DNA of 64,000 nucleotides from NCBI GenBank assembly GCA_964566795.1, contig CAZMIU010000001.1, forward strand, positions 214,789 to 278,788. The letters run 5' to 3'. Below are positions 1-64,000 of the stretch, one piece after another (positions within the stretch are counted from its first letter, which is position 1; every line of letters begins with the position of its first letter). A model generated the notes under the pieces. The model did no database searches and was not told the DNA's origin. It was given only the letters and a program-made list of their open reading frames with translations. The position numbers and the translations under genes were made by a program. The stretch is from an uncultured Candidatus Saccharibacteria bacterium (GTDB lineage Bacteria; Patescibacteriota; Minisyncoccia; Phycocordibacterales; SBAW01).

Positions 1-283
1 CGGCCAGATCCTTAACCCCGTCGTTGTCGTTGTCGATAGTATCCAGACACTGCGGCAAGGGGCCGGGCTCGGTCGGCTCGCCGGAGTTGCAGTAGTCGTT
101 CTGCGGATTAAACGGTAGGTCTGGGCCCAGTTGCTGGTCTACATAGCAGATAATCTGCTCTGCCATAGTCGCGGCCTGTGCCTGTTGCACAGACGCAGAC
201 AGCGCAAACCCAAACAGGGACGCAACAAGCGCCAGCGCTGCAAGCACGCTTGTGGTCTTGAGTAGTAATGGATGCGTGTTCAT
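1..283 (-). CDS. N-terminal part of a secreted Asp-rich (DNDNDG) calcium-binding repeat protein; the gene runs off the window edge
   Basis: Reverse-strand ATG at 281-283 gives MNTHPLLLKTTSVLAALALVASLFGFALSASVQQAQAATMAEQIICYVDQQLGPDLPFNPQNDYCNSGEP...CLDTIDNDNDGVKD. This is a signal peptide plus the same N-terminal architecture as the 12443..13915 protein. It is absent from the ORF track because it is truncated by the window edge. Confidence 0.5.
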   Translation of the reverse strand, partial: MNTHPLLLKTTSVLAALALVASLFGFALSASVQQAQAATMAEQIICYVDQQLGPDLPFNPQNDYCNSGEPTEPGPLPQCLDTIDNDNDGVKDLA

Positions 284-410
284 ATACTGATACCTAAGCT
301 CTTAAAAGTAATACGCGCCCTGCATACAGGTGCCGCTACGACCAGTATGGTCACAGGCCGCTGAACCGAGTATGAAAGATTCACTGCCAAAATTTCAGGT
401 GCGCTACAGA

Positions 411-444
411 AAACACCGCCCCCAACCGGGGCGGTGTTTTGATG
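411..444 (-). terminator. Rho-independent terminator (bidirectional hairpin) downstream of the 451..957 gene
   Basis: aaaacaccgccccaaccggggcggtgtttt is a GC stem flanked by an A-run and a T-run. Confidence 0.6.
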
Positions 445-450
445 CGGGAG

Positions 451-957
451 TTATATAAACCAGTTTAGGATGCTGGCAAAAAAGGTTTGTACTGCCAATA
501 CAATAGATGCGCCCAGTGTCAGCTCTTCTTTAACAGGAGTCGTTGACGCAGGCTCGGCTACCGCCACAGAGGTGGACGCACCAGGCTCTGTAGATACATC
601 AGCTGCAGGTATCACCCTCTGCTCGATCACTTTGCCGTTTGCCTCGTCCTTTATATCTACTGTTGTGGCCTTAGGGGTTGCCTGCACGCGCACCTCAACA
701 TTAGACGAGGTGGAGGTATAGGTCTCCTCGTGTACCTCGCCGTTGGCGTTTGTCTTTATATAGATGCTCGAGGTCGAGGAGCCCGAGACATTGCTGGTCG
801 AGACAGACGCAGAGGTTGCTCCGGTGCTAACAACCCCGCCCGGGCCCACCGTGTTGCCGCCGGTTTGGGACGAGGCGCTGGTGTGGCTCTGTATATCGGC
901 GCTGGCAAAAGCCGGCAGAGCCAGAGCAACAATGGTTGTAACAATGAGTGCGCGCAT
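451..957 (-). CDS. Ser/Thr-rich secreted protein with a C-terminal hydrophobic segment
   Basis: ORF 451..1029 trimmed to the internal Met (MRALIVTTIVALALPAFASA signal peptide). Composition is low-complexity S/T-rich. The C-terminus LGASIVLAVQTFFASILNWFI is hydrophobic. Confidence 0.5.
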   Translation of the reverse strand: MRALIVTTIVALALPAFASADIQSHTSASSQTGGNTVGPGGVVSTGATSASVSTSNVSGSSTSSIYIKTNANGEVHEETYTSTSSNVEVRVQATPKATTVDIKDEANGKVIEQRVIPAADVSTEPGASTSVAVAEPASTTPVKEELTLGASIVLAVQTFFASILNWFI

Positions 958-1003
958 ATCAGGGTAGTGTACTGCCCTGCCCCTGCCTGTATACAGCGGG
1001 GGT

Positions 1004-3790
1004 CTACAGAGCAGGCGTGCCGCAGGCAATAGTGCGGATCTTCTTTATCGTCATGCCTCCTACCGTGCCTGTGGGGTTTGCCAGGCCAATGGGTGTCAGG
1101 ATGTCGGCAGCGTAGGTCTTCTGGAAGGTGTTAACCGCTGCGCGGGTCATCGGGCCAAAGAAGCCGGTCGGAGGCAGCGTTGTGGCCTGGTGCGCGTTGA
1201 GGAAGTTCTGCAGCTTTACAACCTCGGGGTTGGTCATGCCGTAGCGCAGGGTCTGGCTCACAGCCAGGCTGCAGTCTATGGCCGCACCCAACACCGCGCC
1301 CGCACCGCCAAGCGACACGGTAGCCTCGCCCGATATAGGGTCAAACGGCTTGCCCTGTGTGCCCGAGCTAAAGCGCTTGCCGGTTATCGTGGCCTTGTTG
1401 CGGTAGGAGCCGGGCACGGTCGATGTGGCAAACTCGACAGAGTAGGTGAGCGTAATCTGCTCGCCGGCATCCATGGGGCCAATGTCCCACGAGCGCTCGT
1501 ACAAGACACTGCCAGTCGGGTCGTAGAGCACATCAGAGAGCTTGCCGTCGTACAGCGGGCCGGCCTTCTCAAGGTTGGTTATAACGACCTTGTAGTCGAC
1601 CAGTGCAGGCGTGGTTGTGCTTACGCGCACCACCTCCTTGACCACCGATATGTCGGGGTTTTTGCCGGAGGCAACCGCAACCGCCAGGTTGGACGAGGCC
1701 TTAATCTTGCCACTCTTGCCACCACCCCCGCCGCCACCGCCACCTCCGCCGCCGCCAGACGCAGGCGGAGCCTGCACCTCGACAGTTGCGATAGTAAACG
1801 ATGCTTCTGCGTTGCTGCCGTTGCCGTCGCTCAGCGCGGTAACCGCCACAGGGACAGTCACGCCGGTGCCCGCCGGTATATCGCCCACGGTTGCCGGATA
1901 GGTAAATGTCTCAGACTCGCCGCGGTGTACGGTGGGCAGGCGCCACTCCCGGCCCGTATCGGTGCTGTCGCCCTCTGTGTCGGCAAAGGCGAGTTTGCTC
2001 TTGTCGTAGTCGGCCTTAAGCACAATGTCGTCTGCATCGCGGTCGCCGTTGTTGGTGATAGTAAACTCGTACGCGATAGTACTGCCCGGCGCTACTGCCG
2101 CCGGAGCAACCGTCTTGGCCGAGAGCGCAAGCGCCGACTTGCCAAACGAGATGTCGCCGTTCCAGTTGCCCAGCACGTTAAACAGGGCAAAGATCCAGTT
2201 GCGGCCCACAATGTTGGTGTTGATGATGTTGACCAGATTGGCAATAGCGTAGGCGTCACCCGAGATAATATGCGACGTACCATCCTCGGTCACGGTCAGG
2301 TTGCGGCCCGTGTTGGCACCCACATCTATGTCGTTCTCGACAACTGCGCTATTGGTAGAGGAGGCCACCATGGTCGAGGAGTTGTAGCAGTTGTTGATAG
2401 GACCCTCGTCCTCGTCACAGTTGGCCACAGCAGCGCTCTCCGGGTGTTGCAGGCCCTCCGGGTCGCCCTCGGTCGCATCCTCCAAAGAGTCCTCGTTGGT
2501 TACAAGTACCAAGGTTGAGGTAGAGGTGACGCCTGCCGGAGTAGTGGACACATCGTACATCTTAAGGAAGTTCAGCCCCTCAGGAAGTGACTTGGCCGTG
2601 CCCATCCACTCGCCCGCGACACGGAACATAAAGAAGGCCGACGTGCCGCCGACATAATTCTTGTTCATATCGGTAAACTCGGTCGACTGGCTGTATGCGT
2701 CGCCTGTCATCACGACACCGCTGCCCTCGCCCGTTGTCGAGGCCATGTTCTCGCCCGTATTGGCGTTGGTAAGCACGTCGCCGGTGGTGGTGCCGTAGTT
2801 CTCATTATTTATGAGTGCATAGCTGGAGTTCATCTCCGGGGCCGAGCCGCCGCGTGCAAAAAGGTCTACAAAGAAGCTGCCTCCCGGGAGCGTAATGTCG
2901 CCATCCAGGTCGCCAAAGTTGTTGAAGGCGACCATCAGGTAGCTCGAGTTGATGATGTTGGTGTTAACTAGGTTGACCACGTTGGCACCGGCATACGCGT
3001 CGCCGGATGTAATCTCCGCATCGCCATCGCCCGAGGTGGTTGCGGTGTTGCCGCCCGCATCGGCGCGCACAATAACCGTGTTGGTTACAGTAGCGGTATT
3101 GCCGCTCTCTACCAAAAGGTTGGATGAGTTAAGGCAGGTAAGCAAGGTGCACTGCTCTTCGCCCGTCTCCGGGTTTACTGTCGGAGATGAGCCCGCCTCC
3201 CCGTCAAAAAAGTAGGAGAGGTTGTAGTCGCGCAAGTCAAGCCCGGTACTAAACATCTGGTTGAGGAAGATAATGAGGCCGGTGGAGTTAAAGATGTTGG
3301 TGTTAATAAGGTTGATGACATTGGCAAATGCAAAGGCGCCGCCGGTTACTACCGTTGCCGTGCCCTGCCCGCCCTGGGCAACGTTGTCGCCTGTAGATGC
3401 GGTTGAGGTCGAGAAGTTGGCTACCAGCGCCTCGTTAGATGAGGTGGCGTGGATCTCAGAGGAATTGGTGCACTGCTTGTCGGAGTCCGGGGAGAGCGGG
3501 TCGCAGGCGGCGTCCGGGTCTACGTTGTTGGTGTTAAGCGTGTCCTCTACCGAGGTAGACGCGTACGCGTTGCCTGTGTTGATGGTGCCGCCCACATCGT
3601 GCTGGCCGCCGGTGCCATCGGAGGATGTCGCAATAACCTGGCCGGAATTGGCGCCATTCTCGCCGTCTGGTGTCACCACATCCTCATTGTCTGCACGCAC
3701 CGGCGCCACAAAGGCAAACAAAACTACAAAAAGTAAAGAGAGGGCGAAGGAGATAAAGAATGCCTTGCGGGATGTGTGTGTATGTGTCAT
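1004..3790 (-). CDS. 928-aa secreted repeat protein with four copies of a (S/T)GDAYAxANxVNxxNTNI-type repeat, a DUF11-like segment, a poly-Gly linker and a C-terminal putative peptidoglycan-binding domain
   Basis: N-terminal signal peptide (…FVAPVRA/DNE). Repeats: TGGAFAFANVINLINTNIF, SGDAYAGANVVNLVNTNIINSS, SGDAYAIANLVNIINTNIVG. TITNNGDRDADDIVLKADYD resembles the DUF11 conserved repeat. A G13 tract is present. The C-terminal LQNFLNAHQATTLPPTGFFGPMTRAAVNTFQKTYAADILTPIG looks like a PG_binding_1 module. Confidence 0.8.
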   Translation of the reverse strand: MTHTHTSRKAFFISFALSLLFVVLFAFVAPVRADNEDVVTPDGENGANSGQVIATSSDGTGGQHDVGGTINTGNAYASTSVEDTLNTNNVDPDAACDPLSPDSDKQCTNSSEIHATSSNEALVANFSTSTASTGDNVAQGGQGTATVVTGGAFAFANVINLINTNIFNSTGLIIFLNQMFSTGLDLRDYNLSYFFDGEAGSSPTVNPETGEEQCTLLTCLNSSNLLVESGNTATVTNTVIVRADAGGNTATTSGDGDAEITSGDAYAGANVVNLVNTNIINSSYLMVAFNNFGDLDGDITLPGGSFFVDLFARGGSAPEMNSSYALINNENYGTTTGDVLTNANTGENMASTTGEGSGVVMTGDAYSQSTEFTDMNKNYVGGTSAFFMFRVAGEWMGTAKSLPEGLNFLKMYDVSTTPAGVTSTSTLVLVTNEDSLEDATEGDPEGLQHPESAAVANCDEDEGPINNCYNSSTMVASSTNSAVVENDIDVGANTGRNLTVTEDGTSHIISGDAYAIANLVNIINTNIVGRNWIFALFNVLGNWNGDISFGKSALALSAKTVAPAAVAPGSTIAYEFTITNNGDRDADDIVLKADYDKSKLAFADTEGDSTDTGREWRLPTVHRGESETFTYPATVGDIPAGTGVTVPVAVTALSDGNGSNAEASFTIATVEVQAPPASGGGGGGGGGGGGGKSGKIKASSNLAVAVASGKNPDISVVKEVVRVSTTTPALVDYKVVITNLEKAGPLYDGKLSDVLYDPTGSVLYERSWDIGPMDAGEQITLTYSVEFATSTVPGSYRNKATITGKRFSSGTQGKPFDPISGEATVSLGGAGAVLGAAIDCSLAVSQTLRYGMTNPEVVKLQNFLNAHQATTLPPTGFFGPMTRAAVNTFQKTYAADILTPIGLANPTGTVGGMTIKKIRTIACGTPAL
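1719..1757. repeat. Near-homopolymeric (GGN)13 / (CCN)13 triplet tract that encodes Gly13 inside the 928-aa gene
   Basis: ccaccacccccgccgccaccgccacctccgccgccgcc. On the coding (-) strand it translates to GGGGGGGGGGGGG. Confidence 0.7.
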
Positions 3791-3886
3791 GTCGTTGTGA
3801 GTTAATGCCCTCTCTGAAGTCTCGTATGTCTAGCACATACAAGGCCTCATGAGAAGGGGGAACGTGAGTTCCCCAATCTCTTTAAA

Positions 3887-4579
3887 CTAGATGCGAACGC
3901 GGAGGAAGTTGGTGTTGAGAACGTTGACTGCACCCGAGTTCGTAGTCGAGTTGCCAGTGCGTACCTCGCCGCCTACGCCACCTGCGCCACCATGGCCGCC
4001 TGCACCGCCGGTACCAGAGGTTGCATCGCCGTTGTTGGAGCCAGCAGCCTTGGTTGCAGAACCAGAGTTGCCACCCTCCTCGCCATCGCCGCCAGTCGAG
4101 CCGACTGCTGCGTTAAGGCCAGTAGATGCAAGAGCAGTGGTAGTCTCGTTGATGTTACCAGCGTTAGCCTGTGCTGCGACTGCCGACGAGCTGTTGAGGC
4201 CGCCGTTTACGCGAACACGGGTGTTGTTGCTGTTAGCAGTGTTGATTGCACCAGCGTCTGCCGAGGCAGAGCCGGTTACAACCAAGCCGCCTGCACCGCC
4301 GTTGCCGCCGTTGCCGCCGGAACCTGCGTTGCCTGAGGTTGCATTACCCTGGCTGCCGCTGTTTACAGAGGAGCCCGAGTTGCCACCCTCATCGCCATCG
4401 CCGCCAGTCGAGCCACCTGCCAAGTTGAGGCCGGTGTTCGAGATGGCAGAGGTGTTGCTCGTTACGTTACCCGAGTTCGAGTTGCTGATAACGAGGGAGC
4501 TGCTGTTGACTGCTGCGAGGGCCGGAGTCGCGGTTGCGAGCATGCCGAGCGCAGTGAGTGCTGCAAGAGTTTTCTTCAT
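3887..4579 (-). CDS. Gly/Ser/Asn-rich secreted low-complexity protein with an internal duplication and a C-terminal NVLNTNF motif
   Basis: Signal peptide MKKTLAALTALGMLATATPALA. Two ~75-aa internal repeats (TGLNLAGGSTGGDGDEGGNSGS… and TGLNAAVGSTGGDGEEGGNSGS…). The C-terminal GAVNVLNTNFLRV matches the NxVNxxNTNI repeat of the 928-aa protein. Confidence 0.65.
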   Translation of the reverse strand: MKKTLAALTALGMLATATPALAAVNSSSLVISNSNSGNVTSNTSAISNTGLNLAGGSTGGDGDEGGNSGSSVNSGSQGNATSGNAGSGGNGGNGGAGGLVVTGSASADAGAINTANSNNTRVRVNGGLNSSSAVAAQANAGNINETTTALASTGLNAAVGSTGGDGEEGGNSGSATKAAGSNNGDATSGTGGAGGHGGAGGVGGEVRTGNSTTNSGAVNVLNTNFLRVRI

Positions 4580-5200
4580 ATACTTTCTTTCAGAATTAAT
4601 TAATTGTTTATAAACCCGGCATCCTGCCTCCGTACGGCAAGCATGATGCGCGGTGCATCGACCAGCGTGTGAGCCACAAGCCTTTCAGCGTGCAGCCCAC
4701 GGCACAGCCAGCACTAATAGTGCGGACTATGCTCTGAACTCCACATGAATTCCCCATCTAAATGAACTTGTATTTCAAGAAACAAAAAACGCGAAGCCCG
4801 CCCACGGCGGATACCTCGCTTGTCTACACTGCTGTGTATTGTCGTGCGGTCATATACCTAACCGCTGGTTTCCCTGCACAACAGGTGCAAAACTGTCGCG
4901 CACAGGAATTATCCTACCGCCCTATAGGCGCGTCAATGCAAAAGCAGGCAAAAAACCCACTGCGCATACACAAAACGCGCCTGTCAAAATTGACAAGCGC
5001 GATTAATTAAGACATCACGTGCTTTTTCGTATAAAAATGTCTGGCGATTTATACTGTACAACAGGAGTACGATTTTGGAGAGGGCCCAAGTCCTAGGGAA
5101 ACCAGCGAAAAGCTGTCGGACACGGGCCCACTCCAGAATCTTACGCGCTCAAACACTCCCCATAGGAGATGAGCGGATACTACTGGAGCTTGCACGTCTG

Positions 5201-6226
5201 TCAATCTTGAGCGGGCTCCCCTTCTTGTGGTGTAGCTTGCTCCTGAGGCGCCTCAGGCTCTTGCAGAGCCTCGGTCTTAGGCTCTTGCAAAGACTCCGGC
5301 TGCGGCTCCTCAACCTGCAGCGGTTCTAGCTCTACAACAGGGGGCTCCTCTTGTATAGCCGGCGGCGTTGTTGACGCCTGCTCGCCCAACACCTCGCCGC
5401 TTTGCCCATGAGTCTTAGTCGTAGTTGCTGTTGTCGTTGCCGTGTCGTCTAAAGCCGGCTGCGCAAAACTTTCTATACTAAACGGGTTTACAAACGGGAC
5501 CACGGGCATGGGCGCCCATGTTGTTGCGGCAAGCAGGTTGCCCGAGGTGTACTCTTGGTCGGCAAACAGTGCCAACGTGTGCCCCGCGTACGTAAGGCCA
5601 AACACCACTGCCAGCATGAGCGACACTGCCGCTCCTATGCTGCCGCCGTGTTTTTGTGTCCGCCGCTGCACCGTACCCACAACAAACATGTCGTCCATAG
5701 TGCGCACGCGCGCGTAGCGCACAACACGCTGTGGCTTGGGCTGCCGCGCACCCCTAAGCGCCTGCCACAGCGCCACAGACTCATCGACAATAACCATAAG
5801 CGCCGGCAAACCAATAAGGAGCGCAAAGCCCAGGGGTTGGCGCGCAAAGTGGAGTACAAACCCGGCGTAAGGCACGGTTAGCCACACCTTGCCTACAACT
5901 TTCTGCGCCGCCGCCACCTGGCTGTCCGGCTCCTCGTTGGCGTCGCCTTTGGTGGTGTACCCCGCCTCTCCCTGCGCCACAATGCGGTGCGTGGTGGGTA
6001 CGCGCTTACCGTCGTTAAATGTAATGACATCGCCCACCTGGTAGTGCGCGGCGGGCTTTATAAACACCAGGGCCCCCACAGGTATGGCAGGCTCCATAGA
6101 GCCCGACTGCACAATTTTTGACTCGATACCCCCCGGTATAGGCAGCATGCTCGACATAAACACTGCGCCCACAGCAAGCAGCGCCAGGGTTATAAACAAC
6201 TGGAGTATCTGGGTAAGCCGTTTCAT
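5201..6226 (-). CDS. sipW: Archaeal/eukaryotic-type (S26B, SipW-like) signal peptidase I with a ~160-aa C-terminal extension
   Basis: The SGSMEP catalytic-Ser motif, VGDVITF, THRIV, TKGDANEEPD and VPYAGFVLH are SipW hallmarks. An N-terminal TM is present. The extension carries extra TM segments and an acidic Pro/Glu-rich tail (EPLQVEEPQPESLQEPKTEALQEPEAPQEQ). Confidence 0.8.
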   Translation of the reverse strand: MKRLTQILQLFITLALLAVGAVFMSSMLPIPGGIESKIVQSGSMEPAIPVGALVFIKPAAHYQVGDVITFNDGKRVPTTHRIVAQGEAGYTTKGDANEEPDSQVAAAQKVVGKVWLTVPYAGFVLHFARQPLGFALLIGLPALMVIVDESVALWQALRGARQPKPQRVVRYARVRTMDDMFVVGTVQRRTQKHGGSIGAAVSLMLAVVFGLTYAGHTLALFADQEYTSGNLLAATTWAPMPVVPFVNPFSIESFAQPALDDTATTTATTTKTHGQSGEVLGEQASTTPPAIQEEPPVVELEPLQVEEPQPESLQEPKTEALQEPEAPQEQATPQEGEPAQD

Positions 6227-6229
6227 ATA

Positions 6230-7168
6230 TTAGCGGTTGCGGGTTGGGACACTGCGGTCGGTGCGAACCTGCGGGCCAGCCTGCACCGGCGGCGGGAAGC
6301 CGTTGGGGCACTCGGTAGTGTAGCGGGGCAGCGGCCAGCCAAAGGTGGCAACTGTTTTGCACTTAACAAACAGGCCTATTTGCTCGCCGAGCCCCGGGGT
6401 TTTGGGCGTGGTGGTTGCCGGCTCGCCGCCCAAGCTGCACAAAAATGTGGGCTGCTCAGAGGCCACCGCCGCCTGGAGCCCCACATTGACAGAAAATGAG
6501 TCGCTCTGGGCCACGTTGCCGAGTGCCGAGCCGTCGCAACTTATCTGTGCGGTGGGCACGTTTACCGAGAGGTTGCCGGCACACCAGGCAATGCCTACAT
6601 ACTTGGTAACACCCGCGGGTATGGGCACGCCAGAGCCCGCATCGGCAAGCGCGTAGGTTGTAGATGCGAGCACTGTGGCAGCACTTTGCACTCCGGTGCC
6701 AAACAGCGGCTGCTCCCCCACCTCAAACACGTTGTCGCCGTCGTCACGCCAGGAAAAGAACTCCATGCCCTCTGCAAGCTCTCCTTTGTCTGCCGGGATG
6801 CTGGCATCGACCGGGTCCTCGGGCTCGTTCTCGCCGTTTTCCAAGCTGATGAGGTTGCTAAACTGCAGGCACATCCATGCGGGTTTGTTTACATGGAGGC
6901 TAATGGTGCTGTTGCCTTGGTCGCCCGGCATGATGTTTGAGAAGTTAAAGAACTTGTCTACACCGGGCACCAGGTTTTTTAGGTCCCACGTGGCCGCGGG
7001 TACAGGTAAGCCGTTGTAGCTGGCTTTGCTGTCGAGCTCTAGGCTAAAGCCGTTTGGCGCGGCAAAGGTTATGCCGGGTGCGGCCTGCGCGAGCAGGGCG
7101 AGGGAGCCCACTAGCACCAGCGTGGTGCCAATGAGTCCTACGTGCTTGAGCGTGCGTGCCAAGTGCAT
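6230..7168 (-). CDS. TasA/camelysin-like paralog without the AFFSD motif (TapA-like accessory candidate)
   Basis: It shares the post-signal region with its neighbours (KFFNFSNIMPGDQGNSTISLHV…AWMC versus KFFDFADLKPGDWGEDTIGLFV…YLCA). Its signal region is AQAAPGITFAAPNGFSLELD. Confidence 0.6.
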   Translation of the reverse strand: MHLARTLKHVGLIGTTLVLVGSLALLAQAAPGITFAAPNGFSLELDSKASYNGLPVPAATWDLKNLVPGVDKFFNFSNIMPGDQGNSTISLHVNKPAWMCLQFSNLISLENGENEPEDPVDASIPADKGELAEGMEFFSWRDDGDNVFEVGEQPLFGTGVQSAATVLASTTYALADAGSGVPIPAGVTKYVGIAWCAGNLSVNVPTAQISCDGSALGNVAQSDSFSVNVGLQAAVASEQPTFLCSLGGEPATTTPKTPGLGEQIGLFVKCKTVATFGWPLPRYTTECPNGFPPPVQAGPQVRTDRSVPTRNR

Positions 7169-7174
7169 TGTGGG

Positions 7175-8527
7175 TTAGGGTGTCGGGATGCCGCAGTGGA
7201 GAGCCTCTATGGCGTCTAAGTCGTATGCGTCTGCATCGTTGGGAAACAAGGCTACGTTGCTTGCGTCGGTAATGCGCACGTATTGCGCCCATGCCAAACC
7301 AGATGAGCTTATGTCTATCTCTGCGTCGCGGGTGTACACACCTGCAACCGGTTGGTATGTGACGCCGTTTTGGCTGACCTCAACGGTTATCTTTTCGTCC
7401 GGATATACGCCGCCGGTGACCTCGTACACTTTCAGATCGGCTCCAACCTCATCAAGCACGACGTTGTCGCCAAAGTTAAGCACTACGCTGCCGTGTGGAG
7501 GCCCGCCCGGCTTAAACCCAAGGCTCAGGAACGAGCTTGCAGGAAACCCTACGTCAGACGCAGCACCACTTGTCTGAGGAGCGCCAGTGGCAGCGGCAAT
7601 AACCGAGCGGTTTGCGAGCACTGCTGCCCCACTCTTTTGCGTACCCTGGCTTAGATCATTGCCGGAATCAGCATACTTTTGATTGCCCGTGCACTCGCCA
7701 AAGGTTGGGGTATCGTCCTCGACACAGACAAAGCTGTCGTTGTTGCGGGACTGCACCGCGCTAAACGCAATGTCTGCGGTAAGCGAGTCGGTTTGGGTGG
7801 TGTTGTTAAGCCCCGAGCCGTCGCATGATATGCCGCCGGAGGAGTTGGCGGGTGACTGCGGGCTGTTGATACCAAGCCCATCCTGCGCAAGCGGAGCGAG
7901 CGTAAGCGTGCCAAAGCACCACGCCTTGCCAATGTAGTGCGCCCATCCTCCCTGTACGGGGCCCGGAGCCTGACCTGGGTTCCAGATGTTGAGCGTGCTG
8001 TCGGCAAGCGTAACTGTGGTAGTGACCCCAAGCGTGAGCGCACCTATGGGGCCCTGCGATATGGGCGCCTCGTCGCTCTCCAACACGTTGTCGCCGTCGT
8101 CTGCCCACCAGACAAAGTTGACCTCGCCCGCAAGCTCGCCCTGCCCTGCGCCGTCGGTTGCGTCGCCGTCCAGACTCTCGGGCTCGTTTATGCCGTTGTC
8201 GTCGTTGCTGGTGAGCGATATGTCGGCACACAGGTAGGAGTCGTTTGTCTCGACAAAGAGCCCAATGGTGTCCTCGCCCCAGTCGCCGGGCTTGAGGTCG
8301 GCAAAGTCAAAAAACTTTTGCATCACCAGGTCGGCAAAGTCCCACGATGTTGCGGGCGAGGGGGCGCCGTTGTAGTAGCTTTCGTTGGCTACGGTTAGGT
8401 TTATCTCGCCTGCGGCAAAGATGTTGGCGACCGATGTCTCGCTGTCGCTAAAAAATGCGCTTGTACCCGCAACCAGCACGGTGCCCGCGAGCAGAACGGA
8501 ACCAAGGCTGAGCAGTATGCTTTTCAT
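7175..8527 (-). CDS. TasA/CalY (camelysin, peptidase M73 family)-like secreted protein with a SipW-cognate signal peptide
   Basis: N-terminus …AGTVLVAGTSAFFSDSETSVANIFAAGEINLTV matches the SipW-cognate class signal consensus (compare CalY GGGTFAFFSDKEVSNNTFAAGTLDL). Paralogous to 8616..10139. Confidence 0.8.
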   Translation of the reverse strand: MKSILLSLGSVLLAGTVLVAGTSAFFSDSETSVANIFAAGEINLTVANESYYNGAPSPATSWDFADLVMQKFFDFADLKPGDWGEDTIGLFVETNDSYLCADISLTSNDDNGINEPESLDGDATDGAGQGELAGEVNFVWWADDGDNVLESDEAPISQGPIGALTLGVTTTVTLADSTLNIWNPGQAPGPVQGGWAHYIGKAWCFGTLTLAPLAQDGLGINSPQSPANSSGGISCDGSGLNNTTQTDSLTADIAFSAVQSRNNDSFVCVEDDTPTFGECTGNQKYADSGNDLSQGTQKSGAAVLANRSVIAAATGAPQTSGAASDVGFPASSFLSLGFKPGGPPHGSVVLNFGDNVVLDEVGADLKVYEVTGGVYPDEKITVEVSQNGVTYQPVAGVYTRDAEIDISSSGLAWAQYVRITDASNVALFPNDADAYDLDAIEALHCGIPTP

Positions 8528-8615
8528 CGCTTGTAAAAATGAGCTTATAAGGCGCCGGGTTCCCCTCCAGCCCGCCCAGCACGAGTTGCCTCATGCTGGG
8601 TACGGCTTGATAGGA

Positions 8616-10139
8616 TTAGAGCTCGAAGTTGTACGTTGTTCCGTCAAACTCGATTGAGCTCACATAGTTTGTCGCACCTGCTGGGCCCGGCTGTCCGGTG
8701 CGGACACCCAGGAATGAACCCGGCGAGAGGAGCTTTGCTGTGGGGAACGCCGCTACGATAGAGTTCCATGAGCGGTACTGGTTTGTATCAGCATCCGGCC
8801 AACTGTTGTCGTCTGCTGTTGCAGCAGTGAGGTCAGGACCAACGGCAAACTTTGACCAAGTCCACATCGCGGTTCCTTGGGCATCAACTGTGGTCCATGT
8901 TGCCGGAGGGAGTGCGGAATTGCCGCCCGAGCCCGGTTGCATGGTCAGACGACCCTCATACGCCGGTCCCGGTAACGGGAAGTCAACGTTGAACTGGATA
9001 AACGGCGTATCGCCATCTGCAGTCGCGTCATATACACGGAACTTGAGCGAGCTGATGGTGTTGAGCAGGTTGCTAAACTGCGCAGTCGCAATGTTGTAGC
9101 GGGGATTCGGATTCGTATCCAGCTTCATCTTTGCGCCCGCCTCGCTGGCGACCACTTCCATGTGGTTCTCACCGCCCTGTCCTGAGAACTGGTCAGGGGT
9201 CATGACGGTATCGTTGGTGTCGTTGTAGAAGAACCATGGGTTCGGTCCTACACCGAGGTCATTCTGATTGACCACCACAACATTATTCCCTGCCGAGCAG
9301 GTGAAGTTCGGATTGTTGCGGGACTGCTCTGCGCGGAAGCTGATGTTTGCGGTCATGGAGTCGGTCTGCGCCTGGTTGCCCATTGATCCGCCGTCACAGG
9401 TAAGTGTGCCGGGTATAGAGGTATCTATGTCGCCTGCGCACCACGCAAGGCCAACATACGTTGTTTGGTCTCCCTCAAACGGACCATTGCCCGTCGTCGA
9501 ATCGGCTAACGCGAGAGTGGTGGTTACACCAAGGATATTGGATGCGGGGCCGGAGTCAAACAACAACGGCTCACTTGCCTGCCAAATGTTGTCTCCGGCG
9601 ACCGCTCCGTTGGTGTTTGCAAGGTCTGCCCAGGCAACAAACTGGATGTTCTGAGCAAGTTCTCCGTCAAAGTCATTGTTGGAGTCCTCTGCAACATCAC
9701 CTGCGGCAAGTTCTGGCTCTACAGACGACTCGTCATCATTTGCGGTGATGTCTACGTCTGCGCACATCCACGCATCGTTGTTTATAACGTGGAGCGAGAT
9801 TGTGTTTTCGCCCTCATCACCCGGCTTGATATCGCTTAGGTTAAAGAACTGGTTTGTGGGCCCAAGGTCACCCTGCACCCAGGTACCATCACAGTCGCCA
9901 TTAAGCAGGTCAGGACGAGTTGTCACCTCTTGGACATTCGGATCATCTACCCAGTGGTTTGTTGCATCACACACGAGACCTGCATAGTGTGCCTGAGAAT
10001 CAACCTGCAAGTCTATAGACCCTGCAGTAAACGTGTTGGCAGACGAGGTCTCAACATCGCTAAAGAACGCGCCCGTTGCACTTGCAACTACTGCTCCAAT
10101 GAATACGAGCGTGCCCGCGCTCATAAGTATTCTTTTCAT
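8616..10139 (-). CDS. TasA/CalY-like secreted protein with a SipW-cognate signal peptide; first gene of the operon
   Basis: …VVASATGAFFSDVETSSANTFTAGSIDLQV. The following FNLSDIKPGDEGENTISLHV…AWMCADVD motifs are shared with the other two paralogs. Large C-terminal domain. Confidence 0.8.
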   Translation of the reverse strand: MKRILMSAGTLVFIGAVVASATGAFFSDVETSSANTFTAGSIDLQVDSQAHYAGLVCDATNHWVDDPNVQEVTTRPDLLNGDCDGTWVQGDLGPTNQFFNLSDIKPGDEGENTISLHVINNDAWMCADVDITANDDESSVEPELAAGDVAEDSNNDFDGELAQNIQFVAWADLANTNGAVAGDNIWQASEPLLFDSGPASNILGVTTTLALADSTTGNGPFEGDQTTYVGLAWCAGDIDTSIPGTLTCDGGSMGNQAQTDSMTANISFRAEQSRNNPNFTCSAGNNVVVVNQNDLGVGPNPWFFYNDTNDTVMTPDQFSGQGGENHMEVVASEAGAKMKLDTNPNPRYNIATAQFSNLLNTISSLKFRVYDATADGDTPFIQFNVDFPLPGPAYEGRLTMQPGSGGNSALPPATWTTVDAQGTAMWTWSKFAVGPDLTAATADDNSWPDADTNQYRSWNSIVAAFPTAKLLSPGSFLGVRTGQPGPAGATNYVSSIEFDGTTYNFEL

Positions 10140-10446
10140 ATATTTTTATTTGTATATATCTAGTAAACCCATCGCGATCGACCATTGCTACACTCAAAAA
10201 GAGCTGCCTTTGTGTACTACTTGGTAATACAGAAAAGCAGCCCTATACGAAGCGCACGCACGCGATGCTTGTAACCTCTGCACCATGATTATTTCCCGCT
10301 CATTCCCGCAAGCAGTGCCGCAATAGTAGCGCAGCAAAAGATGTGTCAACTCCGCGCACATTCGTTTTTGGGGAAAACTCGGTGGAGAACCTGTACGTAA
10401 CACCTGCGCGAACTGTGCATAACATATTCGGGAATATTTTTTACAA

Positions 10447-10483
10447 ATGAAAAGAGCGGTTGCACGCTGTGCGGCCGCTCTTT
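10447..10483 (-). terminator. Rho-independent terminator downstream of the 10500..10919 gene
   Basis: aaaagagcggttgcacgctgtgcggccgctctttt hairpin followed by a T-rich run on the minus strand. Confidence 0.5.
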
Positions 10484-10499
10484 TGTCTATAAGCCTCTG

Positions 10500-10919
10500 C
10501 TAGCGCGAGCGCGTTATGCAGCCGCGGCTGTCACACTGGGGAGCCGGCGTAGGCTCTGGTGCAGGCGGGTTTACCTGGCCCTGCTGTCCCCCGATAATTA
10601 CCGTGTTGCTGTTGTCGCGGGGAGGGTTGATGTTTGTCACCGTCACCGTGCTGCTTTGGTCGCCGGTTATCACATTGGAGCCGGTATTGCCCCCTGTGTT
10701 GTTGGAAGCTGTGGCGTTGCTGGTAATGTTGCCATTGCCACCCGCGTGATGAGGAGGATTCTGCGGCACAGTTGGGAATATGTTTGGCAGCGTCGGGAGA
10801 GCCGGTGCCGGAGCAGGTGCGTCTGCATCGCGCGAGCGGTCAGAGCGGTTGTCTGCCGCCAGTGCGGGAGTTGCGAGTAAAAGAGAACCGACAAGCACCA
10901 ATGCAGCAGTTGTACGCAT
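10500..10919 (-). CDS. Small secreted Pro-rich protein
   Basis: Signal peptide MRTTAALVLVGSLLLATPALA. PAPAPALPTLP segment. GSNVITGDQSSTVTVTNIN weakly resembles the GDAY…NTNI repeat family. C-terminal Cys pair. Confidence 0.5.
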   Translation of the reverse strand: MRTTAALVLVGSLLLATPALAADNRSDRSRDADAPAPAPALPTLPNIFPTVPQNPPHHAGGNGNITSNATASNNTGGNTGSNVITGDQSSTVTVTNINPPRDNSNTVIIGGQQGQVNPPAPEPTPAPQCDSRGCITRSR

Positions 10920-11008
10920 ACAGATGAGGTGTTAGGAGTAAGGAAAACTTAATAAGCTCCACAAAGAGCGTTGCCAGTTTCCCCGCCGCGGTTGCCCGCA
11001 GCTATGCC

Positions 11009-11272
11009 TTATAGTCTACACCCGCTCTGAAGGTGCAATGAGCCCGAGCGGCGATAATTGATGATAAGACGGCACAAATAGCTTGTGGTCAAGAACACCG
11101 AGAGGGATGTGAGCGCCAAAAAGAGTCCTGCTATCCACATGTTGCCCGATGCGGCAAGCAGGTATCCCGCGTAAAGACCCAGTGGCGTCACTGAGCCAAG
11201 CCCTGTTGAGTTGAATGACAGCATGTCAGTTGGTCCGAGTGCCCCAGCGGCCAGAGTATCCGAGTTTAGCAA
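11009..11272 (-). pseudogene. Out-of-frame TM-rich ORF overlapping the GT2 3' end; possible frameshifted C-terminal membrane anchor of the GT2 gene
   Basis: The ORF encodes TGLGSVTPLGLYAGYLLAASGNMWIAGLFLALTSLSVFLTTSYL (two TM helices). It sits directly 3' of the GT2 ORF in another frame, overlapping by ~45 nt. Confidence 0.3.
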
Positions 11273-12443
11273 ACAGTATGGTGCCCCACGCTGCGATGCG
11301 CGCCAGGACTCCGCCCTGCCGCATTAGTGTGCGCGACAAGACAGAAAATCCGATGAACGCGTACGAGCCCAGGAGCACTAGTGTCATGATACTGCTAAAA
11401 ATTAACTCGGGCACAAGACTTATCCTCAGGGCCCAGTCCCACCTGTCTTTTTCCGGGTACCAGCGCATGAGCCACAACTGGAGCACATACCACGACACAA
11501 ACTGCAGTATGGAGAGCGTAATAAGGACCCTAAGCACCACAGACGGCACGCCCCCGCCGTCTACAATGAGGAGCGTTATAAGGAGCGCCAGCGTGGCGAT
11601 AAACACCACGTGGCCCAAGACATCCTGGAGCACGGCTGTCTTGTCGCGGGCGCCAAGCACCACCTGCACCCCGCCCAGGCTCCACCTGGTACGCTGCCGC
11701 CAAAACTGCCCCAGAGTCTCGGGGACCTCTGTCCAGGCGGGTGCATCCAGCGCCGCGCGCACGCTCCAGCCCAGGGACTTTAGCCGGGTGGTCATCTCGT
11801 AGTCCTCAATAAGGTGGCTCTCGGCAAAGGGGCCTGCCTGCCTAAGCGCCCGGGCGCGCAGCGCCGTAAGCATCCCGTGCATTACCAGAGGCCCGCGCAA
11901 AAAGCCCTGGTCGCCCAGGCGTATGGCATTAAAGCCCACATACTCCAGGCCCTGCAGGCGCGTAAGCAGGTTTTTGTTCTTATTGAGCACGCCGCAGCGC
12001 GAGCACACCGCCCCCAGCGTAGGGTCGCTAAAGAGCGCCTCTGTCATGCGCTTTACGGTCGTGGGCCCCACCACCACGTCGTCATCAAGCGTAATGATGG
12101 CGGCGGGCTTGTAGGGGCCTTTGCGCTCAAACAGGTACGCAAGCGCCAGGTTAAGCGCCCCGGCCTTGAGCCTGTTGTGCGGCGTGCGCAACACCACAAC
12201 GCGCGGGCCCATAGCCTTAAGGCGCGCCAGCACCTCCATAGCGGGCGCGTAATCCTCTGGCGTGGAGTCGTCTACCACCAGCACCTCAAGCTTGGGGTTG
12301 TACCGTACAAGGTCCTCTACCAAACAAAGCGCCGTCGCCCCCGGTTTGTAGGTAGGGACGACGGCGCTTACGTTGGGCTCAAAAACCTTGTGCGTACTAA
12401 GAGAGCGTGTTGGGACTAGAAAGTTTTTGAGCGATACCCTCAT
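11226..12443 (-). CDS. Family 2 glycosyltransferase (membrane-associated processive GT2-like)
   Basis: VVPTYKP, VVDDSTPED, TLDDD (the DxD), and QRTRWSLGG (the QxxRW motif). Hydrophobic C-terminal helices. Confidence 0.8.
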   Translation of the reverse strand: MRVSLKNFLVPTRSLSTHKVFEPNVSAVVPTYKPGATALCLVEDLVRYNPKLEVLVVDDSTPEDYAPAMEVLARLKAMGPRVVVLRTPHNRLKAGALNLALAYLFERKGPYKPAAIITLDDDVVVGPTTVKRMTEALFSDPTLGAVCSRCGVLNKNKNLLTRLQGLEYVGFNAIRLGDQGFLRGPLVMHGMLTALRARALRQAGPFAESHLIEDYEMTTRLKSLGWSVRAALDAPAWTEVPETLGQFWRQRTRWSLGGVQVVLGARDKTAVLQDVLGHVVFIATLALLITLLIVDGGGVPSVVLRVLITLSILQFVSWYVLQLWLMRWYPEKDRWDWALRISLVPELIFSSIMTLVLLGSYAFIGFSVLSRTLMRQGGVLARIAAWGTILFAKLGYSGRWGTRTN

Positions 12444-13915
12444 TACCGGCCAAAGAGCCAGTTGATAAAGCGGGTAAGCCAGCCCTCGCCTGCCCCGGTC
12501 GAGGTGGCGTTAGCCGCAGTAGCCGTCTGTACCTTGGGGTCTATAACGCTACTATTCTCGTCTACCTTAACGTTGGGAGCGACCACGCTGCCCACAGCGG
12601 GCGCTGCTCCTGCCGCAGCAGGTGCCACTGCGCCAGCGCCTGTGGTGCCCATGCTCGTTATACCCTGCGCGCGCAGCTGGGGCTGCACCTGGCGCACATA
12701 GGCTATCTCCTCAATCTGGCTTGCCGAGAGCGGGAAGTCTTTCTGGAACTTGCAGTAGATAGTGTTTATCGTCTTTTGCGTTGTGTAGTACACGTAGCCG
12801 GTAGCGCCCCTGGCCCCCCACGGGGTGAGGATGTCTGCGGCGTACTTGTTCTGGAAGGCGTTAACCGCAGCAAGCGTTGCCGGGCCGTAGGTGCCTGTAA
12901 CCGGCAGGGTGTTGCCCTCAAAGGTGTTAAGGAACACCTGGAGCTTGGCCACCTCGCCTGCGTCGTTCTGCGCGCCATACTTGATATAGCCGGTGAGGTA
13001 CATGGGGCACTCATCCTGAGCACCCAACACCTCGCCCTGGCTGCCGCTGGAGCGCGAGCCGCCACTGCGGCGGTGCGAGCTGCCGCCCGATGAGTCGCCA
13101 TCGTCGTCATTGCTGCCGCCACCGCCGCCCTGACCCTCGTCGGTCTCATTGTCGTCCTGTGCGTCTGAGCAGCCCAGGTCTGCCGGGAAGTCGACTAGCC
13201 CGTCGCCGTCGTTGTCCTGGCTGTCGGAGCACTGCGCAGAGCCACCGCCGCCTGTAGAGTCGGTTTCGTCGGTGTCGTTGGCATCGGTGCAGCCCGGATC
13301 TGCCGGGAAGTCTGTCTTACCGTCGCCATCATTGTCCTGGCCGTCTGAGCAGGCAGGGTTGTTGCCGCCGCCCTGGTCAGTCTCGTCGGTGTCAGAGGGG
13401 CTCGAGCACCCCGGATCTGCCATGTCGACTTTGCCGTCGCCGTCGTTGTCCTGGCCGTCTGCACACTGTGCCGGCAGGGTAGGATCGTCGCCTTCGTTGT
13501 CATCGGTCGGCGTAGAACAGCCTGGGTCTGCGTCGGCATCACCCGGTACACCCCAATCTACTTTGCCGTCATTATCGTTATCGATGCCATCGTTGCACTG
13601 TGGAGGTACGGTGCAGGGCAGGTCGGACTGGCTTTGATTGCCCGGCAAATCCGGACACCAGTCTATTACCTGGCCGCCATCATCCTCGCAGTCCTCCTCA
13701 AACATCGGAAAGATCCCCGTGGTGCCATCACCCTCATCTCCCACCTGGTCAACCAAGCAGAGGATCTCTGTGGCAAGTGTTGCGTGCACGAGACGCTGGT
13801 TTCCCCAAACAAACGCGGTGAGCGCAAGCGCCACCGCCATCATGAAGGCGATAGACGTGCGCAATTCCCGAGTCAACGTCATAAGTAATATGATTACGCT
13901 ATTAAATAAAAGCAC
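12443..13915 (-). CDS. Secreted protein with 4-5 Cys-flanked Asp-rich calcium-binding repeats (CxDGQDNDGDGKxD…DPGC), a Gly/Ser linker and a C-terminal peptidoglycan-binding-like domain
   Basis: Repeats CADGQDNDGDGKVDMADPGC, CSDGQDNDGDGKTDFPADPGC, CSDSQDNDGDGLVDFPADLGC. C-terminal LQVFLNTFEGNTLPVTGTYGPATLAAVNAFQNKYAADILTPWG is paralogous to the C-terminus of the 928-aa protein. Confidence 0.75.
   Translation of the reverse strand: MLLFNSVIILLMTLTRELRTSIAFMMAVALALTAFVWGNQRLVHATLATEILCLVDQVGDEGDGTTGIFPMFEEDCEDDGGQVIDWCPDLPGNQSQSDLPCTVPPQCNDGIDNDNDGKVDWGVPGDADADPGCSTPTDDNEGDDPTLPAQCADGQDNDGDGKVDMADPGCSSPSDTDETDQGGGNNPACSDGQDNDGDGKTDFPADPGCTDANDTDETDSTGGGGSAQCSDSQDNDGDGLVDFPADLGCSDAQDDNETDEGQGGGGGSNDDDGDSSGGSSHRRSGGSRSSGSQGEVLGAQDECPMYLTGYIKYGAQNDAGEVAKLQVFLNTFEGNTLPVTGTYGPATLAAVNAFQNKYAADILTPWGARGATGYVYYTTQKTINTIYCKFQKDFPLSASQIEEIAYVRQVQPQLRAQGITSMGTTGAGAVAPAAAGAAPAVGSVVAPNVKVDENSSVIDPKVQTATAANATSTGAGEGWLTRFINWLFGR
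13150..13560. repeat. Tandem ~96-bp coding repeats (four copies) that encode the DNDGDGK calcium-binding modules
   Basis: Recurrent DNA blocks …ctgccgggaagtc..ccgtcgccgtcgttgtcctggc.gtc.gagca… are visible directly. Confidence 0.6.
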
Positions 13916-14022
13916 CTGTAAATTAACACCTCAAGCATATACACCACCCCCACGTTGTCAAACTTGCCTGAATATTGGATGTATTGCACAGGCACAACTA
14001 AAAATAGCCGTATACTATACCC

Positions 14023-14823
14023 ATGCGCACACAGCACTCGCCCCTGCCCTACGTTGGCACTGCGGCACTGGTGGCCTGTCTTTTATGTCCTTTAGCCGCC
14101 GGGGCGGCGCAGTTTGCCCCCAGCGCGCTCTTTTTGTCTAAAAACGCCGTGGTTGAGGGCGATACGGTGCTTATACACGCCGTGGTCCAAAACGACGCTG
14201 CGGGCAAGTTCCCAGGCAATGTGGTGTTTAGAGACGGCGACACGCAGGTGGGCTCGGTGCCGGTAACCCTGCTTGCAAGCGAGGTGCGCGCCGTGTCGGT
14301 ATCCTGGACCCCGGCCTCCCCCGGCAGCCACAAGGTGGTCGCGGCACTGCTAGACCAGGGCGGCACCGCGGTGCAGAGCGAGGAGCAGACCTTTACTATT
14401 GCGGCCAAGCCCAAACCCAAGCCGGCTGTGGCCACCTCCTCTAATGCCGCCGCAGCGATAGAGTCCTCTAAAGACATCCAGGACAAGATTGGTGGGCTCT
14501 CCCCCGCCGCCGGCGGCGCTCTGGCCCCTGTGTTTAAGCTCGTAGATGGAGCGCGCTCGTCTGTGGCAAGCGTGTTGGACGACCAACTGGCCAAGACCAA
14601 GCCCAAACTGGCCCCCATACCGGGCGTGGTTGCCGGCACCAGCAGCTCCATACAAGCCCCCGAGCAGGGCTCATGGTTTGGCTCGATATTTACTACCGTC
14701 TACTACTATGTGTTGACCGTACTGCGCTGGCTTGTGGGCTCGGCGGCGGTGTTCTACCCGGTACTTGCCTTTGCCTTTCTCTACATCCTGTACAGGATGT
14801 TTAGACGCTTTAGGAGGGATTAG
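14023..14823 (+). CDS. Membrane-anchored extracellular protein with a CARDB/Ig-like domain
   Basis: Signal peptide. VEGDTVLIHAVVQNDAAGKFPGNVVFRDGDTQVGSVPVTLLASEVRAVSVSWTPASPGSHKV has a CARDB-like beta-sandwich pattern. C-terminal TM (VLTVLRWLVGSAAVFYPVLAFAFLYILY) and basic tail. Confidence 0.55.
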   Translation: MRTQHSPLPYVGTAALVACLLCPLAAGAAQFAPSALFLSKNAVVEGDTVLIHAVVQNDAAGKFPGNVVFRDGDTQVGSVPVTLLASEVRAVSVSWTPASPGSHKVVAALLDQGGTAVQSEEQTFTIAAKPKPKPAVATSSNAAAAIESSKDIQDKIGGLSPAAGGALAPVFKLVDGARSSVASVLDDQLAKTKPKLAPIPGVVAGTSSSIQAPEQGSWFGSIFTTVYYYVLTVLRWLVGSAAVFYPVLAFAFLYILYRMFRRFRRD

Positions 14824-14933
14824 TGCGGAGCAAAAACAAAATTGTTCGGAATGTTTCGTAGACCCGACGGGGTCGAGGTTAGGAAATTTTCAGCAGAAAA
14901 TTTCTGCGTTCCGGCAACTTTGGTTTTGTGAAG

Positions 14934-15359
14934 CTACGTACTGCGCCAGTGCCAAACTGAGGTTATAAACAGCAACAACGTCGTGGCGGCAGACATCGCA
15001 CAGTACTCGCATATGGCGCCTATGACCGAGAGCTGGATATAGAATATCGCCCACGATGAATACAGCACTCCTATGCCGGTATACACAAGCGCCCCCCACC
15101 TCAACCCGCGTGACTGCGGATCGATAATTAAGAGGAGTGAGAGGCACAGCATGTATATGTAGTACACAAGCCCGTAGTAGCTCCACGGCAGTCCAAACAG
15201 CTTAGATTGCGGACTTGTAAGCACTGTCTCGCAGCCGCCAATGGCACAGCTGGGTATCAGATTGTTGTATTGGTAGTAGGAAAGAAAGGCGGTAATCCCC
15301 AAGCCCACCATAGCCAGGGCCAAGAGTACAAAGGGAGCGAGTGCGGGTTTAGTGGGCAT
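14934..15359 (-). CDS. Vitamin K epoxide reductase (VKOR)/DsbB-like membrane thiol oxidoreductase
   Basis: Polytopic membrane protein with CAIGGC and CEYC Cys pairs in the VKOR arrangement. Confidence 0.7.
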   Translation of the reverse strand: MPTKPALAPFVLLALAMVGLGITAFLSYYQYNNLIPSCAIGGCETVLTSPQSKLFGLPWSYYGLVYYIYMLCLSLLLIIDPQSRGLRWGALVYTGIGVLYSSWAIFYIQLSVIGAICEYCAMSAATTLLLFITSVWHWRST

Positions 15360-15360
15360 G

Positions 15361-15897
15361 TTAGTTAAATTCTACTGTTTTAATAAGCGCGTCAAAGTCG
15401 CGTACATTCTGGTCCGTTGGCGTTAACCACCCGACGGTAAAAAGGTACACTTTGTCGTTTTTTGCCACAAGTACCGCCTTTGTTTCATACAGGCCCGAAA
15501 AGCCATATGCGTTTGCCGGCTCGCCGCCCACCACAATACGCTTGGCGCCGCCTGGTTTAGATAGATGCCAATTTGCCCGGATGTCCGTGGTCATCCAGGT
15601 ATCAAGGTCGAGATTGTGCGTGTTTTGGAATACCTGCACGGCAATAGTAGGCGGGCCCTCCCCACCCATAGGCGGTATGTACCCCCTAGGCAGCAAAACC
15701 AGCGCGTCGCCATCGCCCGCCGCACCCGGCCGAGACGACAGCTCGTAGGTGTCGGGGTATTGGAAGGTGTACCCATCCTCCGAGGCATACTGGAGTGTGT
15801 GCTCCTGCGGCGCCACCGCGGGGCGCGGAATGAGGAGATATACACTGGTGGCCACAACAGCCACAACAAGAGCCCATATAAGCGCCTGCCTATCCAT
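15361..15897 (-). CDS. Hypothetical secreted protein
   Basis: N-terminal signal/TM MDRQALIWALVVAVVATSVYLL. No recognisable motif. Confidence 0.45.
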   Translation of the reverse strand: MDRQALIWALVVAVVATSVYLLIPRPAVAPQEHTLQYASEDGYTFQYPDTYELSSRPGAAGDGDALVLLPRGYIPPMGGEGPPTIAVQVFQNTHNLDLDTWMTTDIRANWHLSKPGGAKRIVVGGEPANAYGFSGLYETKAVLVAKNDKVYLFTVGWLTPTDQNVRDFDALIKTVEFN

Positions 15898-15899
15898 AT

Positions 15900-16265
15900 C
15901 TAGAGTGTACCATCTGGGCGCGTATCCTCGCGGCCGCGCACCTGCTCCTCATCAAAGCCAAACGCGTGCGCCACCTCGTGCCAGATAGTCTCTCTAACTA
16001 CTTTGTCTATCGGTTCCCCTGTTTCTTGAGCGTGTTCCTCTATCGTCTTCTGATACAAAGTAATGGTGTCGGGCAGGGTCATGCCCTCGCCATAGTGCGC
16101 GCCGCGCGCGGTGTGCGGTATGCCGTGGTAGAGCCCCAGCAGGTCGCGGTCTGGGGCCTCGTCATCTACCAGAAACGCCACATTGTGGAGCAGATGATGG
16201 AACTTTGCCGGCACCGCCCGCGGGAACTCCTCCTCTATAATCTTTTCAAATTCCTCTCTGCTCAT
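15900..16265 (-). CDS. Minimal zinc metallopeptidase-like protein (DUF1025/COG3824-like, HExxH)
   Basis: HEVAHAFG is the zinc-binding motif. FLVDDEAP…LLGLYHG is conserved in the family. Confidence 0.6.
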   Translation of the reverse strand: MSREEFEKIIEEEFPRAVPAKFHHLLHNVAFLVDDEAPDRDLLGLYHGIPHTARGAHYGEGMTLPDTITLYQKTIEEHAQETGEPIDKVVRETIWHEVAHAFGFDEEQVRGREDTRPDGTL

Positions 16266-16284
16266 ATGTCTGATACGTCAAACG

Positions 16285-16833
16285 TCATTTAAGCAGGGTT
16301 TTGTAGGTTTTTTGGACCTTCTCTATTTTGGGGGCAATCACGAGCTGACAGTAGCCCGCGTCTTTGTGGGTCTCGTAGTACTTCTGGTGGTAGTCCTCTG
16401 CTTTATAGAAGTTGCTTAACGGTTCGACAGTGGTGACCACTTTTTTAACCCCGGTGTACACCAGGTTGTTGAGGTTGTTTATATAGTGCTCGGTCATCTC
16501 CTTTTGGCGCGGTGTCGTGTAGTACACCACCGAGCGGTACTGCGGCCCCAAGTCGGCCCCCTGCCCGTTTGCCTGTGTCGGGTCGTGACTGCCAAAGTAC
16601 ACCTGCAACAGTTCCGGGAACGAGATGAGGTCGGGGTTGTAGACAATTTTGGCACTCTCTACATAGGGTGTAGTGCCTGTCGAGACTTCCTCATAACTTG
16701 GCCCTTTGGGAGTTTTGTACGCGGGGCCGGCGTAGCCGGGTTCCACACTCTCTACACCCTTAATCATAAGGAACACCGCCTCGGTGCACCAAAAGCACCC
16801 GCTACCAAACACTATTTGTTCGTGCTCATCCAT
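16285..16833 (-). CDS. msrA: Peptide methionine sulfoxide reductase A
   Basis: GSGCFWCTE active-site motif. Typical length of 182 aa. Confidence 0.85.
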   Translation of the reverse strand: MDEHEQIVFGSGCFWCTEAVFLMIKGVESVEPGYAGPAYKTPKGPSYEEVSTGTTPYVESAKIVYNPDLISFPELLQVYFGSHDPTQANGQGADLGPQYRSVVYYTTPRQKEMTEHYINNLNNLVYTGVKKVVTTVEPLSNFYKAEDYHQKYYETHKDAGYCQLVIAPKIEKVQKTYKTLLK

Positions 16834-16842
16834 ATACTTATT

Positions 16843-18021
16843 CTACTTCAGATACTTTTTGTTTTTGAGCTTCTCGGGCAAATACGACTCATCATCATAC
16901 ATATCATAGCCTTTGCCATACTTGAGGTTTTTCATCAGCTTGGTGGGCGCGTTGCGAATCTTGAGCGGCACCGGCAGGTTGCCGTGTTTTTTTACATCGT
17001 CTAGCGCCTCAAAGTAGGCGTCGTAGCTGGCCCGGCTCTTTTTGCACTCCGAGAGGTAGGCCACACCGTGTGCCAGGTTTATAGCACACTCGGGGTAGCC
17101 AATTTTATCGCACGCCTCAAATACGGCATTGGCCACTACAAGCGCTGTGGGTGCCGCAAGCCCCACGTCCTCGGAGGCAAAAATAACCATGCGCCGCGCA
17201 ATAAACAGTGGGTCCTCCCCCGCCTCGACCATCCGCGCCAGGTAATACAAGGCTGCGTCGGGCTGGCTGGCGCGCATGCTTTTTATGAATGCCGAGATGG
17301 TGTTGTAGTGCTCCTCGCCTTTCTTGTCATAACGCAGGTGCGTACTCTGCACAGTCTCTTTGAGGCACTCCAGCGATAATTTTCCATAGAGCTTGTGCGT
17401 GTTCTCAAGCGTCGTTATAGCCTGCCGCGCATCGCCGCCGGCGACTCTAAGCAGCCACCCGCGTCCATCTTTAGGCAACTTGGTTTTTAGTACCTTGGCG
17501 GCCCTCTCTACAATTGCGGCCATGTTTTGCTCGGTGAGCTCATTAAGCACAAACACCCGCGCCCGGCTGAGTAATGCCGAAATAACCTCAAACGACGGGT
17601 TCTCGGTTGTCGCGCCTACCAAAGTAATATCTCCTCTTTCGACAAAAGGAAGCAGGAAATCTTGTTGAGCCTTATTAAATCTGTGTATCTCATCCACAAA
17701 GACCACGATTGGCTTTTCAAATCCCAACGTGCCACGTTTGGGTATTATTTTTCTCAGATCTTCTTTACCCGCATCGACTGCAGATAGTTCGTAAAAGTCA
17801 GCCCCTAAAGCGTTGGCGTACATGCGCGCCAGTGTTGTCTTGCCCGAGCCCGGCGGGCCCCAGAGTATAAAGGAAAAAAGCTCGCGCTTTTCCATCGCAA
17901 CACGCAAGGGTTTGCCAGGGCCCACCAAGTGCTCCTGCCCCACAAACTGCTCGAGCGTTTTGGGGCGCAGTTTGTTTGCCAGAGGTTCCACCGTATAAGT
18001 GTACTCTTTTACCCTTCTCAC
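16843..18021 (-). CDS. rarA: Replication-associated recombination protein A (MgsA/RarA AAA+ ATPase)
   Basis: Walker A GPPGSGKTTLA. VVFVDEIHRFNKAQQD. C-terminal MgsA-type domain. The start appears to be GTG. Confidence 0.85.
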   Translation of the reverse strand: MRRVKEYTYTVEPLANKLRPKTLEQFVGQEHLVGPGKPLRVAMEKRELFSFILWGPPGSGKTTLARMYANALGADFYELSAVDAGKEDLRKIIPKRGTLGFEKPIVVFVDEIHRFNKAQQDFLLPFVERGDITLVGATTENPSFEVISALLSRARVFVLNELTEQNMAAIVERAAKVLKTKLPKDGRGWLLRVAGGDARQAITTLENTHKLYGKLSLECLKETVQSTHLRYDKKGEEHYNTISAFIKSMRASQPDAALYYLARMVEAGEDPLFIARRMVIFASEDVGLAAPTALVVANAVFEACDKIGYPECAINLAHGVAYLSECKKSRASYDAYFEALDDVKKHGNLPVPLKIRNAPTKLMKNLKYGKGYDMYDDESYLPEKLKNKKYLK

Positions 18022-18056
18022 AGGTACACAAATAACTACACCACATTTTTTTAAAA

Positions 18057-18112
18057 ATATGGGTGCTTAGCCCCAATATTTTTTGATTTTTGTGGTCTAA
18101 TTTTTATTTACA
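18057..18112 (-). promoter_or_regulatory. Conserved ~55-nt AT-rich element with a GGTGCTWAGCACC palindrome, upstream of rarA (copy 1 of 2)
   Basis: The minus-strand read aaataaaaattagaccacaaaaatcaaaaaatattggggctaagcaccc aligns closely with the 61735..61792 copy. Confidence 0.35.
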
Positions 18113-18130
18113 TTTCGGGTACACAAATCA

Positions 18131-18157
18131 AAAGGCCCCACTATGAGGGCCTTTTGC
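18131..18157 (-). terminator. Rho-independent terminator after the KGG-repeat gene
   Basis: aaaaggccccactatgagggccttttg. Confidence 0.5.
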
Positions 18158-18171
18158 CTGGCACATCAAGC

Positions 18172-18477
18172 CTAGATGTCGCTGTCGAGTGTGTCATTAT
18201 CCCGGCTCGTGCGGCCGCCGCCGTGGCTGTTTTGACCGCCCTTCTGACCCGCTGCAACCGCCTTCTCCCTATTGTTGGCAAAGTTGCCGGGGTTGTTGTC
18301 CTTGCCCTGGGACTGCCCGCCCTTACTTGCGATAGATTTGCGTTTCTCCTCGCTCATTCCGGCAAAGCCGCGGCCGCTCTTGCTGGGCATCTCGACATCC
18401 TTGGCCTCGCCCGCCACCTCAAGCTCGTCGCGTTCCGGGTCAAACTGGTCCTGCTCGTTTTGGTCTCGGTTTTGCAT
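18172..18477 (-). CDS. KGG-repeat general stress protein (YciG/Con-10-like)
   Basis: KGGQSQGK, AGQKGGQNSHGGG. Acidic, hydrophilic 101-aa protein. Confidence 0.6.
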   Translation of the reverse strand: MQNRDQNEQDQFDPERDELEVAGEAKDVEMPSKSGRGFAGMSEEKRKSIASKGGQSQGKDNNPGNFANNREKAVAAGQKGGQNSHGGGRTSRDNDTLDSDI

Positions 18478-18593
18478 ATGGGTAGTCGATTAGCCATTAA
18501 TCGCACTGACCTATGGTAGCGTATTGCACCTGAACTCCGGATTAAGCACCTGTCACGCGCTATAGGCACCGATAGGTGCAAAAGACACCGGGG

Positions 18594-20294
18594 CTATGTG
18601 CTGGCGCCTGGAGCCTGAGGGAGGTCGAGCTTGGCCAGGGCTTGTGAGTAGGTGAGCCCCACCTTTTTGCCCGGGTTAAATATCCCGTGCGGGTCAAACA
18701 GCTTTTTTATCTGGATAAACAGGGCCATCATGTCGCGGCCAAACATCTTCTCTACATACGGGGTGCGCACCAACCCGTCGTTGTGCTCGCCTGTTATGGA
18801 GCCTCCGTACTCCATAACAAGGTCGTACACTTTGTGCGACAGCTCGTCTATCACGCGCCCTATCGTGGGGTCGTTGGGGTTAATGAGCGGGATGATATGG
18901 AAATTGCCGTCGCCTACATGGCCAGCCACGGTGTACACCAAATGAGGATACTGCGCCATAAGGCTTTGCAGTTTGGGCAAAAACTCGGGCAGTGTTTGGG
19001 GCGGCACGACAAAGTCGTCTATAAACGGCGCGGTGCGCTTGTCGCGTATCTTTTTGCGCAGCAAAGCAAAGCTCTCGCGCCGCACCGCCCAATATTTGCG
19101 TGCAGCAGACTCGCTCTTGGCAACGCGCACGGACACGTGAGACTTGTTGTGCGCAGCCTCGGCTGCAAGCCTCTTTGCCTTTGCCAGGGCCTTGGCCTGC
19201 GTGTCGTCCCTAAACTCTACAAGCAACACAAGCTTGGGCACGCCGCCAGTCATAGCCATCCACAATTCGGGCAAAAACGACCACGCCATCGAGATAAGCC
19301 CCGACTTCATCTGGCGGCCAAGCTCGGGCAGATATTTTATCGCAATAGAAAAGGTATGGTCGTCGTAGCTCTCAAAGCTGTCGGGTGCGTAGCGCAAAAC
19401 CTCGGGCACCAACTCGCCCAATTGGGACAGGTTGTTTACAAATATGACCGTCATCGCCGAGTACGGCTTGGGTGTAACTAGCTTAAAGCGGACGCGGGTC
19501 ACAATACCCAGGGTGCCCTGCGCGCCTACCATGAGCCGTGCGAGGTTGAGCGACTGTACGCCGTCGCCCATGTCCCACAGCGCATAGCCTGCAGAGTTTT
19601 TCTCTACCTTTGGCTTGTGCTCTTGTATCACTTTGACATAGGCCGGAGTCTTGAGCATCTGTGAGACACTGCGATACAGGTCTCCCTCTGTGCCCGGCTC
19701 CTGCAGTTTTTGCGCCAGCTCAGGCCCCGAGAGTGCTCGCAGTGTGTGCACCTCGCCGTCCCACAGCACCACATCAAGCTCCTCCACATAGCGTGCTGTT
19801 TTGCCGTATGTAAGGTTTTTCTCGCCGCCGGAATTGTTGCCCACCATGCCGCCCACTGTGTTGAGCTCGCGGCTGGCGGTGTAGCTGGGGAGCTCGAGGC
19901 CCTTCTTTTTGGTCTCGCGGTCAAAGTCCCTAAAGAACATGCCGGGCTCAACTACGGCGTAACCTGCCCCGCCCTTTGCGTCGGGGTCGTCACCCAACTC
20001 AAGAAGGTGGTTAAGGTGCGCAGTGTCTAAAATAATAGAGCTGTTAAGCGGGCCGCCGGACATGTCGGTGCCGGCGGCGCGCGGCGTAATGTGCAGGTCA
20101 AGCTTATGGTTTTCCTGCTTTTTTGCGGCGACAAACTTAACCACCGCGCAGACATCCTGCGCGTCCCTGGGGCGCACCACTACCTGGGGCACCACCCTAA
20201 ACAGGCTCGCATCGCGCGAATAGGTATCGAGCGTCTGTGCGTCATCAAGAACCTCTCCGCGCACCAAGGCGCGCAACTCTTGTGCTAGGGGCAT
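18594..20294 (-). CDS. FAD-linked oxidase (GlcD / D-lactate dehydrogenase family)
   Basis: FAD-binding PCMH-type N-terminal domain (ITPRAAGTDMSGG). C-terminal FAD-oxidase domain with HVGDGNFH. Confidence 0.8.
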   Translation of the reverse strand: MPLAQELRALVRGEVLDDAQTLDTYSRDASLFRVVPQVVVRPRDAQDVCAVVKFVAAKKQENHKLDLHITPRAAGTDMSGGPLNSSIILDTAHLNHLLELGDDPDAKGGAGYAVVEPGMFFRDFDRETKKKGLELPSYTASRELNTVGGMVGNNSGGEKNLTYGKTARYVEELDVVLWDGEVHTLRALSGPELAQKLQEPGTEGDLYRSVSQMLKTPAYVKVIQEHKPKVEKNSAGYALWDMGDGVQSLNLARLMVGAQGTLGIVTRVRFKLVTPKPYSAMTVIFVNNLSQLGELVPEVLRYAPDSFESYDDHTFSIAIKYLPELGRQMKSGLISMAWSFLPELWMAMTGGVPKLVLLVEFRDDTQAKALAKAKRLAAEAAHNKSHVSVRVAKSESAARKYWAVRRESFALLRKKIRDKRTAPFIDDFVVPPQTLPEFLPKLQSLMAQYPHLVYTVAGHVGDGNFHIIPLINPNDPTIGRVIDELSHKVYDLVMEYGGSITGEHNDGLVRTPYVEKMFGRDMMALFIQIKKLFDPHGIFNPGKKVGLTYSQALAKLDLPQAPGAST

Positions 20295-20316
20295 GTGCCC
20301 TTATTTTACAGCACGA

Positions 20317-20913
20317 TTAGCACTGGAGCGCTGCGCGGCACTGCCTCTTAGCTTCGTCGTTGGGGATCATATCGCATTGGCTGCAGGTGTTTGCCGGTGC
20401 GATCCCGGACTGCGCGCCCGCAGCGGCGGCAGCGTCCTGCACCTGCATGCTGGATACAGTGTTAAAGGTTACCGAGGTTGGGATCTCAAACCGGCTCTCG
20501 TCCGGGGCCCACGACTTGCATGTCACCGTTACGCGGTCGTCTGGGCCTGTGGTCGGGCTTTCGCTTGTGCTTGTGGCCTCGCTAAACGAATTTTTAAAGC
20601 CTTGCGTCATGCCGTCGGCCCAGATGTAGCTCGTGTTCTCGCGCATGATAAGGTGCCCGGTTGTGGTTGGCCCGCCAAACGACGCGGTAAAGTCGCCGCG
20701 TATCTTGCCGCCGGCCACAAAGAGCGTGCCTGCGCTGCCGTTTGGAGCCGTAAAGGCGCACTCCTGCGGAGACTGGCTCTGTGCAAGCTCAGCAAAGCTC
20801 TTGGTCGGGTCTGCCTGCTTGGTGCCGGGCATGCCGCCCTTAGACCACAAGTAATACCCGCCTCCTGCTACAACCAAAACTGCGATAATCCCTCCTACAA
20901 CTGCTTTATTCAT
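20317..20913 (-). CDS. Hypothetical membrane-anchored extracytoplasmic protein
   Basis: N-terminal TM MNKAVVGGIIAVLVVAGGGYYLW. Four Cys. No recognisable domain. Confidence 0.45.
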   Translation of the reverse strand: MNKAVVGGIIAVLVVAGGGYYLWSKGGMPGTKQADPTKSFAELAQSQSPQECAFTAPNGSAGTLFVAGGKIRGDFTASFGGPTTTGHLIMRENTSYIWADGMTQGFKNSFSEATSTSESPTTGPDDRVTVTCKSWAPDESRFEIPTSVTFNTVSSMQVQDAAAAAGAQSGIAPANTCSQCDMIPNDEAKRQCRAALQC

Positions 20914-20954
20914 ATAGTACCTGTTGGCTTATAACGTACCCTCAGTATATACGA

Positions 20955-20986
20955 AAAAGCCCCGCTTGCGCGGGGCATTTCCCTTC
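20955..20986 (-). terminator. Rho-independent terminator after the small lmo0937-like gene
   Basis: Minus strand reads gggaaatgccccgcgcaagcggggcttttt. Confidence 0.5.
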
Positions 20987-20993
20987 CTTGGCT

Positions 20994-21146
20994 TTAGGCA
21001 ATCGGGTTGCGGCCCTGAATAAGCCTGATGAGCACCATGACAATCGCTATCACCAAAAGGATATGGATAAACCCGCCTACGGTGTAGGAGGTCACCAACC
21101 CCAGGAGCCACAGCACAAGCAAAATCGTCGCGATGGTTACGAGCAT
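20994..21146 (-). CDS. lmo0937-family small membrane protein (50 aa); below the ORF-track size cutoff
   Basis: MLVTIATILLVLWLLGLVTSYTVGGFIHILLVIAIVMVLIRLIQGRNPIA carries the family signature (LLVLWLLG…GGxIHILLVIAIV…LIQGR). Confidence 0.55.
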   Translation of the reverse strand: MLVTIATILLVLWLLGLVTSYTVGGFIHILLVIAIVMVLIRLIQGRNPIA

Positions 21147-21222
21147 ATAGAGAAATGATTAAGGGTTAATACGTCTACCCTACCATTGAACAAGGCCCGG
21201 CTGATGCCTGTGTGAAGCGGGA

Positions 21223-21651
21223 CTAGAGACCCTCGCGCTGGACGAAGTTGTCGCGCTTAACTACAGTGCCGTCGGCATTAAACTCGACATCACCTTCCTT
21301 AAGGACAAGTTTGCCGCCTTCGCTAAAGATGCCGACCTCCTTGCCGCTTAGGTCGCGGGCGCATATAACGCCAGACACCTCGCCAGGCAGAAGCGGCGTG
21401 GTGGTTGCGCCAACAAGCGCGCAGGTGCCGCGGTAGCCTCCAACAGGCACATCTACGCCGGCAACGTTAAGGAACACGCGCGTGGTGGTGCCTTGGGTAT
21501 CCGGGTCTAGCCCCTGGTCAACGATCTTCCACTGCAGCTGCTCGACCACAACCGGGTCGACTTTCATAGAATTGAGCTTGGCAGCCAGAGCCCAGGCAGC
21601 AAGCGCCAGCACAACAAGCCCCACGACCACCATGACGTATTTTCTGTCCAT
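21223..21651 (-). CDS. Hypothetical membrane-anchored protein (trimmed to internal Met MDRKYVMVVVGL)
   Basis: N-terminal TM anchor, then a soluble domain. The longer ORF start would overlap the divergent rsuA start. Confidence 0.4.
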   Translation of the reverse strand: MDRKYVMVVVGLVVLALAAWALAAKLNSMKVDPVVVEQLQWKIVDQGLDPDTQGTTTRVFLNVAGVDVPVGGYRGTCALVGATTTPLLPGEVSGVICARDLSGKEVGIFSEGGKLVLKEGDVEFNADGTVVKRDNFVQREGL

Positions 21652-21670
21652 ATGGGTGTAGTATAGCAAA

Positions 21671-22348
21671 ATGCGGATAAACAAGTATATGGCCGACCAA
21701 GGCCTATGCACCCGGCGCGAGGCCGACCGATACATAGCACAGGGCCTCGTCCTTATAAACGGGGTCAAGGCCCGCTTGGGCGACCAAGTTCATGAAGGCG
21801 ACATTGTGGAGACGAACCTCCCCGAGCGCCATTACCGCTACTTTGCCTACAACAAGCCGCGCGGGATTGTGACCCACTCGGCGCAGGCGGGCCAAGAAGA
21901 TATTGGCGACGTGGCCGGGCTTGAGGGAGTGTCCCCCATGGGCCGGCTAGACAAAGATTCTCATGGCCTGATTATTTTGACGGACGATGGCCGGATAACG
22001 GAGAAATTGCTAGGCCCCGAGGCCAATAAAGAAAAGGAGTATGTAGTCATAACGAAAGAACACATCCCGCCCAGTTTTGCCGCCCGTATGCAAAAGGGTG
22101 TCGACATCGAGGGTTACATCACCAAGCCCGCTAGGGTTAAAATTTTAGGTGACAAAAAGTTTTCAATCATTTTGACCGAGGGCAAAAAGCACCAGGTACG
22201 CCGCATGTGCGCGGCCTGGGGCTACACTGTCGCCGACCTCAAGCGCATCCGGGTGATGAACATCAAGCTGGGACAACTCCAACCCGGGCAGTTTAGAACC
22301 ATCAAAGGCCAGGAACTCAAGGAGTTTTTTGGGGCGCTCGGCCTTTAA
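21671..22348 (+). CDS. rsuA: S4-domain pseudouridine synthase (RsuA/RluB family)
   Basis: N-terminal S4 domain (INKYMADQGLCTRREADRYIAQGLVLINGV). Catalytic region with GRLDKDSHGLIILTDDG. Confidence 0.8.
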   Translation: MRINKYMADQGLCTRREADRYIAQGLVLINGVKARLGDQVHEGDIVETNLPERHYRYFAYNKPRGIVTHSAQAGQEDIGDVAGLEGVSPMGRLDKDSHGLIILTDDGRITEKLLGPEANKEKEYVVITKEHIPPSFAARMQKGVDIEGYITKPARVKILGDKKFSIILTEGKKHQVRRMCAAWGYTVADLKRIRVMNIKLGQLQPGQFRTIKGQELKEFFGALGL

Positions 22349-22350
22349 CG

Positions 22351-22382
22351 CAAAAGGCCCCGGATTGCTCCGGGGCCTTTTG
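22351..22382. terminator. Bidirectional rho-independent terminator between the convergent rsuA and cspA
   Basis: caaaaggccccggattgctccggggccttttg. Confidence 0.6.
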
Positions 22383-22389
22383 GCGCGCA

Positions 22390-22587
22390 CTAGGCGCGGG
22401 AGACGTTGACGGCGTTGGGGCCCTTGGGTCCCTCGGTAACCTCAAAGTTGAGCGTATCGCCCACCTTAAGTTCATCAAAGGTAACACCTACAAGGTCCTT
22501 GGAGTGGAAGAAGAGGTCCTTGGCCTCGCCCTCGCGGGAGATAAAGCCAAAGCCACGATCCGTCAAGGTTTTGATTGTTCCAGTCAT
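22390..22587 (-). CDS. cspA: Cold-shock protein (CspA family)
   Basis: MTGTIKTLTDRGFGFISREGEAKDLFFH contains the RNP1/RNP2 motifs. Confidence 0.85.
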   Translation of the reverse strand: MTGTIKTLTDRGFGFISREGEAKDLFFHSKDLVGVTFDELKVGDTLNFEVTEGPKGPNAVNVSRA

Positions 22588-22671
22588 TGCTTGTTAGTTA
22601 TTGTGCTGCGAAACTCCGACCCCGTTTCTTGCCTGGCAGTATACCACACATACACGGCATATGCACTTGGC

Positions 22672-23307
22672 CTAGACTATGGGGATAGGCTCGCCCAAAA
22701 ACTTTGGGGAACGGCCCGTCCACACATCAAGGACCGCCTTGATGCGCGCCAGAGACTCCCTCACCTCGTTACGGGGCAAAAGGTTCACATTGTCTGCGCG
22801 ATAGCCTACCGCGTCTATCCCCACACTGTGTGCCAAGTAGAGCGAGCGCGGCAGATGAAAGCTCTGGGTCGCGATAATAGCCGAGCGCACGGCAAATATC
22901 TCGCGCGCGCGGTACATGGTGCTATACGTGTCAAACCCGGCGTGGTCAAGATAAATATCACCCTCTGGTATCCCCTGACCTACAAGGTACTTGCGCGCCG
23001 GGTCTACCTCGTTGTGCTCTACGGTGGAGTTGTCGCCAGACACCAAAATCTTCTCTACCTTACCCGCTTTATACAGCTCTATGGCCGCGTTGGCCCGGTC
23101 TAAAAACACAGCGCTTAATGCCCCGCTCCTAAGCACCGCAGCCCCCGGCACGATGACTACCGTATGCTTAGGCACCTCATCAATACTGGCGTACATGTGG
23201 CGCTGCTCAAGCCCCACCATAAGCGCATTTATGCCCACAAATATCGCAAGGCACGCCAGCGCCGCAAGAAAAAGCCTTTTTAGAAGCATCACGTACAATT
23301 GTAACAA
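22672..23307 (-). CDS. DUF218 (SanA/YdcF/ElyC family) envelope protein
   Basis: N-terminal TM. VVIVPGAAV…ILVSGDNS…DTYSTMYRA is the DUF218 pattern. Confidence 0.7.
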   Translation of the reverse strand: MLQLYVMLLKRLFLAALACLAIFVGINALMVGLEQRHMYASIDEVPKHTVVIVPGAAVLRSGALSAVFLDRANAAIELYKAGKVEKILVSGDNSTVEHNEVDPARKYLVGQGIPEGDIYLDHAGFDTYSTMYRAREIFAVRSAIIATQSFHLPRSLYLAHSVGIDAVGYRADNVNLLPRNEVRESLARIKAVLDVWTGRSPKFLGEPIPIV

Positions 23308-23380
23308 ACTACTTCAGGTATGTGCCCGCATCATGAAGTTTTAAAGCGGGAGTGCAGATCGTTTCGTACACTTAGGTGGT

Positions 23381-23908
23381 ATGAAAAAAGCATTAACGAC
23401 CGCACTACTGAGCCTTATCATCGCCTACTCGTTTGCGCCCGTGGCCCTGGCACCAGAGGCCTCTGCCGCACGCACCAGCCAAACGCCGGCTGCACTTGCC
23501 ATACCATCCATAGGCCTGGGGAGTCCCATTGTCCCCATGGGCCTTACGCAAGAGGGCGACCTGGATGTCCCCGACGGCACGACAAACAATGTCGGCTGGT
23601 ATGCCAAGGGCACCGTGCCGGGCGAGATGGGCAGTGCGGTGCTAGACGCGCACGTATACGCCGCGTTCTCCAACCTCGATGAGGTCAGGAAGGGCGACAT
23701 CATATACATTGCCATGAAGGACGGCGCCACTAGGGAGTTTAAGGTGACGGGCTCCAAAGTGTTTAAACTCTCCGAGCTCTCGAGCGAGGAGCTGTTTAAC
23801 CAAAAGGGCGGCCGCTACCTGCACCTTATAACCTGCGCCGGAGAGCTCACTCCCGACAAAAGCACCTACACACACCGCCTGGTGGTATACGCCGAGCTAG
23901 TCGACTAG
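23381..23908 (+). CDS. Sortase (transpeptidase)
   Basis: N-terminal anchor. LDAHV (catalytic His), HLITCAG (TLXTC Cys motif) and THRLVVYA (Arg). Confidence 0.8.
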   Translation: MKKALTTALLSLIIAYSFAPVALAPEASAARTSQTPAALAIPSIGLGSPIVPMGLTQEGDLDVPDGTTNNVGWYAKGTVPGEMGSAVLDAHVYAAFSNLDEVRKGDIIYIAMKDGATREFKVTGSKVFKLSELSSEELFNQKGGRYLHLITCAGELTPDKSTYTHRLVVYAELVD

Positions 23909-23955
23909 TACAAAACCCCACGAGGCTAAACCTCGTGGGGTTTGTGTGTGCCCAG

Positions 23956-24252
23956 CTAGGGCAAGTCTGTGTCTGTGCGCGGCTGAGTCACCAGGTAATA
24001 TGCAGCAGCGCCAACAAGTCCTATAGCTACAACCGCAAACACAAACCACATGGTGTTGTCTGCGGCGGGGCCGGTGTTAGGAACCCCCGGGGTCGTGGCG
24101 TCGCCTGCGCCCCCGGCACCATCTTGCACCGCCGGCGTATCAACCGGCTCGTTGTAGTTTGTATCCGCCTGTGCCAGTGCTGCACCAGAAACCATAAGCA
24201 GCATCGATATGGCAAGAACACTCAAAACCCTTAAGAATGATGTATGCGTCAT
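23956..24252 (-). CDS. Small (98 aa) sortase-substrate-like protein with a VPNTG sorting signal, a hydrophobic segment and a charged tail
   Basis: Signal peptide (…AALAQA). Mature region of ~35 aa. VPNTG, then MWFVFAVVAIGLVGAAAYYLV, then TQPRTDTDLP. Convergent with the sortase gene. Confidence 0.5.
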   Translation of the reverse strand: MTHTSFLRVLSVLAISMLLMVSGAALAQADTNYNEPVDTPAVQDGAGGAGDATTPGVPNTGPAADNTMWFVFAVVAIGLVGAAAYYLVTQPRTDTDLP

Positions 24253-24326
24253 ATGCCGTTTGTAAGCTGGTAAATGCCCTAGCCTTACTATGCCGGATAG
24301 CGTATGAACGCATCATGTACTCCGGT

Positions 24327-24770
24327 TTAGGCGTGATGATACTTGCCACCGCTTAGGACCGAGTGCACACGGTAGAGCTGCTCTAGGAGTATCAGGCGCA
24401 CGAGCATATGCGGGAACACGAGCGAGGAGAGCTTAATGGTTGTGTCGGCGCGTTCTTTAACCTCGTCTGAGACGCCAAATGCCCCACCAATAACAAAGAC
24501 CAACCGCTTGGTAGCCGCCTGCATTTCTTTGTCTATAAAGTTGGCAAGCCCGGGCGTGTCTATATCGCGCCCGCGCTCGTCCAGGAGCACTATCTTATCG
24601 CCGTCTTTGAGCAGTTTTAAAATCGCGTTGCCCTCTGTGTCTTTGTCAGAGGGTTTAGGGTGCGCCCACTCGAGGGGCCACACGCGGCTCAGGCGTTTTT
24701 CATACTCGGCAATGCCCTCCTTAGCGGTCTCGTCGTGCCCCTTCCCGGGCGAGATAATCAGGATCTTCAT
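24327..24770 (-). CDS. rlmH: 23S rRNA (pseudouridine1915-N3)-methyltransferase RlmH
   Basis: SPOUT-fold. MKILIISPGKGHDE…LVFVIGGAFGVSDEV. Confidence 0.85.
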   Translation of the reverse strand: MKILIISPGKGHDETAKEGIAEYEKRLSRVWPLEWAHPKPSDKDTEGNAILKLLKDGDKIVLLDERGRDIDTPGLANFIDKEMQAATKRLVFVIGGAFGVSDEVKERADTTIKLSSLVFPHMLVRLILLEQLYRVHSVLSGGKYHHA

Positions 24771-24773
24771 GTG

Positions 24774-24989
24774 TTAGAGATTCAGGAGTCGGTATGACCA
24801 GTATCCGAGTATCCCAAGCCCTGCCGGGTATCCCATAAAGAGCCAAAGCAGCGATGCGAGCTCGGCATTGCCCGGATTCTTAAGGAAGTCATACCAGCTC
24901 ATAAGCCCAAAAGAGCCGGCAACCACGTTAAGCAGCAAAGCGCCTGTCAGTATCGCAACACCCAAAATAAAAATTAGTAAGTACGTCAT
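24774..24989 (-). CDS. Small two-TM membrane protein
   Basis: 71-aa hydrophobic ORF in an operon position with rlmH. Confidence 0.4.
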   Translation of the reverse strand: MTYLLIFILGVAILTGALLLNVVAGSFGLMSWYDFLKNPGNAELASLLWLFMGYPAGLGILGYWSYRLLNL

Positions 24990-25856
24990 TTATTTATCGA
25001 ACAAGGTTGGTAAATACTCGTCTATCTCGCGCTGCTCGAGATCATAAAAGTTTTTCTCGCGGTCGTGGAGGTCGTCTGCGAGCGCCTTGCCCACAAAGCG
25101 CCAATGCCACGGCTCGTACACGTAGTACGAGTTGCCTTTAGGATAGCTCAGTACAAAACCGTACTTGTACGCGTACTTGCTCAGCCACTCATACGCTTGT
25201 GTCTTGTCAAACGACTCTACAAGTCCCTCTTGGCGCGAGCCCGAGAGGTCGATGGTGGTACCCAGCTGGTGCTCGGAATAGCCCTGGTCTGCGCTAAATG
25301 CGTTGGCCGTGCCTGCGCCATAGGTTACCGTATAGGCGCTTTTGAGCGCCTTTTGCTCATCAAACGAGCGGTAGGACGAGCGCACGTACATATCAACGCC
25401 GTCATCCTTGGCTTCATTAAGCATGTCCTCCAGGTATGGCAGGACCTGTGCGTTTATCTTTTCAGCCCGCGCCTCGTTGTAGGTAAACTCCTTCTCTATC
25501 TGGGCCAGCCTTGCGGGAGCATAGTGTTCGTTTAAAAAGAACACCTTAGAGTACTTCTGCAGCAGCTCGCGGTCGGTGTCCTTGAGCTTCTCCAGTATGT
25601 CTACCGTGCCCGATATGTCACCCACCTTATTTTCAAACCCGCCCAGGCGCTCCTGCACCGCAGCCAATGCCTGCTGTGCCGCATACAGCTGGTCTGAGAG
25701 GCTTGTCACCTTCTGCTCAAGCTCTGCGGTCGAGCTTGCCATCGCCTGGACGCTTGCCTGTACACCCGTGTAGCCCCACACGCCTGCTGCGCCCAGCAGG
25801 ACAAAAGCCACACCGCCCACAAGCGTTTGCCACGGTATATGCGCCAGGCGCTGCAT
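24990..25856 (-). CDS. D-alanyl-D-alanine carboxypeptidase (VanY / peptidase M15B) with an N-terminal TM and coiled coil
   Basis: SYRSFDEQ, GYSEHQLGTTIDL, EPWHWRFVG are the M15B motifs. Confidence 0.7.
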   Translation of the reverse strand: MQRLAHIPWQTLVGGVAFVLLGAAGVWGYTGVQASVQAMASSTAELEQKVTSLSDQLYAAQQALAAVQERLGGFENKVGDISGTVDILEKLKDTDRELLQKYSKVFFLNEHYAPARLAQIEKEFTYNEARAEKINAQVLPYLEDMLNEAKDDGVDMYVRSSYRSFDEQKALKSAYTVTYGAGTANAFSADQGYSEHQLGTTIDLSGSRQEGLVESFDKTQAYEWLSKYAYKYGFVLSYPKGNSYYVYEPWHWRFVGKALADDLHDREKNFYDLEQREIDEYLPTLFDK

Positions 25857-25881
25857 ACCACCAAGTGTAGCAGACCAAGGG

Positions 25882-26154
25882 TTACCTGCCCCGGCTCAGC
25901 GCCCACTTAACTGATCTGCTTATAGGTTTGTCACTGCGGTGGATGCAGCCAATCCAGCAGCACGGGCGCCGCTCGCCGCTTTTCATCTTCGATAGAGCTT
26001 TTTTGATCCGCAGTCCTCTGGTTTCTGCTTTTTTGCCCGATATCACCCAACAGATCCACTCCTGGCGCGCCAGGGGCGTGATATCCGCCCACAGTGCCGC
26101 CACCTTTTTGTCCGAGGCAATAGCCCTTTTAAAGTCCGGGGGCAGCGTATGCAT
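25882..26154 (-). CDS. YdeI/OmpD-associated family protein (DUF1801-like)
   Basis: LPPDFKRAIASDKKVAALWADITPLARQEWICWVISGKKAETR. Confidence 0.5.
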   Translation of the reverse strand: MHTLPPDFKRAIASDKKVAALWADITPLARQEWICWVISGKKAETRGLRIKKALSKMKSGERRPCCWIGCIHRSDKPISRSVKWALSRGR

Positions 26155-26215
26155 ATGGGTATTGTAGCAAAATAAAAAAACCACCCCGGGACGCCGGGGC
26201 AGTTGCAGTTTCTTG

Positions 26216-26599
26216 CTAGATCCAACGCGGCTGGATAGTGGTTCTACCTACCATTTCTTCCATCTGCACATACGCCTCGCGCGAAAACGCGTTGACCCGC
26301 CGCCCTTTTAACAGGACCTCCGCAGTAAGCTGACCGCGGGCCTCGTGCTCCATCATGTCGTGCAGGCTCAAGTGATGAACATCCATGGGCTCGCCGACCG
26401 GAGTACCGTGGTCGCCGTCTACAAAGTAAAACTGCATGGGTTTGTTTTCCCAATGCCTGCGCAGCCAATACTCGATGCGGCAGAACACACGCACCACCCT
26501 GCTTTTTGGATGCGACTTGGCGATAAGGTCGACTTCTTTAGAGAACTTTTCTAGGTGGCTCACAATCTCCTCCTCATGGGTATCTGCACCTGGGCACAA
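26216..26599 (-). CDS. Hypothetical cytoplasmic protein
   Basis: 127-aa ORF with a terminator-like hairpin just downstream (26186..26214). No motif recognised. Confidence 0.4.
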   Translation of the reverse strand: MCPGADTHEEEIVSHLEKFSKEVDLIAKSHPKSRVVRVFCRIEYWLRRHWENKPMQFYFVDGDHGTPVGEPMDVHHLSLHDMMEHEARGQLTAEVLLKGRRVNAFSREAYVQMEEMVGRTTIQPRWI

Positions 26600-26628
26600 A
26601 ATACCCTAGCCCTGCCTAAAAGTCGAGG

Positions 26629-26817
26629 TTACTTGCCCGAGCGGCCTGCGCGGTAGCCAAGCGTAAACACTGTGTACATACCCGCAAAGATAATAGCCGC
26701 CCACACCGCCACAATGAGGAGATTGGGCCCCTCCGGGTCGTTGATAAGCATAAACGAGAGCCTCGAGAGGATAACAGACGCGATGCCCAGCCCGATTAAT
26801 ATGGTCTTTTTTGACAT
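26629..26817 (-). CDS. Small two-TM membrane protein
   Basis: 62-aa hydrophobic ORF. Confidence 0.35.
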   Translation of the reverse strand: MSKKTILIGLGIASVILSRLSFMLINDPEGPNLLIVAVWAAIIFAGMYTVFTLGYRAGRSGK

Positions 26818-26856
26818 ATGCTCTATAACCCGAAGTATACCCGCAAGGTTCTCTAC

Positions 26857-27492
26857 TCAAAGCAAAGCCGTATAGGAGAGAGAGGCAAGGACCAGATAGG
26901 TAAAGATGGTGGTTACCTTAGATGATGAGAAGAACTTAAACGCGGTGCCCAGCGAGCGCCGGGGAGTGAACGGGTTACCGCCCAGCATATTTTCAGAATG
27001 TATCTCGTCCAGCGCCAGGTGGCTCAAAAATCCTGCCCCTACCGCCGCGGCAAACACCATAGAGAGTGTCTCGCCCTGCTCCAGATGCTTGGCGACAAGA
27101 AACACACTCAAGGAGACGATGCCCATAGCGGGTATCGAGTGCATCATCCCCCTATGCTCGGTAAAGTTTTTAAATATCGCTCCCGCGATAAACCACACAG
27201 CAAAGACCGTTGCGACCGGTGCTCCAATGAGCATGTAGAGCGTCTGGGGCGGGTGCGCAAGCAGGTAGTAGAGCACCACCCCGCCGCACGCGAGTGTAAA
27301 GGTGCCAAAAATAAGGTAAAACGGCGTGCCTGTGTCGTGGTCGAGGTCGGGCAAGAATGAGCCCATAATACTCACAACAAATAAGATACTAAGAAGGAGC
27401 GGGTCTGTCACAATTGCATAAAAGTAGAGCAGTACGACCCCCACCGCGGCGACAATCGCGCCCACGGTTATATGGTCCTTAAACATCGCCAT
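26857..27492 (-). CDS. Membrane-bound metal-dependent hydrolase (DUF457 / YdjM-like)
   Basis: Polytopic. GSFLPDLDHDTGTPFY and HLALDEIH motifs. Confidence 0.7.
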   Translation of the reverse strand: MAMFKDHITVGAIVAAVGVVLLYFYAIVTDPLLLSILFVVSIMGSFLPDLDHDTGTPFYLIFGTFTLACGGVVLYYLLAHPPQTLYMLIGAPVATVFAVWFIAGAIFKNFTEHRGMMHSIPAMGIVSLSVFLVAKHLEQGETLSMVFAAAVGAGFLSHLALDEIHSENMLGGNPFTPRRSLGTAFKFFSSSKVTTIFTYLVLASLSYTALL

Positions 27493-27513
27493 CCGGCTAT
27501 TTTACCCCTGTTT

Positions 27514-27661
27514 GCTGGGAGACTAGGGATCGGTCAGGAATAAATTATACGCCGTCGCGTAGAATTTTTCACGACCCTGCCTCGCTCCCAAGCGTGCTCG
27601 CTTGGGGCCCGCTCCGGCTTTCGATCCCTAGCCGTACGCAACCCCGTTGCGTACTTCTCCC
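27514..27661 (-). ncRNA. tRNA-Gln-derived structured element: tRNA-Gln acceptor ends and 3' T-arm flank a ~125-nt non-tRNA core
   Basis: The 19-nt direct repeat gctgggagactagggatcg appears at 27513-27531 and 27682-27700. The minus-strand read begins tgggaga and ends cgatccctag-tctccca-g, as tRNA-Gln does. It has an 8-bp hairpin gtacgcaa/ttgcgtac and a 10-bp long-range stem ctagggatcg/cgatccctag. It sits between the tRNA-Gln and the hydrolase gene. Confidence 0.4.
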
Positions 27662-27682
27662 ATCTTCATTACTTCGTATTCA

Positions 27683-27753
27683 GCTGGGAGACTAGGGATC
27701 GAACCTAGATTCACGGCTTCAAAGGCCGCTGTCCTACCATTAGACGATCTCCC
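27683..27753 (-). tRNA. tRNA-Gln (anticodon TTG)
   Basis: Cloverleaf tgggaga/tctccca acceptor, anticodon loop ctTTGaa, T-arm ctagg-ttcgatc-cctag. CCA is not encoded. Confidence 0.85.
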
Positions 27754-27860
27754 AATAAGGCCATACTATCAAATCCCCACCCACATTACAAAACAAATTT
27801 AACACCCCGACAAACTTGAGAATGTCAGGATGCTGTAATGGGTAACTTTTTAAAAAAGTC

Positions 27861-28187
27861 TTGGTTTTAATGAGCATGACTACCAACCCGTTTTTGAACG
27901 CCCTTGCGGCTTTTGGCTATATTGTCGCCGTCGTGCTCGCCATATTTTATGCCGGACCGCTTCTTGGCGGGCCCAACGGCGAAGACACCATCTTTATCCC
28001 CATGGCCATGCTTAGCCTGTTTGTATTCTCTGCGGCAACCATGAGCTATATCGTGCTCTACCAGCCCCTGGTACTGTTTCTTGAAAATAAAAAACCGGAG
28101 GCGGCGAACCTCTTCCTTAAAACCATAGGTACTCTGGGCGTCTTTATGGTAGCCCTCTTTGTGCTCCAGCTTGTCTTTGCCCGTTAA
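27861..28187 (+). CDS. Small three-TM membrane protein
   Basis: 108-aa hydrophobic ORF followed by a strong terminator. Confidence 0.5.
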   Translation: MVLMSMTTNPFLNALAAFGYIVAVVLAIFYAGPLLGGPNGEDTIFIPMAMLSLFVFSAATMSYIVLYQPLVLFLENKKPEAANLFLKTIGTLGVFMVALFVLQLVFAR

Positions 28188-28190
28188 AGA

Positions 28191-28223
28191 AAAAGCCCCG
28201 CAGGTTGCTGCGGGGCTTTTTTC
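28191..28223. terminator. Rho-independent (bidirectional) terminator
   Basis: aaaaagccccgcaggttgctgcggggctttttt. Confidence 0.6.
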
Positions 28224-28227
28224 GTAA

Positions 28228-28749
28228 TCAGAACGTATATGCAACAGGTTTGTTGCGGTCTGCCAAAAGGTCGTTGTGCCTGAATATAAACGCCCGGACA
28301 CTTCGCGCGCGCCTGGCGGTCTCCAGAAGTTCGTGCAGTTCATCCTGTTGGACAAACCGCAGGGGTCCCATCGTGTCGTCCTCGATGGCGACAGGAGCCC
28401 CGCGCTGTATGGTCACCTCGAGCGCACTTAAAGCAAGCTCGACGAGTTTCTTCCGGACATCAAGCGTCTGTGCCGCAAGCCGCTTTCTGCGCCACTCAAT
28501 GAACCAGCGGCGCCAAAAAGGCTTCTGCTCGTGTCCAGAGGCTATCCAGCGAAAGAAAGCCTCCCTGCGCATGCGCAACACCTGCATGTAGCGCACATGG
28601 CTCGTAAGCGCGGCATGGATGTCGTATATCCGCACCACCAGCACGATCCGCTTGCCGTCGAGTGCCCGCGAATAGGCCTCATGTGCAATCTGCGAAAAGC
28701 TTTGCGTCTTAACCAGCACAAACTCAAGCTGTGCAATATTGTCGGGCAT
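28228..28749 (-). CDS. Hypothetical protein immediately downstream of dnaX (not YbaB-like)
   Basis: ORF 28228..28779 trimmed to the internal Met (MPDNIAQLEF…). No recognisable motif. Confidence 0.4.
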   Translation of the reverse strand: MPDNIAQLEFVLVKTQSFSQIAHEAYSRALDGKRIVLVVRIYDIHAALTSHVRYMQVLRMRREAFFRWIASGHEQKPFWRRWFIEWRRKRLAAQTLDVRKKLVELALSALEVTIQRGAPVAIEDDTMGPLRFVQQDELHELLETARRARSVRAFIFRHNDLLADRNKPVAYTF

Positions 28750-28782
28750 GTGCCCCTCCCTCGTTCCGGTCCATGGCACACC

Positions 28783-29838
28783 TTACGACAGCGTACGGTA
28801 GAGCGCAAGCTCCAGCGGGATCTGCGGCATGGGGCTGCGGGAAGTTTCCAAGAGGGCTGTGATGAGCTCTGTGAGCAGGTTTGAATTTATGGCAGCGCCG
28901 TCTTTGCCCGAGAGTTCCTTAAGCAAGGCAACGTCGTCTGCGCCAAACTGCCCCGAGAGTCCGCTCTCGGTCTTCGGAGCAAAGCGCAGCAAGAGCACAG
29001 CCCGCACTTTGGCGAGCGCGAGCAATATAAATGTCTTGGCGTCTGCTCCGCTCTCAAGCGCTGTGTGGAATGTCGAGATGGCTGTGTCCATATCTTTGGC
29101 AGAAAGCGCACGCAAAAAGGTATTGACTGTCTGCGCAGCCGGCGCGCCCACGACACGCGCCACCTCCTCCTCTGTCAGCTTCTCGTCACTGCTTATAGTG
29201 AGCACCTTTTGCAAAATACCCAGCGTATCGCGAAACGCCCCCTCGCCCATCAATGCCACAAGCTCTGCGGCGGCGGGCGTCATAGAGGCACCCTCTTTCT
29301 TAACCACATCGAGTACCAGGGCTTTAAGCACTTCGTGGCTTGGTTTTTTAAAGCTAAACACCTGGCAGCGCGAGATGATGGTCTCGGGCACCCTGTCGAG
29401 CTCGGTGGTGGCGAGCACAAACACGGCATGCGCCGGCGGCTCCTCGAGCGTCTTTAAGAAGGCACCCCAGGCGTCTTTGGTGAGCGCGTGGGCCTCGTCA
29501 ATAATGTAGAACTTGTAGGTTGAAGCAAACGGCAACGTGGAGACCCCCTCGCGCAGTGCGCGTATCTCCTCGATGCCGCGGTTTGATGCGGCATCCATTT
29601 CATAGATATCCTGCGGGTCGGTCTCAAGCGCGTTTGCCAAAATGCGCGCCATACTAGTCTTGCCGGTGCCGCGCCCGCCCGCAAAGAGATACGCATGCGC
29701 GAGCTTGCCGCTTTTGACAGCGGCCTCGAGCACGCTCACCACGTGCTCCTGCCCGCGCACCTCCTTAAAGGTCTGCGGCCGGTACGCCCGGTAGAGGCTC
29801 ACCGGAGCGCGCTCCTGAGATTCTGCCTTCTTAGCCAT
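28783..29838 (-). CDS. dnaX: DNA polymerase III gamma/tau subunit (short form, 351 aa)
   Basis: GGRGTGKTSMARILA Walker A. IIDEAH. SRC motif (ISRCQVF). Confidence 0.85.
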   Translation of the reverse strand: MAKKAESQERAPVSLYRAYRPQTFKEVRGQEHVVSVLEAAVKSGKLAHAYLFAGGRGTGKTSMARILANALETDPQDIYEMDAASNRGIEEIRALREGVSTLPFASTYKFYIIDEAHALTKDAWGAFLKTLEEPPAHAVFVLATTELDRVPETIISRCQVFSFKKPSHEVLKALVLDVVKKEGASMTPAAAELVALMGEGAFRDTLGILQKVLTISSDEKLTEEEVARVVGAPAAQTVNTFLRALSAKDMDTAISTFHTALESGADAKTFILLALAKVRAVLLLRFAPKTESGLSGQFGADDVALLKELSGKDGAAINSNLLTELITALLETSRSPMPQIPLELALYRTLS

Positions 29839-29862
29839 CCTGCCCAGTATACCCTTGTGTAC

Positions 29863-30069
29863 TTATTTGCGCTTGATGACGCGCTTGGCGGTGCGGGTTA
29901 CGGCTTTGGTGGCGCGGGACGCCGCCTTGGTCGCAGGGCTTGCCTTGGTACGGGCCTTTTTAACATGGGCCCACGACTCCTTAAACCCCTTAGCCGCCTC
30001 GCCCAGCTCCTCAACTGCATCTGCGGCCGACTGCACCACCTTCTCTATGGTTCCTTTTTTTGTAGCCAT
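29863..30069 (-). CDS. Small basic Lys/Ala-rich protein (histone H1/Hc1-like tail); putative nucleoid-associated protein
   Basis: MATKKGTIEKVVQSAADAVEELGEAAKGFKESWAHVKKARTKASPATKAASRATKAVTRTAKRVIKRK has an acidic helix followed by a KA-rich basic tail. Confidence 0.45.
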   Translation of the reverse strand: MATKKGTIEKVVQSAADAVEELGEAAKGFKESWAHVKKARTKASPATKAASRATKAVTRTAKRVIKRK

Positions 30070-30071
30070 GC

Positions 30072-31070
30072 TTACAGCATGTCAGGATGTGCCTTAAGCC
30101 AGGATGAAATTGTCTCCTCCACCTCTTGTGCGTTTGTTGTCTCCATAAGTTCTGCGCGCAGCTCGCGGGCGCCGTCAAACCCCTCTACATAGGCCTTAAA
30201 GTGCTTTTTCATAATCGCAAAGCTCTTGATGTCGCCCAAAAGCTCCTCAAACAGCTTCGTGTGCTCCACGGCAATCTGCAAACGCTGTTTAACTGTTTTT
30301 GCCTCATCCAAGTTGGCAAATAACCACGGCGTGCCAAAGATGCCGCGGCCAATCATGACCCCGTCGCAGCCTGTTTCTTTAACACGCGCGTGCGCCTCCT
30401 CCAGGTTTTTGACATCGCCGTTGCCGAGTATAACAGCGCTGCTCCCTACCTCGTTGCGGATCTCGACCGCGCGCTTGACCCTGTCCCAATGCGCATCCAC
30501 CTTGCTCATCTCTTTGCGTGTGCGGGCGTGGATGGTGACCGCCGCCGGGTTGGCTAAGAGAAGTTTCCGCAGCCACTCATCTAATATGTCTTTGTTGTAG
30601 CCAAGGCGGGTCTTAACACTCACGGGGATATTGGGGCACCCACGCTTGGCCGCGGCAATAACCTCCAGAGCAATATCGGGAGTGGTAATGAGTTTAGCGC
30701 CCGCCCCCTGCTTCTCAATAGACTTGTCCGGGCACCCCATGTTGATGTCTACACCGTCAAAGCCAAGGTCCTGCGCGAGCCTCGCGGCCTTCTCCATGGT
30801 CTCTGGGTTAGAGGTAAAGAGCTGGGCCACTATCGGCCTCTCTGCCTCGCTGTACACCAGGTCGCGCATCAGTTTTGCCTTGCCCTCGGGGGTCGCGAGT
30901 ATAAGGCCGTCGGCAGACACAAACTCTGTCCATGTTACATATGATGCCCCGCCCGGCACCTTGGAGTACTTGGCGATGAGTTTACGGAAGGCCGCGTCTG
31001 TTACATTGGCCAGAGGCGCAAGCGCCATCACCGGCCGCGGTATGTTGTCCCAGAAGTTTTTCACGGGCAC
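30072..31070 (-). CDS. dus: tRNA-dihydrouridine synthase
   Basis: LAPLANVTD. TIM-barrel Dus motifs (DINMGCP, catalytic Cys). Confidence 0.85.
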   Translation of the reverse strand: MPVKNFWDNIPRPVMALAPLANVTDAAFRKLIAKYSKVPGGASYVTWTEFVSADGLILATPEGKAKLMRDLVYSEAERPIVAQLFTSNPETMEKAARLAQDLGFDGVDINMGCPDKSIEKQGAGAKLITTPDIALEVIAAAKRGCPNIPVSVKTRLGYNKDILDEWLRKLLLANPAAVTIHARTRKEMSKVDAHWDRVKRAVEIRNEVGSSAVILGNGDVKNLEEAHARVKETGCDGVMIGRGIFGTPWLFANLDEAKTVKQRLQIAVEHTKLFEELLGDIKSFAIMKKHFKAYVEGFDGARELRAELMETTNAQEVEETISSWLKAHPDML

Positions 31071-31078
31071 ACTCTACA

Positions 31079-31876
31079 CTACTTTAGTTTGTAATACAGC
31101 TTGTCGCCAAAGCGCAGATCGAGATAAAGGAACTCCTCTAGTGCGTGCTCCAAAAACGGTCCGGCGGTAAGCGCCACAGAAAAGCGCTCAAACGTGTCAC
31201 CCGAGGCATCGCCGAGCGCAAACTTGAGCGTAAAGCCGTTATCAAACTCGGCCTCCACGTCGGCATGGTTGTCTATCGAGACAGTTTCAATCCTGCTGGT
31301 GGCAACCTTTTGCGAGAGTGCATCTACCAGGGAGAACAGTGCCTCAAACTGGTCGGCGTTCAGGTATTGGCGCGGGAGCTTGGCTCCTATTGTGGCACCA
31401 TGGTACTTAACAAAACTCTCTGTCTCCCCGGCCCGCGCGTACACCACGCCCTCTTGGTCCATTAAGTAGCAGTCGCTCCCCTGGCACCACAGGCTTTTTG
31501 GCTCGCGCTCTACAACCTCTACCTCGATAGTATGAAAGTCGCCCGCATGCACATCGGCCACCCTCAGCTCCGGGAAGCTTGATAAGAGCCCCTCGGCAAT
31601 TTTATCCTTGGGATATAAAAAGATATTGCGCCGCGGTATGACAAACAGATAGCGCCCCGCAATCTGGGACTCGACATAGTGCGTGATAGTCGTGGTGGCC
31701 AGCACAGAGACACCCGACACGGCAACCTGGCGGATTTGGACAAACGGAATATAAGAGATGCCTACCAGTATGGCGCACAGTATAAACAGCGCCCCAACAC
31801 AGACTAGTGCCAAGCGCACGCGGCGCCTTTTGCGCCGCGCTCTCAGTTTAGATTGTGGTAGCTCGACCCGAGCCAT
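31079..31876 (-). CDS. ftsQ: FtsQ/DivIB-like cell-division protein (POTRA-type)
   Basis: ORF trimmed to MARVELPQS… (the longer ORF overlaps serS). Basic N-terminus, single TM, extracytoplasmic POTRA-like region. Confidence 0.55.
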   Translation of the reverse strand: MARVELPQSKLRARRKRRRVRLALVCVGALFILCAILVGISYIPFVQIRQVAVSGVSVLATTTITHYVESQIAGRYLFVIPRRNIFLYPKDKIAEGLLSSFPELRVADVHAGDFHTIEVEVVEREPKSLWCQGSDCYLMDQEGVVYARAGETESFVKYHGATIGAKLPRQYLNADQFEALFSLVDALSQKVATSRIETVSIDNHADVEAEFDNGFTLKFALGDASGDTFERFSVALTAGPFLEHALEEFLYLDLRFGDKLYYKLK

Positions 31877-31895
31877 GTACCCAGTATAAACGACG

Positions 31896-33188
31896 TTATA
31901 CCACCACCTTCTCAAGCTTGGTCTTGCCGCCCATATAAGGACGCAGAGCCTCTGGCACGCTAATCGAGCCATCCTCCTCTTGGTAGTTTTCCATAATAGC
32001 GATGAGCGTGCGACCGATGGCGTAGGCAGTGGCATCGTTCATATGTACAGGCTCCACAGTGCCGTCTGCGCGCTTCAGGCGCGAGTTGAGGCGGCGTGCC
32101 TGATACCCGCCCATGTAGTCAGAGGTCTGAGTTTCGCGATAGGTGTTCTGGCCGGGCATCCACGACTCGATATCAAACTGGCGCTGGTCCGGGCCGCCCA
32201 TGTCGCCGGTGCAGGCAATAATGACCTGATACGGGATCTTGAGACGCTGCATAAGCTCCTCCTGCACCGCCACAAACAGCTCTTGCTCCGCGTAGCCGTC
32301 TTCCGGTTTGGCAAACGACTCCATCTCGATTTTGTCGAACTGGTGCTGACGCAAGATACCGCGCGTGTCTTTGCCCGCCGCGCCAGCCTCGCGCCTAAAC
32401 GCAGTCGAGTATCCCACATAGCGTATGGGCAGGCGGTCCTCAGCGATAACCTCATCCATATGTAGCGGCCCCAGCGTGTGTTCGGCCGAGCCCACAAGCA
32501 CCGTGTCCTCATCAAATACGTAGCGCTCATCACGGGGCTCGAGCCGCGCCATGCGGTTCATCACCTGCGGGCGCATCATAACCGGCACCACAACCGGCAC
32601 AAACGGCTTGTCCGACAGGCTGAGGCCCGCCTTCTCAATTATCTTCTTTAACTCCTCGCGCGAGGTCAAAATAGACATGCACAGCTGAATAAGTGCAAAT
32701 TGCATCAGCGCGAGGTCACCCTTTAAAAATGTAAAGCGCGCGCCGGAAATTTCTGCGGCCTTTTCGTTGTCGATAAGCCCAAGCGCTTTACCCAAGTCCC
32801 AATGCGCCTTAGGTGCAAATGTAAACTGCGGCTTCTGCCCCCATTGCCGCACCACCTGGTTGCCGGACTCGTCAGGGCCCACGGGCGTGTCGGCCGAGGG
32901 AATGTTGGGAATCTGCACGAGCAGTGAGACAAGCTCCTTCTCTACCTCGGCATATTTTTCCTCAATAGCCCTGCCCTCTTCCTTAAGGCGCTTGCCTGCC
33001 TCGCCGTCGCGGGCGGCCTGTGCCTCGCCGCGTTTTCTGTTAACCTCGCTAATGTCGCCGGCGAGCTTTTTGCGCTCATCGGCCAGGGCAACAACGCGGT
33101 CGAGGTCAACGACCCCCTCCTTGTTTTTATTCTTCATCGCCGCACGGACGATGTCGGGGTTCTCCCGTATAAATTGCACATCAAGCAT
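31896..33188 (-). CDS. serS: Seryl-tRNA synthetase
   Basis: MLDVQFIRENPD start. Class II aaRS motifs. Confidence 0.9.
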   Translation of the reverse strand: MLDVQFIRENPDIVRAAMKNKNKEGVVDLDRVVALADERKKLAGDISEVNRKRGEAQAARDGEAGKRLKEEGRAIEEKYAEVEKELVSLLVQIPNIPSADTPVGPDESGNQVVRQWGQKPQFTFAPKAHWDLGKALGLIDNEKAAEISGARFTFLKGDLALMQFALIQLCMSILTSREELKKIIEKAGLSLSDKPFVPVVVPVMMRPQVMNRMARLEPRDERYVFDEDTVLVGSAEHTLGPLHMDEVIAEDRLPIRYVGYSTAFRREAGAAGKDTRGILRQHQFDKIEMESFAKPEDGYAEQELFVAVQEELMQRLKIPYQVIIACTGDMGGPDQRQFDIESWMPGQNTYRETQTSDYMGGYQARRLNSRLKRADGTVEPVHMNDATAYAIGRTLIAIMENYQEEDGSISVPEALRPYMGGKTKLEKVVV

Positions 33189-33211
33189 AGAGCGTGTAAA
33201 ACAATCGTACA

Positions 33212-34081
33212 ATGCAATTCCCTATCCGCCAACTGGCGCACAGCGAATACCCGCCGCTCCTCAAAGAGATCCCGGGCAAGGACTACCCGACTCATTTATA
33301 TATACGCGGGGCTCTGCCTGACCCCGGGGTCACCTACCTGTGCGTTGTCGGCTCGCGCGCCACGAGCGTGTATGGCCGCCGGGTTACCCAGAGCCTTATC
33401 GCCGGGCTTGCGGGGTATCCCGTGGCAATAGTCTCTGGCATGGCGCTTGGTATTGATGGCGAGGCGCACAAGGCCGCTCTCGATGTGGGGCTCCCAACCG
33501 TGGCAGTACTCCCCTCATCACTCGACGAGAAGAGCATGTACCCTAGCACCAACAAAGCGCTCGCGCAGCGCATACTCTCGCACGGTGGTGCACTGATAAG
33601 CGAGTACCTAGAGCCGCACAAGGCAGCCATACACGACTTCCCCAAGCGCAACCGTATCGCCGCAGGCATGTCTGTTGCCGCACTTATAATAGAGGCGGGA
33701 GAAAAGTCGGGCACGCTTATCACAGCCCGCCTCGCACTCGACTACAACCGCGAGGTGCTGGCAGTGCCGCACGAACTCGGTAAAGAAACTGGCGCCGGTG
33801 TAAACCGCCTCATCAGAGAGGGTGCCACGCTTGTGAGAAGTTCAAACGATATTTTAGAAGTCCTCGGATTTACACCAATTGAGAAGCCCACTCAGGGGAT
33901 ACTCCCCGCCGATTTAAACGAGACCGAGGCGGCAGTACTTGGGGTTATCAATGGACCAACAGAAAGAGACTCACTTATAGAGGAGGCGGGGCTCACTGCT
34001 CAAGAGGCCAATATCGCGCTCTCCTCGCTGCTCCTCAGAGGTCTTATAGTAGAGCGTCTGGGCAAGATTGAGCGGGCATAG
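33212..34081 (+). CDS. dprA: DNA processing protein DprA (Smf)
   Basis: Rossmann-like DprA domain (LCVVGSRATSVYG…GMALGIDGEAHKAAL) and a C-terminal winged helix. Confidence 0.85.
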   Translation: MQFPIRQLAHSEYPPLLKEIPGKDYPTHLYIRGALPDPGVTYLCVVGSRATSVYGRRVTQSLIAGLAGYPVAIVSGMALGIDGEAHKAALDVGLPTVAVLPSSLDEKSMYPSTNKALAQRILSHGGALISEYLEPHKAAIHDFPKRNRIAAGMSVAALIIEAGEKSGTLITARLALDYNREVLAVPHELGKETGAGVNRLIREGATLVRSSNDILEVLGFTPIEKPTQGILPADLNETEAAVLGVINGPTERDSLIEEAGLTAQEANIALSSLLLRGLIVERLGKIERA

Positions 34082-34139
34082 TTGACATGTCGCCTTTTGA
34101 GGCGTAGCGTATATAGTGGTACTGGAAAGGGGTGCACAC

Positions 34140-34331
34140 ATGAGCCTATACGTTTCTGACGAACACGGACTGGGGACTTTTGACATGGCGCTGGTGGTCT
34201 TGGCCACCATATCGATCGAGGAGTACCTCGAACGCAATCGAAAGATTGCGAAGCGCTTTTGCGATCGGCGTCAGCGTACAAGACCCCGCTTCAACGAATC
34301 TCGTTGGACACTGCCTCAGAAGGAGCGTTAG
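34140..34331 (+). CDS. Candidate stand-alone small protein gene (63 aa) between dprA and topA
   Basis: Upstream TTGACA (≈34083) and an AAAGGGG Shine-Dalgarno 6 nt before the ATG. Followed by a hairpin terminator. No similarity recognised. Confidence 0.3.
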   Translation: MSLYVSDEHGLGTFDMALVVLATISIEEYLERNRKIAKRFCDRRQRTRPRFNESRWTLPQKER

Positions 34332-34355
34332 CACTGTGTAGCAGTTGCGTTTGAG

Positions 34356-34392
34356 TAAGCCCCGCACGTTCTGTGCGGGGCTTTTCTTTCCT
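34356..34392 (+). terminator. Rho-independent terminator
   Basis: aagccccgcacgttctgtgcggggcttttctttcc. Confidence 0.5.
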
Positions 34393-34477
34393 CCACCGAT
34401 TTGACATATGGTACTGTAGTACGGTATCACTCTCTCTTGTGCGCGCACCGCGTTCAAAAGAGCCTCATTCATACTCA

Positions 34478-36685
34478 ATGAAACTCGTCATAGTAGAGTC
34501 ACCGGCAAAAGCCAAAACAATAGAGAAGTATTTAAAGACGATAGACAAGTCGGGCAACTTTACCGTGCGCGCCTCGGTAGGCCACGTGCGCGACCTCCCC
34601 AAGTCCAACAAAAAGGCCATCGATATCCCGGCGGGCTTTGTCCCCCACTACGAGGTAGTGCCGGGCAAGGCGCATGTGATAGCGGAGCTTAAGGACCTGG
34701 CTCACAAAGCCAAGGAGGTGATACTGGCAACCGACCCCGACCGCGAGGGCGAGGCTATTGCGTGGCATATAAAGGAAGAGCTCAAGCTTAAAAAGCCCGA
34801 CCGCATCGTCTTCCACGAGATTACCCCCGAGGCTATTGGCGAGGCTCTGGAACATCCGCGCAAAATTGATGACAACCTACGCTACGCACAGGAGGCACGC
34901 CGCGTGCTTGATAGGCTTGTGGGCTACGACCTCTCCGGCCTTATCTGGAAAAAGGTCCGCTACGGGCTCTCGGCCGGCCGCGTGCAGAGCCCGGCGCTGC
35001 GCATATTGATGGAGCGAGAGCGCGAGATACGCGCGTTTGTGCCCGAGACATTTTATGTAATTACGGCAGCAACCCACACACCGGGCAAAGAACACTTGTC
35101 CCTCACTTGTGTTGAGGAGCCCCGTGACAAAAAAGAGGCTGAAAGGATAGTCGAGGCGGCCAAGCAGGGCCTGACTGTGTCTGAGGTGAGCGAGACAGAG
35201 GCCAAGCGCTCGCCCCGTGCGCCCTACACCACCTCAACACTCCAGCAGTCGGCATCATCGCGGCTGGGCTTCTCGCCATCCAACACCATGCGCATTGCGC
35301 AAAAGTTGTACGAGGCCGGGCATATTACCTACATGCGCACCGACTCGACCAACTTGGGCGCACCTGCACGTGCCTCGATACTCGCCATGGTCGAGAAAAA
35401 GTACGGCAAAGAGTATGTAGAGTCGCACACCTACGCCGCCAAGAGCAAAAACGCCCAGGAGGCACACGAGGCAATACGCCCCACGCATATCGAGAAGGAG
35501 TCTGCGGGACTTACGCCCGAGCAAAAAAAGCTCTACGAGCTTATCTGGCGCCGCACCATTGCAAGCCAGATGAGCGATGCCAAAATCTTGCGCACAAAAA
35601 TTGAGGCCACTACAGGCGACGCAAAAATCCCCGCGTTTGCCGCAACAGGCAGCCGCGTGCTGTTTGACGGCTGGCTTAAGGCCGACACAGCGGCCCGCGG
35701 CGAGGATGTGGAGCTGCCTAAAACATCTAAGGGCGAGGAGCTCGATGTAAAAGACGTGGACATGGAGGAGAAGCAAACCACCCCGCCTGCGCGCTACACC
35801 GAGGCCGGCCTTATTAAGGAGCTCGAAAAGAGAGGGATCGGGAGACCTTCGACATATGCAAGTATTATGAAAACTCTTGCAGACAGAGGGTACGTTGAGA
35901 AAGAAGGCAGATCACTCAAGCCTACGGATACGGGAGACGTTGTCTCGACATTCCTCGAGGAGTACTTCCCTACCTATATCTCGGACACCTTTACCGCCGA
36001 GATGGAGGACGAGCTCGACCAGATTGCCGATGGTACGCGTGAGTATGCCAAAACGCTTAAAGATTTTTATACCCCCTTCCTCAAGGAGGTAAAACTCAAA
36101 GACAAAGAGGCGGGCAAGATTACCGACCTGGGGCCCGCACCCAAGGAGTTTGCCTGCCCCGTGTGCGGCAAGCCTATGGTGTTTAAGCTCTCGCGCCAGG
36201 GCAAGTTTATGTCGTGCTCGACATTCCCCGACTGCGTTGGTGCACGCACTGAAGCTGGCGAGGTGATATCAAACGAGCCGGCCAAGCCTATTGGCAACCA
36301 CCCAGATTCCGGCGAGCCTATATATGTGCTCTCGGGCCGCTTTGGACCGTATGTACAGCTGGGCGGCGAGCCCACCGGCAAAGTTAAAAAGGGCGAGCCC
36401 AAACCCAAGCGCGCCTCTGTGCCTAAAGAAAAAGACCCGGCTACTGTCACTATTGAGGAGGCCGCCACCTACCTTGCACTCCCGCGCGAGCTCGGGCCCC
36501 ATCCGGAGACCGGCGAGATGATTACTGCATCTATTGGCCGCTTTGGGCCGTTTGTGGTGCACCAGAAAGACTTCCGCTCTCTTAAGGTAGACTCGCCGTA
36601 CGACATAACCCTTGAGCGCGCCCTTGAGATATTTAAAGAAGAGAAAAAGAAGCGCGGATTCGCCCGCAAAAAGAAAGCGGAGTAG
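34478..36685 (+). CDS. topA: DNA topoisomerase I
   Basis: ORF trimmed to MKLVIVESPAKAKTIEKYL (TOPRIM domain). C-terminal Zn-ribbon motifs CPVCGKPM and CSTFPDC. Confidence 0.9.
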   Translation: MKLVIVESPAKAKTIEKYLKTIDKSGNFTVRASVGHVRDLPKSNKKAIDIPAGFVPHYEVVPGKAHVIAELKDLAHKAKEVILATDPDREGEAIAWHIKEELKLKKPDRIVFHEITPEAIGEALEHPRKIDDNLRYAQEARRVLDRLVGYDLSGLIWKKVRYGLSAGRVQSPALRILMEREREIRAFVPETFYVITAATHTPGKEHLSLTCVEEPRDKKEAERIVEAAKQGLTVSEVSETEAKRSPRAPYTTSTLQQSASSRLGFSPSNTMRIAQKLYEAGHITYMRTDSTNLGAPARASILAMVEKKYGKEYVESHTYAAKSKNAQEAHEAIRPTHIEKESAGLTPEQKKLYELIWRRTIASQMSDAKILRTKIEATTGDAKIPAFAATGSRVLFDGWLKADTAARGEDVELPKTSKGEELDVKDVDMEEKQTTPPARYTEAGLIKELEKRGIGRPSTYASIMKTLADRGYVEKEGRSLKPTDTGDVVSTFLEEYFPTYISDTFTAEMEDELDQIADGTREYAKTLKDFYTPFLKEVKLKDKEAGKITDLGPAPKEFACPVCGKPMVFKLSRQGKFMSCSTFPDCVGARTEAGEVISNEPAKPIGNHPDSGEPIYVLSGRFGPYVQLGGEPTGKVKKGEPKPKRASVPKEKDPATVTIEEAATYLALPRELGPHPETGEMITASIGRFGPFVVHQKDFRSLKVDSPYDITLERALEIFKEEKKKRGFARKKKAE

Positions 36686-36692
36686 AAAAGCA

Positions 36693-36745
36693 AAAGGCCA
36701 CCAAAGATGAGCGGCCCAGTGCCGGCTCCTTTCGGTGGCCTTATT
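36693..36745. terminator. Long bidirectional hairpin between the convergent topA and the 36741 gene
   Basis: aaggccaccaaag…ctttcggtggcctt. Confidence 0.45.
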
Positions 36746-37070
36746 TCTGTCGGGACAACTTGAGCATGCGCTCGGTCTTGTCCGCATGACCTTTCTTGTC
36801 GATGAAGTACCCCGCTACAAGGAAGAGTGCTGTGATGAGCGAACCGACACCCAGCACCCAGCCGGCCAGCAAATACATGGTGGCCGACTGATTGTTGACA
36901 TAGAGATAGAAGTTCCCGATGCTGTTCAGGAACATGATGAAGTCAAAGATCGCAAGCCGGCGAATTGACTTCATTTTGTCCTTCCAGACGCCGGCCAGAT
37001 ATTCCTGTGTCTCCTGCACCGCTTCGGCAGTGCGGGTATCCGGGTGACGAATGATGTTGCAATCGTTCAT
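36741..37070 (-). CDS. Hypothetical two-TM membrane protein
   Basis: ORF trimmed to MNDCNIIRHPD…. Hydrophobic helices IFDFIMFLNSIGNFYLYV and LLAGWVLGVGSLITALFLVAGYF. Confidence 0.4.
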   Translation of the reverse strand: MNDCNIIRHPDTRTAEAVQETQEYLAGVWKDKMKSIRRLAIFDFIMFLNSIGNFYLYVNNQSATMYLLAGWVLGVGSLITALFLVAGYFIDKKGHADKTERMLKLSRQK

Positions 37071-37182
37071 GGCACATCTCCTGTTGATTAACTGGTTGAA
37101 AGGACTAGAACTTAACACATAGTATACCCCCAAACGGGCATATTGTCAATAGTAGTAAATAGGGCTATACTTAGCGGTACTT

Positions 37183-38733
37183 ATGCCCATCCCGTCTGTG
37201 CAGGAGATCACTTCCAAAATGAGCGCGCCCTCTAAGGCCGACCGCGCTTTGGTGGAAAAAGCATACGCGTTTGTAGAGCTGGCCCACAAAGACCACAAGC
37301 GCTTTTCGGGTGAGCCGTACCTGGTGCACCTGGCCGAGACCGCGCGCATGCTCGCCGAGCTTGGTATGTCTGCCAAGACAGTTGCAGCAGGATTACTGCA
37401 CGACTCTATAGAGGACGTGGGCGTCACCCCCGAGCAGATTGAGCAGGAGTTTGGCAAAGAGATACGCTTTTTGGTTGAGGGTGTTACCAAACTCGGCCGG
37501 TACAAATACCGCGGTGCCGAGCGCCACCGCGAGTCTCTGCGCAAACTCTTGGTGGCCACCGGCAAAGACGCGCGCGTACTCATCATCAAGCTCATGGACC
37601 GCCTGCACAACATGCGCACGCTCGAGCACGTGCCACCGGAAAAGCGGCAGCGCATCGCACTTGAGACCTTGGAGATTTATGCGGCTATCGCACACCGCTT
37701 AGGTATGGGCGTGGTGCGCCGCGAGCTAGAGGACACCGCGTTTAAATACGCCTACCCCGCGGAGTATAAAGAGATCAAGCAGCTTGTCACCGAGCAGAGC
37801 GAGGCCACGCAGGAGCGCCTGCAGACCATGGCGCGCACGCTCAGAAAGGAGCTGGCCAAAAACGGCCTGACCAAGTTTCATACCGACTACCGGGTTAAGG
37901 GGCTGTGGAGCCTGTACCAAAAGCTCAAGCGCAAGGGCGGCGATATTAGCAAGGTGTATGACATCGCCGCGGTGCGCGTGATTATGCGCTCTGTAGAGGA
38001 CTGCTACCGCGTGCTGGGGCTCGTGCACAACCTCTGGCAGCCCCTGCCCAACAAAATTAAAGACTACATCGCCTTCCCCAAGCCAAACGGCTACCAGGGC
38101 TTGCACACCACCGTGTTTGTGGGCGACGGCGGCATTGTCGAGATACAGATCCGCACCGAGGATATGCATCGCGAGTCGCAGTACGGTATCGCCGCGCACG
38201 TGGCCTACAAAGAGGGGCATGGCTCATCCACGGGCGGGCAGTCGAGCTTTGACTGGATCAAGAGCTTGCTCCCCTCCTTTAGGCGCGACAAGAAAGAGGC
38301 CGATGTTACGCCAGACGGCGTGGTGCGGGCCACCCAGAGCCGCTACGGCGGGCCGGCTGCGCCGGAGTGGCTCGAGGAGTTAAGCGAGGAGGCCACCGAC
38401 CCGGAGTTTGAGAACACGCTCAAGACCGACATCTTTACGCATCGCGTGTTTATCTTTACCCCCAAGGGCGACGTGGTAGACCTGCCCTCGGGCTGCACGC
38501 CGCTCGATTTTGCCTACGCAATACATAGTGACATTGGCGACCACGTGTTTGCCGCCAAGCTCAACGGCAAGCTAGTACCCTTAGACACCACGCTCCACAA
38601 CGGCGACATTGTAGAAATCCAGACAAAAAAGAGCGCGCACCCCACTAAAAAGTGGCTCGACTCGGCCAAAACAACGCTGGCCCGCCGCCACATCCGCCTG
38701 GCGCTCGAGAAACAGTCTGAGAGCACTAAATAG
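37183..38733 (+). CDS. rel: Bifunctional (p)ppGpp synthetase/hydrolase (Rel/SpoT homolog) without the C-terminal ACT/RRM regulatory domain
   Basis: HD hydrolase domain (HLAETARMLAELG…HDSIEDV), RelA/SpoT synthetase domain, and TGS domain (FTPKGDVVDLPSGCTPLDFAYAIHSDIG). The protein ends after TGS. Confidence 0.85.
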   Translation: MPIPSVQEITSKMSAPSKADRALVEKAYAFVELAHKDHKRFSGEPYLVHLAETARMLAELGMSAKTVAAGLLHDSIEDVGVTPEQIEQEFGKEIRFLVEGVTKLGRYKYRGAERHRESLRKLLVATGKDARVLIIKLMDRLHNMRTLEHVPPEKRQRIALETLEIYAAIAHRLGMGVVRRELEDTAFKYAYPAEYKEIKQLVTEQSEATQERLQTMARTLRKELAKNGLTKFHTDYRVKGLWSLYQKLKRKGGDISKVYDIAAVRVIMRSVEDCYRVLGLVHNLWQPLPNKIKDYIAFPKPNGYQGLHTTVFVGDGGIVEIQIRTEDMHRESQYGIAAHVAYKEGHGSSTGGQSSFDWIKSLLPSFRRDKKEADVTPDGVVRATQSRYGGPAAPEWLEELSEEATDPEFENTLKTDIFTHRVFIFTPKGDVVDLPSGCTPLDFAYAIHSDIGDHVFAAKLNGKLVPLDTTLHNGDIVEIQTKKSAHPTKKWLDSAKTTLARRHIRLALEKQSESTK

Positions 38734-38734
38734 C

Positions 38735-38780
38735 CCCGACGCTTAGGTCGGGGTCCCGACCGGCACGCCGCGTCGGGAAG
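38735..38780. repeat. Double-hairpin intergenic repeat, copy A (REP-like)
   Basis: ccccgacgcttaggtcggggtcccgaccggcacgccgcgtcggga aligns with 41695..41748. Confidence 0.4.
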
Positions 38781-38783
38781 AAA

Positions 38784-39821
38784 CTAGATCGAAAATGAAC
38801 TAGGGTCGAAGGTGTTTTCGTCCTTCTCTTTTTCTTCTTTACTGCGGTCGTCCAAGCTGTTGCTGTCCTCTTGAGCGGGGCCTTGAGCGAGGGCGGCGGC
38901 AGAAGTTTCATCAGAAATAGTCTGGCCTGCCGGGGGCAGGAGACCCGAGGACTTTTCTGATGAAACTTCTGCCGGAGCTAATTTTGCAGCGGCAACTTTT
39001 GTTGCCAGGTTGGCAAAGATAACGCGCAGGTCGTCCTCGCCCATAAAGTCGATAACGAGCTTGCCGCCGTTTTCTTTTGTTTCAATTGCCACGCGGGTGC
39101 CAAGCACCTCGCCAAGCTGGCGCTCCATGTCTAAAATCTCGGGCGAGTACAAGTACTCTTTCTTGCGCACCTTATCAAACGCGATACGGCGGGCGATACT
39201 CTCGGTGTCGCGCACCGTTAAGCGCTTGACCATAATCTCCCTAAAGAGCGTGTTTTGCTCCTCTGGCCTGTCGCCTAGCATCAACAGCGGCCTGGTGTGA
39301 CCCTCGCTAATCTTGCCCTCCTTAAGAGCGGTAAGCATCTCCTCGGGGAGTGCGAGCAGGCGTATCGAGTTGGAGACGTATTCCCTGCTTTTGCCCACCT
39401 TCTCGGCAACCTCGGCATGCTTAAAGCCAAACTCCTTTACAAGCTGCTCAAAGGCCTTGGCACGGTCTACCGGGTTTAGGTCCTCGCGCTGGAGGTTCTC
39501 TACGATAGCGAGCTCGAGCTTGGTTTTGTCGTCATCCTCGGCCTCGCGGATAAGCGCGGGCACCGTGGCCACGCCGGCAATTTTGGAGGCGCGCAGGCGG
39601 CGCTCCCCCGCCACCAACTCGTACTCTGTGGCTATGCCGCCGTCTGGCTTGATGATCTCTTTGCGGGTAACCGTGAGCGGCTGGATGACGCCGTACTGGC
39701 GTATCGAGCGGGCCAGGTCGTTGAGCTTCGCCTCATCAAACTCGCGGCGCGGCTGAAACGGGTTTGGCTTAATCTTGTCTACCTCGACCCAAAAAATGGC
39801 GTTGTTGTAAAACTGCGACAT
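38784..39821 (-). CDS. parB: Chromosome partitioning protein ParB with an acidic, disordered C-terminal tail
   Basis: ORF trimmed to MSQFYNNAIFWVEVDKIKPNPFQPRR, because the longer ORF would overlap tRNA-Leu. ParB box GERRLRA. HTH region. Confidence 0.8.
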   Translation of the reverse strand: MSQFYNNAIFWVEVDKIKPNPFQPRREFDEAKLNDLARSIRQYGVIQPLTVTRKEIIKPDGGIATEYELVAGERRLRASKIAGVATVPALIREAEDDDKTKLELAIVENLQREDLNPVDRAKAFEQLVKEFGFKHAEVAEKVGKSREYVSNSIRLLALPEEMLTALKEGKISEGHTRPLLMLGDRPEEQNTLFREIMVKRLTVRDTESIARRIAFDKVRKKEYLYSPEILDMERQLGEVLGTRVAIETKENGGKLVIDFMGEDDLRVIFANLATKVAAAKLAPAEVSSEKSSGLLPPAGQTISDETSAAALAQGPAQEDSNSLDDRSKEEKEKDENTFDPSSFSI

Positions 39822-39842
39822 TGGCGATATTCTAACACGTAA

Positions 39843-39923
39843 GCCGGAGTGGCGTAATGGTAGCCGCGCTCGACTCAAAATCGAGTCCCGCAAGGGGTGG
39901 GAGTTCAAGTCTCCCCTCCGGCA
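39843..39923 (+). tRNA. tRNA-Leu (anticodon CAA), type II with long variable arm
   Basis: gccggag/ctccggc acceptor, loop ctCAAaa, variable arm tcccgcaaggggtggg, T-arm gagttcaagtctc. Confidence 0.85.
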
Positions 39924-39991
39924 CAAATTGGTTTTTTATAGCCCGTGTGGTAGCCTGCAGGGCGGACTTCCAATAGCAGCAAAGGTGTTCT

Positions 39992-40618
39992 ATGCAAAAT
40001 CTCAGAAAAGCGCTGGCGAGAGCCGGCGCAGTGCTTGAGGGCAATTTCTTTTTCGCCCTCAAAAAGGAAGGCAATGTCTCCTGCAAGTACATCAACATGG
40101 ACCCGGTCTTTACCAAGCCCGACCTGGTGATGGAGATCGGCGCCATGCTGATTGAGCCCTGGAGAACAGACATGATCGCCCTGGTTGCTCCGGCGGTGGG
40201 CGGGATACCGCTACTCTATGCGGCGGCAGACGCACACCAGCTTACCCCTCCGGTCGCATGGGCCGACAAACAAGCCGGTAGCACGTTTGCCTTTGAGCGT
40301 GCGGGCTTTGCCCAGGCGCTCAAGGGCCGCAGGGTCCTCCTCCTTGAGGATGTTGTCTCGACCGGTAGCTCGGGCCGCGCAGTTGCTGATCTTGTCCGCG
40401 ATGCCGGCGGTGAGATGATCGGCGCCTCGTTTGTCTGGAACCGCGGCAACGTCACCGCCGAGCAGGTAGGGGTACCCGAACTCTACTCGCTCATCAACGA
40501 GTCGGTCGACGTGTACAAGGCCGGCGAGCACCCCAAGTGGGGCGAGTGGCCGCTGGTTAAGAACATCGGCCACCCCGAGTACTACCCGGATTATCCGGGG
40601 ATCAAGATTACAGTCTAG
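39992..40618 (+). CDS. Type I phosphoribosyltransferase (orotate PRTase-like)
   Basis: PRPP-binding motif VLLLEDVVSTGSS. Architecture similar to PyrE. Confidence 0.6.
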   Translation: MQNLRKALARAGAVLEGNFFFALKKEGNVSCKYINMDPVFTKPDLVMEIGAMLIEPWRTDMIALVAPAVGGIPLLYAAADAHQLTPPVAWADKQAGSTFAFERAGFAQALKGRRVLLLEDVVSTGSSGRAVADLVRDAGGEMIGASFVWNRGNVTAEQVGVPELYSLINESVDVYKAGEHPKWGEWPLVKNIGHPEYYPDYPGIKITV

Positions 40619-40692
40619 TACAACAAGCAGAGTCGGCAGCACATACAATGCTGCCGATTTTCTTTTTTATACAAACAGGATAGATTGGGCTT

Positions 40693-41622
40693 GTGCACAA
40701 GCCAAAACTGATAGCCGTTGTGGGCCCTACCGCCTCGGGCAAGACCAGCCTGGGCATTTACCTTGCCCAAAAAGTTGGGGGCGAGATTATATCGGCCGAC
40801 TCCCGCCAGGTGTACAAAGGGCTCGACATTGGCACCGGCAAGGTGACCAAACGCGAGATGGCTGGCGTCCCCCACCACCTGCTGGACGTGATATCGCCCA
40901 AAAAGCAGTACTCCGTAGACATGTTTGTTAAACAAGCGACCAAAGCCGCCTGTTTGATATATCAAACAGGCAATGTCCCCGTGCTTGTGGGTGGGACGGG
41001 GTTATACATAGATACGTTTGTGGGGCGCATGATGTATGCCGAGGTGCCGCCCAATGAGACACTGCGAAAAAAACTCGCACGCAAGACCGCCCCGGAGCTC
41101 TTTGCTCTGCTCCAAAAAGCCGACCCTGCCCGCGCCCAGACTATAGAGAAGGGCAACCCCCGCAGGCTCATACGTGCTCTGGAGATTGCCAAGGCCATAG
41201 GCAAGTCCCCCGCTCCCACCACCGAGCTTATGTATGACGTGCTCTGGATTGGTCTTAACCCTGCGCCAGAAAAACTTAAGGCAAACATACACAAGCGCCT
41301 TAAGGCGCGCATAAAGCAGGGCATGGTCGCCGAGGCCAAACGCCTGCACAAAGCAGGAGTATCGTACAAGCGCATGGACGAGCTGGGGCTTGAGTATCGC
41401 TACCTGGCAAGAGTCCTGCGCAACAGAAGGGCACCTTCTGCAAGCCAAGTTGCAGAAGGTGCCCTTCTGCAAGAGTTGGAGAAGGCTATAAACGACTATG
41501 CCAAGCGCCAGGTGCGCTGGTTTACACGCAACTCTGACATACACTGGGTCACCTCTAAAACCGATGCTCTACGGCTCGCAAAAAACTTCCTTTCGCGATA
41601 CTATGCCCCTACGGGCGATTAG
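40693..41622 (+). CDS. miaA: tRNA dimethylallyltransferase
   Basis: P-loop VVGPTASGKTSL. DSRQVYKGLDIGT. The 3' end overlaps tRNA-Trp by ~10 nt. Confidence 0.85.
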   Translation: MHKPKLIAVVGPTASGKTSLGIYLAQKVGGEIISADSRQVYKGLDIGTGKVTKREMAGVPHHLLDVISPKKQYSVDMFVKQATKAACLIYQTGNVPVLVGGTGLYIDTFVGRMMYAEVPPNETLRKKLARKTAPELFALLQKADPARAQTIEKGNPRRLIRALEIAKAIGKSPAPTTELMYDVLWIGLNPAPEKLKANIHKRLKARIKQGMVAEAKRLHKAGVSYKRMDELGLEYRYLARVLRNRRAPSASQVAEGALLQELEKAINDYAKRQVRWFTRNSDIHWVTSKTDALRLAKNFLSRYYAPTGD

Positions 41623-41683
41623 TTTAATGGTAGAACAGCGGTCTCCAAAACCGCTAGTGAGGGTTCGATTCCTTCATCGCCCG
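41613..41683 (+). tRNA. tRNA-Trp (anticodon CCA)
   Basis: gggcgat/atcgccc acceptor, loop ctCCAaa, T-arm gggttcgattcc. Confidence 0.85.
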
Positions 41684-41694
41684 CCGAGACGCAG

Positions 41695-41748
41695 TCCAAC
41701 GCTTCGGTCGGACCCCGACCACTTCGTGCGTCGGGGTTATCCACAGCC
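41695..41748. repeat. Double-hairpin intergenic repeat, copy B
   Basis: gtccaacgcttcggtcggaccccgaccacttcgtgcgtcggggtt. The acgctt.ggtcgg and cccgacc…gcgtcggg blocks are shared with copy A. Confidence 0.4.
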
Positions 41749-41895
41749 CCCTCTTGCAAGACACGATACGGGTGTATTGTTAGTGGGCTAGTATATGGAG
41801 CTTACCTAGCAATAGGCTAAGCAAAGTATACTAGCACAAAGAACCTCTGCCCTTGGCAGAGATTTTTTGTGCGCAGACGGAGAGTAAGAAAAAAA

Positions 41896-41920
41896 ACCGG
41901 CCTAGTGGCCGGATTCTTTC
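41896..41920 (-). terminator. Rho-independent terminator of rpmG
   Basis: Minus strand reads ccggccactaggccgg followed by a T8 run. Confidence 0.7.
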
Positions 41921-42076
41921 TTACTTCTTGGCCTCCTTAAAGAGGACGTGCTTGCGGAGCACTTTGGAGTACTTCTTAAGCTCGATCTTGCGGGTAACAA
42001 GCTTCTTGTTTTTGCGCGTCCAATACACCTCCCCGGTGGCGGCGTGCTTAAGGATTATCAGTTTGTCCTGTGACAT
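41921..42076 (-). CDS. rpmG: 50S ribosomal protein L33
   Basis: Translates to MSQDKLIILKHAATGEVYWTRKNKKLVTRKIELKKYSKVLRKHVLFKEAKK (51 aa). Below the ORF-track cutoff. Confidence 0.85.
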   Translation of the reverse strand: MSQDKLIILKHAATGEVYWTRKNKKLVTRKIELKKYSKVLRKHVLFKEAKK

Positions 42077-42124
42077 TGCCCAATAACCTTACCAAATAGC
42101 CCTATTTTTGGCAACCTAGGGCAC

Positions 42125-42829
42125 CTATTTGACGATAGTAAAGCCTGATCCGGTTGTATAAGCCATTACTTGCCCCGGTTGGTACGTATTGCCGTCCCAG
42201 TCATGGCGCACTATATTGGTGCCCTCATCAGGACTCTCGCGTGTAGGTATATACAACGCCAGATACCCTCCAACAATGACGTTTGCGGTAGCAATCTCCG
42301 CGCCTGCAAGAGTAGTGAACACTTTTACCCAAGTACCATTCCTCTTTTGGTAGATATCAAATGTGCATCCTCCTGTCCCACAGAAACTCATCATAGTCTC
42401 GTACACCAGAGCCTCAGGGGCACCGTCTTGGTTGAGATCTACCATGGCAACATCTATTGCCGTCTCGTTTAATTTTGGAAATATCTCCTTATTAAGCGCG
42501 AAGTCGCTTGCGTATAGCTTATAAATCTCACCTTCAGCACCTTGAGACGCCTGGTCAACCCGTTTAAACGCCACACGCTGCCCGAGCAAAGCACGATACA
42601 GGGTGTCATATGCTTTATCGTAGTCTTGCAGGGTTTGACCCTGTGTCCCCTGCCTGGGCTGACTTGAAACACCCACGGTTGAGCGGCCGTTAAACGTTGA
42701 GTTTGGGTCGGTGGTGTTTGGGTTTGTCGTTGGTGTGGCTTTTGGACTTAAGACAAACCATGCAATACCAACCACTACCACGACAACCGCGATAGCTATG
42801 GCAAGTATTTTTGTAGCAAGAGGATTCAT
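42125..42829 (-). CDS. Hypothetical membrane-anchored extracytoplasmic protein
   Basis: N-terminal TM (ILAIAIAVVVVVVGIAWFVL). Thr/Asn-rich linker. Globular C-terminal domain with three Cys. Confidence 0.5.
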   Translation of the reverse strand: MNPLATKILAIAIAVVVVVVGIAWFVLSPKATPTTNPNTTDPNSTFNGRSTVGVSSQPRQGTQGQTLQDYDKAYDTLYRALLGQRVAFKRVDQASQGAEGEIYKLYASDFALNKEIFPKLNETAIDVAMVDLNQDGAPEALVYETMMSFCGTGGCTFDIYQKRNGTWVKVFTTLAGAEIATANVIVGGYLALYIPTRESPDEGTNIVRHDWDGNTYQPGQVMAYTTGSGFTIVK

Positions 42830-42847
42830 AGTGTGTATTGTACGGTA

Positions 42848-44611
42848 CTAGCGACAGGCGGTATTAACATAACTTACAGCGTTTGGGGGGACTCCTCCTG
42901 CTTTTATCACGTTGCCTGCACCCTGGAAGTAAGCTGCCGCAGTTATCTGGCACTCGCCGTACTGTTGGCGCAGCGAGGCAAGTGCAGGCAGAGTGCGCAT
43001 TTGCTCTATATATTGCACACCGAGCCTGGTCCCCAACTGCGTGTCGTTTTCGAGAGTCTGTATAACCGGCGCACACTGCGGCCTGATGCTGTTGCGGCTC
43101 GCCAAGCAAGCACCGCAACTGTCTGATATCGAGGAATCCATGCCACATGCGGTTGTAGCCAGCACCTGCATGCAGCCCGCGGCGCCTGTGTTGCTTGTTG
43201 TGCAGTTGCGACCTCCGCTCGACTCATTCATTGCAATTTTTGTCGCTAAAGCACAGTTGCCCCCATTTATCTGGACACAGGCCGCCTGTAGTTCTGCCGC
43301 CATGTTTGGATTGCTAATCCTGCCCTGAGTACGAGCCTCTACCCAGTCGTCGGGATTGTTGGGGTTCTCGCAGTAACCCCCTTCTTCGCTCGTATACGTG
43401 TACCCCGACGGGCATACTGACCCTCCGGATGAGCCCCCGGCACCGTAACTTGTGCCAGAGCCTACTGTGCTGTTGCCAACCGATACACTCACGCCGCAAT
43501 TAGAGTAGGTACATTCGCCAGTCGTGTTGTCGGTACAACCGCCAATTGCCGAGCTGTATGACGATCCGTTGGGACACATTTGGCCTGTTACCGGCACCCC
43601 GGCGCCGGGGTTTACACCGCAGTTTGAGAACGTACATTCATTTGTCGTGCTGTCTACACATCCGCCTAAAGACGACTGGAATATTGACCCGCTCGGACAT
43701 AACGGATTGTTGTATACAGGGTCGCTTGGTGGAGCCACGTTGGTATACCCCGAGAGGGTCGGGAGCGAGGTGTTGAGATAGTCCTTAATGCTCATGTTGT
43801 ACAGGCGCGCACCGCGTACTGCCCTGCAGTCGAGCGTGCGCCAGTCCCACGTGCCAAGCTGGCCCCCCTTCATGAGCATGTTCATGACCGTGTTTACCAG
43901 AGCCCACACGCTCACAATTATCAAAAACCCAATCAGCACAGTCTTAAATATCTTTTTGGCCGCATTGATATGCTCTGCCACGCCACGCGCGGCAAACAGC
44001 CTGATGCCCGCCCAGGCAAACAGGAGTGCCGCAGCCGGGACGCTGAGCCCCAACAAAAAGTTGGCGATGTTTTGTATAAGCTGTGCCAGCGAGCACAGGT
44101 CGCAGTTGGCTACCGTATTTTTGCCGCGGCACTCGGCGGGCACAATGCCGCCCACAAACCCGTTACCGGTTGGGGCTGTAAGCCCTCCGGTTGGCGCAGC
44201 AGGCACTACAACATTGGGCTGTGGGGCCGGCGTTGTGGGCACGCCGGTGCCGGTGCCGGTGGTCCCAGTGCCTGTAGCCCCGCCACCCCCCGAGCCACCG
44301 CCGGCACTTACAACAACTGCCGTGCGGCACACAACAGAGCCCCCGGGGCCCGTAAAGCTCGCGGCGTAGGTGGTGTTTTTACCCGGCACCACGTAGGCAA
44401 ACCCGGCCGATGGGATAGGCCCCACCTCGTTGAGGTAGCCGGCAGATGCGTTCTTACTTGTCCAGTCGAGACGCACACGGGTGTTGGGCGCCACGGTTGC
44501 GGCGCTTGCAAACAAGGTGCAGGTTGGCGCGGGCGCTGTCTGGCTTTGCGCTGATGCAAAAGTAGGCGCAACAAGCGCCAAAACAAGCAGGAGCCTCGCG
44601 AAGGCCTTCAT
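42848..44611 (-). CDS. 587-aa multidomain secreted protein: Ig-like N-terminal domain, Gly/Thr linker, VirB2/TrbC-pilin-like two-helix membrane hairpin, three Cys-rich repeats, C-terminal SLT-type lytic transglycosylase domain
   Basis: Signal peptide. FAWAGIRLFAARG…IGFLIIVSVWALVNTV is paralogous to the 55.3-57.2 kb small proteins. Repeats CPSGSIFQSSLGGCVDSTTNECTFSNCGV and CPNGSSYSSAIGGCTDNTTGECTYSNCGV. The SLT core IAMNESSGG…GAAGCMQV…AAAYFQGAGNV can be compared with Slt70 ARQESAWN…GASGLMQI…AAYNAGPG. Confidence 0.7.
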   Translation of the reverse strand: MKAFARLLLVLALVAPTFASAQSQTAPAPTCTLFASAATVAPNTRVRLDWTSKNASAGYLNEVGPIPSAGFAYVVPGKNTTYAASFTGPGGSVVCRTAVVVSAGGGSGGGGATGTGTTGTGTGVPTTPAPQPNVVVPAAPTGGLTAPTGNGFVGGIVPAECRGKNTVANCDLCSLAQLIQNIANFLLGLSVPAAALLFAWAGIRLFAARGVAEHINAAKKIFKTVLIGFLIIVSVWALVNTVMNMLMKGGQLGTWDWRTLDCRAVRGARLYNMSIKDYLNTSLPTLSGYTNVAPPSDPVYNNPLCPSGSIFQSSLGGCVDSTTNECTFSNCGVNPGAGVPVTGQMCPNGSSYSSAIGGCTDNTTGECTYSNCGVSVSVGNSTVGSGTSYGAGGSSGGSVCPSGYTYTSEEGGYCENPNNPDDWVEARTQGRISNPNMAAELQAACVQINGGNCALATKIAMNESSGGRNCTTSNTGAAGCMQVLATTACGMDSSISDSCGACLASRNSIRPQCAPVIQTLENDTQLGTRLGVQYIEQMRTLPALASLRQQYGECQITAAAYFQGAGNVIKAGGVPPNAVSYVNTACR

Positions 44612-44692
44612 GCTTCAATCATACCCTGGGTTTTTGCGCCAAGGGCCAAAATATTGTACTGTTGTGGAGTACAAGCCTCGAGCTTTGCACAT

Positions 44693-44779
44693 GCGTCGGT
44701 GGCGGAGTGGTCAATCGCAACTGGCTGTAAACCAGTCGCCCTTGCGGCTACGTAGGTTCGAATCCTACCCGGCGCACCA
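44693..44779 (+). tRNA. tRNA-Tyr (anticodon GTA), type II; CCA encoded
   Basis: gcgtcgg/ccggcgc acceptor (one G-U pair), loop ctGTAaa, long variable arm, T-arm gtaggttcgaatcctac, 3' ACCA. Confidence 0.85.
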
Positions 44780-44812
44780 AATAAAAAATCCCCTCACAGG
44801 GGATTTTTTATT
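44780..44812. terminator. Bidirectional rho-independent terminator shared by tRNA-Tyr and clpB
   Basis: aataaaaaatcccctcacaggggattttttatt. Confidence 0.7.
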
Positions 44813-47507
44813 ATGCGGTTTCGTAGACTGTAGTTTTAGAGATCCTGGTGCGGGCAGATTTGCGCACATCGAAGGTAAACTCGCCGTTCTTGACGTCTAC
44901 CGCAATTGAGCCGCCCGAGAGCACGCCGCGGCTGACCATAAGCCCCGCGATCTTTGTCAGGATTTTGTCCTGTATAAGACGGCGCAGGGGGCGCGCGCCA
45001 TAGTGCGGGTTGTAGCCCTCGCGCGAGAGGTACTCATACACGCCCGGGTTTATAGTGAGCGTGATGTCCTTGTGCGCCAGGCGCTCGACAACCTCCTTAA
45101 CCTGGATGCCCACAATATCCCTGATAGCCTCCGGCGAGAGTATGTTAAAGATAATTACCTCGTCGATGCGGTTGAGGAACTCGGGGCGGAAGAAGCTCTT
45201 AAGCGACTCCTGCACCTTTTCCTTGGCCTGGGCGTAGTTAGACTGGTCGCTTGTGTTGGCCGAGAAGCCGATAGACTCCATGCGGTCAATGTACTGCGCG
45301 CCAATGTTGGAGGTCATGATAATTATCGTGTTGCGGAAGTTGACCTTGCGCCCCTTGGAGTCGGTCAGTGTTCCTGCGTCCAGCACCTGGAGCAATATGT
45401 TGAACACCTCCGGGTGCGCCTTCTCTATCTCGTCAAAGAGGAGCACTGAGTACGGCCTGTGGCGCACAAGCTCGGTTAAGGAGCCTCCCTCGTCGTGGCC
45501 CACATAGCCCGGAGGCGCTCCGATAATCTTAGAGACCGAGTGCTTTTCCATATACTCCGACATGTCGACGCGTATAAGCGCCTTGTCGTCGTCAAACATA
45601 AACTCGGCAAGCGCACGGGTGAGCTCGGTCTTGCCCACGCCTGTGGGCCCGAGGAACATAAACGAGGCAATAGGCCTGTTTGGGTCGGCGATGCCCGCGC
45701 GCGAGCGCTTAACAGCGTCGGCTACCTTCTGTACGGCCTCCTTCTGCCCTATCACGCGGGCGCCCAGGTCGTCCTCAATGCGCATTAGCTTTTGCGCCTC
45801 CTCCTCGAGCATCCTCGAGACAGGTATGCCAGTCCACTTGGAGACTACGCCCGCGATGTCGGCCTCGGTAATCTCTTCCTTTAATATGCGGCGGGTCGAC
45901 TGCAGCTTTTTAAGGCGCTTGAGCTTCTGCTCCAATTCGCGCTCCATCGCGGGTATCTCCCCGTAGCGGATCTCGGCCGCGCGGCTCAGCTGCGCCTGGG
46001 CCTCGGCGTTCTCGGCCTCGATGCGCAGCGTCTCAAGCTCTTTTTTAATAGACTTGATGTCGGTCAGAGTGGACTTCTCGTTCTTCCAGCGCGACTCCAG
46101 CTCGTGCGTGGCCTCCTTAAGCTCGGCAATCTCGCGCTCGATAGACTTTACGCGCGTCTTGGCACTGCGGCGTGCCGGGGTGGAGTCTGCATCCTCGGCG
46201 TCTGCCTCCTTCCTCAGAGCCTCCTTCTCTACCTCCAGGCGCATAATCTTGCGGTGCGCATCCTCAAGCGCCGGTGGCTTGTTCTCCAGGCTGATGCGCA
46301 GGCTCGATGCGGCCTCGTCGATAAGGTCTATGGCCTTGTCCGGCAAAAAACGGTCCGGGATATAGCGGCTCGAGAGCTCGACAGCGGCGACGATAGAGTT
46401 GTCTGTAATATGCACGCCGTGGAAGAGCTCATACTTTTCCTTGAGCCCGCGCAGTATAGACACCGCGTCCTCAGTCGACGGCTCTAGTACGTAGACGGGC
46501 TGGAAGCGGCGCTGGAACGCCGGGTCCTTCTCGATATGCTTTTGGTACTCGCGCAAGGTGGTGGCGCCAATCATATGCAGCTCGCCGCGCGCCAATGCGG
46601 GCTTTATCATGTTGGACATGTCGACAGCGCCCTCAGCGGCACCCGCGCCCATCATGGTATGAATCTCGTCGACAAACAGAAGTACTTTGCCGTCGGAGCG
46701 CTCTATCTCTTTCATGATGGCCTTCAAGCGCTCCTCAAACTCGCCGCGGTACTTGGTCCCCGCAATAAGCGAGCCCAAGTCAAGCGACACAAGCTCCTTG
46801 TCGCGCAGGGAGTCCGGCACGTCGCCTATGGCGATACGTGCTGCCAGCCCCTCGGCAATAGCGGTCTTGCCCACCCCCGCCTCGCCAATGAGTATCGGGT
46901 TGTTTTTGGTGCGGCGCGAGAGTATCTGGATAACGCGCTTAATCTCCTCGTCGCGGCCGATAACCGGGTCTATCTTGTTTTGTGCGGCAAGCTGGGTAAG
47001 AGAGCGCGTGTATTTTTGCAGAGCCCTAAACTTTTTCTGGGGCTCCTGAGCAGCCTGCTTGGTTGAGCGCAGGTCCATAAGCGCCCTCGTGATAGCATCG
47101 CGCGTAATCCTAAAGCGGCTCAAAAGCTCGCGTGCCGCGCCCTGCACATCCAAGAGCGCGATAAAAAGGTGCTCGGTAGACACAAACTCGTCGTGGAGCT
47201 CGGTGGCAACCTTGGCGCTTCTCTCAAGCGCCTGCACAAGCTCAGGCGTTAAATACAATTGATATGACGGGCTGAGCGTTGCGCTGCCCGAGGGCCCCTC
47301 CAGGGCCTCGAGCGCCGTGTCGGTCAGGAGTACGAGGTCTACCTCGAGCTTCTCGAGCACCGATGCAACCAGGCTCTCCTCCTGCAAGAGCAGCGCACTT
47401 AAAAGATGGGTCGGTCCCACCTGGTTTTGACCGCGCTCAACAGCGAGCTCGTGGGCTCGCCTGACCGCCTCTTTTGCTTTTGTAGTGAAGTGATTGAATG
47501 GAGGCAT
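44811..47507 (-). CDS. clpB: ATP-dependent chaperone ClpB
   Basis: Two AAA+ modules ([16 protein letters not shown]), M-domain coiled coil, Clp N-terminal repeats. 898 aa. Confidence 0.9.
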
Positions 47508-47528
47508 GAGTAGTATGTCGCTTAGCTC

Positions 47529-48317
47529 TTAAGAGGGCGTCGCCAAACTCTGGTCCGGAACACTGTAGAAGGTTGCTGAGGTTGCACGGGATGCCCCTGT
47601 CGAGATGCCCACCACCTCGCCAAAGAGCGTCATGACAAGCGAGCCGGGTGTTGCAGATGATACGCTCGCCTCGATGACGCCCGGGTGAGCGTCAGTGAGC
47701 GATGCCACCACGCCGGTTGCAACAGTGTCTGCCCCGCCGCCGCCTATGCGTATGACGGACTGGCCCAGCTGTACTTTCGTCGTGTCGGCAAATGGGGCTG
47801 CGGCAACCGTTGTCGTGCCAAGCGCCACATCAAACACCGCAAGCGCCTGACCCTTGGTGGCCGGCCTGAGCACTGCCGTGTAGCGCTTGCCGTCCGGCAA
47901 AAACGCCTCAAACTGGCGGACGCCCGATGCTGTTATGGCATCGCGGTCTGCAAGCACGACCCCCGACGGGCTCACGACAACGCCGCGGCTAATAAGGAGC
48001 GATCCTCCCTTGGCCACGATGCGCACCACAGACTGCTGCATCCGGGCTATAGACTGCGCCGCAAGGTCATCGTCTTTAACAACGACAGTGCGCTCTGTCA
48101 CGGTCTCTGGCTTGCTGGTTGCCACTGCGGCACCCTGGCTTGCGGGGACCACCCTCTCAACCGTGTGCTCAACAATCTGGTTTATCGTGCGGGTCACCTC
48201 CGGCGGTGCCTGGTTAACCAGGGACACGGTCACGATACCGGTGGCAATGGACGTAACAAAGCTCACCAAGAGCGTTAGAAGGACTATCTGGTGTTTGGTG
48301 AGTTGCTCGAGGTCCAT
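47529..48317 (-). CDS. Membrane-anchored trypsin-like fold (HtrA/S1C-like, no PDZ) protein; catalytic triad not evident
   Basis: ORF trimmed to MDLEQLTKHQ…. TM anchor. VVRIVAKGGSLLISRGVVVSPSGVVLADRDAI and GGGADTVATGVV blocks resemble S1C beta-barrels. Co-oriented directly downstream of iscS. Confidence 0.45.
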   Translation of the reverse strand: MDLEQLTKHQIVLLTLLVSFVTSIATGIVTVSLVNQAPPEVTRTINQIVEHTVERVVPASQGAAVATSKPETVTERTVVVKDDDLAAQSIARMQQSVVRIVAKGGSLLISRGVVVSPSGVVLADRDAITASGVRQFEAFLPDGKRYTAVLRPATKGQALAVFDVALGTTTVAAAPFADTTKVQLGQSVIRIGGGGADTVATGVVASLTDAHPGVIEASVSSATPGSLVMTLFGEVVGISTGASRATSATFYSVPDQSLATPS

Positions 48318-48330
48318 TAGGCCTATTCTA

Positions 48331-49497
48331 CTATTTCCGGTACCTATTGGCAATTTCTGCCAATGCTTGTGCAATGCGGCGCGCCTCTCCCGCTGTGGCA
48401 TCTGGCAAAAGCGTAATCCGCACAGCCTCCGCCGCTGTTTTTTTGTCCACCCCCAGCGCCAGCAAAACATAGCTGGGCTCCTCGTCGTCTGTGGAGCAGG
48501 CACTGCGTGTGGAGATTGCTATGCCCGCCGCATCCATTGCCACCACGCACATCTGGCCATCAAGCCCCGGGATTGAAAAGTTGAGGTTGTTTGGAGCGCG
48601 GTTCCAGCTATCAAGATCTGGACCGTGGAGCACGGCGTCTGGCAGGAGCTTTTTAATTTCTGCCCACAGATAGTCGCGTACCGCCGCCACTTTTTTAGCG
48701 CGCTTTGCCGCGCCACTTTGCGCATCTACCAGAGCTGTGGCAAACGCCGCAATGAGGGGGGCGTTCTCTGTGCCGGCGCGCTTGCCATGCTCTTGCCCGC
48801 CGCCCCAGATAATCGGATCTATAAGCGTTCCTCTCTTTATATACAAACACCCTACACCTTTTGGCCCGCCAATTTTCTGCGCATCGAGCGTCATCATGTC
48901 CACACCAAGCGCCTCTACCTTAAGCTCGTACCATAGCGGTGCTTGCGAGGCGTCTACATGAAAAAGCGGCTGTACCTTGCCGCGGCGTATAGCCTTGGCA
49001 ATGTCGCGCACCGACTGCACCGCGCCTATCTCGCTGTTTATAAGCTGTACAGATACAAGCGCGGTGTCTGCGCGCATGGCCTCTGCCACCGCGTTGGGGA
49101 ACAGATATCCATTTGGCTCAACATCTGCAACAGCAAGCACAAGCCCCTCGCGCTCAAGTGCGTTAAGCGGTGCGAGTACCGACTGGTGCTCTACAACGCT
49201 CGTGACTGCGCTCAGCTTCTCACCTAGCGTAAGCCGTGGGCCCAAAGTGCCTGTAATTGCCAGGTTGTTGGCCTCGGTGCCACTGGCCACAAACACAATC
49301 TCGTCGGCGTGCGCGCCAATCGCCTTGGCAACCGCGGCACGGGCCCTGTCAATCTCCTTTTTAGCCAGGAGCGCCTCGGCGTGGAGCGCACCGGGGTTGC
49401 CATAGAGCTCAAGCACCCTGACCAGCTCCTTTTTTGCACGGCGAGAGAGCGGGGTCGATGAGGCAGCATCTGCGTAAATCCGCTTTTTCCAAAACAT
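48331..49497 (-). CDS. iscS: Cysteine desulfurase (class V aminotransferase, IscS/NifS-like)
   Basis: PLP-Lys motif (FHVDASQA). SGTEANN. C-terminal active Cys (RSACSTDD). Confidence 0.85.
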   Translation of the reverse strand: MFWKKRIYADAASSTPLSRRAKKELVRVLELYGNPGALHAEALLAKKEIDRARAAVAKAIGAHADEIVFVASGTEANNLAITGTLGPRLTLGEKLSAVTSVVEHQSVLAPLNALEREGLVLAVADVEPNGYLFPNAVAEAMRADTALVSVQLINSEIGAVQSVRDIAKAIRRGKVQPLFHVDASQAPLWYELKVEALGVDMMTLDAQKIGGPKGVGCLYIKRGTLIDPIIWGGGQEHGKRAGTENAPLIAAFATALVDAQSGAAKRAKKVAAVRDYLWAEIKKLLPDAVLHGPDLDSWNRAPNNLNFSIPGLDGQMCVVAMDAAGIAISTRSACSTDDEEPSYVLLALGVDKKTAAEAVRITLLPDATAGEARRIAQALAEIANRYRK

Positions 49498-49520
49498 ATA
49501 TAAAGGAGTATACTACCCGC

Positions 49521-50048
49521 ATGTCTGCCTCAGCGCTATACCCCTATTTTGTCGTGGCCAAAACATATCTTGGCCTGGCTGCGCCCTACATGGCACTCCT
49601 GGCGCTCATACTCGCCATCGTCCTTTTGTTTGTGCATGTGTCTTTGCGCCGCAGGCTTGCCCGCCTGGCACTCGGCCGCAACGGCTCTATAGAGGAGACG
49701 CTTAGCATACTCATGCGGGACATGAAGGAGTTTAAGGAGTTTAGGCAGGAACTCGAGAAGTATTTAAAGCTCGCAGAAAGCAGGCTGCGCGGTGCAGTAT
49801 CGGGGGTGGGTATTGTGCGCTTCAACCCGTTTACCGGCGAGGGCCAGGGAGGCAACCAGAGCTTTGCCCTATGCATGCTTGATGAGCATGGTGCTGGCGT
49901 GGTACTCTCGACTCTCTACTCGCGCGACCGTGTGGGCGTCTACGCCAAGCCACTCCAGGCCTTTGCATCGACCTACGAGCTCTCAGACGAGGAAAAGCAG
50001 GCTATCGAGCGTGCCCGCGAGCAGCTTACAGCGCACCGCAAAGCTTAA
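49521..50048 (+). CDS. DUF4446-family protein
   Basis: ORF trimmed to MSASALYPYF… with an AAAGGAG RBS. N-terminal TM. VRFNPFTGEGQGGNQSFALCMLDEHGAGVVLSTLYSRD. Confidence 0.6.
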   Translation: MSASALYPYFVVAKTYLGLAAPYMALLALILAIVLLFVHVSLRRRLARLALGRNGSIEETLSILMRDMKEFKEFRQELEKYLKLAESRLRGAVSGVGIVRFNPFTGEGQGGNQSFALCMLDEHGAGVVLSTLYSRDRVGVYAKPLQAFASTYELSDEEKQAIERAREQLTAHRKA

Positions 50049-50052
50049 CTAT

Positions 50053-51558
50053 ATGACAACCACCGCTACTCACTCGGGCACACGCCCACCTATTGTTGCC
50101 GTTGTCGGCCATATCGACCATGGCAAATCGACCCTGCTCGACTACATCAGGAAGAGCAACGTCGTTGAGGGTGAGGCAGGCGGCATTACCCAGCACCTCT
50201 CGGCCTACCAGGCCACGCACGAGAACGCCTCAGGGAAACACCTCATCACCTTTTTGGATACGCCGGGGCACGCGGCGTTTGTAGGCATGCGCTCGCGCGG
50301 GCTCGAAGTGGCCGATGTTGCTATCCTGGTGGTCTCAAGCGAGGAGGGCGTTAAGCCCCAGACCGTCGAGGCGCTCGATTTGATAAAAAGCGCAGGGATC
50401 CCCTACATTGTCGCCTTTACAAAAATAGACAAGCCGGGCGCCAACCTTGAGCGCGCCAAGATGTCTATGCTCGAGCATCAGATATTTTTGGAGGGGCTGG
50501 GTGGTGATGTTGCGTGGGTGGGAGTCTCGGGCAAGAGCGGCCAGGGGTTGCCCGAGCTTCTCGATTTGATATTGCTTGCGGCAGAGCTTGAGGAGGTTGC
50601 CGCAGATGCGTCTAAGCCCGGAGAGGGTCTTATTATCGAGGCGCATACCGACATGAAGCGCGGCAACACCGCAACACTCATCGTGCTTGATGGCAGCGTT
50701 GCCGCGGGCTCGTATGTGGTTGCCGGTGCATGCACCGCGCCCGTGCGCATAATGGAGAATTTTCTAGGTAAGCCTATTAAAGAGGCTAAGCCCTCCGACC
50801 CGATACGCATCGTGGGCTTTTCTCCCCTGCCTGCGGTGGGCACGCGCTTTGTCGTAGTGGGGAGCAAAAAAGAGGCAGAGGCCCTGGCCACCCTGGCACA
50901 GACCACCGCCAAGAGGCCCGGCGCTTCCGCTGCAGTGTCCGAGAACACGGTGGTGCTTCCTCTTATCATTAAGACCGACGTTGCGGGCACCGGCGAAGCT
51001 GTGGAGCACGAGTTGGCCAAAATGCAGAAGTTCGAGAACCTGGAGGTGCGCGTGGTATTGCGCAGCGTGGGCGCAATCTCTGAGGGAGACATAAAAATGC
51101 TCGCGGGCAGCGCCACCCCGGGCATTGTGGTGGGCTTTAATGTAAAGGTAGACGCAGCCGCGCGCGAGCTTGCCGAGCGCCAGGGCGTTACCATCGAGAC
51201 GTTCGACATCATCTATAAACTCACCGAATGGCTCACCGAGGTGCTGGAGCAGCGCCGCCCGCGCCAGGAGGTGGAGCAGATACTGGGTGCCGCTAAGGTG
51301 CTGAAGTTCTTTAGCGCACAGAGCGGCAAGGTAGTCCTCGGCGGCCGCGTTGAGGAGGGTACGCTTGCCGAGGGCGCAGAGGTGCGCATCATGCGCCGCG
51401 AGGTAGACATTGGCCGCGGCAAGATTGTGTCACTCCAGACCGGCAAGAACCCGCAGAAAAAGGTGGAGGAGGGTCAGGAGTTTGGCTCTATGATAAAAAC
51501 AGAGGCGCTGCCCGCCGCGGGCGACAGGCTCGAGGTGGTAACCAAGGTGCTCGCATAA
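50053..51558 (+). CDS. infB: Translation initiation factor IF-2, short form (~500 aa, G-domain onward)
   Basis: ORF trimmed to MTTTATHSGTRPPIVAVVGHIDHGKSTLLD. G1-G4 motifs (DTPGH, TKID). The C-terminal beta-barrels are present; the long N-terminal domains of typical bacterial IF-2 are absent. Confidence 0.85.
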   Translation: MTTTATHSGTRPPIVAVVGHIDHGKSTLLDYIRKSNVVEGEAGGITQHLSAYQATHENASGKHLITFLDTPGHAAFVGMRSRGLEVADVAILVVSSEEGVKPQTVEALDLIKSAGIPYIVAFTKIDKPGANLERAKMSMLEHQIFLEGLGGDVAWVGVSGKSGQGLPELLDLILLAAELEEVAADASKPGEGLIIEAHTDMKRGNTATLIVLDGSVAAGSYVVAGACTAPVRIMENFLGKPIKEAKPSDPIRIVGFSPLPAVGTRFVVVGSKKEAEALATLAQTTAKRPGASAAVSENTVVLPLIIKTDVAGTGEAVEHELAKMQKFENLEVRVVLRSVGAISEGDIKMLAGSATPGIVVGFNVKVDAAARELAERQGVTIETFDIIYKLTEWLTEVLEQRRPRQEVEQILGAAKVLKFFSAQSGKVVLGGRVEEGTLAEGAEVRIMRREVDIGRGKIVSLQTGKNPQKKVEEGQEFGSMIKTEALPAAGDRLEVVTKVLA

Positions 51559-51561
51559 TAT

Positions 51562-51876
51562 ATGTCACAACGTCAGGAACAAATGCAGGAGAGACTCAGA
51601 GAGGTTGCTGCGGAGTTTTTGGCGCGCGAGTCTAACCGCCAATCACTCGTTACGGTTACCGCTGCCGACATTGACGAGGGTGGTAGACGCGGCCGCATCT
51701 ACATCACCGTGCTGCCGGATGACTACGAAGAGCAGGCGCTCGAGTTTGCAAACCGCAACCGCCACGAGTTTGGCAAGTTTTTTGAGTCTCGGGTACGCGG
51801 CATGCGCATACCGCACATAGAGTTTGTGCTCGACCGCGGCGAGAAGATGCGCCAGCGCCTGGACGAGTTGTCGTAA
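51562..51876 (+). CDS. rbfA: Ribosome-binding factor A
   Basis: Small KH-domain protein. RIPHIEFVLD. Confidence 0.85.
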   Translation: MSQRQEQMQERLREVAAEFLARESNRQSLVTVTAADIDEGGRRGRIYITVLPDDYEEQALEFANRNRHEFGKFFESRVRGMRIPHIEFVLDRGEKMRQRLDELS

Positions 51877-51883
51877 CTTTTTG

Positions 51884-51956
51884 TGCGCCTACCTGGGCTC
51901 GAACCAGGGACCATCTCCTTAAGAGGGAGTTGCTCTACCAACTGAGCTATAGGCGC
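51884..51956 (-). tRNA. tRNA-Lys (anticodon CTT)
   Basis: Reverse complement reads gcgcctatagctcagttggtagagcaactccctCTTaaggagatggtccctggttcgagcccaggtaggcgca. Confidence 0.8.
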
Positions 51957-52011
51957 ATGAGCGAACAGAACAGTAATACCATACCCCAAAAAACTCTTTC
52001 CTTCAATCTTG

Positions 52012-52094
52012 TGCCGAGGGTGGGAGTCGAACCCACACGACCTTGCGGTCAGGGGAGTTTAAGTCCCCGCTGTCTACCATTCCATCACCTCGGC
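52012..52094 (-). tRNA. tRNA-Leu (anticodon TAA), type II
   Basis: Reverse complement reads gccgaggtgatggaatggtagacagcggggacTTAAActcccc…ggttcgactcccaccctcggca. Confidence 0.8.
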
Positions 52095-52134
52095 GTTTCC
52101 TATTTGTATCACAAATGGTAGATTGATGAAGTCT

Positions 52135-52206
52135 GGCCACGTAGCCAAGTAGAAAGGCGCGGGACTGCAAATCCTGTATGCGCGGGTGCGATTCCCGCCG
52201 TGGCCT
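52135..52206 (+). tRNA. tRNA-Cys (anticodon GCA), with an atypical T-loop
   Basis: ggccacg/cgtggcc acceptor, loop ctGCAaa. The T-arm reads gcggg-tgcgatt-cccgc, which puts G where the conserved U55 is expected. Confidence 0.7.
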
Positions 52207-52221
52207 CAAGGTACTAGGTAT

Positions 52222-52303
52222 GCTGGGGTGGCGAAATTGGTAGACGCACCTGCCTTAGGAGCAGGCCCCGCAAGGGATGGAGGTTCAAGTCCTCTCCCCA
52301 GCA
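52222..52303 (+). tRNA. tRNA-Leu (anticodon TAG), type II
   Basis: gctgggg/ccccagc acceptor, loop ctTAGga, variable arm ccccgcaagggatgg, T-arm gaggttcaagtcctc. Confidence 0.8.
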
Positions 52304-52320
52304 CAACGGTCAATAGGTAA

Positions 52321-52348
52321 AAAAGCCCTTATTTAAAGGGCTTTTTTA
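52321..52348 (+). terminator. Rho-independent terminator after the tRNA cluster
   Basis: aaaagcccttatttaaagggctttttt. Confidence 0.7.
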
Positions 52349-52349
52349 C

Positions 52350-52378
52350 TTGACAAATGGGCCAGATATGCTATAATA
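52350..52378 (+). promoter_or_regulatory. Near-consensus sigma70-type promoter (TTGACA, 16-nt spacer, extended -10 TGcTATAAT) driving the SPFH operon
   Basis: cTTGACAaatgggccagatatgcTATAATaga is visible directly. Confidence 0.55.
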
Positions 52379-52439
52379 GATGAGAAGGTTGGCTCACCCA
52401 GAGCCGCCACACTTCTTCGACAACCCAAAGGGGCACATA

Positions 52440-53546
52440 ATGTTCAACACAACGCAGATCGTGATCTTGATGGTCATGGCGCTTTCGCTTTTGGGCTTCG
52501 CGGCCCTCTGGCAGTTTCGTGGCAGTCTCACGACTGTCATGGGCAGTCTGACTCAAACTACCCTTCCTCAAGCCACATCCGGCGGATCGCTGTTTAACAC
52601 CAGCTTTCTGCTCGCGATAGTGTTTTGGTTGGCTGTAGGGTATCTCTTTGGTGTCCCCTTCAGCAGGTGGACAGCAAGTGCTCTTGGCTTAAGCGGATTG
52701 TCGATATTGCACAGCGGTATCACCATCGCGATTGCTGCTGCAGGTATGGTGTGGGTTACCCACAACACACCGACCAATCACAAGACAGCTGTCTTGTTTT
52801 TTGGTACAGCACGCTTTCGCGTCGGGCCGCGTGGCAACGGATTCGAGGAAGGGCTCAACGCCCTGCCTTTGGGTTGGCCGTTTTTTGTCGCACACGACAG
52901 GAACGTCAACCAGTTCGTTGAAAAGTTCGACCAGATGAAAGCGTATTCCCAAGACAGGCAGCCGGTCAGAATCTCCGGCACCTTTCGGCGGTACATAGAC
53001 GACATCTACGCGGCATACAATATCAACAACGCGGACGGGCAAGAGACAGAGGCTGTGCAGGAGCTCGTAAGCACCACGCTCGGCTACATCCGGGACGGTG
53101 CCGAAGACTTCACTGCAGTGCAACTCATCTCTGAACACCCGGGCGGGTCCGGTCCAACCAAGAAAGTTCTCGCGGAGTCTGCCTACGAAAAAGTTCAGGC
53201 ATACCTCGCGGGGGCAAATACGATCGGCTACAACATTACGCCGATCCTCATCAACGAGGTTGACCTCGACCCCGACTTCGAAAAGGCTCTCAAGGCCAAG
53301 TCGAGGGAGGAAGTCGAGGGCGAGGCGGAGCAAGTGCAGATCGAGCGGCGACTTAAGCAGATTGATACGCTTAAGGAAAAGGGCGTCAACGCCGATCTCG
53401 CCGCATCCGTCGCGCAAGTTGAGGCTGAAAAGCCGGGGGCGAAGATCAACACGATCAACATCCCCGGCATGCAAGGCATAGGAGAGGCCGCCGGCAACGC
53501 CGGCAAGGCGTTCTCCGAGTGGCTTCGCAACAGACCAACCCAATAG
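52440..53546 (+). CDS. SPFH/band-7 (prohibitin/HflC-like) domain membrane protein
   Basis: ORF trimmed to MFNTTQIV…, because the upstream ATG lies 3 nt after the -10 box. AAAGGGG SD. Several N-terminal TMs. The C-terminal INEVDLDPDFEKALKAKSREEVEGEAEQVQIERRLKQI is an SPFH-type Ala/Glu-rich helix. Confidence 0.55.
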   Translation: MFNTTQIVILMVMALSLLGFAALWQFRGSLTTVMGSLTQTTLPQATSGGSLFNTSFLLAIVFWLAVGYLFGVPFSRWTASALGLSGLSILHSGITIAIAAAGMVWVTHNTPTNHKTAVLFFGTARFRVGPRGNGFEEGLNALPLGWPFFVAHDRNVNQFVEKFDQMKAYSQDRQPVRISGTFRRYIDDIYAAYNINNADGQETEAVQELVSTTLGYIRDGAEDFTAVQLISEHPGGSGPTKKVLAESAYEKVQAYLAGANTIGYNITPILINEVDLDPDFEKALKAKSREEVEGEAEQVQIERRLKQIDTLKEKGVNADLAASVAQVEAEKPGAKINTINIPGMQGIGEAAGNAGKAFSEWLRNRPTQ

Positions 53547-53555
53547 GAGCAAAAG

Positions 53556-54446
53556 ATGAACAGACTTGGTATTGCAGTAGGGATTATCCTGAGCGTAATA
53601 GCTGTGGCTCTCGGGCTTCAGATATTTATTGACTCGGGGATGTCGACTGCTCCCACAACTGCAGGTGCTTCGGGAGATGCAACAGCTATAGTCCTTAAGT
53701 GGGCTGTCGTTGCACTCATCATTGCACTCGCTGTTGCAGGCGTCATGTGGCTTTTCTCCCGGGTCCGGCCCGCTGCACCTGCCACGGCAGGTGCGGCAGC
53801 AGGCTTTGCGTGGAGGCCACCTACGTGGCTGGTCGCTCTTGTGGCCGTCGTCCTTCTCGCGTACTTCTGGACGACGATCATTGCGCTGTTTCCGCCGGGC
53901 ACACAGGCTCGTCTTGTGGGCTTCGGGAACGCGCTGGCGACCAACTGGGTCCTTACGGGCCTCATACTCGCCGCCCTGCTGTTTGTTCTCAAGCAGCGGA
54001 CAGCGGCGATCATTGTGGGTGGTCTGGCGGTGCTGGCGTTCTTCTTGATGCCGGATGCCGGAGGGCTCAACCGGGCCGAGCGGTTCCACACTTGGATCAC
54101 GACGCCTGCGCCCAACCTTTCTCATCGGGCTACCCCGCAAGAGGAGGTCTGGGCGCACAACACCAGCCGCGACTGCCCTGGCAAGCTGCTGGGCCCCTAC
54201 AGGCTCAGCACAGCCGAGGTGAAGTTTAACCCCAACGGATGCTTCTTCTATGCGTTGGGTAGCGGAGAGGTTAAGTTCTCGGGCCTATTCTTTGGCGACC
54301 TCACAGTCGACCTCAAGACGGGCGCGGGCGACTCCACGGCAGGCATGAAAGTGTATACTGCCAGAGCCTCCTACGCTCCGGTGACGTGGCAGTACATCCT
54401 CTGCTCCGGTCCCAAAAAGGACATGAGCACGCTGGATTGCCGATAG
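53556..54446 (+). CDS. Polytopic membrane protein (6-7 TM) with a C-terminal extracytoplasmic Cys-containing domain
   Basis: Hydrophobicity pattern. Co-transcribed with the SPFH gene (10-nt gap). Confidence 0.5.
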   Translation: MNRLGIAVGIILSVIAVALGLQIFIDSGMSTAPTTAGASGDATAIVLKWAVVALIIALAVAGVMWLFSRVRPAAPATAGAAAGFAWRPPTWLVALVAVVLLAYFWTTIIALFPPGTQARLVGFGNALATNWVLTGLILAALLFVLKQRTAAIIVGGLAVLAFFLMPDAGGLNRAERFHTWITTPAPNLSHRATPQEEVWAHNTSRDCPGKLLGPYRLSTAEVKFNPNGCFFYALGSGEVKFSGLFFGDLTVDLKTGAGDSTAGMKVYTARASYAPVTWQYILCSGPKKDMSTLDCR

Positions 54447-54559
54447 TACCTTCACAGCTACAGGGGCGGACTACCAAGTCCGCCCCTTTTTCTATATACG
54501 GCCTTATTTTAAGCCATATTTTATGGCGCTGTGTCTAGACTTGACTTTTAGCCTTATAT

Positions 54560-55279
54560 ATGATACGATATATGCATATGAATAAAACCTTTATTACTAC
54601 TCTCCTGGTATTGGCGGCTATTTCTATGCCCTACTTTGCCTCTGCCTCGACAGTATCTGACACCTACGACACCACCTGGATAGATACAGGCTATTACGAT
54701 ACCTTTGAGCCCATCTACGACACGGTAGCTTCCGGGGGCTCGCAGTCTTATCGCTCCGGCTTCTCTGTCCCTGCCGGCCTCTCGGTTCGCTCAGGCTTCT
54801 CTGTCCCCTCTGGCCGCTCGGTATTCTCCGGCCGCTCCACACCTTCTGGCCGCTCAGTACGCTCCGGCTACTCGGTACCCTCGGGCATCCCGTATAACCC
54901 AGCCTACTCTGCAGTATCCGGCTACTCGACCCGCTCGGGTTACTCGGTGCAGTCCGGATACTCCACCCCCTCTGGCACAGCAGCCCAGTCTGGCTACTCT
55001 GCCCAGTCTGGCACAGCGGCGCAGTCGGGCTATGCTGCTCAGTCTGGCAAGTCTGTACAGTCCGGATACTCTGGCCCCTCGGGCAAGTCTGCAAACTCCG
55101 GCTACTCTGCACAGTCTGGCTACAGCATCGCCTCGGGCTACTCGGCACCGTCCGGCTACAGCATCGCCTCAGGCTACTCCGCCCAGTCTGGCTACTCGGT
55201 GCCCTCCGGTTACTCTGCCCCGTCCGGGTTCTCGGCACCAGGCACACAGATCGGCTACCTAAGCCCCATATACAAGTAA
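54560..55279 (+). CDS. Secreted protein made almost entirely of ~35 hexapeptide SG(Y/F)S-x-x repeats
   Basis: Signal peptide MNKTFITTLLVLAAISMPYFASA. Then …SGYSAQSGYSIASGYSAPSGYSIASGYSAQSGYSVPSGYSAPSGFS…. The underlying 18-nt DNA periodicity is visible at 54760-55250. Confidence 0.7.
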   Translation: MIRYMHMNKTFITTLLVLAAISMPYFASASTVSDTYDTTWIDTGYYDTFEPIYDTVASGGSQSYRSGFSVPAGLSVRSGFSVPSGRSVFSGRSTPSGRSVRSGYSVPSGIPYNPAYSAVSGYSTRSGYSVQSGYSTPSGTAAQSGYSAQSGTAAQSGYAAQSGKSVQSGYSGPSGKSANSGYSAQSGYSIASGYSAPSGYSIASGYSAQSGYSVPSGYSAPSGFSAPGTQIGYLSPIYK

Positions 55280-55328
55280 TACATGCAAACAAAAACCGCC
55301 GCCCCGTTTGAGGGCGGCGGTTTTTGTA

Positions 55329-55592
55329 TTACCAGCACGGCAGCGTGCCGCCGACCACGTTTGAGATAATTTTAATAACGGCGATAGCAGAGACCATGAT
55401 GATCATACCCAAAAGCCCGTAGCCCATGTGCCTCTTGCCGTCCTCGCGCTTGCTGCTCTCCTGGCTGAGGCCCCACATAAACTCCACAAGCCCAAAAATA
55501 AACACAAGCAGGCCTACAGCAAACAAGAGTGCCAGCGCGGGGTTTACAATCGCGCCCACTATCTTTCCAACTATTGAGCAGGTCGCTGTCAT
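55329..55592 (-). CDS. Small two-helix membrane protein, VirB2/TrbC-pilin-like paralog 5
   Basis: LLVFIFGLVEFMWG-loop(SQESSKREDGKR)-LLGMIIMVSAIAVIKII. Shares its architecture with the four upstream ORFs. Confidence 0.55.
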   Translation of the reverse strand: MTATCSIVGKIVGAIVNPALALLFAVGLLVFIFGLVEFMWGLSQESSKREDGKRHMGYGLLGMIIMVSAIAVIKIISNVVGGTLPCW

Positions 55593-55594
55593 GG

Positions 55595-55921
55595 TCAGTA
55601 GATAGCGTTTGCAGAGCTATTGCCCGTGCCCGGATATATAATCTGCGGCGCCTTGCCGGTCGCGTTGGCATTAATGCCGAGTGCCGTCTGCATGAGCGCG
55701 ATAATCCCCCACACCGACACCATCACAAAGAGTATAAGCAGGCCCCACTTCATCAGCGTCTTGGCCTTGTCTATCTCGGGGCCGGCGCCGCTGCCCCACA
55801 TGTACTTAACCAAGCCCCAGAGGAATACCGCCAGGCCAAGCGTAACAAGCACCGGCACGAGCATCCCGACAACCTTTGCCAGGGCGGATATGAGGCTCAC
55901 GAGTGGAGAGAGGTTAAGCAT
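55595..55921 (-). CDS. VirB2/TrbC-pilin-like paralog 4
   Basis: LAVFLWGLVKYMWGSGAGPEIDKAKTLMKWGLLILFVMVSVWGIIALMQTALGI is ~60% identical to paralog 3. Confidence 0.6.
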   Translation of the reverse strand: MLNLSPLVSLISALAKVVGMLVPVLVTLGLAVFLWGLVKYMWGSGAGPEIDKAKTLMKWGLLILFVMVSVWGIIALMQTALGINANATGKAPQIIYPGTGNSSANAIY

Positions 55922-55956
55922 ACGGCAAAAGGGCCGGCGTCAGCCGGCCCTTTAGG

Positions 55957-56313
55957 CTACATCGGGTAGAGTACTTGCGGCGAGGTTGCACCTGCGTTGG
56001 GGTTAATGCCGAGCGCATCTTGTGCCAGGCGCACAATGCCCCAGACAGACACCATCACAAACAGCGTTACAAGGCCCCAGATCATCAAGTCGCGGTTGGA
56101 CTTGGTGCCATCTGCGCCGCCTGCCTTCAGGAGATAGCGCACCAGACCAAAGAAGAACACCACCAGTGCCAGCGTAATAAGGACCGGGACAAGCGCACCC
56201 ACAAGGCGGGCGATGGCGCCAATGAGGTTAGCCAAAGGCTGGAGGCTCTGGGCTGAGGCTGCAAACGGCATAGCCATCAAAAGGGCTGCAGAAGCTACGG
56301 ATATCTTTTTCAT
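55957..56313 (-). CDS. VirB2/TrbC-pilin-like paralog 3, with a cleavable signal peptide
   Basis: MKKISVASAALLMAMPFAASAQS signal, then LVVFFFGLVRYLLKAGGADGTKSNRDLMIWGLVTLFVMVSVWGIVRLAQDALGI. Confidence 0.6.
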   Translation of the reverse strand: MKKISVASAALLMAMPFAASAQSLQPLANLIGAIARLVGALVPVLITLALVVFFFGLVRYLLKAGGADGTKSNRDLMIWGLVTLFVMVSVWGIVRLAQDALGINPNAGATSPQVLYPM

Positions 56314-56449
56314 GTGTAATTATTATTGTAAACCTACGCGCACCACCTAATGAATATGCTGTTAATAGTAGCAGGCTGCGCGTAGCGACAGCTTGCGCGT
56401 GTGGATATCTCCGGCGTTTCCGGCCAAGTCCGTACCAGAGCGTCGGACT

Positions 56450-56686
56450 CTAGGCCACAAAGATGTTCTGCACCACCTGCAGTATCCCAAACACCGACAC
56501 AATGATAAACAGCACAAGCAGGCTCCACCCCAAAAACTCCTTCTGGGCCTGTTTGCGCGCATCCTGCGCATAAAACAGGTAGCGCACGCCGCCCCAGATA
56601 AACACGGCCAAGGCAACCGAGCCTAAAAGCGCCACAAGCAGGTTAATAATCGAGATAATCTGCGACACGAGTGTTGAGAGTGTCAT
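56450..56686 (-). CDS. VirB2/TrbC-pilin-like paralog 2 (78 aa, no signal peptide)
   Basis: LAVFIWGGVRYLFYAQDARKQAQKEFLGWSLLVLFIIVSVFGILQVV. Confidence 0.55.
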   Translation of the reverse strand: MTLSTLVSQIISIINLLVALLGSVALAVFIWGGVRYLFYAQDARKQAQKEFLGWSLLVLFIIVSVFGILQVVQNIFVA

Positions 56687-56689
56687 GTA

Positions 56690-57157
56690 TTAGGTGCGGC
56701 CGCAGAACTGTATCGTGCCCGAGGTGTCGAGTGTCTGTATGGTTGCGGCAATGATGGTGGCCAGGGTCCACGCGCCTAAAAACACGGCAATACCCACAAT
56801 GACAAAGTAGAAGTTGCGTTTGGCCTCCTCAAGCTTGGTCGAGTTGCCGCGCGCCAGAATAAACTTAAAGCCCGACCACACAAAGAAGAACACGGCCACG
56901 GGCAGCCCTATGGCCAGTACAACGTTAAGGAGGCTGCGCACCAGGTCGCAGAAGTTTTTAACCCCCAGAGGGTCGCAGAGCGTAAAGGTGCCGTCGCTGC
57001 CTGGCCCGCACCCGCCACCGGTCGTATACGCCGAGCCACCACCCGTGGTAAAGGTAGAGCCGCCGCCGGTTGTAAAGGTTCCCTGTGCCATAGTCAGTTG
57101 AGGCACCAGAACTGAGGCAAACAGTGCGAGCGTTGCGATGTGTTTTATGAACTTCAT
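56690..57157 (-). CDS. VirB2/TrbC-pilin-like paralog 1, with a signal peptide and a TFTTGGGS-repeat N-terminal extension
   Basis: MKFIKHIATLALFASVLVPQLTMAQG signal. GTFTTGGGSTFTTGGGSAYTTGGG. Cys pair. Then VFFFVWSGFKFILARGNSTKLEEAKRNFYFVIVGIAVFLGAWTLATII. Confidence 0.6.
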   Translation of the reverse strand: MKFIKHIATLALFASVLVPQLTMAQGTFTTGGGSTFTTGGGSAYTTGGGCGPGSDGTFTLCDPLGVKNFCDLVRSLLNVVLAIGLPVAVFFFVWSGFKFILARGNSTKLEEAKRNFYFVIVGIAVFLGAWTLATIIAATIQTLDTSGTIQFCGRT

Positions 57158-58455
57158 TATTGGTTTGGCAAAAGCTGGCGCATAGCCGACGCCGCGTCAA
57201 AGACAGCCTGCTCGGAGGTGCTGCGGCCGCTTATCACCGATTCTATCATCTCTTTAAACAGGCTATTGGTCGTCTGCGTGTTTGGGTCGGCCCACGAGCG
57301 CGACATGAGCGCCGACTGTACAAACACCGCCGCCGCGGCCGAGGACGAGGTGTCGGTGCGCACATCGCGGCGCGCCGGCGGCAGTCCCAGCTGCTGCGCC
57401 ACCGCCGCCGCCGAGGTGGGCGAGGTAAGCTTGATGGCGGCGGCCAGCGCGCCATTTGGGTTTTGCGAGCCGCGCGCAATAGCGAGGCCCACCATGGTGC
57501 CCGAGGTAATCTTGGCTGATGCGCCCTCAAGCTGCGGCAGGGTCGCCACACCAAAGCGCAAGTTGGGGTTTCTCTCACCTATCGAGCGGTATTCGCTGGC
57601 AAAGCCAAAGTAGATAGCGAGGTCGCCCGCAGTAAACGCGTTGTACGAGCTGGGCAGCGAGCGGTTCCACGAGTAGGTGGTCTTGCTGGGATTGGCAAAG
57701 TCGGTATAAAAGCGCAGGGCCTCAGACGCGGGAGACACGTTTGAGTTGTTGGGGCGGCTCCCCAGTATGGGCACGAGGTTGCCCGAGGGAGCGCGGTTGG
57801 TGATAAAGTCGCCCGACTGCATGATAAGCGCCGAGAGTATCGCCTTGGCGTTTACAACATTGTCCCAGGTACCCATCGCCACCGCCGACTTGCGGATATT
57901 GCCGCCCGCATCAAGCCCGGTCATCTTGGGTGCCAGAGTTATAAGCTCGCTCCAGTACTGCGGAGGCTGCCCCTGCCCCACCCCGGTAAAGGTGTCGCGG
58001 TTCCAGTACATGACCAGGGGGTCAATGATAAACGGCAGGGACAATATGCCCTGCGGCGTCAAAAACAGTTGGCCCTCATCTATATAGGAGGTTATAAACG
58101 TGCTTTGCGACACGGTGCTGTACGGGATAGGCGTAACCTTGTCTGCCAAGAGGCCAATGTCCTGTTGCGAGAGGAAGATAAGGTCGGGCCCGGTACCCGC
58201 CGCGATGGCGTTGATAAGCTCAGACTCGTAGGTTGCAGGCTTTTTGGCAATGTAGATTACATCCTGGAGCGCCTTGTCCTTTTGGGTCAACGCCGAGAGT
58301 ATCGCGTCCATCTGTGTTTGGTCGGCAGTACCCCACACCACAACCCTGCCGAGCGTGTCTTTGTTGCCAAAGCCGCCAAACAGCGCAAAGATACCCACGC
58401 CGGCAATAACCAGTATGGCAAAAATGCCCATGACAATAGTTTGGAAGGCCGACAT
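57157..58455 (-). CDS. ABC transporter extracellular solute-binding protein (family 1, sugar-type), membrane-anchored
   Basis: N-terminal TM anchor. SBP_bac_1-like fold motifs (VVWGTADQT…, GPDLIFLSQQDIG, …NPNLRFGVATLPQ). Confidence 0.7.
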   Translation of the reverse strand: MSAFQTIVMGIFAILVIAGVGIFALFGGFGNKDTLGRVVVWGTADQTQMDAILSALTQKDKALQDVIYIAKKPATYESELINAIAAGTGPDLIFLSQQDIGLLADKVTPIPYSTVSQSTFITSYIDEGQLFLTPQGILSLPFIIDPLVMYWNRDTFTGVGQGQPPQYWSELITLAPKMTGLDAGGNIRKSAVAMGTWDNVVNAKAILSALIMQSGDFITNRAPSGNLVPILGSRPNNSNVSPASEALRFYTDFANPSKTTYSWNRSLPSSYNAFTAGDLAIYFGFASEYRSIGERNPNLRFGVATLPQLEGASAKITSGTMVGLAIARGSQNPNGALAAAIKLTSPTSAAAVAQQLGLPPARRDVRTDTSSSAAAAVFVQSALMSRSWADPNTQTTNSLFKEMIESVISGRSTSEQAVFDAASAMRQLLPNQ

Positions 58456-58456
58456 A

Positions 58457-58996
58457 CTACTTCTTTCTTAGTATAAGGCCCCAATGATACCCGCCCACGG
58501 AGATATCCTCTGCATGTGCAAACCCGGCCCGCTCAAATATCGCGCGTGCCTCCTCTTTTGAAATCACATGGTCATCGTGCGGCCCTAAGCCCCCATGGCT
58601 CGCCGACCAGTCAATTAAGAGCAGCCTCCCCGCGCGGCGCAGCACGCGGTATGCCTCGCGCGCCACGGTGTCTTTATCGTGCATCGAAAACAGCGTGTTT
58701 GCGAGAATGCAGAAGTCTATCGTGGCGTCCGGCAGGTGCGTGCCGCGGAGCTTCTCGGGGGTGCCGCGCACCACCTCTATGGTGTGTATCCCCTCGCTTG
58801 TGGCCAAGTTTTTAAGCCGCACGAGCATCTCTTGGCTCGGGTCGATAGCCCATACCTGTGCATCGGGCCCGGCTGCGCGCGCCGCTGCGCGTGTAAAAAA
58901 GCCCGAGCCCGCAGCCAAGTCGGCCACACGGGAGCCTTGGCTTATGTGCGCCCTAGCAATGGCAGCCTGCGGGTTAAGAAACGATGTCTCGCTCAC
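58457..58996 (-). CDS. Class I SAM-dependent methyltransferase
   Basis: Motif I VADLAAGSGFF. Rossmann-like order. Confidence 0.7.
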   Translation of the reverse strand: MSETSFLNPQAAIARAHISQGSRVADLAAGSGFFTRAAARAAGPDAQVWAIDPSQEMLVRLKNLATSEGIHTIEVVRGTPEKLRGTHLPDATIDFCILANTLFSMHDKDTVAREAYRVLRRAGRLLLIDWSASHGGLGPHDDHVISKEEARAIFERAGFAHAEDISVGGYHWGLILRKK

Positions 58997-59065
58997 ATAT
59001 ATATTGTAAAGCCAGTTTTTGTCCCAGGTAACAAAAAGGCCCGCAGCTTGCGCTGCGGGCCCTCA

Positions 59066-59380
59066 TTAGGCCTGTGTGTCCACAATCGAACCGGGCGGCA
59101 GGAACTTGTTGTGCTCCATGAGCGCGTCAAGCGTAAAGTGCCTGGCAAACCCCAGGCACATCTGGAGCGCGGTGTAGTGCCGGTTTGCCTTGCCCCAGCG
59201 GGCAGGGTCTCCAGAGAACTCGCGAGCACTGTCGCACAGGTAATGCGCGTGGGCCAAAAGCTCAATCTGGCTTAGGTCGCCAAAGGTCCGGGCTGTATGC
59301 ATGCGCTTTTTAGGGACGCCCTGGTCCTTTAGGTACTTTTCGTACCAGTTGATGCGGGCGAGCATGTGGTCTGGGGTCAT
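59066..59380 (-). CDS. Hypothetical protein
   Basis: 104-aa ORF. No recognisable motif. Confidence 0.4.
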   Translation of the reverse strand: MTPDHMLARINWYEKYLKDQGVPKKRMHTARTFGDLSQIELLAHAHYLCDSAREFSGDPARWGKANRHYTALQMCLGFARHFTLDALMEHNKFLPPGSIVDTQA

Positions 59381-59419
59381 TTGGGCTCCCTGTCGGTTGC
59401 TGAGTCTGCCCCGACCTTA

Positions 59420-59665
59420 TCAAACTTTTGAAAAACGCGCGAGCCTTTGGCCCTGCCACTCCACAGCCTCGCCCCACTCCTGAAGCGGGCGGGTAAACAG
59501 TTTAGACACCGCGCCCTCATACATGGGCTCGTACACCACAAGCCAGGTCTCGTCGCTGTGGAGTGCCACCCCCACTACTTTGTAGCTGTCGCCTTTGTAG
59601 TGCTTATACACCTCCCCTGCCACAGGAGCATCTGCGGGCACCTCTGGCACAGGTTGATGCGACAT
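59420..59665 (-). CDS. DUF1653-family small protein (81 aa), contained within a longer spurious ORF
   Basis: MSHQPVPEVPADAPVAGEVYKHYKGDSYKVVGVALHSDETWLVVYEPMYEGAVSKLFTRPLQEWGEAVEWQG matches the DUF1653 pattern (YKHYKG…Y.V…VVY…RPL..W). Confidence 0.55.
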   Translation of the reverse strand: MSHQPVPEVPADAPVAGEVYKHYKGDSYKVVGVALHSDETWLVVYEPMYEGAVSKLFTRPLQEWGEAVEWQGQRLARFSKV

Positions 59666-59765
59666 ACGCTCAGTGTAGCAAAGAAAAAGGCCCTGCTCGC
59701 GTTCGTGATGGAACGGAGCAGGGCCCGGCGGTGACGCTCCCTTGCGCGGCCAAGCGTCACCCTGA

Positions 59766-60215
59766 TTATAGCCCAGAATATTGCTGGCGTCCAAGCAGGT
59801 TGTCCATGGTGAGGTGGTCGAGTATCGTGTCGCCCATCGCCGTAGTGCGCTTTTTGCCGATGTCGTAGTCACCCAGGTACACCAGCTCCTCGATCTCGTT
59901 TGAGGCAACCAGGGTGCCCACAAAGTCTGCGGTGAAGCACCACATCCGAAGTTTGGTGCCCTCGACATAGCCGTGGCACGGCCCCTCAAACATAAAGTAA
60001 AACTTGATCGACTCTGCGATAATGTCGACATCCGTCTCCTCTTTAACCTCGCGGACAAGAGCCTCCTCGTGCGTCTCGCCGGGGTTAATCTTGCCGCCCA
60101 CAGTGTAAGACAGTATCTGCCCGCGCGAGCGGGCAAACAGCACCTGGCGCCTGTCATTAAAGTGCAGCCAGGCAACTTTGTTAACGACCCCGCCGGGGGC
60201 CACTTTAAGCGTCAT
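59766..60215 (-). CDS. NUDIX hydrolase
   Basis: Nudix box GGKINPGETHEEALVREVKEETDV. Start chosen at MTLKV, which has a GGAGGA SD. Confidence 0.7.
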   Translation of the reverse strand: MTLKVAPGGVVNKVAWLHFNDRRQVLFARSRGQILSYTVGGKINPGETHEEALVREVKEETDVDIIAESIKFYFMFEGPCHGYVEGTKLRMWCFTADFVGTLVASNEIEELVYLGDYDIGKKRTTAMGDTILDHLTMDNLLGRQQYSGL

Positions 60216-60268
60216 GTGATCCTCCATAGGTGCTCTAGCTACAGAGTACCAAAGCACGCGTACCGGGG

Positions 60269-61111
60269 CTACACCCCGTGGGTATGCTTATGCTGTGTCT
60301 CTGGTGTAGACGATTGGACTCCTTTTAGCTCACTGCACTTAAGGCCGTCGGGGCATACGTTGGGGTTCATCATACCAAAGAGCCCCCATGGGTTTTCAAA
60401 TCCGGGCGCAACCCACGCGTGCATCATCCACAGCTTACTTGCGTACAGCCATGTGCCCGGGCACTCGGCCTTGCCTTCGCCCTCGCCCACCAGCCAGCCG
60501 TTTACAATGCACAACGAGCCGTGCCGATGCCACATGTCATTTTGCCCCGCAAAGCCCTTAGGCTCGGTGTCGCTTTGTACAAAGTAGGAGTACCCCACCA
60601 GTTTTTGCACGCCACCAATAGTGGCGTACAAAAGCATCGACGGCTTAGCCGGGTCAAAGGGCTTGTCTATCAGTGTCCAGTTAACCCAGTGTGAGCCAAT
60701 GCCCGCAAGCTCGCGCGAGGCCTGCGTGTAACCCGCGGCCAGGGCCTTCTGCGGTGTATCAAGCCCCGCGGCTGCTACAGTTGCCGCGGCAATCTCTGCA
60801 TCCAGCTGTACTTGCTCGGTTGTGCCCAGTGGCACCTCTGCCCCGGGGCCAAAGTGCGCCATTGGCATAGGGTCCGGGCGGGCTACTGCGCCAGCATCAT
60901 TTGCAGCCAGAACATCAAGGGCAGCTTGCTGCGCCTGTGGCAGTGGAGGGCGCGTGAGTGCCACATCAAGCTGGATGCCGGATGTTAAAACTGGCAGCGG
61001 CCCATCTTGCATAGGCTTAGACTGCGCCTGTGGCATTCCCATGTATACATAGACACTCACTGCCGCGACAGCTATGGCAGCCAACACTCCCCATACATGC
61101 ATCCCCTTCTC
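60269..61111 (-). CDS. Hypothetical membrane-anchored extracytoplasmic protein
   Basis: ORF trimmed to MEKGMHVWGVLAAIAVAAVSVYVYM (TM). C-terminal domain with His/Cys/Trp-rich motifs (MWHRHGSLCIVNGW, CPGTWLYASKLWMMHAW). Confidence 0.45.
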   Translation of the reverse strand, partial: EKGMHVWGVLAAIAVAAVSVYVYMGMPQAQSKPMQDGPLPVLTSGIQLDVALTRPPLPQAQQAALDVLAANDAGAVARPDPMPMAHFGPGAEVPLGTTEQVQLDAEIAAATVAAAGLDTPQKALAAGYTQASRELAGIGSHWVNWTLIDKPFDPAKPSMLLYATIGGVQKLVGYSYFVQSDTEPKGFAGQNDMWHRHGSLCIVNGWLVGEGEGKAECPGTWLYASKLWMMHAWVAPGFENPWGLFGMMNPNVCPDGLKCSELKGVQSSTPETQHKHTHGV

Positions 61112-61158
61112 CATTACCCCAGTATATAAGAAAACACCCGCGGCCGCGGCCGCGGGTG

Positions 61159-61644
61159 TCATTTTTCGCCCGGGAGTTTCTTTTGTGTTGTCGAGCACAA
61201 AAAGATGCGCTCCGGACGCTGCTTGCGGTACTCCCTGAGACTCTCCACCACCTTGGACACCGAGAACTTAGGGCTGTACGGGTAGATAAACAGACGCTCG
61301 GGCACATAGCTATTGAGTGCGCCGTATGTGTGCTCGATGAGTGCAAATGATGCGCCTTCTACTCTAAAGTAACGCCTGATGCCCTCCGGGCTTTTGATGT
61401 TCTGCAAGTATATGAGACTGTCCCATCCGTCGTGGAACGTGCAATGACTCCAGTTCCTGCGAACCTGGTCGCTCTGCTCCTCGCCTTTAGTTTCGTAGCC
61501 GTAGTAGTCCTCGAGCTCAACGATATACAAGCCCCACCGGTCTCTCCATCCGCCGTGGATATTTGGGTCGCCCCACATACCCACAACATGCAGGAGCTCC
61601 TGTATGGCCTCGTCACTCACTCTTTTGTATGAAGCGCCCATGGC
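61159..61644 (-). CDS. Hypothetical cytoplasmic protein
   Basis: ORF trimmed to MGASYKRV…, which is preceded by AGGAGG. No recognisable domain. Confidence 0.5.
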   Translation of the reverse strand, partial: AMGASYKRVSDEAIQELLHVVGMWGDPNIHGGWRDRWGLYIVELEDYYGYETKGEEQSDQVRRNWSHCTFHDGWDSLIYLQNIKSPEGIRRYFRVEGASFALIEHTYGALNSYVPERLFIYPYSPKFSVSKVVESLREYRKQRPERIFLCSTTQKKLPGEK

Positions 61645-61734
61645 TCCTCCTGTGTGCTGATCTGTAAAAACTATACCGCTACGCATAAAAAAGGAAAACC
61701 CGCTCGGTAAAGCGGGGAATAGGTCGCAAGACTG

Positions 61735-61792
61735 AAATATCGGTGCTAAGCACCCATTTTTTGGGATTTTTATGGTCTAATATTTTAGGTAA
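61735..61792 (-). promoter_or_regulatory. Conserved ~55-nt AT-rich element with the GGTGCTTAGCACC palindrome (copy 2 of 2)
   Basis: Minus-strand read acctaaaatattagaccataaaaatcccaaaaaatgggtgcttagcaccg. It sits between the ASCH stop and a hairpin, ~95 nt upstream of the 61644 start. Confidence 0.35.
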
Positions 61793-61799
61793 AAACCCT

Positions 61800-62138
61800 T
61801 TATAGCTTTTTAAATTTAATGCCAAGCACGCCGTATTTTGCTTCCTCCTCTTTGGAGTAGTACTCGTACATGCTTTCAGTTTTTGTATCGATATCCTCTG
61901 CGCCAAACTCAGCAAGCGGTCGCATTGCAAACAGCTCCCTAAACGTAGGAGCGTGTATAAGCTCAACAACCTCTACCTCTACCCTTTCTATAAAATCCGG
62001 TCGCAACACCAATACAAGGTGGTCACCAACCTTGATCGCTCGGCGCCTATCGTCATTGAGCCGAGACTCAATTACCTGTGTCCCCGCCTGTATCCTCTCA
62101 AAAGGCCTGGGATGCAACCGCATTTCATGCGTCGTCAT
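61800..62138 (-). CDS. ASCH-domain protein
   Basis: MRLHPRPFERIQAGTQVIESRLNDDRRRAIKVGDHLVL shows the ASCH beta-barrel pattern. Confidence 0.6.
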   Translation of the reverse strand: MTTHEMRLHPRPFERIQAGTQVIESRLNDDRRRAIKVGDHLVLVLRPDFIERVEVEVVELIHAPTFRELFAMRPLAEFGAEDIDTKTESMYEYYSKEEEAKYGVLGIKFKKL

Positions 62139-62139
62139 G

Positions 62140-64000
62140 TTACAAGCAGACGAAGGAAGCGATGGCGTCGCCTTCGCGGAGCTTCATGACGCGGACGCCT
62201 TGGGTAGAACGGCTCAGGGACGGGATTTCTTTAAGCTCGGTGCGGATAACCTGGCCCTTTTTGGACACAACCACAATCTCATCCTCGCCTACCCCCTCCT
62301 CTTTGGAAATTATTTTGGCTGCGATAACCGGGCCGGTCTTCGGGGTCATGTTCATGGTCTTGATACCCGAGCCGCCGCGCTTTTGGATCTTGTATTCCTC
62401 CACATCGGTGGTCTTGCCGTAGCCGTTGCGCGAGACAACAAGCACCTCGAGGTTCTTAAGTCCCTTCTTAACCACATCGGCGCCCACGATACTGTCGCCA
62501 CTACCCAGCTTCATACCGCGCACGCCGCCGGCCCCGCGGCCCATGGCGCGAATGTCGCTCTCCTTAAAGCGCACACTCTGGCCCTTGGCAGTGCTCAAGA
62601 ATATCTCGTCGCCCTTCTCCACGAGCATCGCAGAAATAAGCTCATCGCCCTTTTGCAGCTTCATCGCAATAAGTCCTGAGCGGCGCACATCGTGGAACGC
62701 GGTGGCGTCCACCTTCTTGGCAACGCCTTGTGCTGTCACCATGTACAAAAACTTCTCGCCCTCTTTTTGGCCCTTGCGCATCGGGAGTACGCTCGTGACC
62801 CTCTCGTCCCCAGAGAGCTGCAGGAAGTTGACGATAGCTTTGCCCTTGGTCGAGCGCTTGCCTTCCGGGATATCGTACATCTTAAGGCTGTAGGCCTTGC
62901 CTTGGTTGGTAAAGAAGAGCAAGTCGCTATGGGTCGAGGTCGTGAGGAAGGTGGTTACAAAGTCCTCCTCCTTGGTGTCGAGGTCTATCACACCCACGCC
63001 GCCGCGTTTTTGCTTGCGGTACTCATCTGGATTGGTGCGCTTAACATAGCCGCCCTGGGTCAGGACCAGCACCTGCTCGTCGTCCGGCACCAGGTCCTCT
63101 ACGTTAATCACGCCCGCGGCGCCCTTCATGACATGGGTCATGCGCTCGTCGCCAAAGCGCTTGGCAAGCTCGACAATCTCCGTCTTGATAAGCGCAAGCA
63201 TCTTCTTGTCGCTCGCGAGGAGTGCGGTGAGCTCCTCTATAAGGGCCTGTACCTCGGCCAACTCGTCCTCTATCTTTTTGCGCTCGAGGTTGGCAAGGCG
63301 GCTCAGGCGCATCTCCAAAATCGCAGTGGCCTGGAGGTCGGAGAACTTATACTTTTTAACAATATTGGCGTGCGCCTCCGGCACATCCTTAGAGGCGCGG
63401 ATGGTCTTGATAAGCTCGTCTATGATATCGAGCGCCTTCTTAAGGCCCAGCAAGATATGCTCGCGGTCTTGTGCGCGGGTTAGGTCAAACAGCGTGCGGC
63501 GGCGCACCACCTCGCGGCGGTGCTTGATAAACTCCTCCAAAATGCCCTTGAGCGAGAGTGTCTGCGGCACGCCGTCGACAAGCACCACCATATTAAAGTG
63601 GAACGTGTCCTCAAGCGCCGTGTGCTTGTAGAGGTAGTTGAGGACCTTCTGCGGGTGGCCGCCTGCCTTAAGCTCTATGACGATGCGGATGTCCTTTGTC
63701 GACTCGTCGCGCAGGCCGCGTATGCCCTCTATTTTCTTTTCGCGCACAAGGTCTGCAATCCGCATGATAAGGTCGGCCTTGTTAACACGGTACGGTATGG
63801 AGGTAACCACAATACTAAAGTCGCCCTTCTTGCCCTCGACAATCTCAGCGTTGCCGCGCACCACAACGCCGCCCTTGCCTGTGCTGTAGGCATGGAGCAG
63901 ATCCTTCTTGTTAAACGCAACCGCTCCCGTTGGGAAGTCGGGGCCGGATATATACTCCATCAAGTCCTCTACCGTTGCATCCGGGTGCTCTATAAGATGT
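62140..64000 (-). CDS. gyrA: DNA gyrase subunit A, C-terminal ~620 aa; the N-terminus lies beyond the window end
   Basis: The translation spans the end of the breakage-reunion domain, the coiled-coil/tower region and the C-terminal beta-pinwheel with the GyrA box (QRRGGVG-like KRGGVGVIDL). The reading frame stays open to position 64000. Confidence 0.9.
   Translation of the reverse strand, partial: HLIEHPDATVEDLMEYISGPDFPTGAVAFNKKDLLHAYSTGKGGVVVRGNAEIVEGKKGDFSIVVTSIPYRVNKADLIMRIADLVREKKIEGIRGLRDESTKDIRIVIELKAGGHPQKVLNYLYKHTALEDTFHFNMVVLVDGVPQTLSLKGILEEFIKHRREVVRRRTLFDLTRAQDREHILLGLKKALDIIDELIKTIRASKDVPEAHANIVKKYKFSDLQATAILEMRLSRLANLERKKIEDELAEVQALIEELTALLASDKKMLALIKTEIVELAKRFGDERMTHVMKGAAGVINVEDLVPDDEQVLVLTQGGYVKRTNPDEYRKQKRGGVGVIDLDTKEEDFVTTFLTTSTHSDLLFFTNQGKAYSLKMYDIPEGKRSTKGKAIVNFLQLSGDERVTSVLPMRKGQKEGEKFLYMVTAQGVAKKVDATAFHDVRRSGLIAMKLQKGDELISAMLVEKGDEIFLSTAKGQSVRFKESDIRAMGRGAGGVRGMKLGSGDSIVGADVVKKGLKNLEVLVVSRNGYGKTTDVEEYKIQKRGGSGIKTMNMTPKTGPVIAAKIISKEEGVGEDEIVVVSKKGQVIRTELKEIPSLSRSTQGVRVMKLREGDAIASFVCL

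Follow-up and report, generated by a model that had tools for sequence, protein, structure and literature searches.

We found that four co-directional minus-strand ORFs, located at 5201-10139 of the window (the whole 64-kb stretch of DNA that was analysed) exactly as originally predicted, probably form a single operon between terminator-like hairpins and encode an extracellular fibre system of TasA/camelysin type in a CPR bacterium (Patescibacteria; Parcubacteria/Kaiserbacteria-like). By analogy with known fibres, this would be a polar donor-strand-exchange kit with three kinds of part: shaft subunits, a cap that only accepts a strand, and a TapA-like element that only donates one and nucleates or anchors the fibre. 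We put the probability of this explanation at roughly 60%. The ORFs are spaced by 3, 6 and 88 nt (Table 1). Gene callers put the start of subunit A at Met6, which gives 502 aa, and the same 341-aa peptidase ORF is present in five independent assemblies. The operon likely ends at the hairpin that lies about 200 nt past the SipW stop codon. On the other side, the hairpin that ends the upstream gene (-22.5 kcal/mol, z = -4.24, with 0 of 200 shuffles folding as well) isolates the operon's 5' end, and the promoter presumably lies within 10140-10440. As a control for chance matches, all 680 six-frame segments of the 64-kb window that reach 50 aa were scanned with an HMM built on the N-terminal signal/donor region; only these four ORFs matched (87, 66, 21 and 15 bits), and the best segment outside them reached E = 0.57.

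Table 1. Coordinates of the operon's genes, predicted protein parts and RNA hairpins in the window
Feature	Position	Strand	Description
Terminator-like hairpin with U-tract	10441-10492	-	ends the upstream 139-aa gene
Subunit A ORF	8616-10139	-	507 aa; first gene of the operon
Subunit A signal and donor strand	10008-10139	-	residues 1-44; SipW-type
Subunit A N-domain	9285-10007	-	residues ~45-285; TasA-like jelly-roll
Subunit A C-domain	8619-9284	-	residues ~286-507; CBM-like beta-sandwich
Two-tier RNA hairpin	8561-8615	-	directly past the subunit A stop codon; core 8566-8610
Subunit B ORF	7175-8527	-	450 aa
Subunit B signal and donor strand	8396-8527	-	SipW-type; followed by TasA-like N-domain
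Donor-less paralog ORF	6230-7168	-	312 aa
SipW fusion ORF	5201-6226	-	341 aa
Signal peptidase domain	5759-6226	-	residues 1-156, TM1 and TM2; archaeal/ER, Sec11-like
Basic loop	5642-5758	-	residues 157-195; predicted cytoplasmic from charge count and hydropathy
Internal signal-peptide-like segment and donor-strand-like motif	5516-5641	-	fused in frame to SipW
Acidic Pro/Glu/Gln/Thr-rich tail	5204-5515	-	residues 238-341; predicted disordered, extracytoplasmic
Intrinsic-terminator-like hairpin	4976-5001	-	11 bp, 7 GC, T-rich tail

The peptidase, the subunits and their distribution

The original prediction of a SipW-type (Sec11/archaeal-type) signal peptidase with three TasA/camelysin-family paralogs was borne out by TIGR02228, TIGR04088, the identity among the paralogs, Foldseek and family-level PF12389 matches, and every string quoted in it was found (AGTSAFFSDSETSVANIFAAGEINL, ATGAFFSDVETSSANTFTAGSIDL, SGSMEP, VGDVITF, THRIV and PYAGFVLH). 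The peptidase scored 102.2 bits with TIGR02228, which had been proposed as its check (cutoff 51.85), and 18.2 bits with the bacterial-type TIGR02227, below the cutoff of 47. It is homologous to SEC11A/C and matches SEC11C (7p2q, E = 3.5e-7) in an alignment that spans the catalytic motifs. The catalytic residues Ser43 (SGSMEP), His80 (THRIV), Asp95 and Asp101 are invariant in 78 homologues; judged from the sequence, with its SGSMEP, THRI and GDAN motifs, catalysis is of the Sec11-type Ser-His(-Asp) kind and not Ser-Lys. Hydrophobic segments flank the catalytic domain (residues 3-34 and 129-154 by hydropathy), and AF2 places TM helices at 2-27 and 131-161. The Bacillus SipW equivalog model NF046067 gave 99.2 bits and its cutoff of 190 was not reached; the peptidase is of the same subfamily type, yet does not count as an orthologue of Bacillus SipW by NCBI's strict definition.

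The SipW-cognate signal claimed for the two large proteins was recovered with TIGR04088 in both (23.0 bits for the 507-aa and 20.6 bits for the 450-aa protein, cutoff 19). Subunit B is 37% identical to subunit A, with core motifs in common, scores 65.7 bits against the N-terminal HMM and has a C-terminal beta domain different from that of subunit A. In the AlphaFold model of the 507-aa protein (pLDDT 88) the N-terminal strand is of low confidence, and the top Foldseek match is the TasA fibre structure 8aur, in line with the proposed fold; as modelled, the N-domain most resembles the TasA fibre subunit, with its jelly-roll/beta-sandwich. PF12389 (Peptidase_M73) scored 22.2 and 18.1 on the window proteins against a gathering threshold of 22.5, with the matches confined to residues 9-49, that is, the signal/donor region, and at the family level 84 of 86 relatives match with E <= 0.01 (best 8.8e-9). 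For the mature domain, the family profile found no TasA match among PDB sequences, hhalign aligned 25 columns with TasA at 2.4% probability, and the only motifs that the family and the TasA mature domain have in common are short (xLxxxKPGD and NxxQxxSxxxxxxFxxxQ). The suggestion of a distinct, larger subfamily agrees with a ~270-aa N-domain, four conserved Cys and variable C-terminal beta-sandwich domains.

A CPR/Patescibacteria-like host had also been suspected, and the named relatives are Kaiserbacteria, Parcubacteria, Pacebacteria, Moraniibacteria and Minisyncoccia. Almost all homologues with a source name are from CPR lineages, hundreds of them from Kaiserbacteria, Parcubacteria and Minisyncoccia. 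The accompanying view that such a system is unusual in these organisms did not hold, as there are at least 749 TasA-like, 703 SipW-like and 231 donor-less homologues, some of which carry the NCBI names 'TasA family protein' or 'SipW-dependent-type signal peptide-containing protein'. Wang et al. 2022 listed Patescibacteria among the phyla with PF12389 homologues (PMC9245690), and the TasA gene family in CPR bacteria is already known. Apparently undescribed are the donor-less subfamily, the donor strand fused to the peptidase and the covarying RNA hairpin.

Donor-less and donor-only parts and the RNA hairpin

The donor strand of TasA consists of the first 11 residues of the mature protein, and the fibre is nucleated by TapA, whose N-terminus gives a strand (PMC9674648, PMC10151520). 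TasA fibres are built of folded subunits that polymerise by donor-strand exchange, and the 'amyloid-like' label first attached to the system is outdated (PMC9674648, PMC10151520). The 312-aa paralog, 37-38% identical to the two large proteins, has an ordinary-looking signal peptide (LLAQA↓AP) followed by the TFAAPNGFSLELDS segment. It had been described as lacking the AFFSD-like motif, and the alignment gap indeed falls exactly over AFFSDxETS; the absence had been seen, while the identity of the motif as a donor strand was overlooked. The 11-12 missing residues, AFFSDxETSxxN, are the counterpart of the TasA donor strand, and by sequence the paralog keeps a TasA-like domain without the donor-strand residues. 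It has no Pfam, NCBIfam, TIGR04088 or PF12389 match. The donor motif occurs in 115 of 119 relatives of subunit A and in 0 of 119 relatives of the 312-aa paralog. Orthologues of the latter lie directly upstream of SipW in L009 and L011-L014, and a donor-less paralog adjoins SipW in six of eight loci; it is absent from the related loci L006 and L008, so a cap would not be obligatory. This subfamily is large and conserved, and its current label is just "hypothetical protein".

The peptidase ORF had been correctly identified, with a further cognate signal/donor-strand module inside it overlooked. The basic loop, which contains a conserved MDD(M/I)F motif in the homologue alignment consensus, counts 10 K+R versus 2 D+E over residues 157-196, and is followed by an internal hydrophobic segment (residues 196-215) and the donor-strand-like HTLALFADQEYTSGNLLAATTW (residues 216-237). 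Besides the three TasA-like paralogs, this internal motif is the sole match of the N-terminal TasA-signal HMM in the 64-kb window (14.9 bits, E = 6.8e-4 in the window's six-frame set), and 86 of 87 long SipW homologues have an equivalent. In L009, L011 and L012, as in the window, the module shares one reading frame with SipW; in L006, L008, L013 and L014 it has a gene of its own, which overlaps the SipW stop by 4-50 nt. Scanned alone, it falls below the TIGR04088 cutoff of 19, and neither the SipW fusion nor its C-terminal part matches a Pfam or NCBIfam family except the peptidase models. The acidic tail (counted over residues 235-341, 107 aa) holds 17 P, 17 E, 12 Q and 14 T, with 2 K+R versus 20 D+E, and AF2 gives it a pLDDT of ~45-60, without secondary structure or a folded domain. 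The topology of the fusion obeys the positive-inside rule and the donor motif is predicted outside the membrane; in the AF2 model the motif is a helix of low confidence that does not dock into the peptidase. Cleavage at the internal site (TYAG-HTL-ALFADQE) is uncertain because a clean -3/-1 pattern is lacking there.

We also observed that the RNA hairpin after subunit A folds at -36.3 kcal/mol (z = -3.03), with 0 of 200 shuffles folding as well. In L009, L011-L014 and about 10 TasA-like loci from metagenomes, the first subunit gene is followed by the same element. Across an alignment of 15 sequences, 96.3% of cells pair, covariation is 0.63 versus 0.225 when shuffled (0/500), and compensatory changes occur in 10 of 11 inner pairs. 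It has no match in Rfam, and it is a candidate attenuator, mRNA stabiliser or processing site.

Proposed fibre assembly and alternative readings

The polymerisation, cleavage and roles of the parts are inferred by analogy with B. subtilis TasA/TapA/SipW. Once SipW had removed the signal peptides, the 507- and 450-aa subunits would begin with AFFSDxETSxxN, free to serve as donor strand, and the strand of each subunit would enter the beta-sandwich of the next. The resulting fibre would be non-amyloid, with the CBM-like C-terminal domains as decoration. The SipW-fused donor-only module would supply the first strand in a TapA-like manner, with nucleation at the peptidase and a possible tether to the envelope via the module. 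At the distal end, the 312-aa paralog could accept a strand and could not pass one on, and would therefore act as a cap. The hairpin after the first gene would probably set a high ratio of the major subunit to the other components. Only tentatively do we extend this to a polar, cell-anchored donor-strand-exchange pilus of Parcubacteria/Kaiserbacteria-type CPR bacteria, built from a self-contained five-part kit with the nucleating strand on the peptidase's own polypeptide, so that processing and fibre initiation would take place at one membrane site, an acceptor-only tip cap and an operon-specific structured RNA that sets subunit stoichiometry.

The same fibre could have the opposite polarity, with the donor-less paralog as an uncleaved, membrane-anchored, cell-proximal base. 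The donor-only module would then be cleaved off SipW and released, capping the open groove of the distal subunit and showing at the tip its acidic tail or, in relatives, an LTD domain. The weak conservation of signal regions in the donor-less subfamily, where they often take the form h-region-RGGxxG with no AXA site evident, fits this arrangement, as do the basic n-region, h-region and extracytoplasmic motif of the fused module, which are the parts of a cleavable signal peptide, and the LTD and other beta domains on relatives' modules, which would suit a distal functional tip. We nevertheless consider it unlikely, given the good LLAQA↓AP cleavage site in the window's donor-less protein and B. 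subtilis TapA, a strand donor that is a cell-associated, low-abundance nucleator genetically coupled to sipW (PMC10151520), because of which we favour a proximal donor-only module. It is likewise improbable that the proteins do not polymerise and act singly, as secreted or wall-associated glycan binders or adhesins with CBM-like C-domains, exported by a dedicated SipW-type peptidase for which the N-terminal motif is a recognition element only. Such an element would not need the observed conservation ~20 residues past the cleavage site, it is hard to see without strand exchange why many genomes conserve two complementary forms, one donor-less and one donor-only, and the best Foldseek match is the TasA fibre.

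A further reading, which we rate as very unlikely, denies the SipW-fused motif a role in the fibre and makes it a gene-fusion remnant of a degenerate TasA-like paralog, an autoinhibitory pseudo-substrate or an extra membrane anchor regulating the peptidase. A complete small TasA-like beta domain follows the motif in L006 and L009, which suggests descent from a paralog, and few matches are weaker than the copy in the window (17 bits). Furthermore, a second, non-catalytic function is reported for the C-terminus of B. subtilis SipW, and we count this on the same side. However, in 86 of the 87 long homologues no other part of the extension is as well conserved as the motif, while the tails diverge completely, and where unfused it is kept in a gene of its own that is translationally coupled.

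TasA-type fibres serve as a model of extracellular scaffold building in monoderm bacteria, with debate continuing over the TapA nucleation/anchoring step. Type IV pili aside, almost nothing is known of the surface structures of CPR bacteria, which live attached to other cells. The cassette, read as a donor-strand-exchange kit, would be a natural dissection of the process into donor plus acceptor, acceptor only and donor only, with the donor-only part joined to the processing peptidase in many genomes. If true, it makes simple predictions on how such fibres start, stop and stay attached. It would also point to a widespread and abundant set of genes as candidates for adhesion of CPR bacteria to their hosts or for matrix formation, and improve the annotation of the donor-less subfamily. 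The polar pilus suggested tentatively above would add a further class of surface filament in ultrasmall bacteria beside type IV pili and any sortase-assembled pili, and would be a candidate host-attachment or matrix organelle with carbohydrate-binding domains.

Relation to known fibre systems

Among the closest known systems is tapA-sipW-tasA of B. subtilis (fibre 8aur; monomer 5of1/5of2). Both encode an archaeal/ER-type signal peptidase together with its substrates, both have a SipW-cognate signal whose motif runs on into the mature N-terminus as a donor strand, and the subunits are beta-sandwich/jelly-roll in both. The tapA stop and sipW start overlap in B. subtilis, and here the strand-donating element is fused or overlapping. 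The gene order differs, being subunits, putative cap, sipW and donor module here, and the subunits have 312-507 aa whereas TasA has 261 aa, with four conserved Cys (none in TasA), large insertions and CBM-like C-domains. The donor module lacks the Ig domain of TapA and sequence similarity to it, yet resembles TapA in its subunit-donor-like segment, predicted position outside the membrane and tight genetic coupling to sipW. A dedicated donor-less paralog is a further difference from B. subtilis.

The B. cereus sipW-calY1-(bc1280)-calY2 operon (camelysins, Peptidase_M73) similarly combines several TasA-family paralogs with SipW, and one paralog has been proposed in a TapA-like role (PMC10151520). 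CalY has ~200 aa, and in the cited descriptions the paralogs are complete and TasA-type (camelysin); unlike here, no donor-less or donor-only derivative or peptidase fusion is described. Among archaea, the AbpA/AbpB bundling pili of Pyrobaculum calidifontis have a TasA-like jelly-roll, donor-strand complementation and an accessory protein proposed as the first-strand source, but the locus is without a dedicated signal peptidase (PMC9245690), and at the motif level its sequences are unrelated to those here. Chaperone-usher pili of Gram-negative bacteria (Fim/Pap) are not homologous and offer a functional analogy only, the system here having no usher or periplasmic chaperone and a monoderm envelope, but they follow the same part logic, with a FimH-like tip without donor extension, a donor-plus-acceptor shaft and strand complementation by an accessory factor. 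In pap, a stem-loop after the major pilin gene leads to differential expression.

The operon and its secreted subunits

The four co-directional minus-strand ORFs lie exactly where the original prediction had placed them, every peptide string that it cited is found in them, and they are separated by spacers of 88, 6 and 3 nt in operon order. The block is separate from its neighbours, since hairpins bound both ends: the upstream 139-aa gene ends in a strong hairpin with a U-tract (-22.5 kcal/mol, z = -4.24), and a terminator-like hairpin of 11 bp lies ~200 nt downstream of the last ORF. As a chance control, we compared an HMM of the family's first 48 residues with all 680 six-frame segments of the window, of which it matched only the four operon ORFs (next best E = 0.57).

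Coordinates of the operon features and their neighbours in the window and in related loci (L006, L008 and L009-L014; L008 is GCA_040384205.1 and L009 is Kaiserbacteria CP064968.1)
Feature	Location	Strand	Size	Detail
TasA-like subunit A	window 8616-10139	-	507 aa	ORF listing
TasA-like subunit B	window 7175-8527	-	450 aa	ORF listing
Donor-less paralog	window 6230-7168	-	312 aa	ORF listing
SipW ORF	window 5201-6226	-	341 aa	ORF listing
MDD(M/I)F motif	window 5690-5704	-		SipW residues 177-181
Hairpin	window 8561-8615	-		directly after stop codon of first TasA-like gene
Hairpin in relatives	L009:11504-11565, L011:5232-5292, L012:6424-6485, L013:4323-4385, L014:4345-4407			after first subunit gene
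Separate donor-only module	L008		130 aa	44-nt overlap with SipW stop
Separate donor-only module	L006		291 aa	50-nt overlap with SipW stop
Separate donor-only module	L013		362 aa	4-nt overlap with SipW stop
Separate donor-only module	L014		358 aa	4-nt overlap with SipW stop
Split third TasA-like gene	L009:12947-14361		278 and 210 aa	two overlapping ORFs
Family-2 glycosyltransferase (GT2)	window 11226-12443	-		
Peptidoglycan-binding protein	window 12443-13915	-	490 aa	stop overlaps GT2 gene start
Flanking secreted proteins	window 1004-3790, 3887-4579, 10500-10919	-		
Neighbour-gene regions in relatives	L010:1962-3506, L012:637-2496, L014:55-2057			
COX1, COX2, COX3, COX4, UbiA	L008:4679-9036			directly upstream of TasA-like operon

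Against TIGR02228, the model for archaeal-type signal peptidase I, the 341-aa ORF reaches 102.2 bits (cutoff 51.85). Its score with the Bacillus SipW equivalog is 99 bits, which is under the strict threshold of 190 for that model, and the LepB-type bacterial model gives just 18 bits. Its nearest solved structures are human SEC11C and SEC11A (E = 3.5e-7), and Ser43 (SGSMEP), His80 (THRIV), Asp95 and Asp101 are unvarying across 78 SipW homologues. On these model scores, relatives and invariant residues the ORF is, judged by its sequence, a SipW-type, ER/archaeal-type signal peptidase, as had been proposed.

The profile searches named in the original prediction were passed for TIGR02228 and, in the 507-aa and 450-aa proteins, for TIGR04088 (SipW-dependent signal; 23.0 and 20.6 bits, cutoff 19); Pfam Peptidase_M73 (PF12389) fell just under its gathering threshold (22.2 and 18.1 vs 22.5), with the match confined to residues 9-49, and is matched by 84/86 relatives (best 8.8e-9). 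The three paralogs share 37-38% pairwise identity and a common set of core motifs. When the 507-aa protein was searched against PDB by sequence, TasA was matched neither by the single sequence nor by an 86-sequence profile, and hhalign against TasA aligned 25 columns with low probability. The AlphaFold2 model of this protein, built on the 86-sequence alignment, has a mean pLDDT of 88, with low confidence limited to the signal and the strand just behind it (residues 21-37), and Foldseek against PDB returned the TasA fibre 8aur_A first (E = 3.6e-4, probability 1.0, 208 columns), the sole match with E <= 1e-3. Because sequence methods fall short of the TasA mature domain, homology of that domain rests on fold and motifs.

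We conclude that the three paralogs belong to the TasA family, as predicted, and form a distinct, larger subfamily, a suggestion borne out by an N-domain that spans ~270 aa, contains insertions and has four conserved Cys, and by additional, variable C-terminal domains. The Cys columns (C126, C234, C248 and C281 in 507-aa numbering) are invariant or nearly so, implying two disulfides, and an invariant acidic cluster, WxDDGDNxxE / EPE (W170-D172-G182-D183-N184-E190; E141-P142-E143), is a possible Ca2+ site. In contrast, B. subtilis TasA has neither the Cys set nor the acidic cluster, the 8aur sequence containing zero Cys. A metalloprotease ('camelysin') reading was rejected, as the translations, on inspection, lacked any motif of the HExxH type and Pfam matched nothing beyond the signal region.

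Donor-strand segments: one absent, one extra

The fibres of B. subtilis TasA, which the original prediction called amyloid-like, are non-amyloid polymers formed by donor-strand exchange. SipW cleavage leaves residues 28-38 as the first 11 of the mature protein, these slot into the next subunit, and the N-terminus of TapA imitates this strand and nucleates assembly (PMC9674648, PMC10151520). The CPR counterpart of the donor strand is the segment AFFSDxETSxxN. Precisely this segment is missing from the 312-aa paralog, in which the alignment picks up at TFAAPNGFSLELDS, so that the reported absence of an AFFSD-type motif from the third paralog is a gap falling exactly on the donor strand; a TIGR04088 / NCBIfam scan of its N-terminus alone gave no match even at E <= 10.

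The lack of a donor strand in the 312-aa protein extends well beyond this locus. A regular expression for the motif matched 0/119 of its homologues (50-73% identity, all annotated 'hypothetical') vs 115/119 for the 507-aa protein; of the four that it missed in the latter set, three are evident failures of the expression. An orthologue lies directly upstream of SipW in five related loci (L009 and L011-L014). Separately, the split third TasA-like gene in the complete Kaiserbacteria genome is a frameshift, a pseudogene or a sequencing error.

Conversely, the SipW ORF carries a donor-strand-like motif without a subunit. Beyond the catalytic domain and second TM helix we find a basic loop (10 K+R vs 2 D+E), a third hydrophobic segment, a donor-strand-like motif, HTLALFADQEYTSGNLLAATTW, and an acidic, Pro/Glu-rich tail of ~105 residues that is predicted to be disordered. 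By the positive-inside rule, the third hydrophobic segment is an internal signal peptide that places the donor-strand-like segment outside the cell. Long forms (240-579 aa) account for 87 of the best 121 SipW homologues. Searching these with the subunit signal/donor HMM places the motif within residues ~200-300 in 86/87 (consensus GGTLSYFxDxExSxGNxFxAGxW); the sequence after it is an acidic tail, a lamin-tail (LTD) domain or a small beta domain of TasA-like type. In loci with a short SipW the module is a gene of its own, with a start that overlaps the SipW stop. A frameshift or assembly artefact was ruled out, given that five independent assemblies have an identical 341-aa ORF, that a 96%-identical variant has the same length and that long homologues predominate. 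The C-terminal part alone had no NCBIfam match even at E <= 10, TIGR04088 included, the donor-only module matched no curated family, and a limited literature search found no description of the module or fusion. In an AlphaFold2 model of the fusion the motif is not docked in the active site, but the extension is low-confidence helix and disorder, which makes the model uninformative here. The loop that joins peptidase and internal signal, predicted to be cytoplasmic, has an MDD(M/I)F motif that is kept across long SipW homologues (consensus of A3, the SipW alignment); this motif could be the relic start of a once-separate gene or an internal start site.

The operon comprises a peptidase, full subunits, a donor-less paralog and a donor-only module. 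We propose that SipW would cleave the precursors of both full subunits, whose N-terminal strands would join neighbours head to tail, while the donor-only module on or beside the peptidase would give the first strand as a TapA-like nucleator, possibly also a tether; the donor-less paralog would take the last strand and cap the fibre, and CBM-like C-domains may decorate its shaft. Reverse polarity, with the donor-less protein as a membrane-anchored base and the donor-only piece as a released distal cap, is an alternative that we consider improbable. A non-polymerising adhesin is also less likely than a donor-strand fibre, because motif conservation reaches well into the mature protein and the complementary donor-less and donor-only forms both occur.

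The RNA hairpin behind the first gene

The 88-nt spacer behind the subunit A gene holds a two-tier hairpin (-36.3 kcal/mol, z = -3.0), with counterparts in L009 and L011-L014 (z from -3.9 to -5.9) and none in L006 and L008. Between loci the outer stem keeps its sequence, and the inner stem varies. A metagenome pattern scan gave 120 matches, mostly chance, 10 of them right after a TasA-like ORF; the inner stem reaches >= 9 bp in nine matches, seven of which directly follow such an ORF. Since the inner stem is confined to matches adjoining TasA-like genes, the hairpin is not a general repeat; two further loose matches within the window are coding and form no hairpin. In an alignment of 15 sequences, for nine of which the scan pattern dictated the outer stem but not the inner one, 96.3% of cells pair, compensatory changes occur in 10/11 inner pairs, and the covariation score is 0.63 vs 0.225 for shuffles (0/500) and 0.07-0.16 for slid controls. 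No Rfam family was matched, and a U-tract is not present directly 3' of the hairpin. We infer that the hairpin acts as an attenuator, a stabiliser or a site of processing, and so determines how much of the major component is made relative to the minor ones.

Distribution, subtypes and neighbourhood

Significant homologues of the 507-aa protein number at least 749, most without a source name; the named ones derive from Candidatus Kaiserbacteria, Parcubacteria, Moraniibacteria, Pacebacteria, Minisyncoccia and the 'Patescibacteria group', with the exception of one NCBI record labelled Acetobacteraceae, and among genomic relatives with a name, a Candidatus Parcubacteria MAG is the closest. At least 703 SipW homologues carry the same taxonomic labels. 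Several 507-aa homologues already bear the annotation 'TasA family protein' or 'SipW-dependent-type signal peptide-containing protein', and Wang et al. 2022 (PMC9245690) note that homologues of PF12389 can readily be identified in Patescibacteria. The guess of a CPR host therefore stands, whereas the idea that these organisms do not usually have such a system is not supported. A literature search on TasA, SipW and camelysin in CPR bacteria and on SipW fusions gave one 2022 survey sentence and no dedicated study, which is not proof of novelty; this kind of system is already known in CPR bacteria at survey and annotation level. The core interpretation of the original prediction is correct, and three features add interest, all of them computational findings with comparative support from which we infer the roles: the conserved partition of components into three classes, the fusion of peptidase and donor module, and an RNA structure specific to the operon.

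Two loci came from a contig scan with the single 507-aa protein and the others from exact-protein contig look-ups. Subtype 1 (L006, L008) has three full subunits and a donor-only gene overlapping the SipW stop by 44-50 nt, with neither donor-less paralog nor hairpin. Subtype 2 (the window, L009, L011-L014) has two or three full subunits, the donor-less paralog and the hairpin, its donor-only module being fused to SipW or overlapping it by 4 nt. Synteny is only partly conserved, since an F-type ATP synthase operon lies downstream of the SipW/donor-module genes, directly or past 1-2 genes, in L006, L008, L013 and L014, and surface-protein genes take this place in the window. In L008, the closest long-contig relative (subunit 63% identical), cytochrome oxidase genes lie directly upstream; to our knowledge, aerobic respiratory genes such as COX1-COX4 are atypical for CPR genomes. 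A sortase and a SpaA-like gene lie just upstream of the operon in L009.

On the flanks of the window operon lie genes for three secreted proteins whose signal peptides are ordinary and which have in common Gly/Asn/Ser/Thr-rich repeats, (S/T)GDAxAxANxVNxxNTNI in type; the 928-aa protein has DUF11 and PG_binding_1 domains in addition. The 490-aa neighbour combines acidic double-disulfide repeats (NF033662, 46.6 bits vs 41) with a peptidoglycan-binding domain; a peptidoglycan-binding neighbour recurs in L012, and L014 has a polysaccharide deacetylase. A PgaC/IcaA-like family-2 glycosyltransferase (TIGR03937, E = 4e-29, below cutoff) adjoins the window operon, and GT2 genes also lie beside the fibre operon in L010, L012 and L014. 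By analogy, this may be an exopolysaccharide-plus-fibre 'matrix island', the GT2-beside-fibre arrangement recalling eps and tasA of Bacillus.

Follow-up and report, generated by a model that had tools for sequence, protein, structure and literature searches.

A predicted structured unit capped by copies of a tRNA 3′ end, similar in plan to the tRNA-linked repeats of E. coli, in Patescibacteria

The tRNA-Gln locus

The window (the whole 64-kb stretch of DNA that was analysed) carries eight tRNA genes, at 27683, 39843, 41613, 44693, 51883, 52011, 52135 and 52222. The tRNA-Gln(UUG) gene at 27683 lies on the minus strand, and is followed after 20 nt on the same strand by a unit of about 150 nt. 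A gene of the YdjM/DUF457 family (PF04307) comes next, also on the same strand, with its start codon 21 nt past the unit. A conserved gene for a small membrane protein adjoins tRNA-Gln(UUG) in the window and in many relatives. CCA is encoded by only one of the eight tRNA genes, that for tRNA-Tyr (44693-44779); on tRNA-Gln it is encoded in the related contigs L092, L097 and L119, but not in the window. The proteins encoded around the unit have their homologues in Patescibacteria (Kaiserbacteria- or Paceibacteria-like MAGs). We scanned 20 ORFs, from approximately 12.4 to 41.6 kb of the window, and found no integrase or transposase among them. Those that matched a protein family were housekeeping genes (DnaX-like, Dus, SerRS, DprA, TopA, RelA/SpoT, ParB, MiaA and others).

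The 19-nt block GCTGGGAGACTAGGGATCG (plus strand) occurs exactly twice in the window, with 169 nt between the starts of the two copies, as the preliminary description of this DNA had reported. The number of matches expected by chance in the window is zero, even when up to three mismatches are allowed. One copy is the 3′ end of tRNA-Gln(UUG) and the other is the 3′ end of the unit. The 150 nt between them contain no ORF. No further copy of the unit, or of any part of it, was found in the window using 16-mers with up to two mismatches and core motifs, and none is present at its other seven tRNA genes. The positions of all features are given in Table 1.

Table 1. Features of the tRNA-Gln locus, in window coordinates.
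Feature	Position	Strand	Remarks
Gene for conserved small membrane protein	27870..28187		adjoins tRNA-Gln(UUG)
tRNA-Gln(UUG) gene	27683..27754	-	ARAGORN; Rfam RF00005, 63.8 bits; CCA not encoded; last 19 nt are the upstream repeat copy
Upstream copy of the 19-nt block	27683..27701	-	3′ end of tRNA-Gln(UUG)
Spacer TGAATACGAAGTAATGAAGA, 20 nt	27663..27682	-	between tRNA and unit; not kept in L089 or L118
TGGGAGA	27656..27662	-	copy of tRNA 5′ acceptor strand (inverted copy of TCTCCCA); pairs with 27516-27522
9-bp GC-rich hairpin GTACGCAAC-GGG-GTTGCGTAC	27634..27654	-	splits the inverted copy in two; loop GGG
Anti-T strand CTAGGGATCGAA	27620..27631	-	exact reverse complement of tRNA T-loop and T-stem 3′ strand (TTCGATCCCTAG); pairs with 27523-27532
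Interior three-way junction, 87 nt	27533..27619	-	predicted fold
Conserved block AAGCCGGA	27613..27620	-	1 nt shared with the anti-T strand end
Variable hairpin hp1	27584..27612	-	predicted fold
Conserved block GAGGCAGGGTCGTG	27570..27583	-	common to window and L089
Sigma-70-like match GTGAAA-17-TATAAT	27544..27572	-	10/12; within hp2, pointing to YdjM
Variable hairpin hp2	27539..27569	-	predicted fold
Conserved block CCTGAC	27533..27538	-	common to window and L089
Downstream exact copy of tRNA 3′ end, CGATCCCTAGTCTCCCAGC	27514..27532	-	T-loop C56 through the first base after the discriminator
GGTAAAATAG box	27497..27506	-	directly 5′ of YdjM start codon, outside the unit; kept in YdjM relatives that have no unit

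Anatomy and predicted fold of the unit

On the minus strand the unit opens with TGGGAGA, which a single A separates from the 9-bp hairpin; GG then separates the hairpin from the anti-T strand. The interior follows, and the unit closes with the downstream copy, laid out as CGATCCCTAG-TCTCCCA-GC. The anti-T strand pairs with the first part of this copy to give the closing helix P1, a 10-bp stem (CTAGGGATCG/CGATCCCTAG), and TGGGAGA pairs with TCTCCCA to give a 7-bp acceptor-like stem. Thus the unit, which contains an inverted copy of the tRNA end and terminates in an exact direct copy of it, is predicted to close on itself. The inverted copy runs two bases further than the direct copy, to T54, so that it matches the real tRNA over 12 nt compared with 10 nt for the downstream copy.

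Folded as RNA, the 148-nt unit gave -74.8 kcal/mol, compared with -50.1 +/- 3.8 kcal/mol for shuffled sequences (z = -6.5), and none of 200 shuffles folded as well. The proposal of a structured element on the tRNA strand was borne out. The opposite strand folded as RNA gave -69.8 kcal/mol, and z-scores of -8.1 and -7.6 were obtained when the unit was folded as single-stranded DNA. Similar z-scores were obtained for the opposite strand and with DNA parameters, so that folding energy does not distinguish between the strands, or between RNA and DNA, as the form that matters. The only hint at the strand is a conserved G-U pair in the helix P3, on the tRNA-sense strand.

These results change the preliminary description in several respects. 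It had delimited a discrete element at 27514-27661, and a discrete unit is indeed present, but TGGGAGA extends it by one nucleotide, to 27662. The hairpin said to replace tRNA arms exists with 9 bp rather than 8, the 10-bp stem is present as described, and both ends of the unit are derived from tRNA-Gln, as one inverted and one direct copy of its 3′ end. However, the view of the unit as a tRNA whose D and anticodon arms had been replaced does not hold. Only the ends come from the tRNA; direct reading of the sequences revealed no similarity of the interior to the D or the anticodon arm in either orientation, and the interior is instead a predicted, conserved, non-tRNA three-way junction.

The sequence of the unit is identical, base for base, in the Logan assemblies of SRR29476910, SRR29476927, DRR512863, DRR198497 and SRR14271324. 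An assembly artefact, which the preliminary description had raised for the case that the helices were unconserved and the duplication unique to this assembly, is therefore ruled out by at least five independent assemblies, and the helices are kept in related genomes (see below).

Searches for known RNA families and for further copies

ARAGORN called a tRNA only at the tRNA-Gln gene itself, and no tRNA or tmRNA within 27514-27662. Rfam likewise gave only tRNA, both for the whole window at the gathering score and for 27400-27800 at E <= 10. Two of the checks proposed beforehand thus returned the real tRNA-Gln and nothing in the unit, which is not a tRNA; a tRNA pseudogene (RF00005) was rejected for the same reason and because the unit does not have the cloverleaf of D, anticodon and T arms. 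No cis-regulatory Rfam family matched at E <= 10.

Patterns describing the architecture of the unit gave no match in viral contigs or in JGI metagenome contigs. A pattern for the core gave two matches in viral contigs, both of them chance occurrences within GC-rich coding DNA. Nothing related was found by blastn against phage and plasmid records. Searching GTDB genomes through YdjM synteny reached only relatives of up to 56% identity, in which the tRNA is not there, and contigs encoding the proteins P0062, P0056 and P0004 either end at the tRNA or have too short a flank.

Several other candidates were considered and rejected. The order of motifs is wrong for hammerhead and twister ribozymes when checked by eye, and analogies with retrons, omega-RNA guides, bridge RNAs, primer-binding sites and casposons fail because the partner gene is missing or the geometry does not fit.

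Related units in other Patescibacteria

We screened all 44 tRNA genes of the DNA analysed for two features together, their own 3′ end repeated downstream and their own T-loop and T-stem repeated in inverted orientation. Both copies were present in three lineages only: that of the window, L089/L090 and L118/L121. Across these lineages, positions range from +48 to +57 for the inverted copy and from +108 to +151 for the direct copy. In the window species the two copies are at +52 and +151, and the direct copy is identical at 19 of 19 positions. In L089/L090 the unit also follows a tRNA-Gln, one with a different acceptor stem (TGCCCGA/TCGGGCA); the inverted copy is GGGATTCGAA at +48, and the direct copy at +120 reproduces exactly 18-20 nt of that tRNA. 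In L118/L121 the tRNA is tRNA-Ser(GGA), with the inverted copy AGAGATTCGAA at +57 and a direct copy at approximately +109 that has 2-3 mismatches. Thus the anti-T strands of L089 and L118 match the local tRNA there. In all three lineages the tRNA-derived part begins at T-loop position 56 or 57, placing the junction at 55/56 or 56/57.

The window and L089 units were compared by script after they had been split into predicted helices, since MAFFT/RNAalifold had misaligned the 5′ arm. All 27 positions of the junction and the short helices were identical (GAAA, GCC, GGA, GA, GGC, AG, GGTCG and TGACC). Neither internal hairpin shows any relation in sequence between the two units, and the lengths differ too (29 versus 12 nt and 35 versus 27 nt), yet each of them still pairs. 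P1 varies in step with the local tRNA. For comparison, the YdjM proteins of the two genomes are 76% identical. On this comparison the interiors of the window and L089 units are homologous. An invariant junction combined with turnover of the hairpins, at this level of YdjM identity, indicates that the predicted fold is under selection, and argues against an inert scar. Covariation statistics are weak, with three lineages only.

The three-way junction is shared between the window and L089 units, and the L118 unit is a simpler form, which has a TGCG-(A/T)ATTTTC...GAAAAT hairpin in common with L089. The complete acceptor-like helix is intact in the window lineage only, where it is formed with TGGGAGA, a copy that L089 and L118 either lack or have in degenerate form. 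The tRNA-like appearance that had been ascribed to the element in general is therefore not general: the copy of the 5′ acceptor strand and the 9-bp hairpin are specific to the window lineage. L089 (positions 156-200) and L118 (784-835) have a long AT-rich hairpin between the tRNA and the unit, the L089 example being CAAATTTTGATA-TAAACTTG-TATCAAAATTTG, whereas the window has its GC-rich 9-bp hairpin inside the inverted copy. From their sequences, these hairpins may be terminator-like or may be independent palindromic insertions.

The unit is patchily distributed among close relatives. It is missing from L087, whose tRNA-Gln is near-identical to that of L089, and from L085, whose YdjM is 87% identical to that of the window.

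Two further observations concern tRNA-Gln genes. In L170 (1400-1662, minus strand) the real tRNA-Gln at 1591-1662 is followed by a second tRNA-Gln-like copy, broken by two palindromic inserts of approximately 45 nt (CCCCTAGG...CCTAGGG), which lie in the D-loop and immediately after the anticodon. The 3′ end of this second copy, CGAATCCCTATCCCCCAG, differs from the real tRNA at three positions. Judged by its sequence, it may be an intron-bearing gene, or else a duplicate in decay into which small palindromic elements have inserted. L105 (1-365; Logan contig SRR29476910_17755, from the same sample as L001) agrees with window positions 27683-27870 in the flank and over about the first 29 nt of tRNA-Gln. 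Beyond this it has a different 3′ part of tRNA-Gln and then DNA of 36% GC (host 55% GC) with a converging ORF end. We did not count L105 as evidence of a tRNA-Gln island in some strains, because a chimeric k-mer join through the conserved 5′ part of the tRNA fits equally well. Such a join would also account for the many Logan contigs, several of them from different samples, that end inside tRNA-Gln.

The interval between tRNA-Gln and YdjM

tRNA-Gln(UUG) is also found upstream of YdjM in relatives, with varying content in between: RibD_C in L085, TSCPD in L087, two small genes in L089 and the 150-nt unit alone in the window. The genes that follow the unit vary too, two others preceding YdjM in L089 and a different small membrane protein being encoded in L118. 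The gene set 3′ of tRNA-Gln differs in every one of the relatives L085, L087, L089 and L091-L093, and includes TfoX_N, GIY-YIG and VanY together, or a methyltransferase with NUDIX. An identical small membrane protein, P0057, adjoins two quite different tRNA-Gln(UUG) sequences in L091 and L092. Judged by these gene contents, the stretch downstream of tRNA-Gln is a hot spot of gene turnover.

In L084-L088 and L194 YdjM is not preceded by the unit. A GGTAAAATA(G) box 8-10 nt before the YdjM start codon is kept in the window, L084, L087, L089 and L194. Its nearness to the start codon suggests a -10 box and an mRNA with a very short leader or none (a near-leaderless mRNA), and the GGTAAAATAG box of the window is probably YdjM's own -10 box. 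The sigma-70-like match within hp2 is not conserved in L089, and is therefore probably incidental. As the interval between the tRNA and YdjM differs in each relative and YdjM keeps its own GGTAAAATA box, the unit is not a conserved YdjM leader.

Comparison with E. coli tRNA-linked repeats

The tRNA-linked repeats (TLRs) of E. coli, first seen in tyrT in 1978, comprise 22 copies at ten loci, and their hallmark is a 3′ end of 18-19 nt identical to the 3′ end of the upstream tRNA (PMC8144298). Some are transcribed and processed as sRNAs; the literature reports no function except for the three copies in rRNA operons (rrA/B/F), which yield processed sRNAs that bind Hfq and CsrA (PMC8144298). In that work the repeated end was proposed to attract the machinery that also processes the 3′ end of the upstream RNA (PMC8144298). 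A preprint on the mobilome describes an increase under stress in the extrachromosomal coverage of the tyrT-rttR region (10.1101/2024.07.17.603846).

We examined the E. coli K-12 region NC_000913.3 1286200-1288200 (L195) for the same features. The 19-nt end of tRNA-Tyr occurs six times across tyrT-tyrV-rttR, mostly approximately 178 nt apart. In the Rfam consensus of RtT RNA (RttR of the tyrT-tyrV operon, RF00391), which belongs to the TLRs, an inverted copy of the T-stem/acceptor segment (GGGGAAGGAU, at ~+53) forms a closing helix with the 3′ copy (~+153) around two internal hairpins, leaving a free 3′ tail. The E. coli inverted copy, like that of the Patescibacteria units, also reaches toward the T-loop, GGGGAAGGAUGAGAA corresponding to the reverse complement of TTCGAATCCTTCCCC with two mismatches.

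The unit in the window has the same plan, and TLRs are the known class closest to it, which the preliminary description had not recognised. The unit has a closing helix, internal hairpins and a single-stranded 3′ tail in its predicted fold, follows tRNA-Gln by 20 nt on the same strand, ends in a 19/19 copy of the tRNA end (18-20 nt of its own tRNA in the case of L089), and falls within the same length range of approximately 130-180 nt. The spacings are close, with the inverted copy at ~+53 in RtT and +52 in the window, and the direct copy at ~+153 and +151 respectively. In other respects the two differ. The hosts belong to Patescibacteria as opposed to Enterobacteria, the tRNAs are those for Gln and Ser, and the window has a single unit in place of tandem arrays. 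The Patescibacteria repeat excludes CCA, since these tRNA genes do not encode it. The window copy, moreover, has an additional complete acceptor-like helix and an inserted 9-bp hairpin.

There is no similarity in sequence, or to the covariance model, between the E. coli repeats and the units of the window, L089 and L118. RF00391 (gathering score 45 bits) found four matches of 133-138 bits in E. coli tyrTV, which served as positive control. It found no match in the window even at E <= 10, and none in L089 or L118 at the gathering score. As RF00391 scores nothing in the three Patescibacteria loci and no sequence is shared, we regard the Patescibacteria unit, by sequence comparison, as an analogue of TLRs and not as a homologue or a member of RF00391.

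Discussion

A TLR-like, structured unit capped by copies of a tRNA end, with a conserved three-way junction in its predicted fold, is present in at least three lineages of Patescibacteria. The reading that we prefer, with a probability of about one half, is that it is a TLR/RtT-type trailer RNA of about 150 nt, co-transcribed with tRNA-Gln and cut by tRNA processing. The unit would be transcribed within the tRNA-Gln precursor, and maturation of the tRNA-Gln 3′ end would free its 5′ side. Its own 3′ end would then be cut by the same 3′-processing activity, because the same terminal sequence is presented there within a helix. In the window copy the signal for this would be the 7-bp acceptor-like stem stacked on the 10-bp P1 and followed by the discriminator. 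The expected product is a stable, compact RNA of approximately 125-150 nt, in which the invariant nucleotides of the junction are the most likely candidates for a site of partner binding or tertiary folding. The anatomy of the sequence, the fold statistics, the recurrence in three lineages, the kept junction with its changing hairpins and the agreement with the hallmark and consensus fold of E. coli TLR/RtT are observed; transcription, processing and any downstream role are inferred.

RNAs that adjoin or mimic tRNAs and whose ends are set by tRNA-processing enzymes include E. coli 3′ETS-leuZ, the t-elements of plant mitochondria and mascRNA. By analogy, the 7-bp acceptor-like helix of the window unit, stacked on a 10-bp helix and completed by a discriminator base, might be handled similarly. 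Unlike those RNAs, however, the unit has no T-loop or cloverleaf, its T-loop bases being paired, and L089 and L118 have not kept the acceptor-like helix. Several observations speak against a trailer RNA. The helix that would suit RNase P/Z is intact in the window lineage only, the two strands fold about equally well with a single wobble pair favouring the sense strand, occurrence is patchy (L087 and L085 have no unit), and homology to known TLRs is not detectable.

An alternative that we think unlikely, but that accounts for several features, is that the unit is a miniature non-autonomous insertion module which enters tRNA genes at the T-loop and re-forms their 3′ end, in the manner of an att-site module or an empty cassette, and is mobilised in trans. 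The direct copies would then be attL/attR-type repeats, the inverted and direct copies together a DNA hairpin that mimics the target duplex, and the conserved junction a site for a recombinase or host factor. If so, an empty site would read tRNA-Gln directly followed by AAACAGGGGTAAAATAG. Integrative elements that target tRNA genes classically leave a direct repeat of 18-20 nt that begins in the T-loop and runs slightly beyond the tRNA. The unit shares with the attL/attR of such elements (P4-type integrase islands and cis-mobilisable remnants) a repeat of approximately 17-20 nt of tRNA 3′ end that starts in the T-loop, and a locus at which gene content varies. It differs from them in having only 150 nt between the repeats with no integrase or cargo, in containing an inverted copy of the target, and in an interior that is kept as a fold and is not decaying. 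A simple attachment-site remnant was rejected, since the direct repeats enclose no ORF and no integrase was found in the ORFs scanned. In favour of the insertion module, the family occurs at two tRNA identities (Gln and Ser) with direct and inverted copies that match the local tRNA, the junction falls at the same T-loop position in three lineages, the unit is patchily present within an interval whose content differs in every relative, and it folds equally well as single-stranded DNA. It also explains why there is an inverted copy at all. Against it, neither an integrase or transposase among the 20 ORFs scanned, nor a copy in viral contigs or in phage and plasmid records, nor an empty and a filled site within one species was found; the sole apparent strain variant at tRNA-Gln, L105, may be a chimeric contig. 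A unit of 126-169 bp would in addition be very small for site-specific excision, and the complete divergence of the hairpins between lineages argues against recent transfer.

It is rather improbable that the unit is a functionless by-product of local rearrangement, for example a partial tandem or inverted duplication of the tRNA 3′ end, such as might arise if the template were switched at the palindromic T-arm, or the decayed remains of a second tRNA-Gln copy. Decaying tandem copies of tRNA-Gln do occur in relatives (L170), the direct copy of L118 has already drifted, and the better fit of the inverted copy to the real tRNA than to the downstream copy is what templated duplication predicts. 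However, neutral DNA would not retain a junction identical at 27 of 27 positions while YdjM fell to 76% identity and the hairpins turned over. Nor does the interior resemble a D or anticodon arm in either orientation, and the layout recurs in three lineages and in the TLRs of E. coli.

The further suggestion that the unit is a 5′ leader or cis-regulatory RNA of DUF457/YdjM, either riboswitch-like or an attenuator, could appeal to its position 21 nt upstream on the same strand and to the promoter-like match inside it, but is largely refuted, and on the genomic comparison essentially excluded, by YdjM orthologues of 87%, 82% and 77% identity that have no unit and keep their own GGTAAAATA box, by the two genes between unit and YdjM in L089, by the different downstream gene in L118 and by the lack of any Rfam cis-regulatory match at E <= 10.

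If the unit is a trailer RNA, as we favour, it would represent a class that current annotation with Rfam and tRNA finders misses. That the same plan is found in unrelated sequence, and in the reduced genomes of Patescibacteria, suggests that the design is selected or repeatedly generated and is not an enterobacterial oddity. We consider it doubtful, though of interest, that TLR-type units form a phylum-spanning class of small elements that spread from tRNA gene to tRNA gene. Were this true, the mechanism would copy both strands of the target 3′ end, for example through a single-stranded hairpin attachment site that mimics the T-loop-to-acceptor end of the tRNA gene, and the elements would then ride on tRNA processing. 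It would provide a possible account of how the E. coli TLRs arose, and the Patescibacteria family would be the first case in which a conserved recognition module can be separated from target-derived arms. The importance of the finding would grow if a wide survey showed such units to be common or mobile across phyla. In the Patescibacteria units a strictly conserved junction, the candidate binding site, is separate from the arms that track the tRNA, and this gives a handle for comparative and biochemical tests.

Follow-up and report, generated by a model that had tools for sequence, protein, structure and literature searches.

A pilin-like protein chassis with exchangeable predicted peptidoglycan hydrolases and co-exchanged partner genes in Paceibacteria-type CPR bacteria

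The window analyzed here, a 64-kb stretch of DNA, carries on its minus strand a gene (42848..44611, from the ORF list, with an ATG start) whose 587-aa product fuses a pilin-like membrane hairpin to a predicted lytic transglycosylase, and whose enzyme-encoding end is exchanged between relatives together with the gene downstream of it. We propose, with a probability of roughly 55%, that the product is a pilin-anchored peptidoglycan hydrolase and that the downstream gene encodes its cognate inhibitor or immunity partner. From the N-terminus, the product consists of a signal peptide, an Ig-like domain, a Gly/Thr/Pro linker, the hairpin, Cys-rich modules and a family-1 lytic transglycosylase; AlphaFold2 models the first of these folded parts, the hairpin and the SLT domain with confidence, and the linkers between them as disordered.

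The signal peptide (residues 1–21, MKAFARLLLVLALVAPTFASA|Q; 44549..44611, minus strand) is hydrophobic over about residues 1–22 and is kept in all 24 of 24 aligned homologs, with M1, L13 and P16 invariant; an AxA motif places its predicted cleavage site. The NCBI copy (P0001) has 555 aa and begins 32 residues downstream of the 587-aa version; since the signal peptide is conserved in all homologs, translation probably starts from the ATG at 44611. Residues 28–101 (44309..44530, minus strand) were modeled by AlphaFold2 as a seven-stranded Ig-like beta-sandwich with a pLDDT of ~90 and conserved Cys31 and Cys95, and residues 102–160 (44132..44308, minus strand) form, by sequence and model, a low-complexity Gly/Thr/Pro linker whose Gly/Thr stretch spans residues 103–123; an Ig-like domain and Gly/Thr linker upstream of the hairpin had been noted in the preliminary description, and both stand. 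Linker length differs between homologs in the alignment, and the AlphaFold2 pLDDT is below 50 across residues 105–174. Foldseek with the full-length model gave only weak matches, of Ig/PKD type, because the N-terminal domain dominates the multidomain model. The same domain recurs in giant proteins of the representative library, in 4–16 copies each. In the PDB, a single-sequence search matched nothing but scFv linkers, through the Gly-rich stretch; these matches were meaningless, so that a profile search was needed.

The hairpin itself (residues 161–262; 43826..44131, minus strand) was delimited from PF18895, the AlphaFold2 model and invariant columns. The Pfam family T4SS_pilin (PF18895) matches residues 174–242 with 37.6 bits, where the gathering score is 26.6, and covers profile positions 4–71 of 71; it also matches 82 of 94 relatives, and the NCBIfam model Mbov_0395 pilin-like matches the hairpin weakly. 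Invariant cysteines (C161, C170, C173 and C262) flank the hairpin, and all 26 cysteines of the protein lie outside the hydrophobic helices. Three segments are hydrophobic in the hydropathy profile, namely the signal peptide, ~181–207 and ~215–248, and the modeled hairpin helices extend over residues 170–207 and 212–248. The basic loop (208–223) contains R209, K219, K220 and K223; hydropathy and the positive-inside rule suggest that it is cytoplasmic, with both ends of the hairpin outside after removal of the leader.

Five small VirB2/T4SS-pilin-like genes (87, 108, 118, 78 and 155 aa) are encoded on the minus strand at 55329..57157. All five ORFs match PF18895 over nearly the full extent of the profile (E from 3.5e-10 to 0.055, one of the five exceeding the threshold), four of them are also found by an HMM of the fusion-family hairpin (E from 5.9e-14 to 2.6e-3), and the hairpin of the fusion protein aligns with the five. 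By these comparisons it is homologous to the small-pilin array at 55–57 kb and not a generic TM pair, in keeping with the earlier remark that the same two-helix module is present in both places. The 155-aa small pilin further resembles the chassis in its signal peptide, its Gly/Thr repeat and its flanking cysteines. The mature fusion protein, at ~565 aa and with folded domains on either side of the hairpin, departs from a small pilin subunit (~7–15 kDa, the hairpin alone) and is very unlike a 7–10 kDa VirB2 pilin, which leaves its polymerization hypothetical.

At the C-terminus, residues 435–587 (42851..43309, minus strand) are assigned by profile comparison with the PDB and by AlphaFold2 to a family-1 lytic transglycosylase (SLT/GH23-type). 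Combined with its homologs in a profile, the C-terminal domain matches E. coli Slt70 (1QSA) with E=5.4e-10, which places Glu463 (“NES”; codon at nt 43223–43225) on Glu478, with “aiaanEssGg” aligned against “aiarqEsawn” (E478); this Glu is invariant in 12 of 12 sequences of the SLT-domain alignment. GCMQ at 479–482 and AAAYFQGAG at 558–566 align with GLMQ and AAYNAGPG of Slt70; between these two motifs there is a Cys-rich insertion of ~35 aa. As a single sequence the domain scores 20.6 bits against SLT PF01464, just below the threshold of 21.3 and over residues 452–490 only; several homologs carry a precomputed PF01464 match. The model is helical here (pLDDT 80–92), and we regard the domain as a probable lytic transglycosylase that retains its catalytic Glu. 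The fusion of a pilin-like hairpin to an SLT-type transglycosylase, as the preliminary description had it, is upheld by the above-threshold PF18895 match and by the alignment of Glu463 with Slt70 Glu478, and both observations on which it could have fallen went in its favor, with the Glu aligned and invariant and the hairpin related to the 55–57 kb family.

Between the hairpin and the enzyme lie a conserved junction segment (residues 263–284, ...RLYNMSIKDYLNTSLPTLSGY; 43760..43825, minus strand), with conserved R269, L279, L283 and P284, and a series of small Cys-rich beta-hairpin modules at 305–333, 346–374 and, in degenerate form, 400–428 (43328..43699, minus strand; repeat comparison and AlphaFold2). 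Of the three ~29-aa Cys repeats described at the outset, two are true repeats, being identical at 19 of 29 positions and ranking first among the 140,185 ungapped pairs of 29-mers that the protein contains, but the third has only 8 of 29 residues in common, essentially the CPSG...GG.C half. The modules appear in the model as short strand pairs and match CBM_14 weakly (E=0.16).

The end of the junction segment is also the left breakpoint of the exchangeable cassette (42123..43760), which is made up of the partner gene and the ~300 codons at the 3' end of the fusion gene. In blastn against a related locus (L001) the window is colinear as far as position 43761 and resumes at 42122; only a 47-nt island is similar in between, and it corresponds to the third Cys module, which is common to SLT_3-type relatives. 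Similarity thus stops at codon 284 and returns directly past the stop codon of the partner gene. The identity profile of the fusion protein likewise falls after about residue 285: against L001, ClpB is 92% identical, the N-terminal part of the fusion protein 67%, its C-terminal part 31% and the partner 25%, and among relatives whose ClpB is 92–93% identical the N-terminal part is 60–67% and the C-terminal part 29–31% identical. The conserved chassis is limited to about residues 1–284, with a C-terminal enzyme that is exchangeable and may be SLT, SLT_3 lysozyme-like or CHAP.

Each of these tail types is accompanied by its own partner family. In a survey of 35 non-redundant loci, 29 of which are covered by the three types, SLT was paired with partner family PA in 13 of 13 cases, SLT_3 with PB in 9 of 9 and CHAP with PC in 7 of 7 (29/29 concordant), and in clean cases the spacing from enzyme to partner was −3 to +27 nt. 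The three partner families are mutually unrelated and share a common build of TM anchor, linker and globular domain. PB and PC had been merged into one family by the first clustering through their TM-plus-linker regions; their globular domains are unrelated, and the two were separated on their C-terminal parts. In a clpB tree the tail types are mixed inside clades with bootstrap values of 100, 99 and 100, plus one at 87, giving at least three strongly supported sister lineages with differing cassettes. Within the SLT type, distances of enzyme and partner correlate (Mantel r=0.30, p ~0.03), and neither correlates with those of the hairpin. That an enzyme domain is co-swapped with the gene downstream of it points to a cassette of the effector/inhibitor type and not to a fixed structural component. 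The chassis and rpmG are, however, the only conserved sequences available for recombination, so that everything between them moves as one block; the perfect enzyme–partner pairing could in part be hitch-hiking, and only three of the pairings originated independently. HMMs for all three enzyme types and for the three families of partners matched cognate positions only; in the window and in the flanks of the loci they found no orphan partner or warhead copies, in contrast to many polymorphic toxin loci.

The partner gene of the window (family PA, 234 aa; 42125..42829, minus strand) starts 18 nt past the stop codon of the fusion gene. Its product has an N-terminal TM helix, a disordered linker and a beta-rich domain with a DLNxDG...CGTGGC motif (structure model pLDDT 77), and Pfam contains no match for PA, PB or PC. 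The label PF27665 was met with the partner families as a precomputed assignment by other tools. Beyond the partner gene lie rpmG (L33; 41921–42076) and a hairpin resembling an intrinsic terminator (41897–41912; together 41897..42076, minus strand, from sequence and a terminator scan). In L001, L004 and the P0033 contig, too, the partner gene is succeeded by an L33 gene. Together, rpmG and the terminator-like hairpin mark the conserved flank on the right side of the cassette, and the transcription unit probably ends here. On the other side, a tRNA-Tyr gene found by ARAGORN (44693..44779, plus strand) sits between clpB and the fusion gene; being on the opposite strand, it separates the two transcriptionally, and co-transcription with clpB was rejected. 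A promoter scan gave 3 sites where 1.9 would be expected, too few to be informative. The fusion gene follows clpB, among housekeeping genes, in every related locus, with clpB, rpmG, miaA, parB, relA and topA in the neighborhood. Genes for VirB4, VirD4, VirB6 and VirB8 are absent from the 64-kb window, and T4SS genes are absent within ±10 kb of the fusion gene in five related loci. The suggestion that the protein belongs to a T4SS-like conduit or attachment device therefore keeps the homology of the hairpin and nothing in its genomic surroundings, given the lack of T4SS genes in the window and the position after clpB in all related loci.

The architecture had been thought unusual, yet it is not rare within the lineage, where hundreds of protein clusters have it. 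Cluster representatives of the fusion family number 4133 at E<=1e-3, 568 at E<=1e-10 and 82 at E<=1e-30, the 568 being 50%-identity clusters from Paceibacteria-type CPR genomes; close homologs of the fusion protein number 50. In about 150 of 181 collected proteins the hairpin is followed by a tail of 160–370 aa. All tails that Pfam can name are peptidoglycan hydrolases (SLT, SLT_3, CHAP, RPF-like transglycosylase and NlpC/P60), and for about 56 of the 94 non-SLT members Pfam matches nothing in the tail. Four rare tail types (L018, L022, L067 and L070) likewise have no match in Pfam; those of L070 and L018 may be LAS/M15 metallopeptidases (“SxHxxxxAxD ... HxH”). Downstream ORFs of the rare tail types look spurious. 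We found no published description of a pilin–hydrolase fusion, and the Patescibacteria T4SS papers that we searched do not mention one.

These observations suggest a working scheme, set in what is known of pili in this phylum. Patescibacteria have chromosomal T4SSs with VirB2-like pilin arrays (PMC12102498, Quinonero-Coronel et al. 2025), and the VirB2-like pilin array of S. epibionticum is essential (PMC10633639, Wang et al. 2023); T4SS and array are essential in the only genetically tractable CPR bacterium (PMC10633639; PMC12857230). In our scheme a CPR bacterium of Paceibacteria type would export the fusion protein to its surface by the Sec route, and the VirB2/T4SS-pilin-like hairpin would anchor it in the membrane once its signal peptide is removed. 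As the basic loop would be cytoplasmic, the parts on either side of the hairpin would face outward, the N-terminal side bearing the Ig-like domain on its flexible linker and the C-terminal side the Cys-rich modules and then the transglycosylase, which would cut the glycan strands of peptidoglycan. Each type of warhead would travel with its own small, outward-facing partner, itself anchored by its N-terminus, and in the membrane of the producer this partner may bind the hydrolase, keep it inactive and so shield the cell’s own wall; we lean slightly toward such an inhibitory function for the partner. A T4SS-related pilus machinery could then extract the fusion protein by its pilin-like hairpin, alongside the small pilins of the 55–57 kb array, so that the enzyme would leave its anchored inhibitor behind and act at a distance, with the Ig-like domain and Cys modules supplying binding. 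Its target might be the wall of a host or neighboring cell, or the local wall where the pilus crosses. Incorporation of the fusion protein into a pilus is the more doubtful part of this scheme. In S. epibionticum, separate lysozyme-like/cysteine-peptidase and M15-peptidase proteins are encoded in a cluster with six PF18895 pilins; that hydrolases and pilins are clustered there as separate genes and fused here is a Rosetta-stone type of argument for a T4SS link.

The protein resembles several known systems in part. It shares with the PF18895 arrays of Patescibacteria (S. epibionticum SEML1_0014-0019) the same hairpin family, with two hydrophobic helices and a basic loop, and the window has a five-gene array of small paralogs like those reported for the phylum; unlike those pilins, the hairpin is embedded here in 587 aa with extracellular extensions of 150 aa (N-terminal) and 340 aa (C-terminal), and its gene lies outside any T4SS cluster or pilin array. 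Such extracytoplasmic hydrolase domains on a membrane anchor are also known from VirB1-type proteins, of which CwlT of ICEBs1 is one of like build. PrgK of pCF10 and TraG of pIP501 are likewise membrane-anchored and extracytoplasmic, with SLT/lysozyme-like and/or CHAP/NlpC-P60 domains (PMC12102498). VirB1-type hydrolases are encoded in a transfer operon, have a single N-terminal TM segment or signal and often carry two enzyme domains per chain, whereas the fusion protein has the hydrolase domain of a VirB1 and no place in a T4SS cluster, and bears on its pilin chassis a single enzyme domain, which is swapped among relatives. To our knowledge, PrgK, TraG and CwlT have no cognate downstream partner. 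Peptidoglycan-hydrolase effectors with immunity proteins are established in contact-dependent antagonism, as X-Tfe/X-Tfi (XAC2609/XAC2610, Xanthomonas T4SS), Tse1/Tsi1 (T6SS) and TelC/TipC (T7SS); those effectors are soluble substrates with a secretion signal (XVIPCD, PAAR/VgrG, LXG), whereas the delivery part here would be a pilin-like hairpin, and toxicity and immunity are putative. With the polymorphic toxins (CdiA-CT/CdiI, Rhs, LXG) the family shares a conserved N-terminus, a sharp junction after a conserved motif, non-homologous C-termini and a co-varying downstream gene, but the warheads identified are wall hydrolases only, not nucleases, deaminases or pore formers, no orphan cassettes were found in the window or the flanks, and the gene is single-copy in a housekeeping neighborhood. 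Against this background we put forward, speculatively and as something that may well prove wrong, that Paceibacteria-type CPR bacteria have a polymorphic effector system whose delivery chassis is a VirB2-like pilin, with exchangeable warheads and membrane-anchored immunity proteins, which these ultrasmall epibionts would use to breach the wall of a host or competitor.

A core physiological role would likewise be compatible with the conserved synteny of the gene among housekeeping genes. One such role, which we consider unlikely though it deserves serious attention, is that the hairpin docks the hydrolase at the cell’s own T4SS or pilus site, where it would open the wall of the producer as a built-in VirB1, the downstream protein being a regulator or activator. 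SLT and CHAP are the very set found in Gram-positive T4SS VirB1-type hydrolases (PrgK, TraG), and most Patescibacteria with VirB2 have no detectable VirB1 (PMC12102498), a gap that the fusion could fill; the homology of the hairpin to small pilins, the single copy in a fixed and syntenic chromosomal position and the failure to find orphan cassettes agree with it as well. It is opposed by the loci examined, in which the fusion gene is never encoded with T4SS genes, and by the repeated replacement of a non-homologous enzyme and partner between relatives as close as 92% in ClpB, which would be unusual for a housekeeping assembly factor; the contrast between N-terminal part and ClpB in their identities also suggests a fast-evolving surface protein. 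We think it decidedly less probable that the protein is an ordinary membrane-anchored autolysin acting in growth, division or turnover, with the hairpin as a two-pass anchor and the downstream protein as a physiological regulator. Regulated autolysins with dedicated partners are common, for example EnvC-amidase and FtsEX-PcsB, the neighborhood is of the housekeeping kind, and other genes of the window, for FtsQ, VanY, a sortase and PG-binding-domain proteins, show that the cell has a wall to remodel. Yet the hairpin exceeds a curated pilin threshold and is homologous to a pilin array, the Ig-like domain of the chassis recurs in the giant multi-repeat proteins, and the interchange of glycosidase and peptidase makes a bond-specific morphogenetic role unlikely.

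Two further explanations carry very little weight against a pilin-anchored hydrolase with a cognate partner. A holin-like hairpin joined to an endolysin, left behind by a prophage, would superficially account for two TM helices beside a muralytic domain, and phage lysins often contain SLT or CHAP domains; such a lysis module is nevertheless highly improbable in view of the absence of phage genes nearby, a position fixed among core genes in genomes with 77–93% identical ClpB, a Sec signal peptide and extracellular Ig-like domain, and a hairpin that matches a pilin family and not holins. The rarity of such fusions in well-studied bacteria might raise the suspicion that separate pilin and SLT genes were joined by misassembly or a frameshift, which we dismiss almost entirely: an identical protein is encoded in a 590-kb NCBI contig, the complete architecture recurs in dozens of independent assemblies, and the GC3 of the gene (0.64) is typical of genes in the window.

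A widespread family that joins a pilin module to wall hydrolases offers a testable link between a pilus system and the attack on, or passage through, the cell wall. The exchange of hydrolase and partner between close relatives suggests a cell–cell interface under diversifying pressure of the effector/immunity kind. Were the housekeeping reading true, the missing VirB1-equivalent of Paceibacteria would have been identified; if instead the partner is an inhibitor, the family would add three new families of wall-hydrolase inhibitors and a new mode of trafficking for polymorphic effectors.

The gene at 42848..44611 (-) encodes a secreted protein in which a pilin-family hairpin is joined to a lytic transglycosylase domain whose catalytic motifs are intact, the latter forming a cassette with a cognate partner encoded downstream. 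The reading frame was confirmed, with an ATG start and 587 aa, and its GC3 (0.64) is within the usual range for genes of the window. Its domain anatomy was derived from sequence reading, Pfam and NCBIfam searches and an AlphaFold2 model from 24 homologues (mean pLDDT 64.5; high inside domains). A signal peptide (residues 1-21) is followed by an Ig-like beta-sandwich (28-101; pLDDT ~90, with weak Foldseek matches to Ig/PKD folds), a disordered Gly/Thr/Pro linker (102-160), a helical hairpin (170-248) that matches the Pfam family T4SS_pilin (PF18895; 37.6 bits against a threshold of 26.6), a conserved junction segment that runs to residue ~284, a set of small Cys-rich beta-hairpins (305-428) and, at the C-terminus, a helical domain (435-587; pLDDT 80-92). 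The latter scores just below the Pfam SLT threshold (20.6 vs 21.3 bits), but a profile from its alignment with homologues matches E. coli Slt70 at E=5.4e-10, placing Glu463 on the catalytic Glu478 and matching up the GxMQ and AAYxxG motifs, which upholds its assignment to the SLT family; a Cys-rich insertion of ~35 residues interrupts the match. The preliminary description, which had reported a pilin-like hairpin, Cys repeats and an SLT domain in one protein, was correct as an observation, and its interpretation is supported in part. The three Cys repeats that it counted comprise two good 29-aa repeats (19/29 identical) and a third that keeps only the CPSG...GG.C half. Hydropathy and the positive-inside rule suggest that the N- and C-terminal parts lie outside and a basic loop inside; all 26 cysteines fall in the presumed external parts. 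The deposited NCBI version of the same protein (P0001, 555 aa) begins 32 residues further on, without the signal peptide that all homologues keep; the public annotation has probably mis-called the start codon.

The hairpin is shared, as had been proposed, with five small ORFs at 55329-57157, all of which match PF18895. They align with the fusion hairpin at 19-30% identity, and an HMM built from the fusion-family hairpin alone recovers four of the five. The largest small pilin (155 aa, 56690-57157 (-)) looks like the nearest paralogue of the fusion protein's conserved N-terminal part (residues 1 to ~284, hereafter the chassis): besides the hairpin, the two have in common a signal peptide, a Gly/Thr-rich stretch (a repeat, TFTTGGGS x3, in the small pilin) and flanking cysteines, which in the small pilin lie directly ahead of helix 1, with one past helix 2. 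Adjoining the array, 54560-55279 (+) encodes a 239-aa secreted protein, nearly all of whose sequence is degenerate Ser/Gly/Tyr repeats of the type 'SGYS(x)(P/Q)SG', and for which Pfam gave a below-threshold collagen match and no other. Four other Patescibacteria loci (L028, L029, L034 and L038) likewise have small hairpin genes in tandem, three to five per array; among them, L038 includes a 304-aa ORF with three hairpin copies within one chain (6680-7594) and L034 a 415-aa protein with the hairpin at its end (5059-6306).

The arrangement had been called unusual, but when 1.84 billion cluster representatives were searched exhaustively with phmmer, 4133 matched at E<=1e-3, 568 of them at <=1e-10 and 82 at <=1e-30. 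In about 150 of the 181 collected sequences a tail of 160-370 aa comes after the hairpin, and most have the Ig-like domain too. The fusion is thus a widespread family rather than a single-genome oddity. The nearest proteins come from CPR metagenomes, one identical copy is on a 590,566-bp NCBI contig, and related loci in species-representative genomes are labelled Candidatus Kaiserbacteria, Adlerbacteria, Nomurabacteria, Paceibacterota or Parcubacteria. Giant proteins of up to 1,930 aa in the representative library (P0054, P0063, P0117 and others) carry the Ig-like domain 4-16 times in tandem, which suggests that it is a common surface-repeat module of the lineage.

Across homologues the chassis is conserved in all members, whereas the C-terminal domains are non-homologous between members, and all tails that Pfam could name are peptidoglycan hydrolases (SLT, SLT_3 lysozyme-like, CHAP, RPF-like transglycosylase and NlpC/P60). 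We clustered the fusion genes and the genes directly after them from all retrieved loci. In 35 non-redundant loci this gave three main types of enzyme and as many families of downstream gene, in strict one-to-one pairing in all 29 loci of these types: SLT with PA, the type of the window gene 42125-42829 (13/13), SLT_3 with PB (9/9) and CHAP with PC (7/7). The globular parts of the partner families are unrelated, yet all three share a design of N-terminal TM helix, low-complexity linker and globular domain. The pairing is not simply phylogenetic, since sister taxa in a tree of the adjacent clpB gene carry different cassettes: L001 (SLT_3/PB) is sister to L006 plus the window (SLT/PA), L009 (CHAP/PC) to L013 (SLT/PA) and L012 (SLT/PA) to L026 (CHAP/PC), each at bootstrap 99-100, and L019 and L024 form a fourth differing pair (bootstrap 87).

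The exchange is visible in DNA. Window and L001 are colinear from upstream of clpB through fusion codon 284, past which similarity is absent save for a 47-nt island and returns directly after the partner stop codon, defining an exchangeable unit at 42123-43760. The island (43338-43384 (-), residues ~410-425; 83% DNA similarity to the SLT_3-type L001) encodes the module CPSGYTYTSEEGGYCENPNNPDDW of the third Cys module, which may be a shared pre-enzyme adaptor. Protein identity between window and L001 is 92% for ClpB, 67% for the N-part, 31% for the C-part and 25% for the partner; against L006, of the same cassette type, it is 93% for ClpB, 29% for the C-part and 38% for the partner. Among SLT-type loci, distances between enzymes are correlated with those between partners (Mantel r=0.30, p ~0.03), and neither set tracks the hairpin. 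HMMs of the three enzyme and three partner families found no orphan cassettes in the window and all loci. Linkage alone could keep the pairing, because the block sits between the only two conserved recombination substrates, and the independent origins of the pairing number only three.

PA has few relatives. In its model (pLDDT 77), a TM helix is joined to a beta-rich domain by a linker that is disordered; by sequence and Foldseek, PA has at best weak similarity to FG-GAP/integrin blades. Its distant relatives P0187-P0191, 175 aa long, bear a lipoprotein-type signal (…GCSSN), are labelled PF27665/UCP028175 and share with PA the motif DLNxDG...CGTGGC (DLNQDG…CGTGGC in these proteins).

The fusion gene lies in a housekeeping neighbourhood. 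A Pfam scan of 50 window ORFs, every ORF of at least 230 aa included, identified ClpB, ParB, MiaA, RelA/SpoT, TopA, SerRS, IF-2, RbfA, DprA and a clamp loader; GyrA was assigned by eye from an ORF translation. The wall-related genes comprise FtsQ (31079-32035), VanY (24990-25856), a sortase (23381-23908) and two PG_binding_1 proteins, one of 928 aa with DUF11 (1004-3790 (-)) and one of 490 aa (12443-13915 (-)), and jointly show that the organism has a peptidoglycan wall and surface-anchored proteins. Five related contigs keep the gene order IF-2/RbfA, DUF4446, aminotransferase, ClpB, fusion gene, small unknown gene, L33, MiaA, ParB, RelA, TopA, and ClpB is upstream of the fusion gene in 21/21 loci checked. 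In the window, clpB and the fusion gene are separated by a tRNA-Tyr gene on the opposite strand. The start of the partner gene lies 18 nt past the fusion stop codon, and rpmG and a terminator-like hairpin come next. Elsewhere, tRNA-Leu(CAA) (39843-39924 (+)) is 100% identical over 83 nt to the L001 copy, which has the opposite orientation, while the surrounding DNA is just ~75-82% identical; the long ParB ORF (38784-39926) over-extends into this tRNA. Directly past rbfA, 51883-52304 carries four genes for tRNAs (Lys, Leu, Cys and Leu), distributed over both strands. A 489-aa ORF at 52689-54158 (-), without a Pfam match, is probably spurious; it overlaps 52380-53546 (+) and 53556-54446 (+), one of which encodes an SPFH/Band_7 protein.

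We propose that the partner, anchored beside the enzyme, would hold it inactive on the producer, and that the pilin module would allow extraction and display by T4SS-related pilus machinery along with the small pilins. Away from its inhibitor, the enzyme could then cut the wall of a host or neighbour, or the wall where the pilus traverses it. F-pili display on their surface what is added to the C-terminus of their pilin, and VirB4 probably pulls pilin out of the membrane; both would make this pilus model physically plausible. Against it, the fusion gene is never near T4SS genes in the window or the five related contigs, and a 565-aa 'pilin' may never polymerise. The preliminary description had suggested a cell-envelope-spanning conduit or attachment device, as in type IV secretion or conjugation; VirB4, VirD4, VirB6 and VirB8 were not found among the 50 scanned ORFs of the 64-kb window. 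The putative link to a T4SS has indirect support. VirB4 occurs in 2,417/3,035 Patescibacteria assemblies, where VirB2 arrays of 2-11 genes are common (PMC12102498), and the pilin array of S. epibionticum is essential (PMC10633639). In the S. epibionticum T4SS cluster, separate lysozyme-like/cysteine-peptidase and M15-peptidase proteins adjoin six PF18895 pilins; hydrolases beside pilins there and fused to one here make a Rosetta-stone argument for functional association.

An enzyme serving as a built-in VirB1 for the cell's own pilus seems unlikely: the domain resembles canonical VirB1 in sequence, but the gene differs from it in neighbourhood. A regulated autolysin of the ordinary kind, anchored by the hairpin, is still less probable, and both a lysis module of phage origin and an artefact of assembly were effectively excluded. 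The fusion protein likewise carries the domain sequence of a canonical pilin but departs from one in size and neighbourhood, and with its partner it behaved as a polymorphic cassette in two genetic tests.

The separate elements are known already, namely the PF18895 pilins and pilin arrays of Patescibacteria, the SLT/CHAP hydrolases that belong to monoderm T4SSs, effector/immunity pairs in which the effector is a wall hydrolase, and the polymorphic-toxin cassette design. A VirB2-type pilin hairpin as the conserved N-terminal chassis of an exchangeable wall hydrolase with a cognate downstream partner was not found in the searchable literature, and a 2025 survey of Patescibacteria T4SSs, which lists homologues of VirB1 apart from those of VirB2, reports none in which the two are fused (PMC12102498). 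The effector-like modularity of the family was unanticipated, and we infer the key functional steps; through this family, experiments gain direct access to the T4SS/pilin system of CPR bacteria, which is essential but unexplained.
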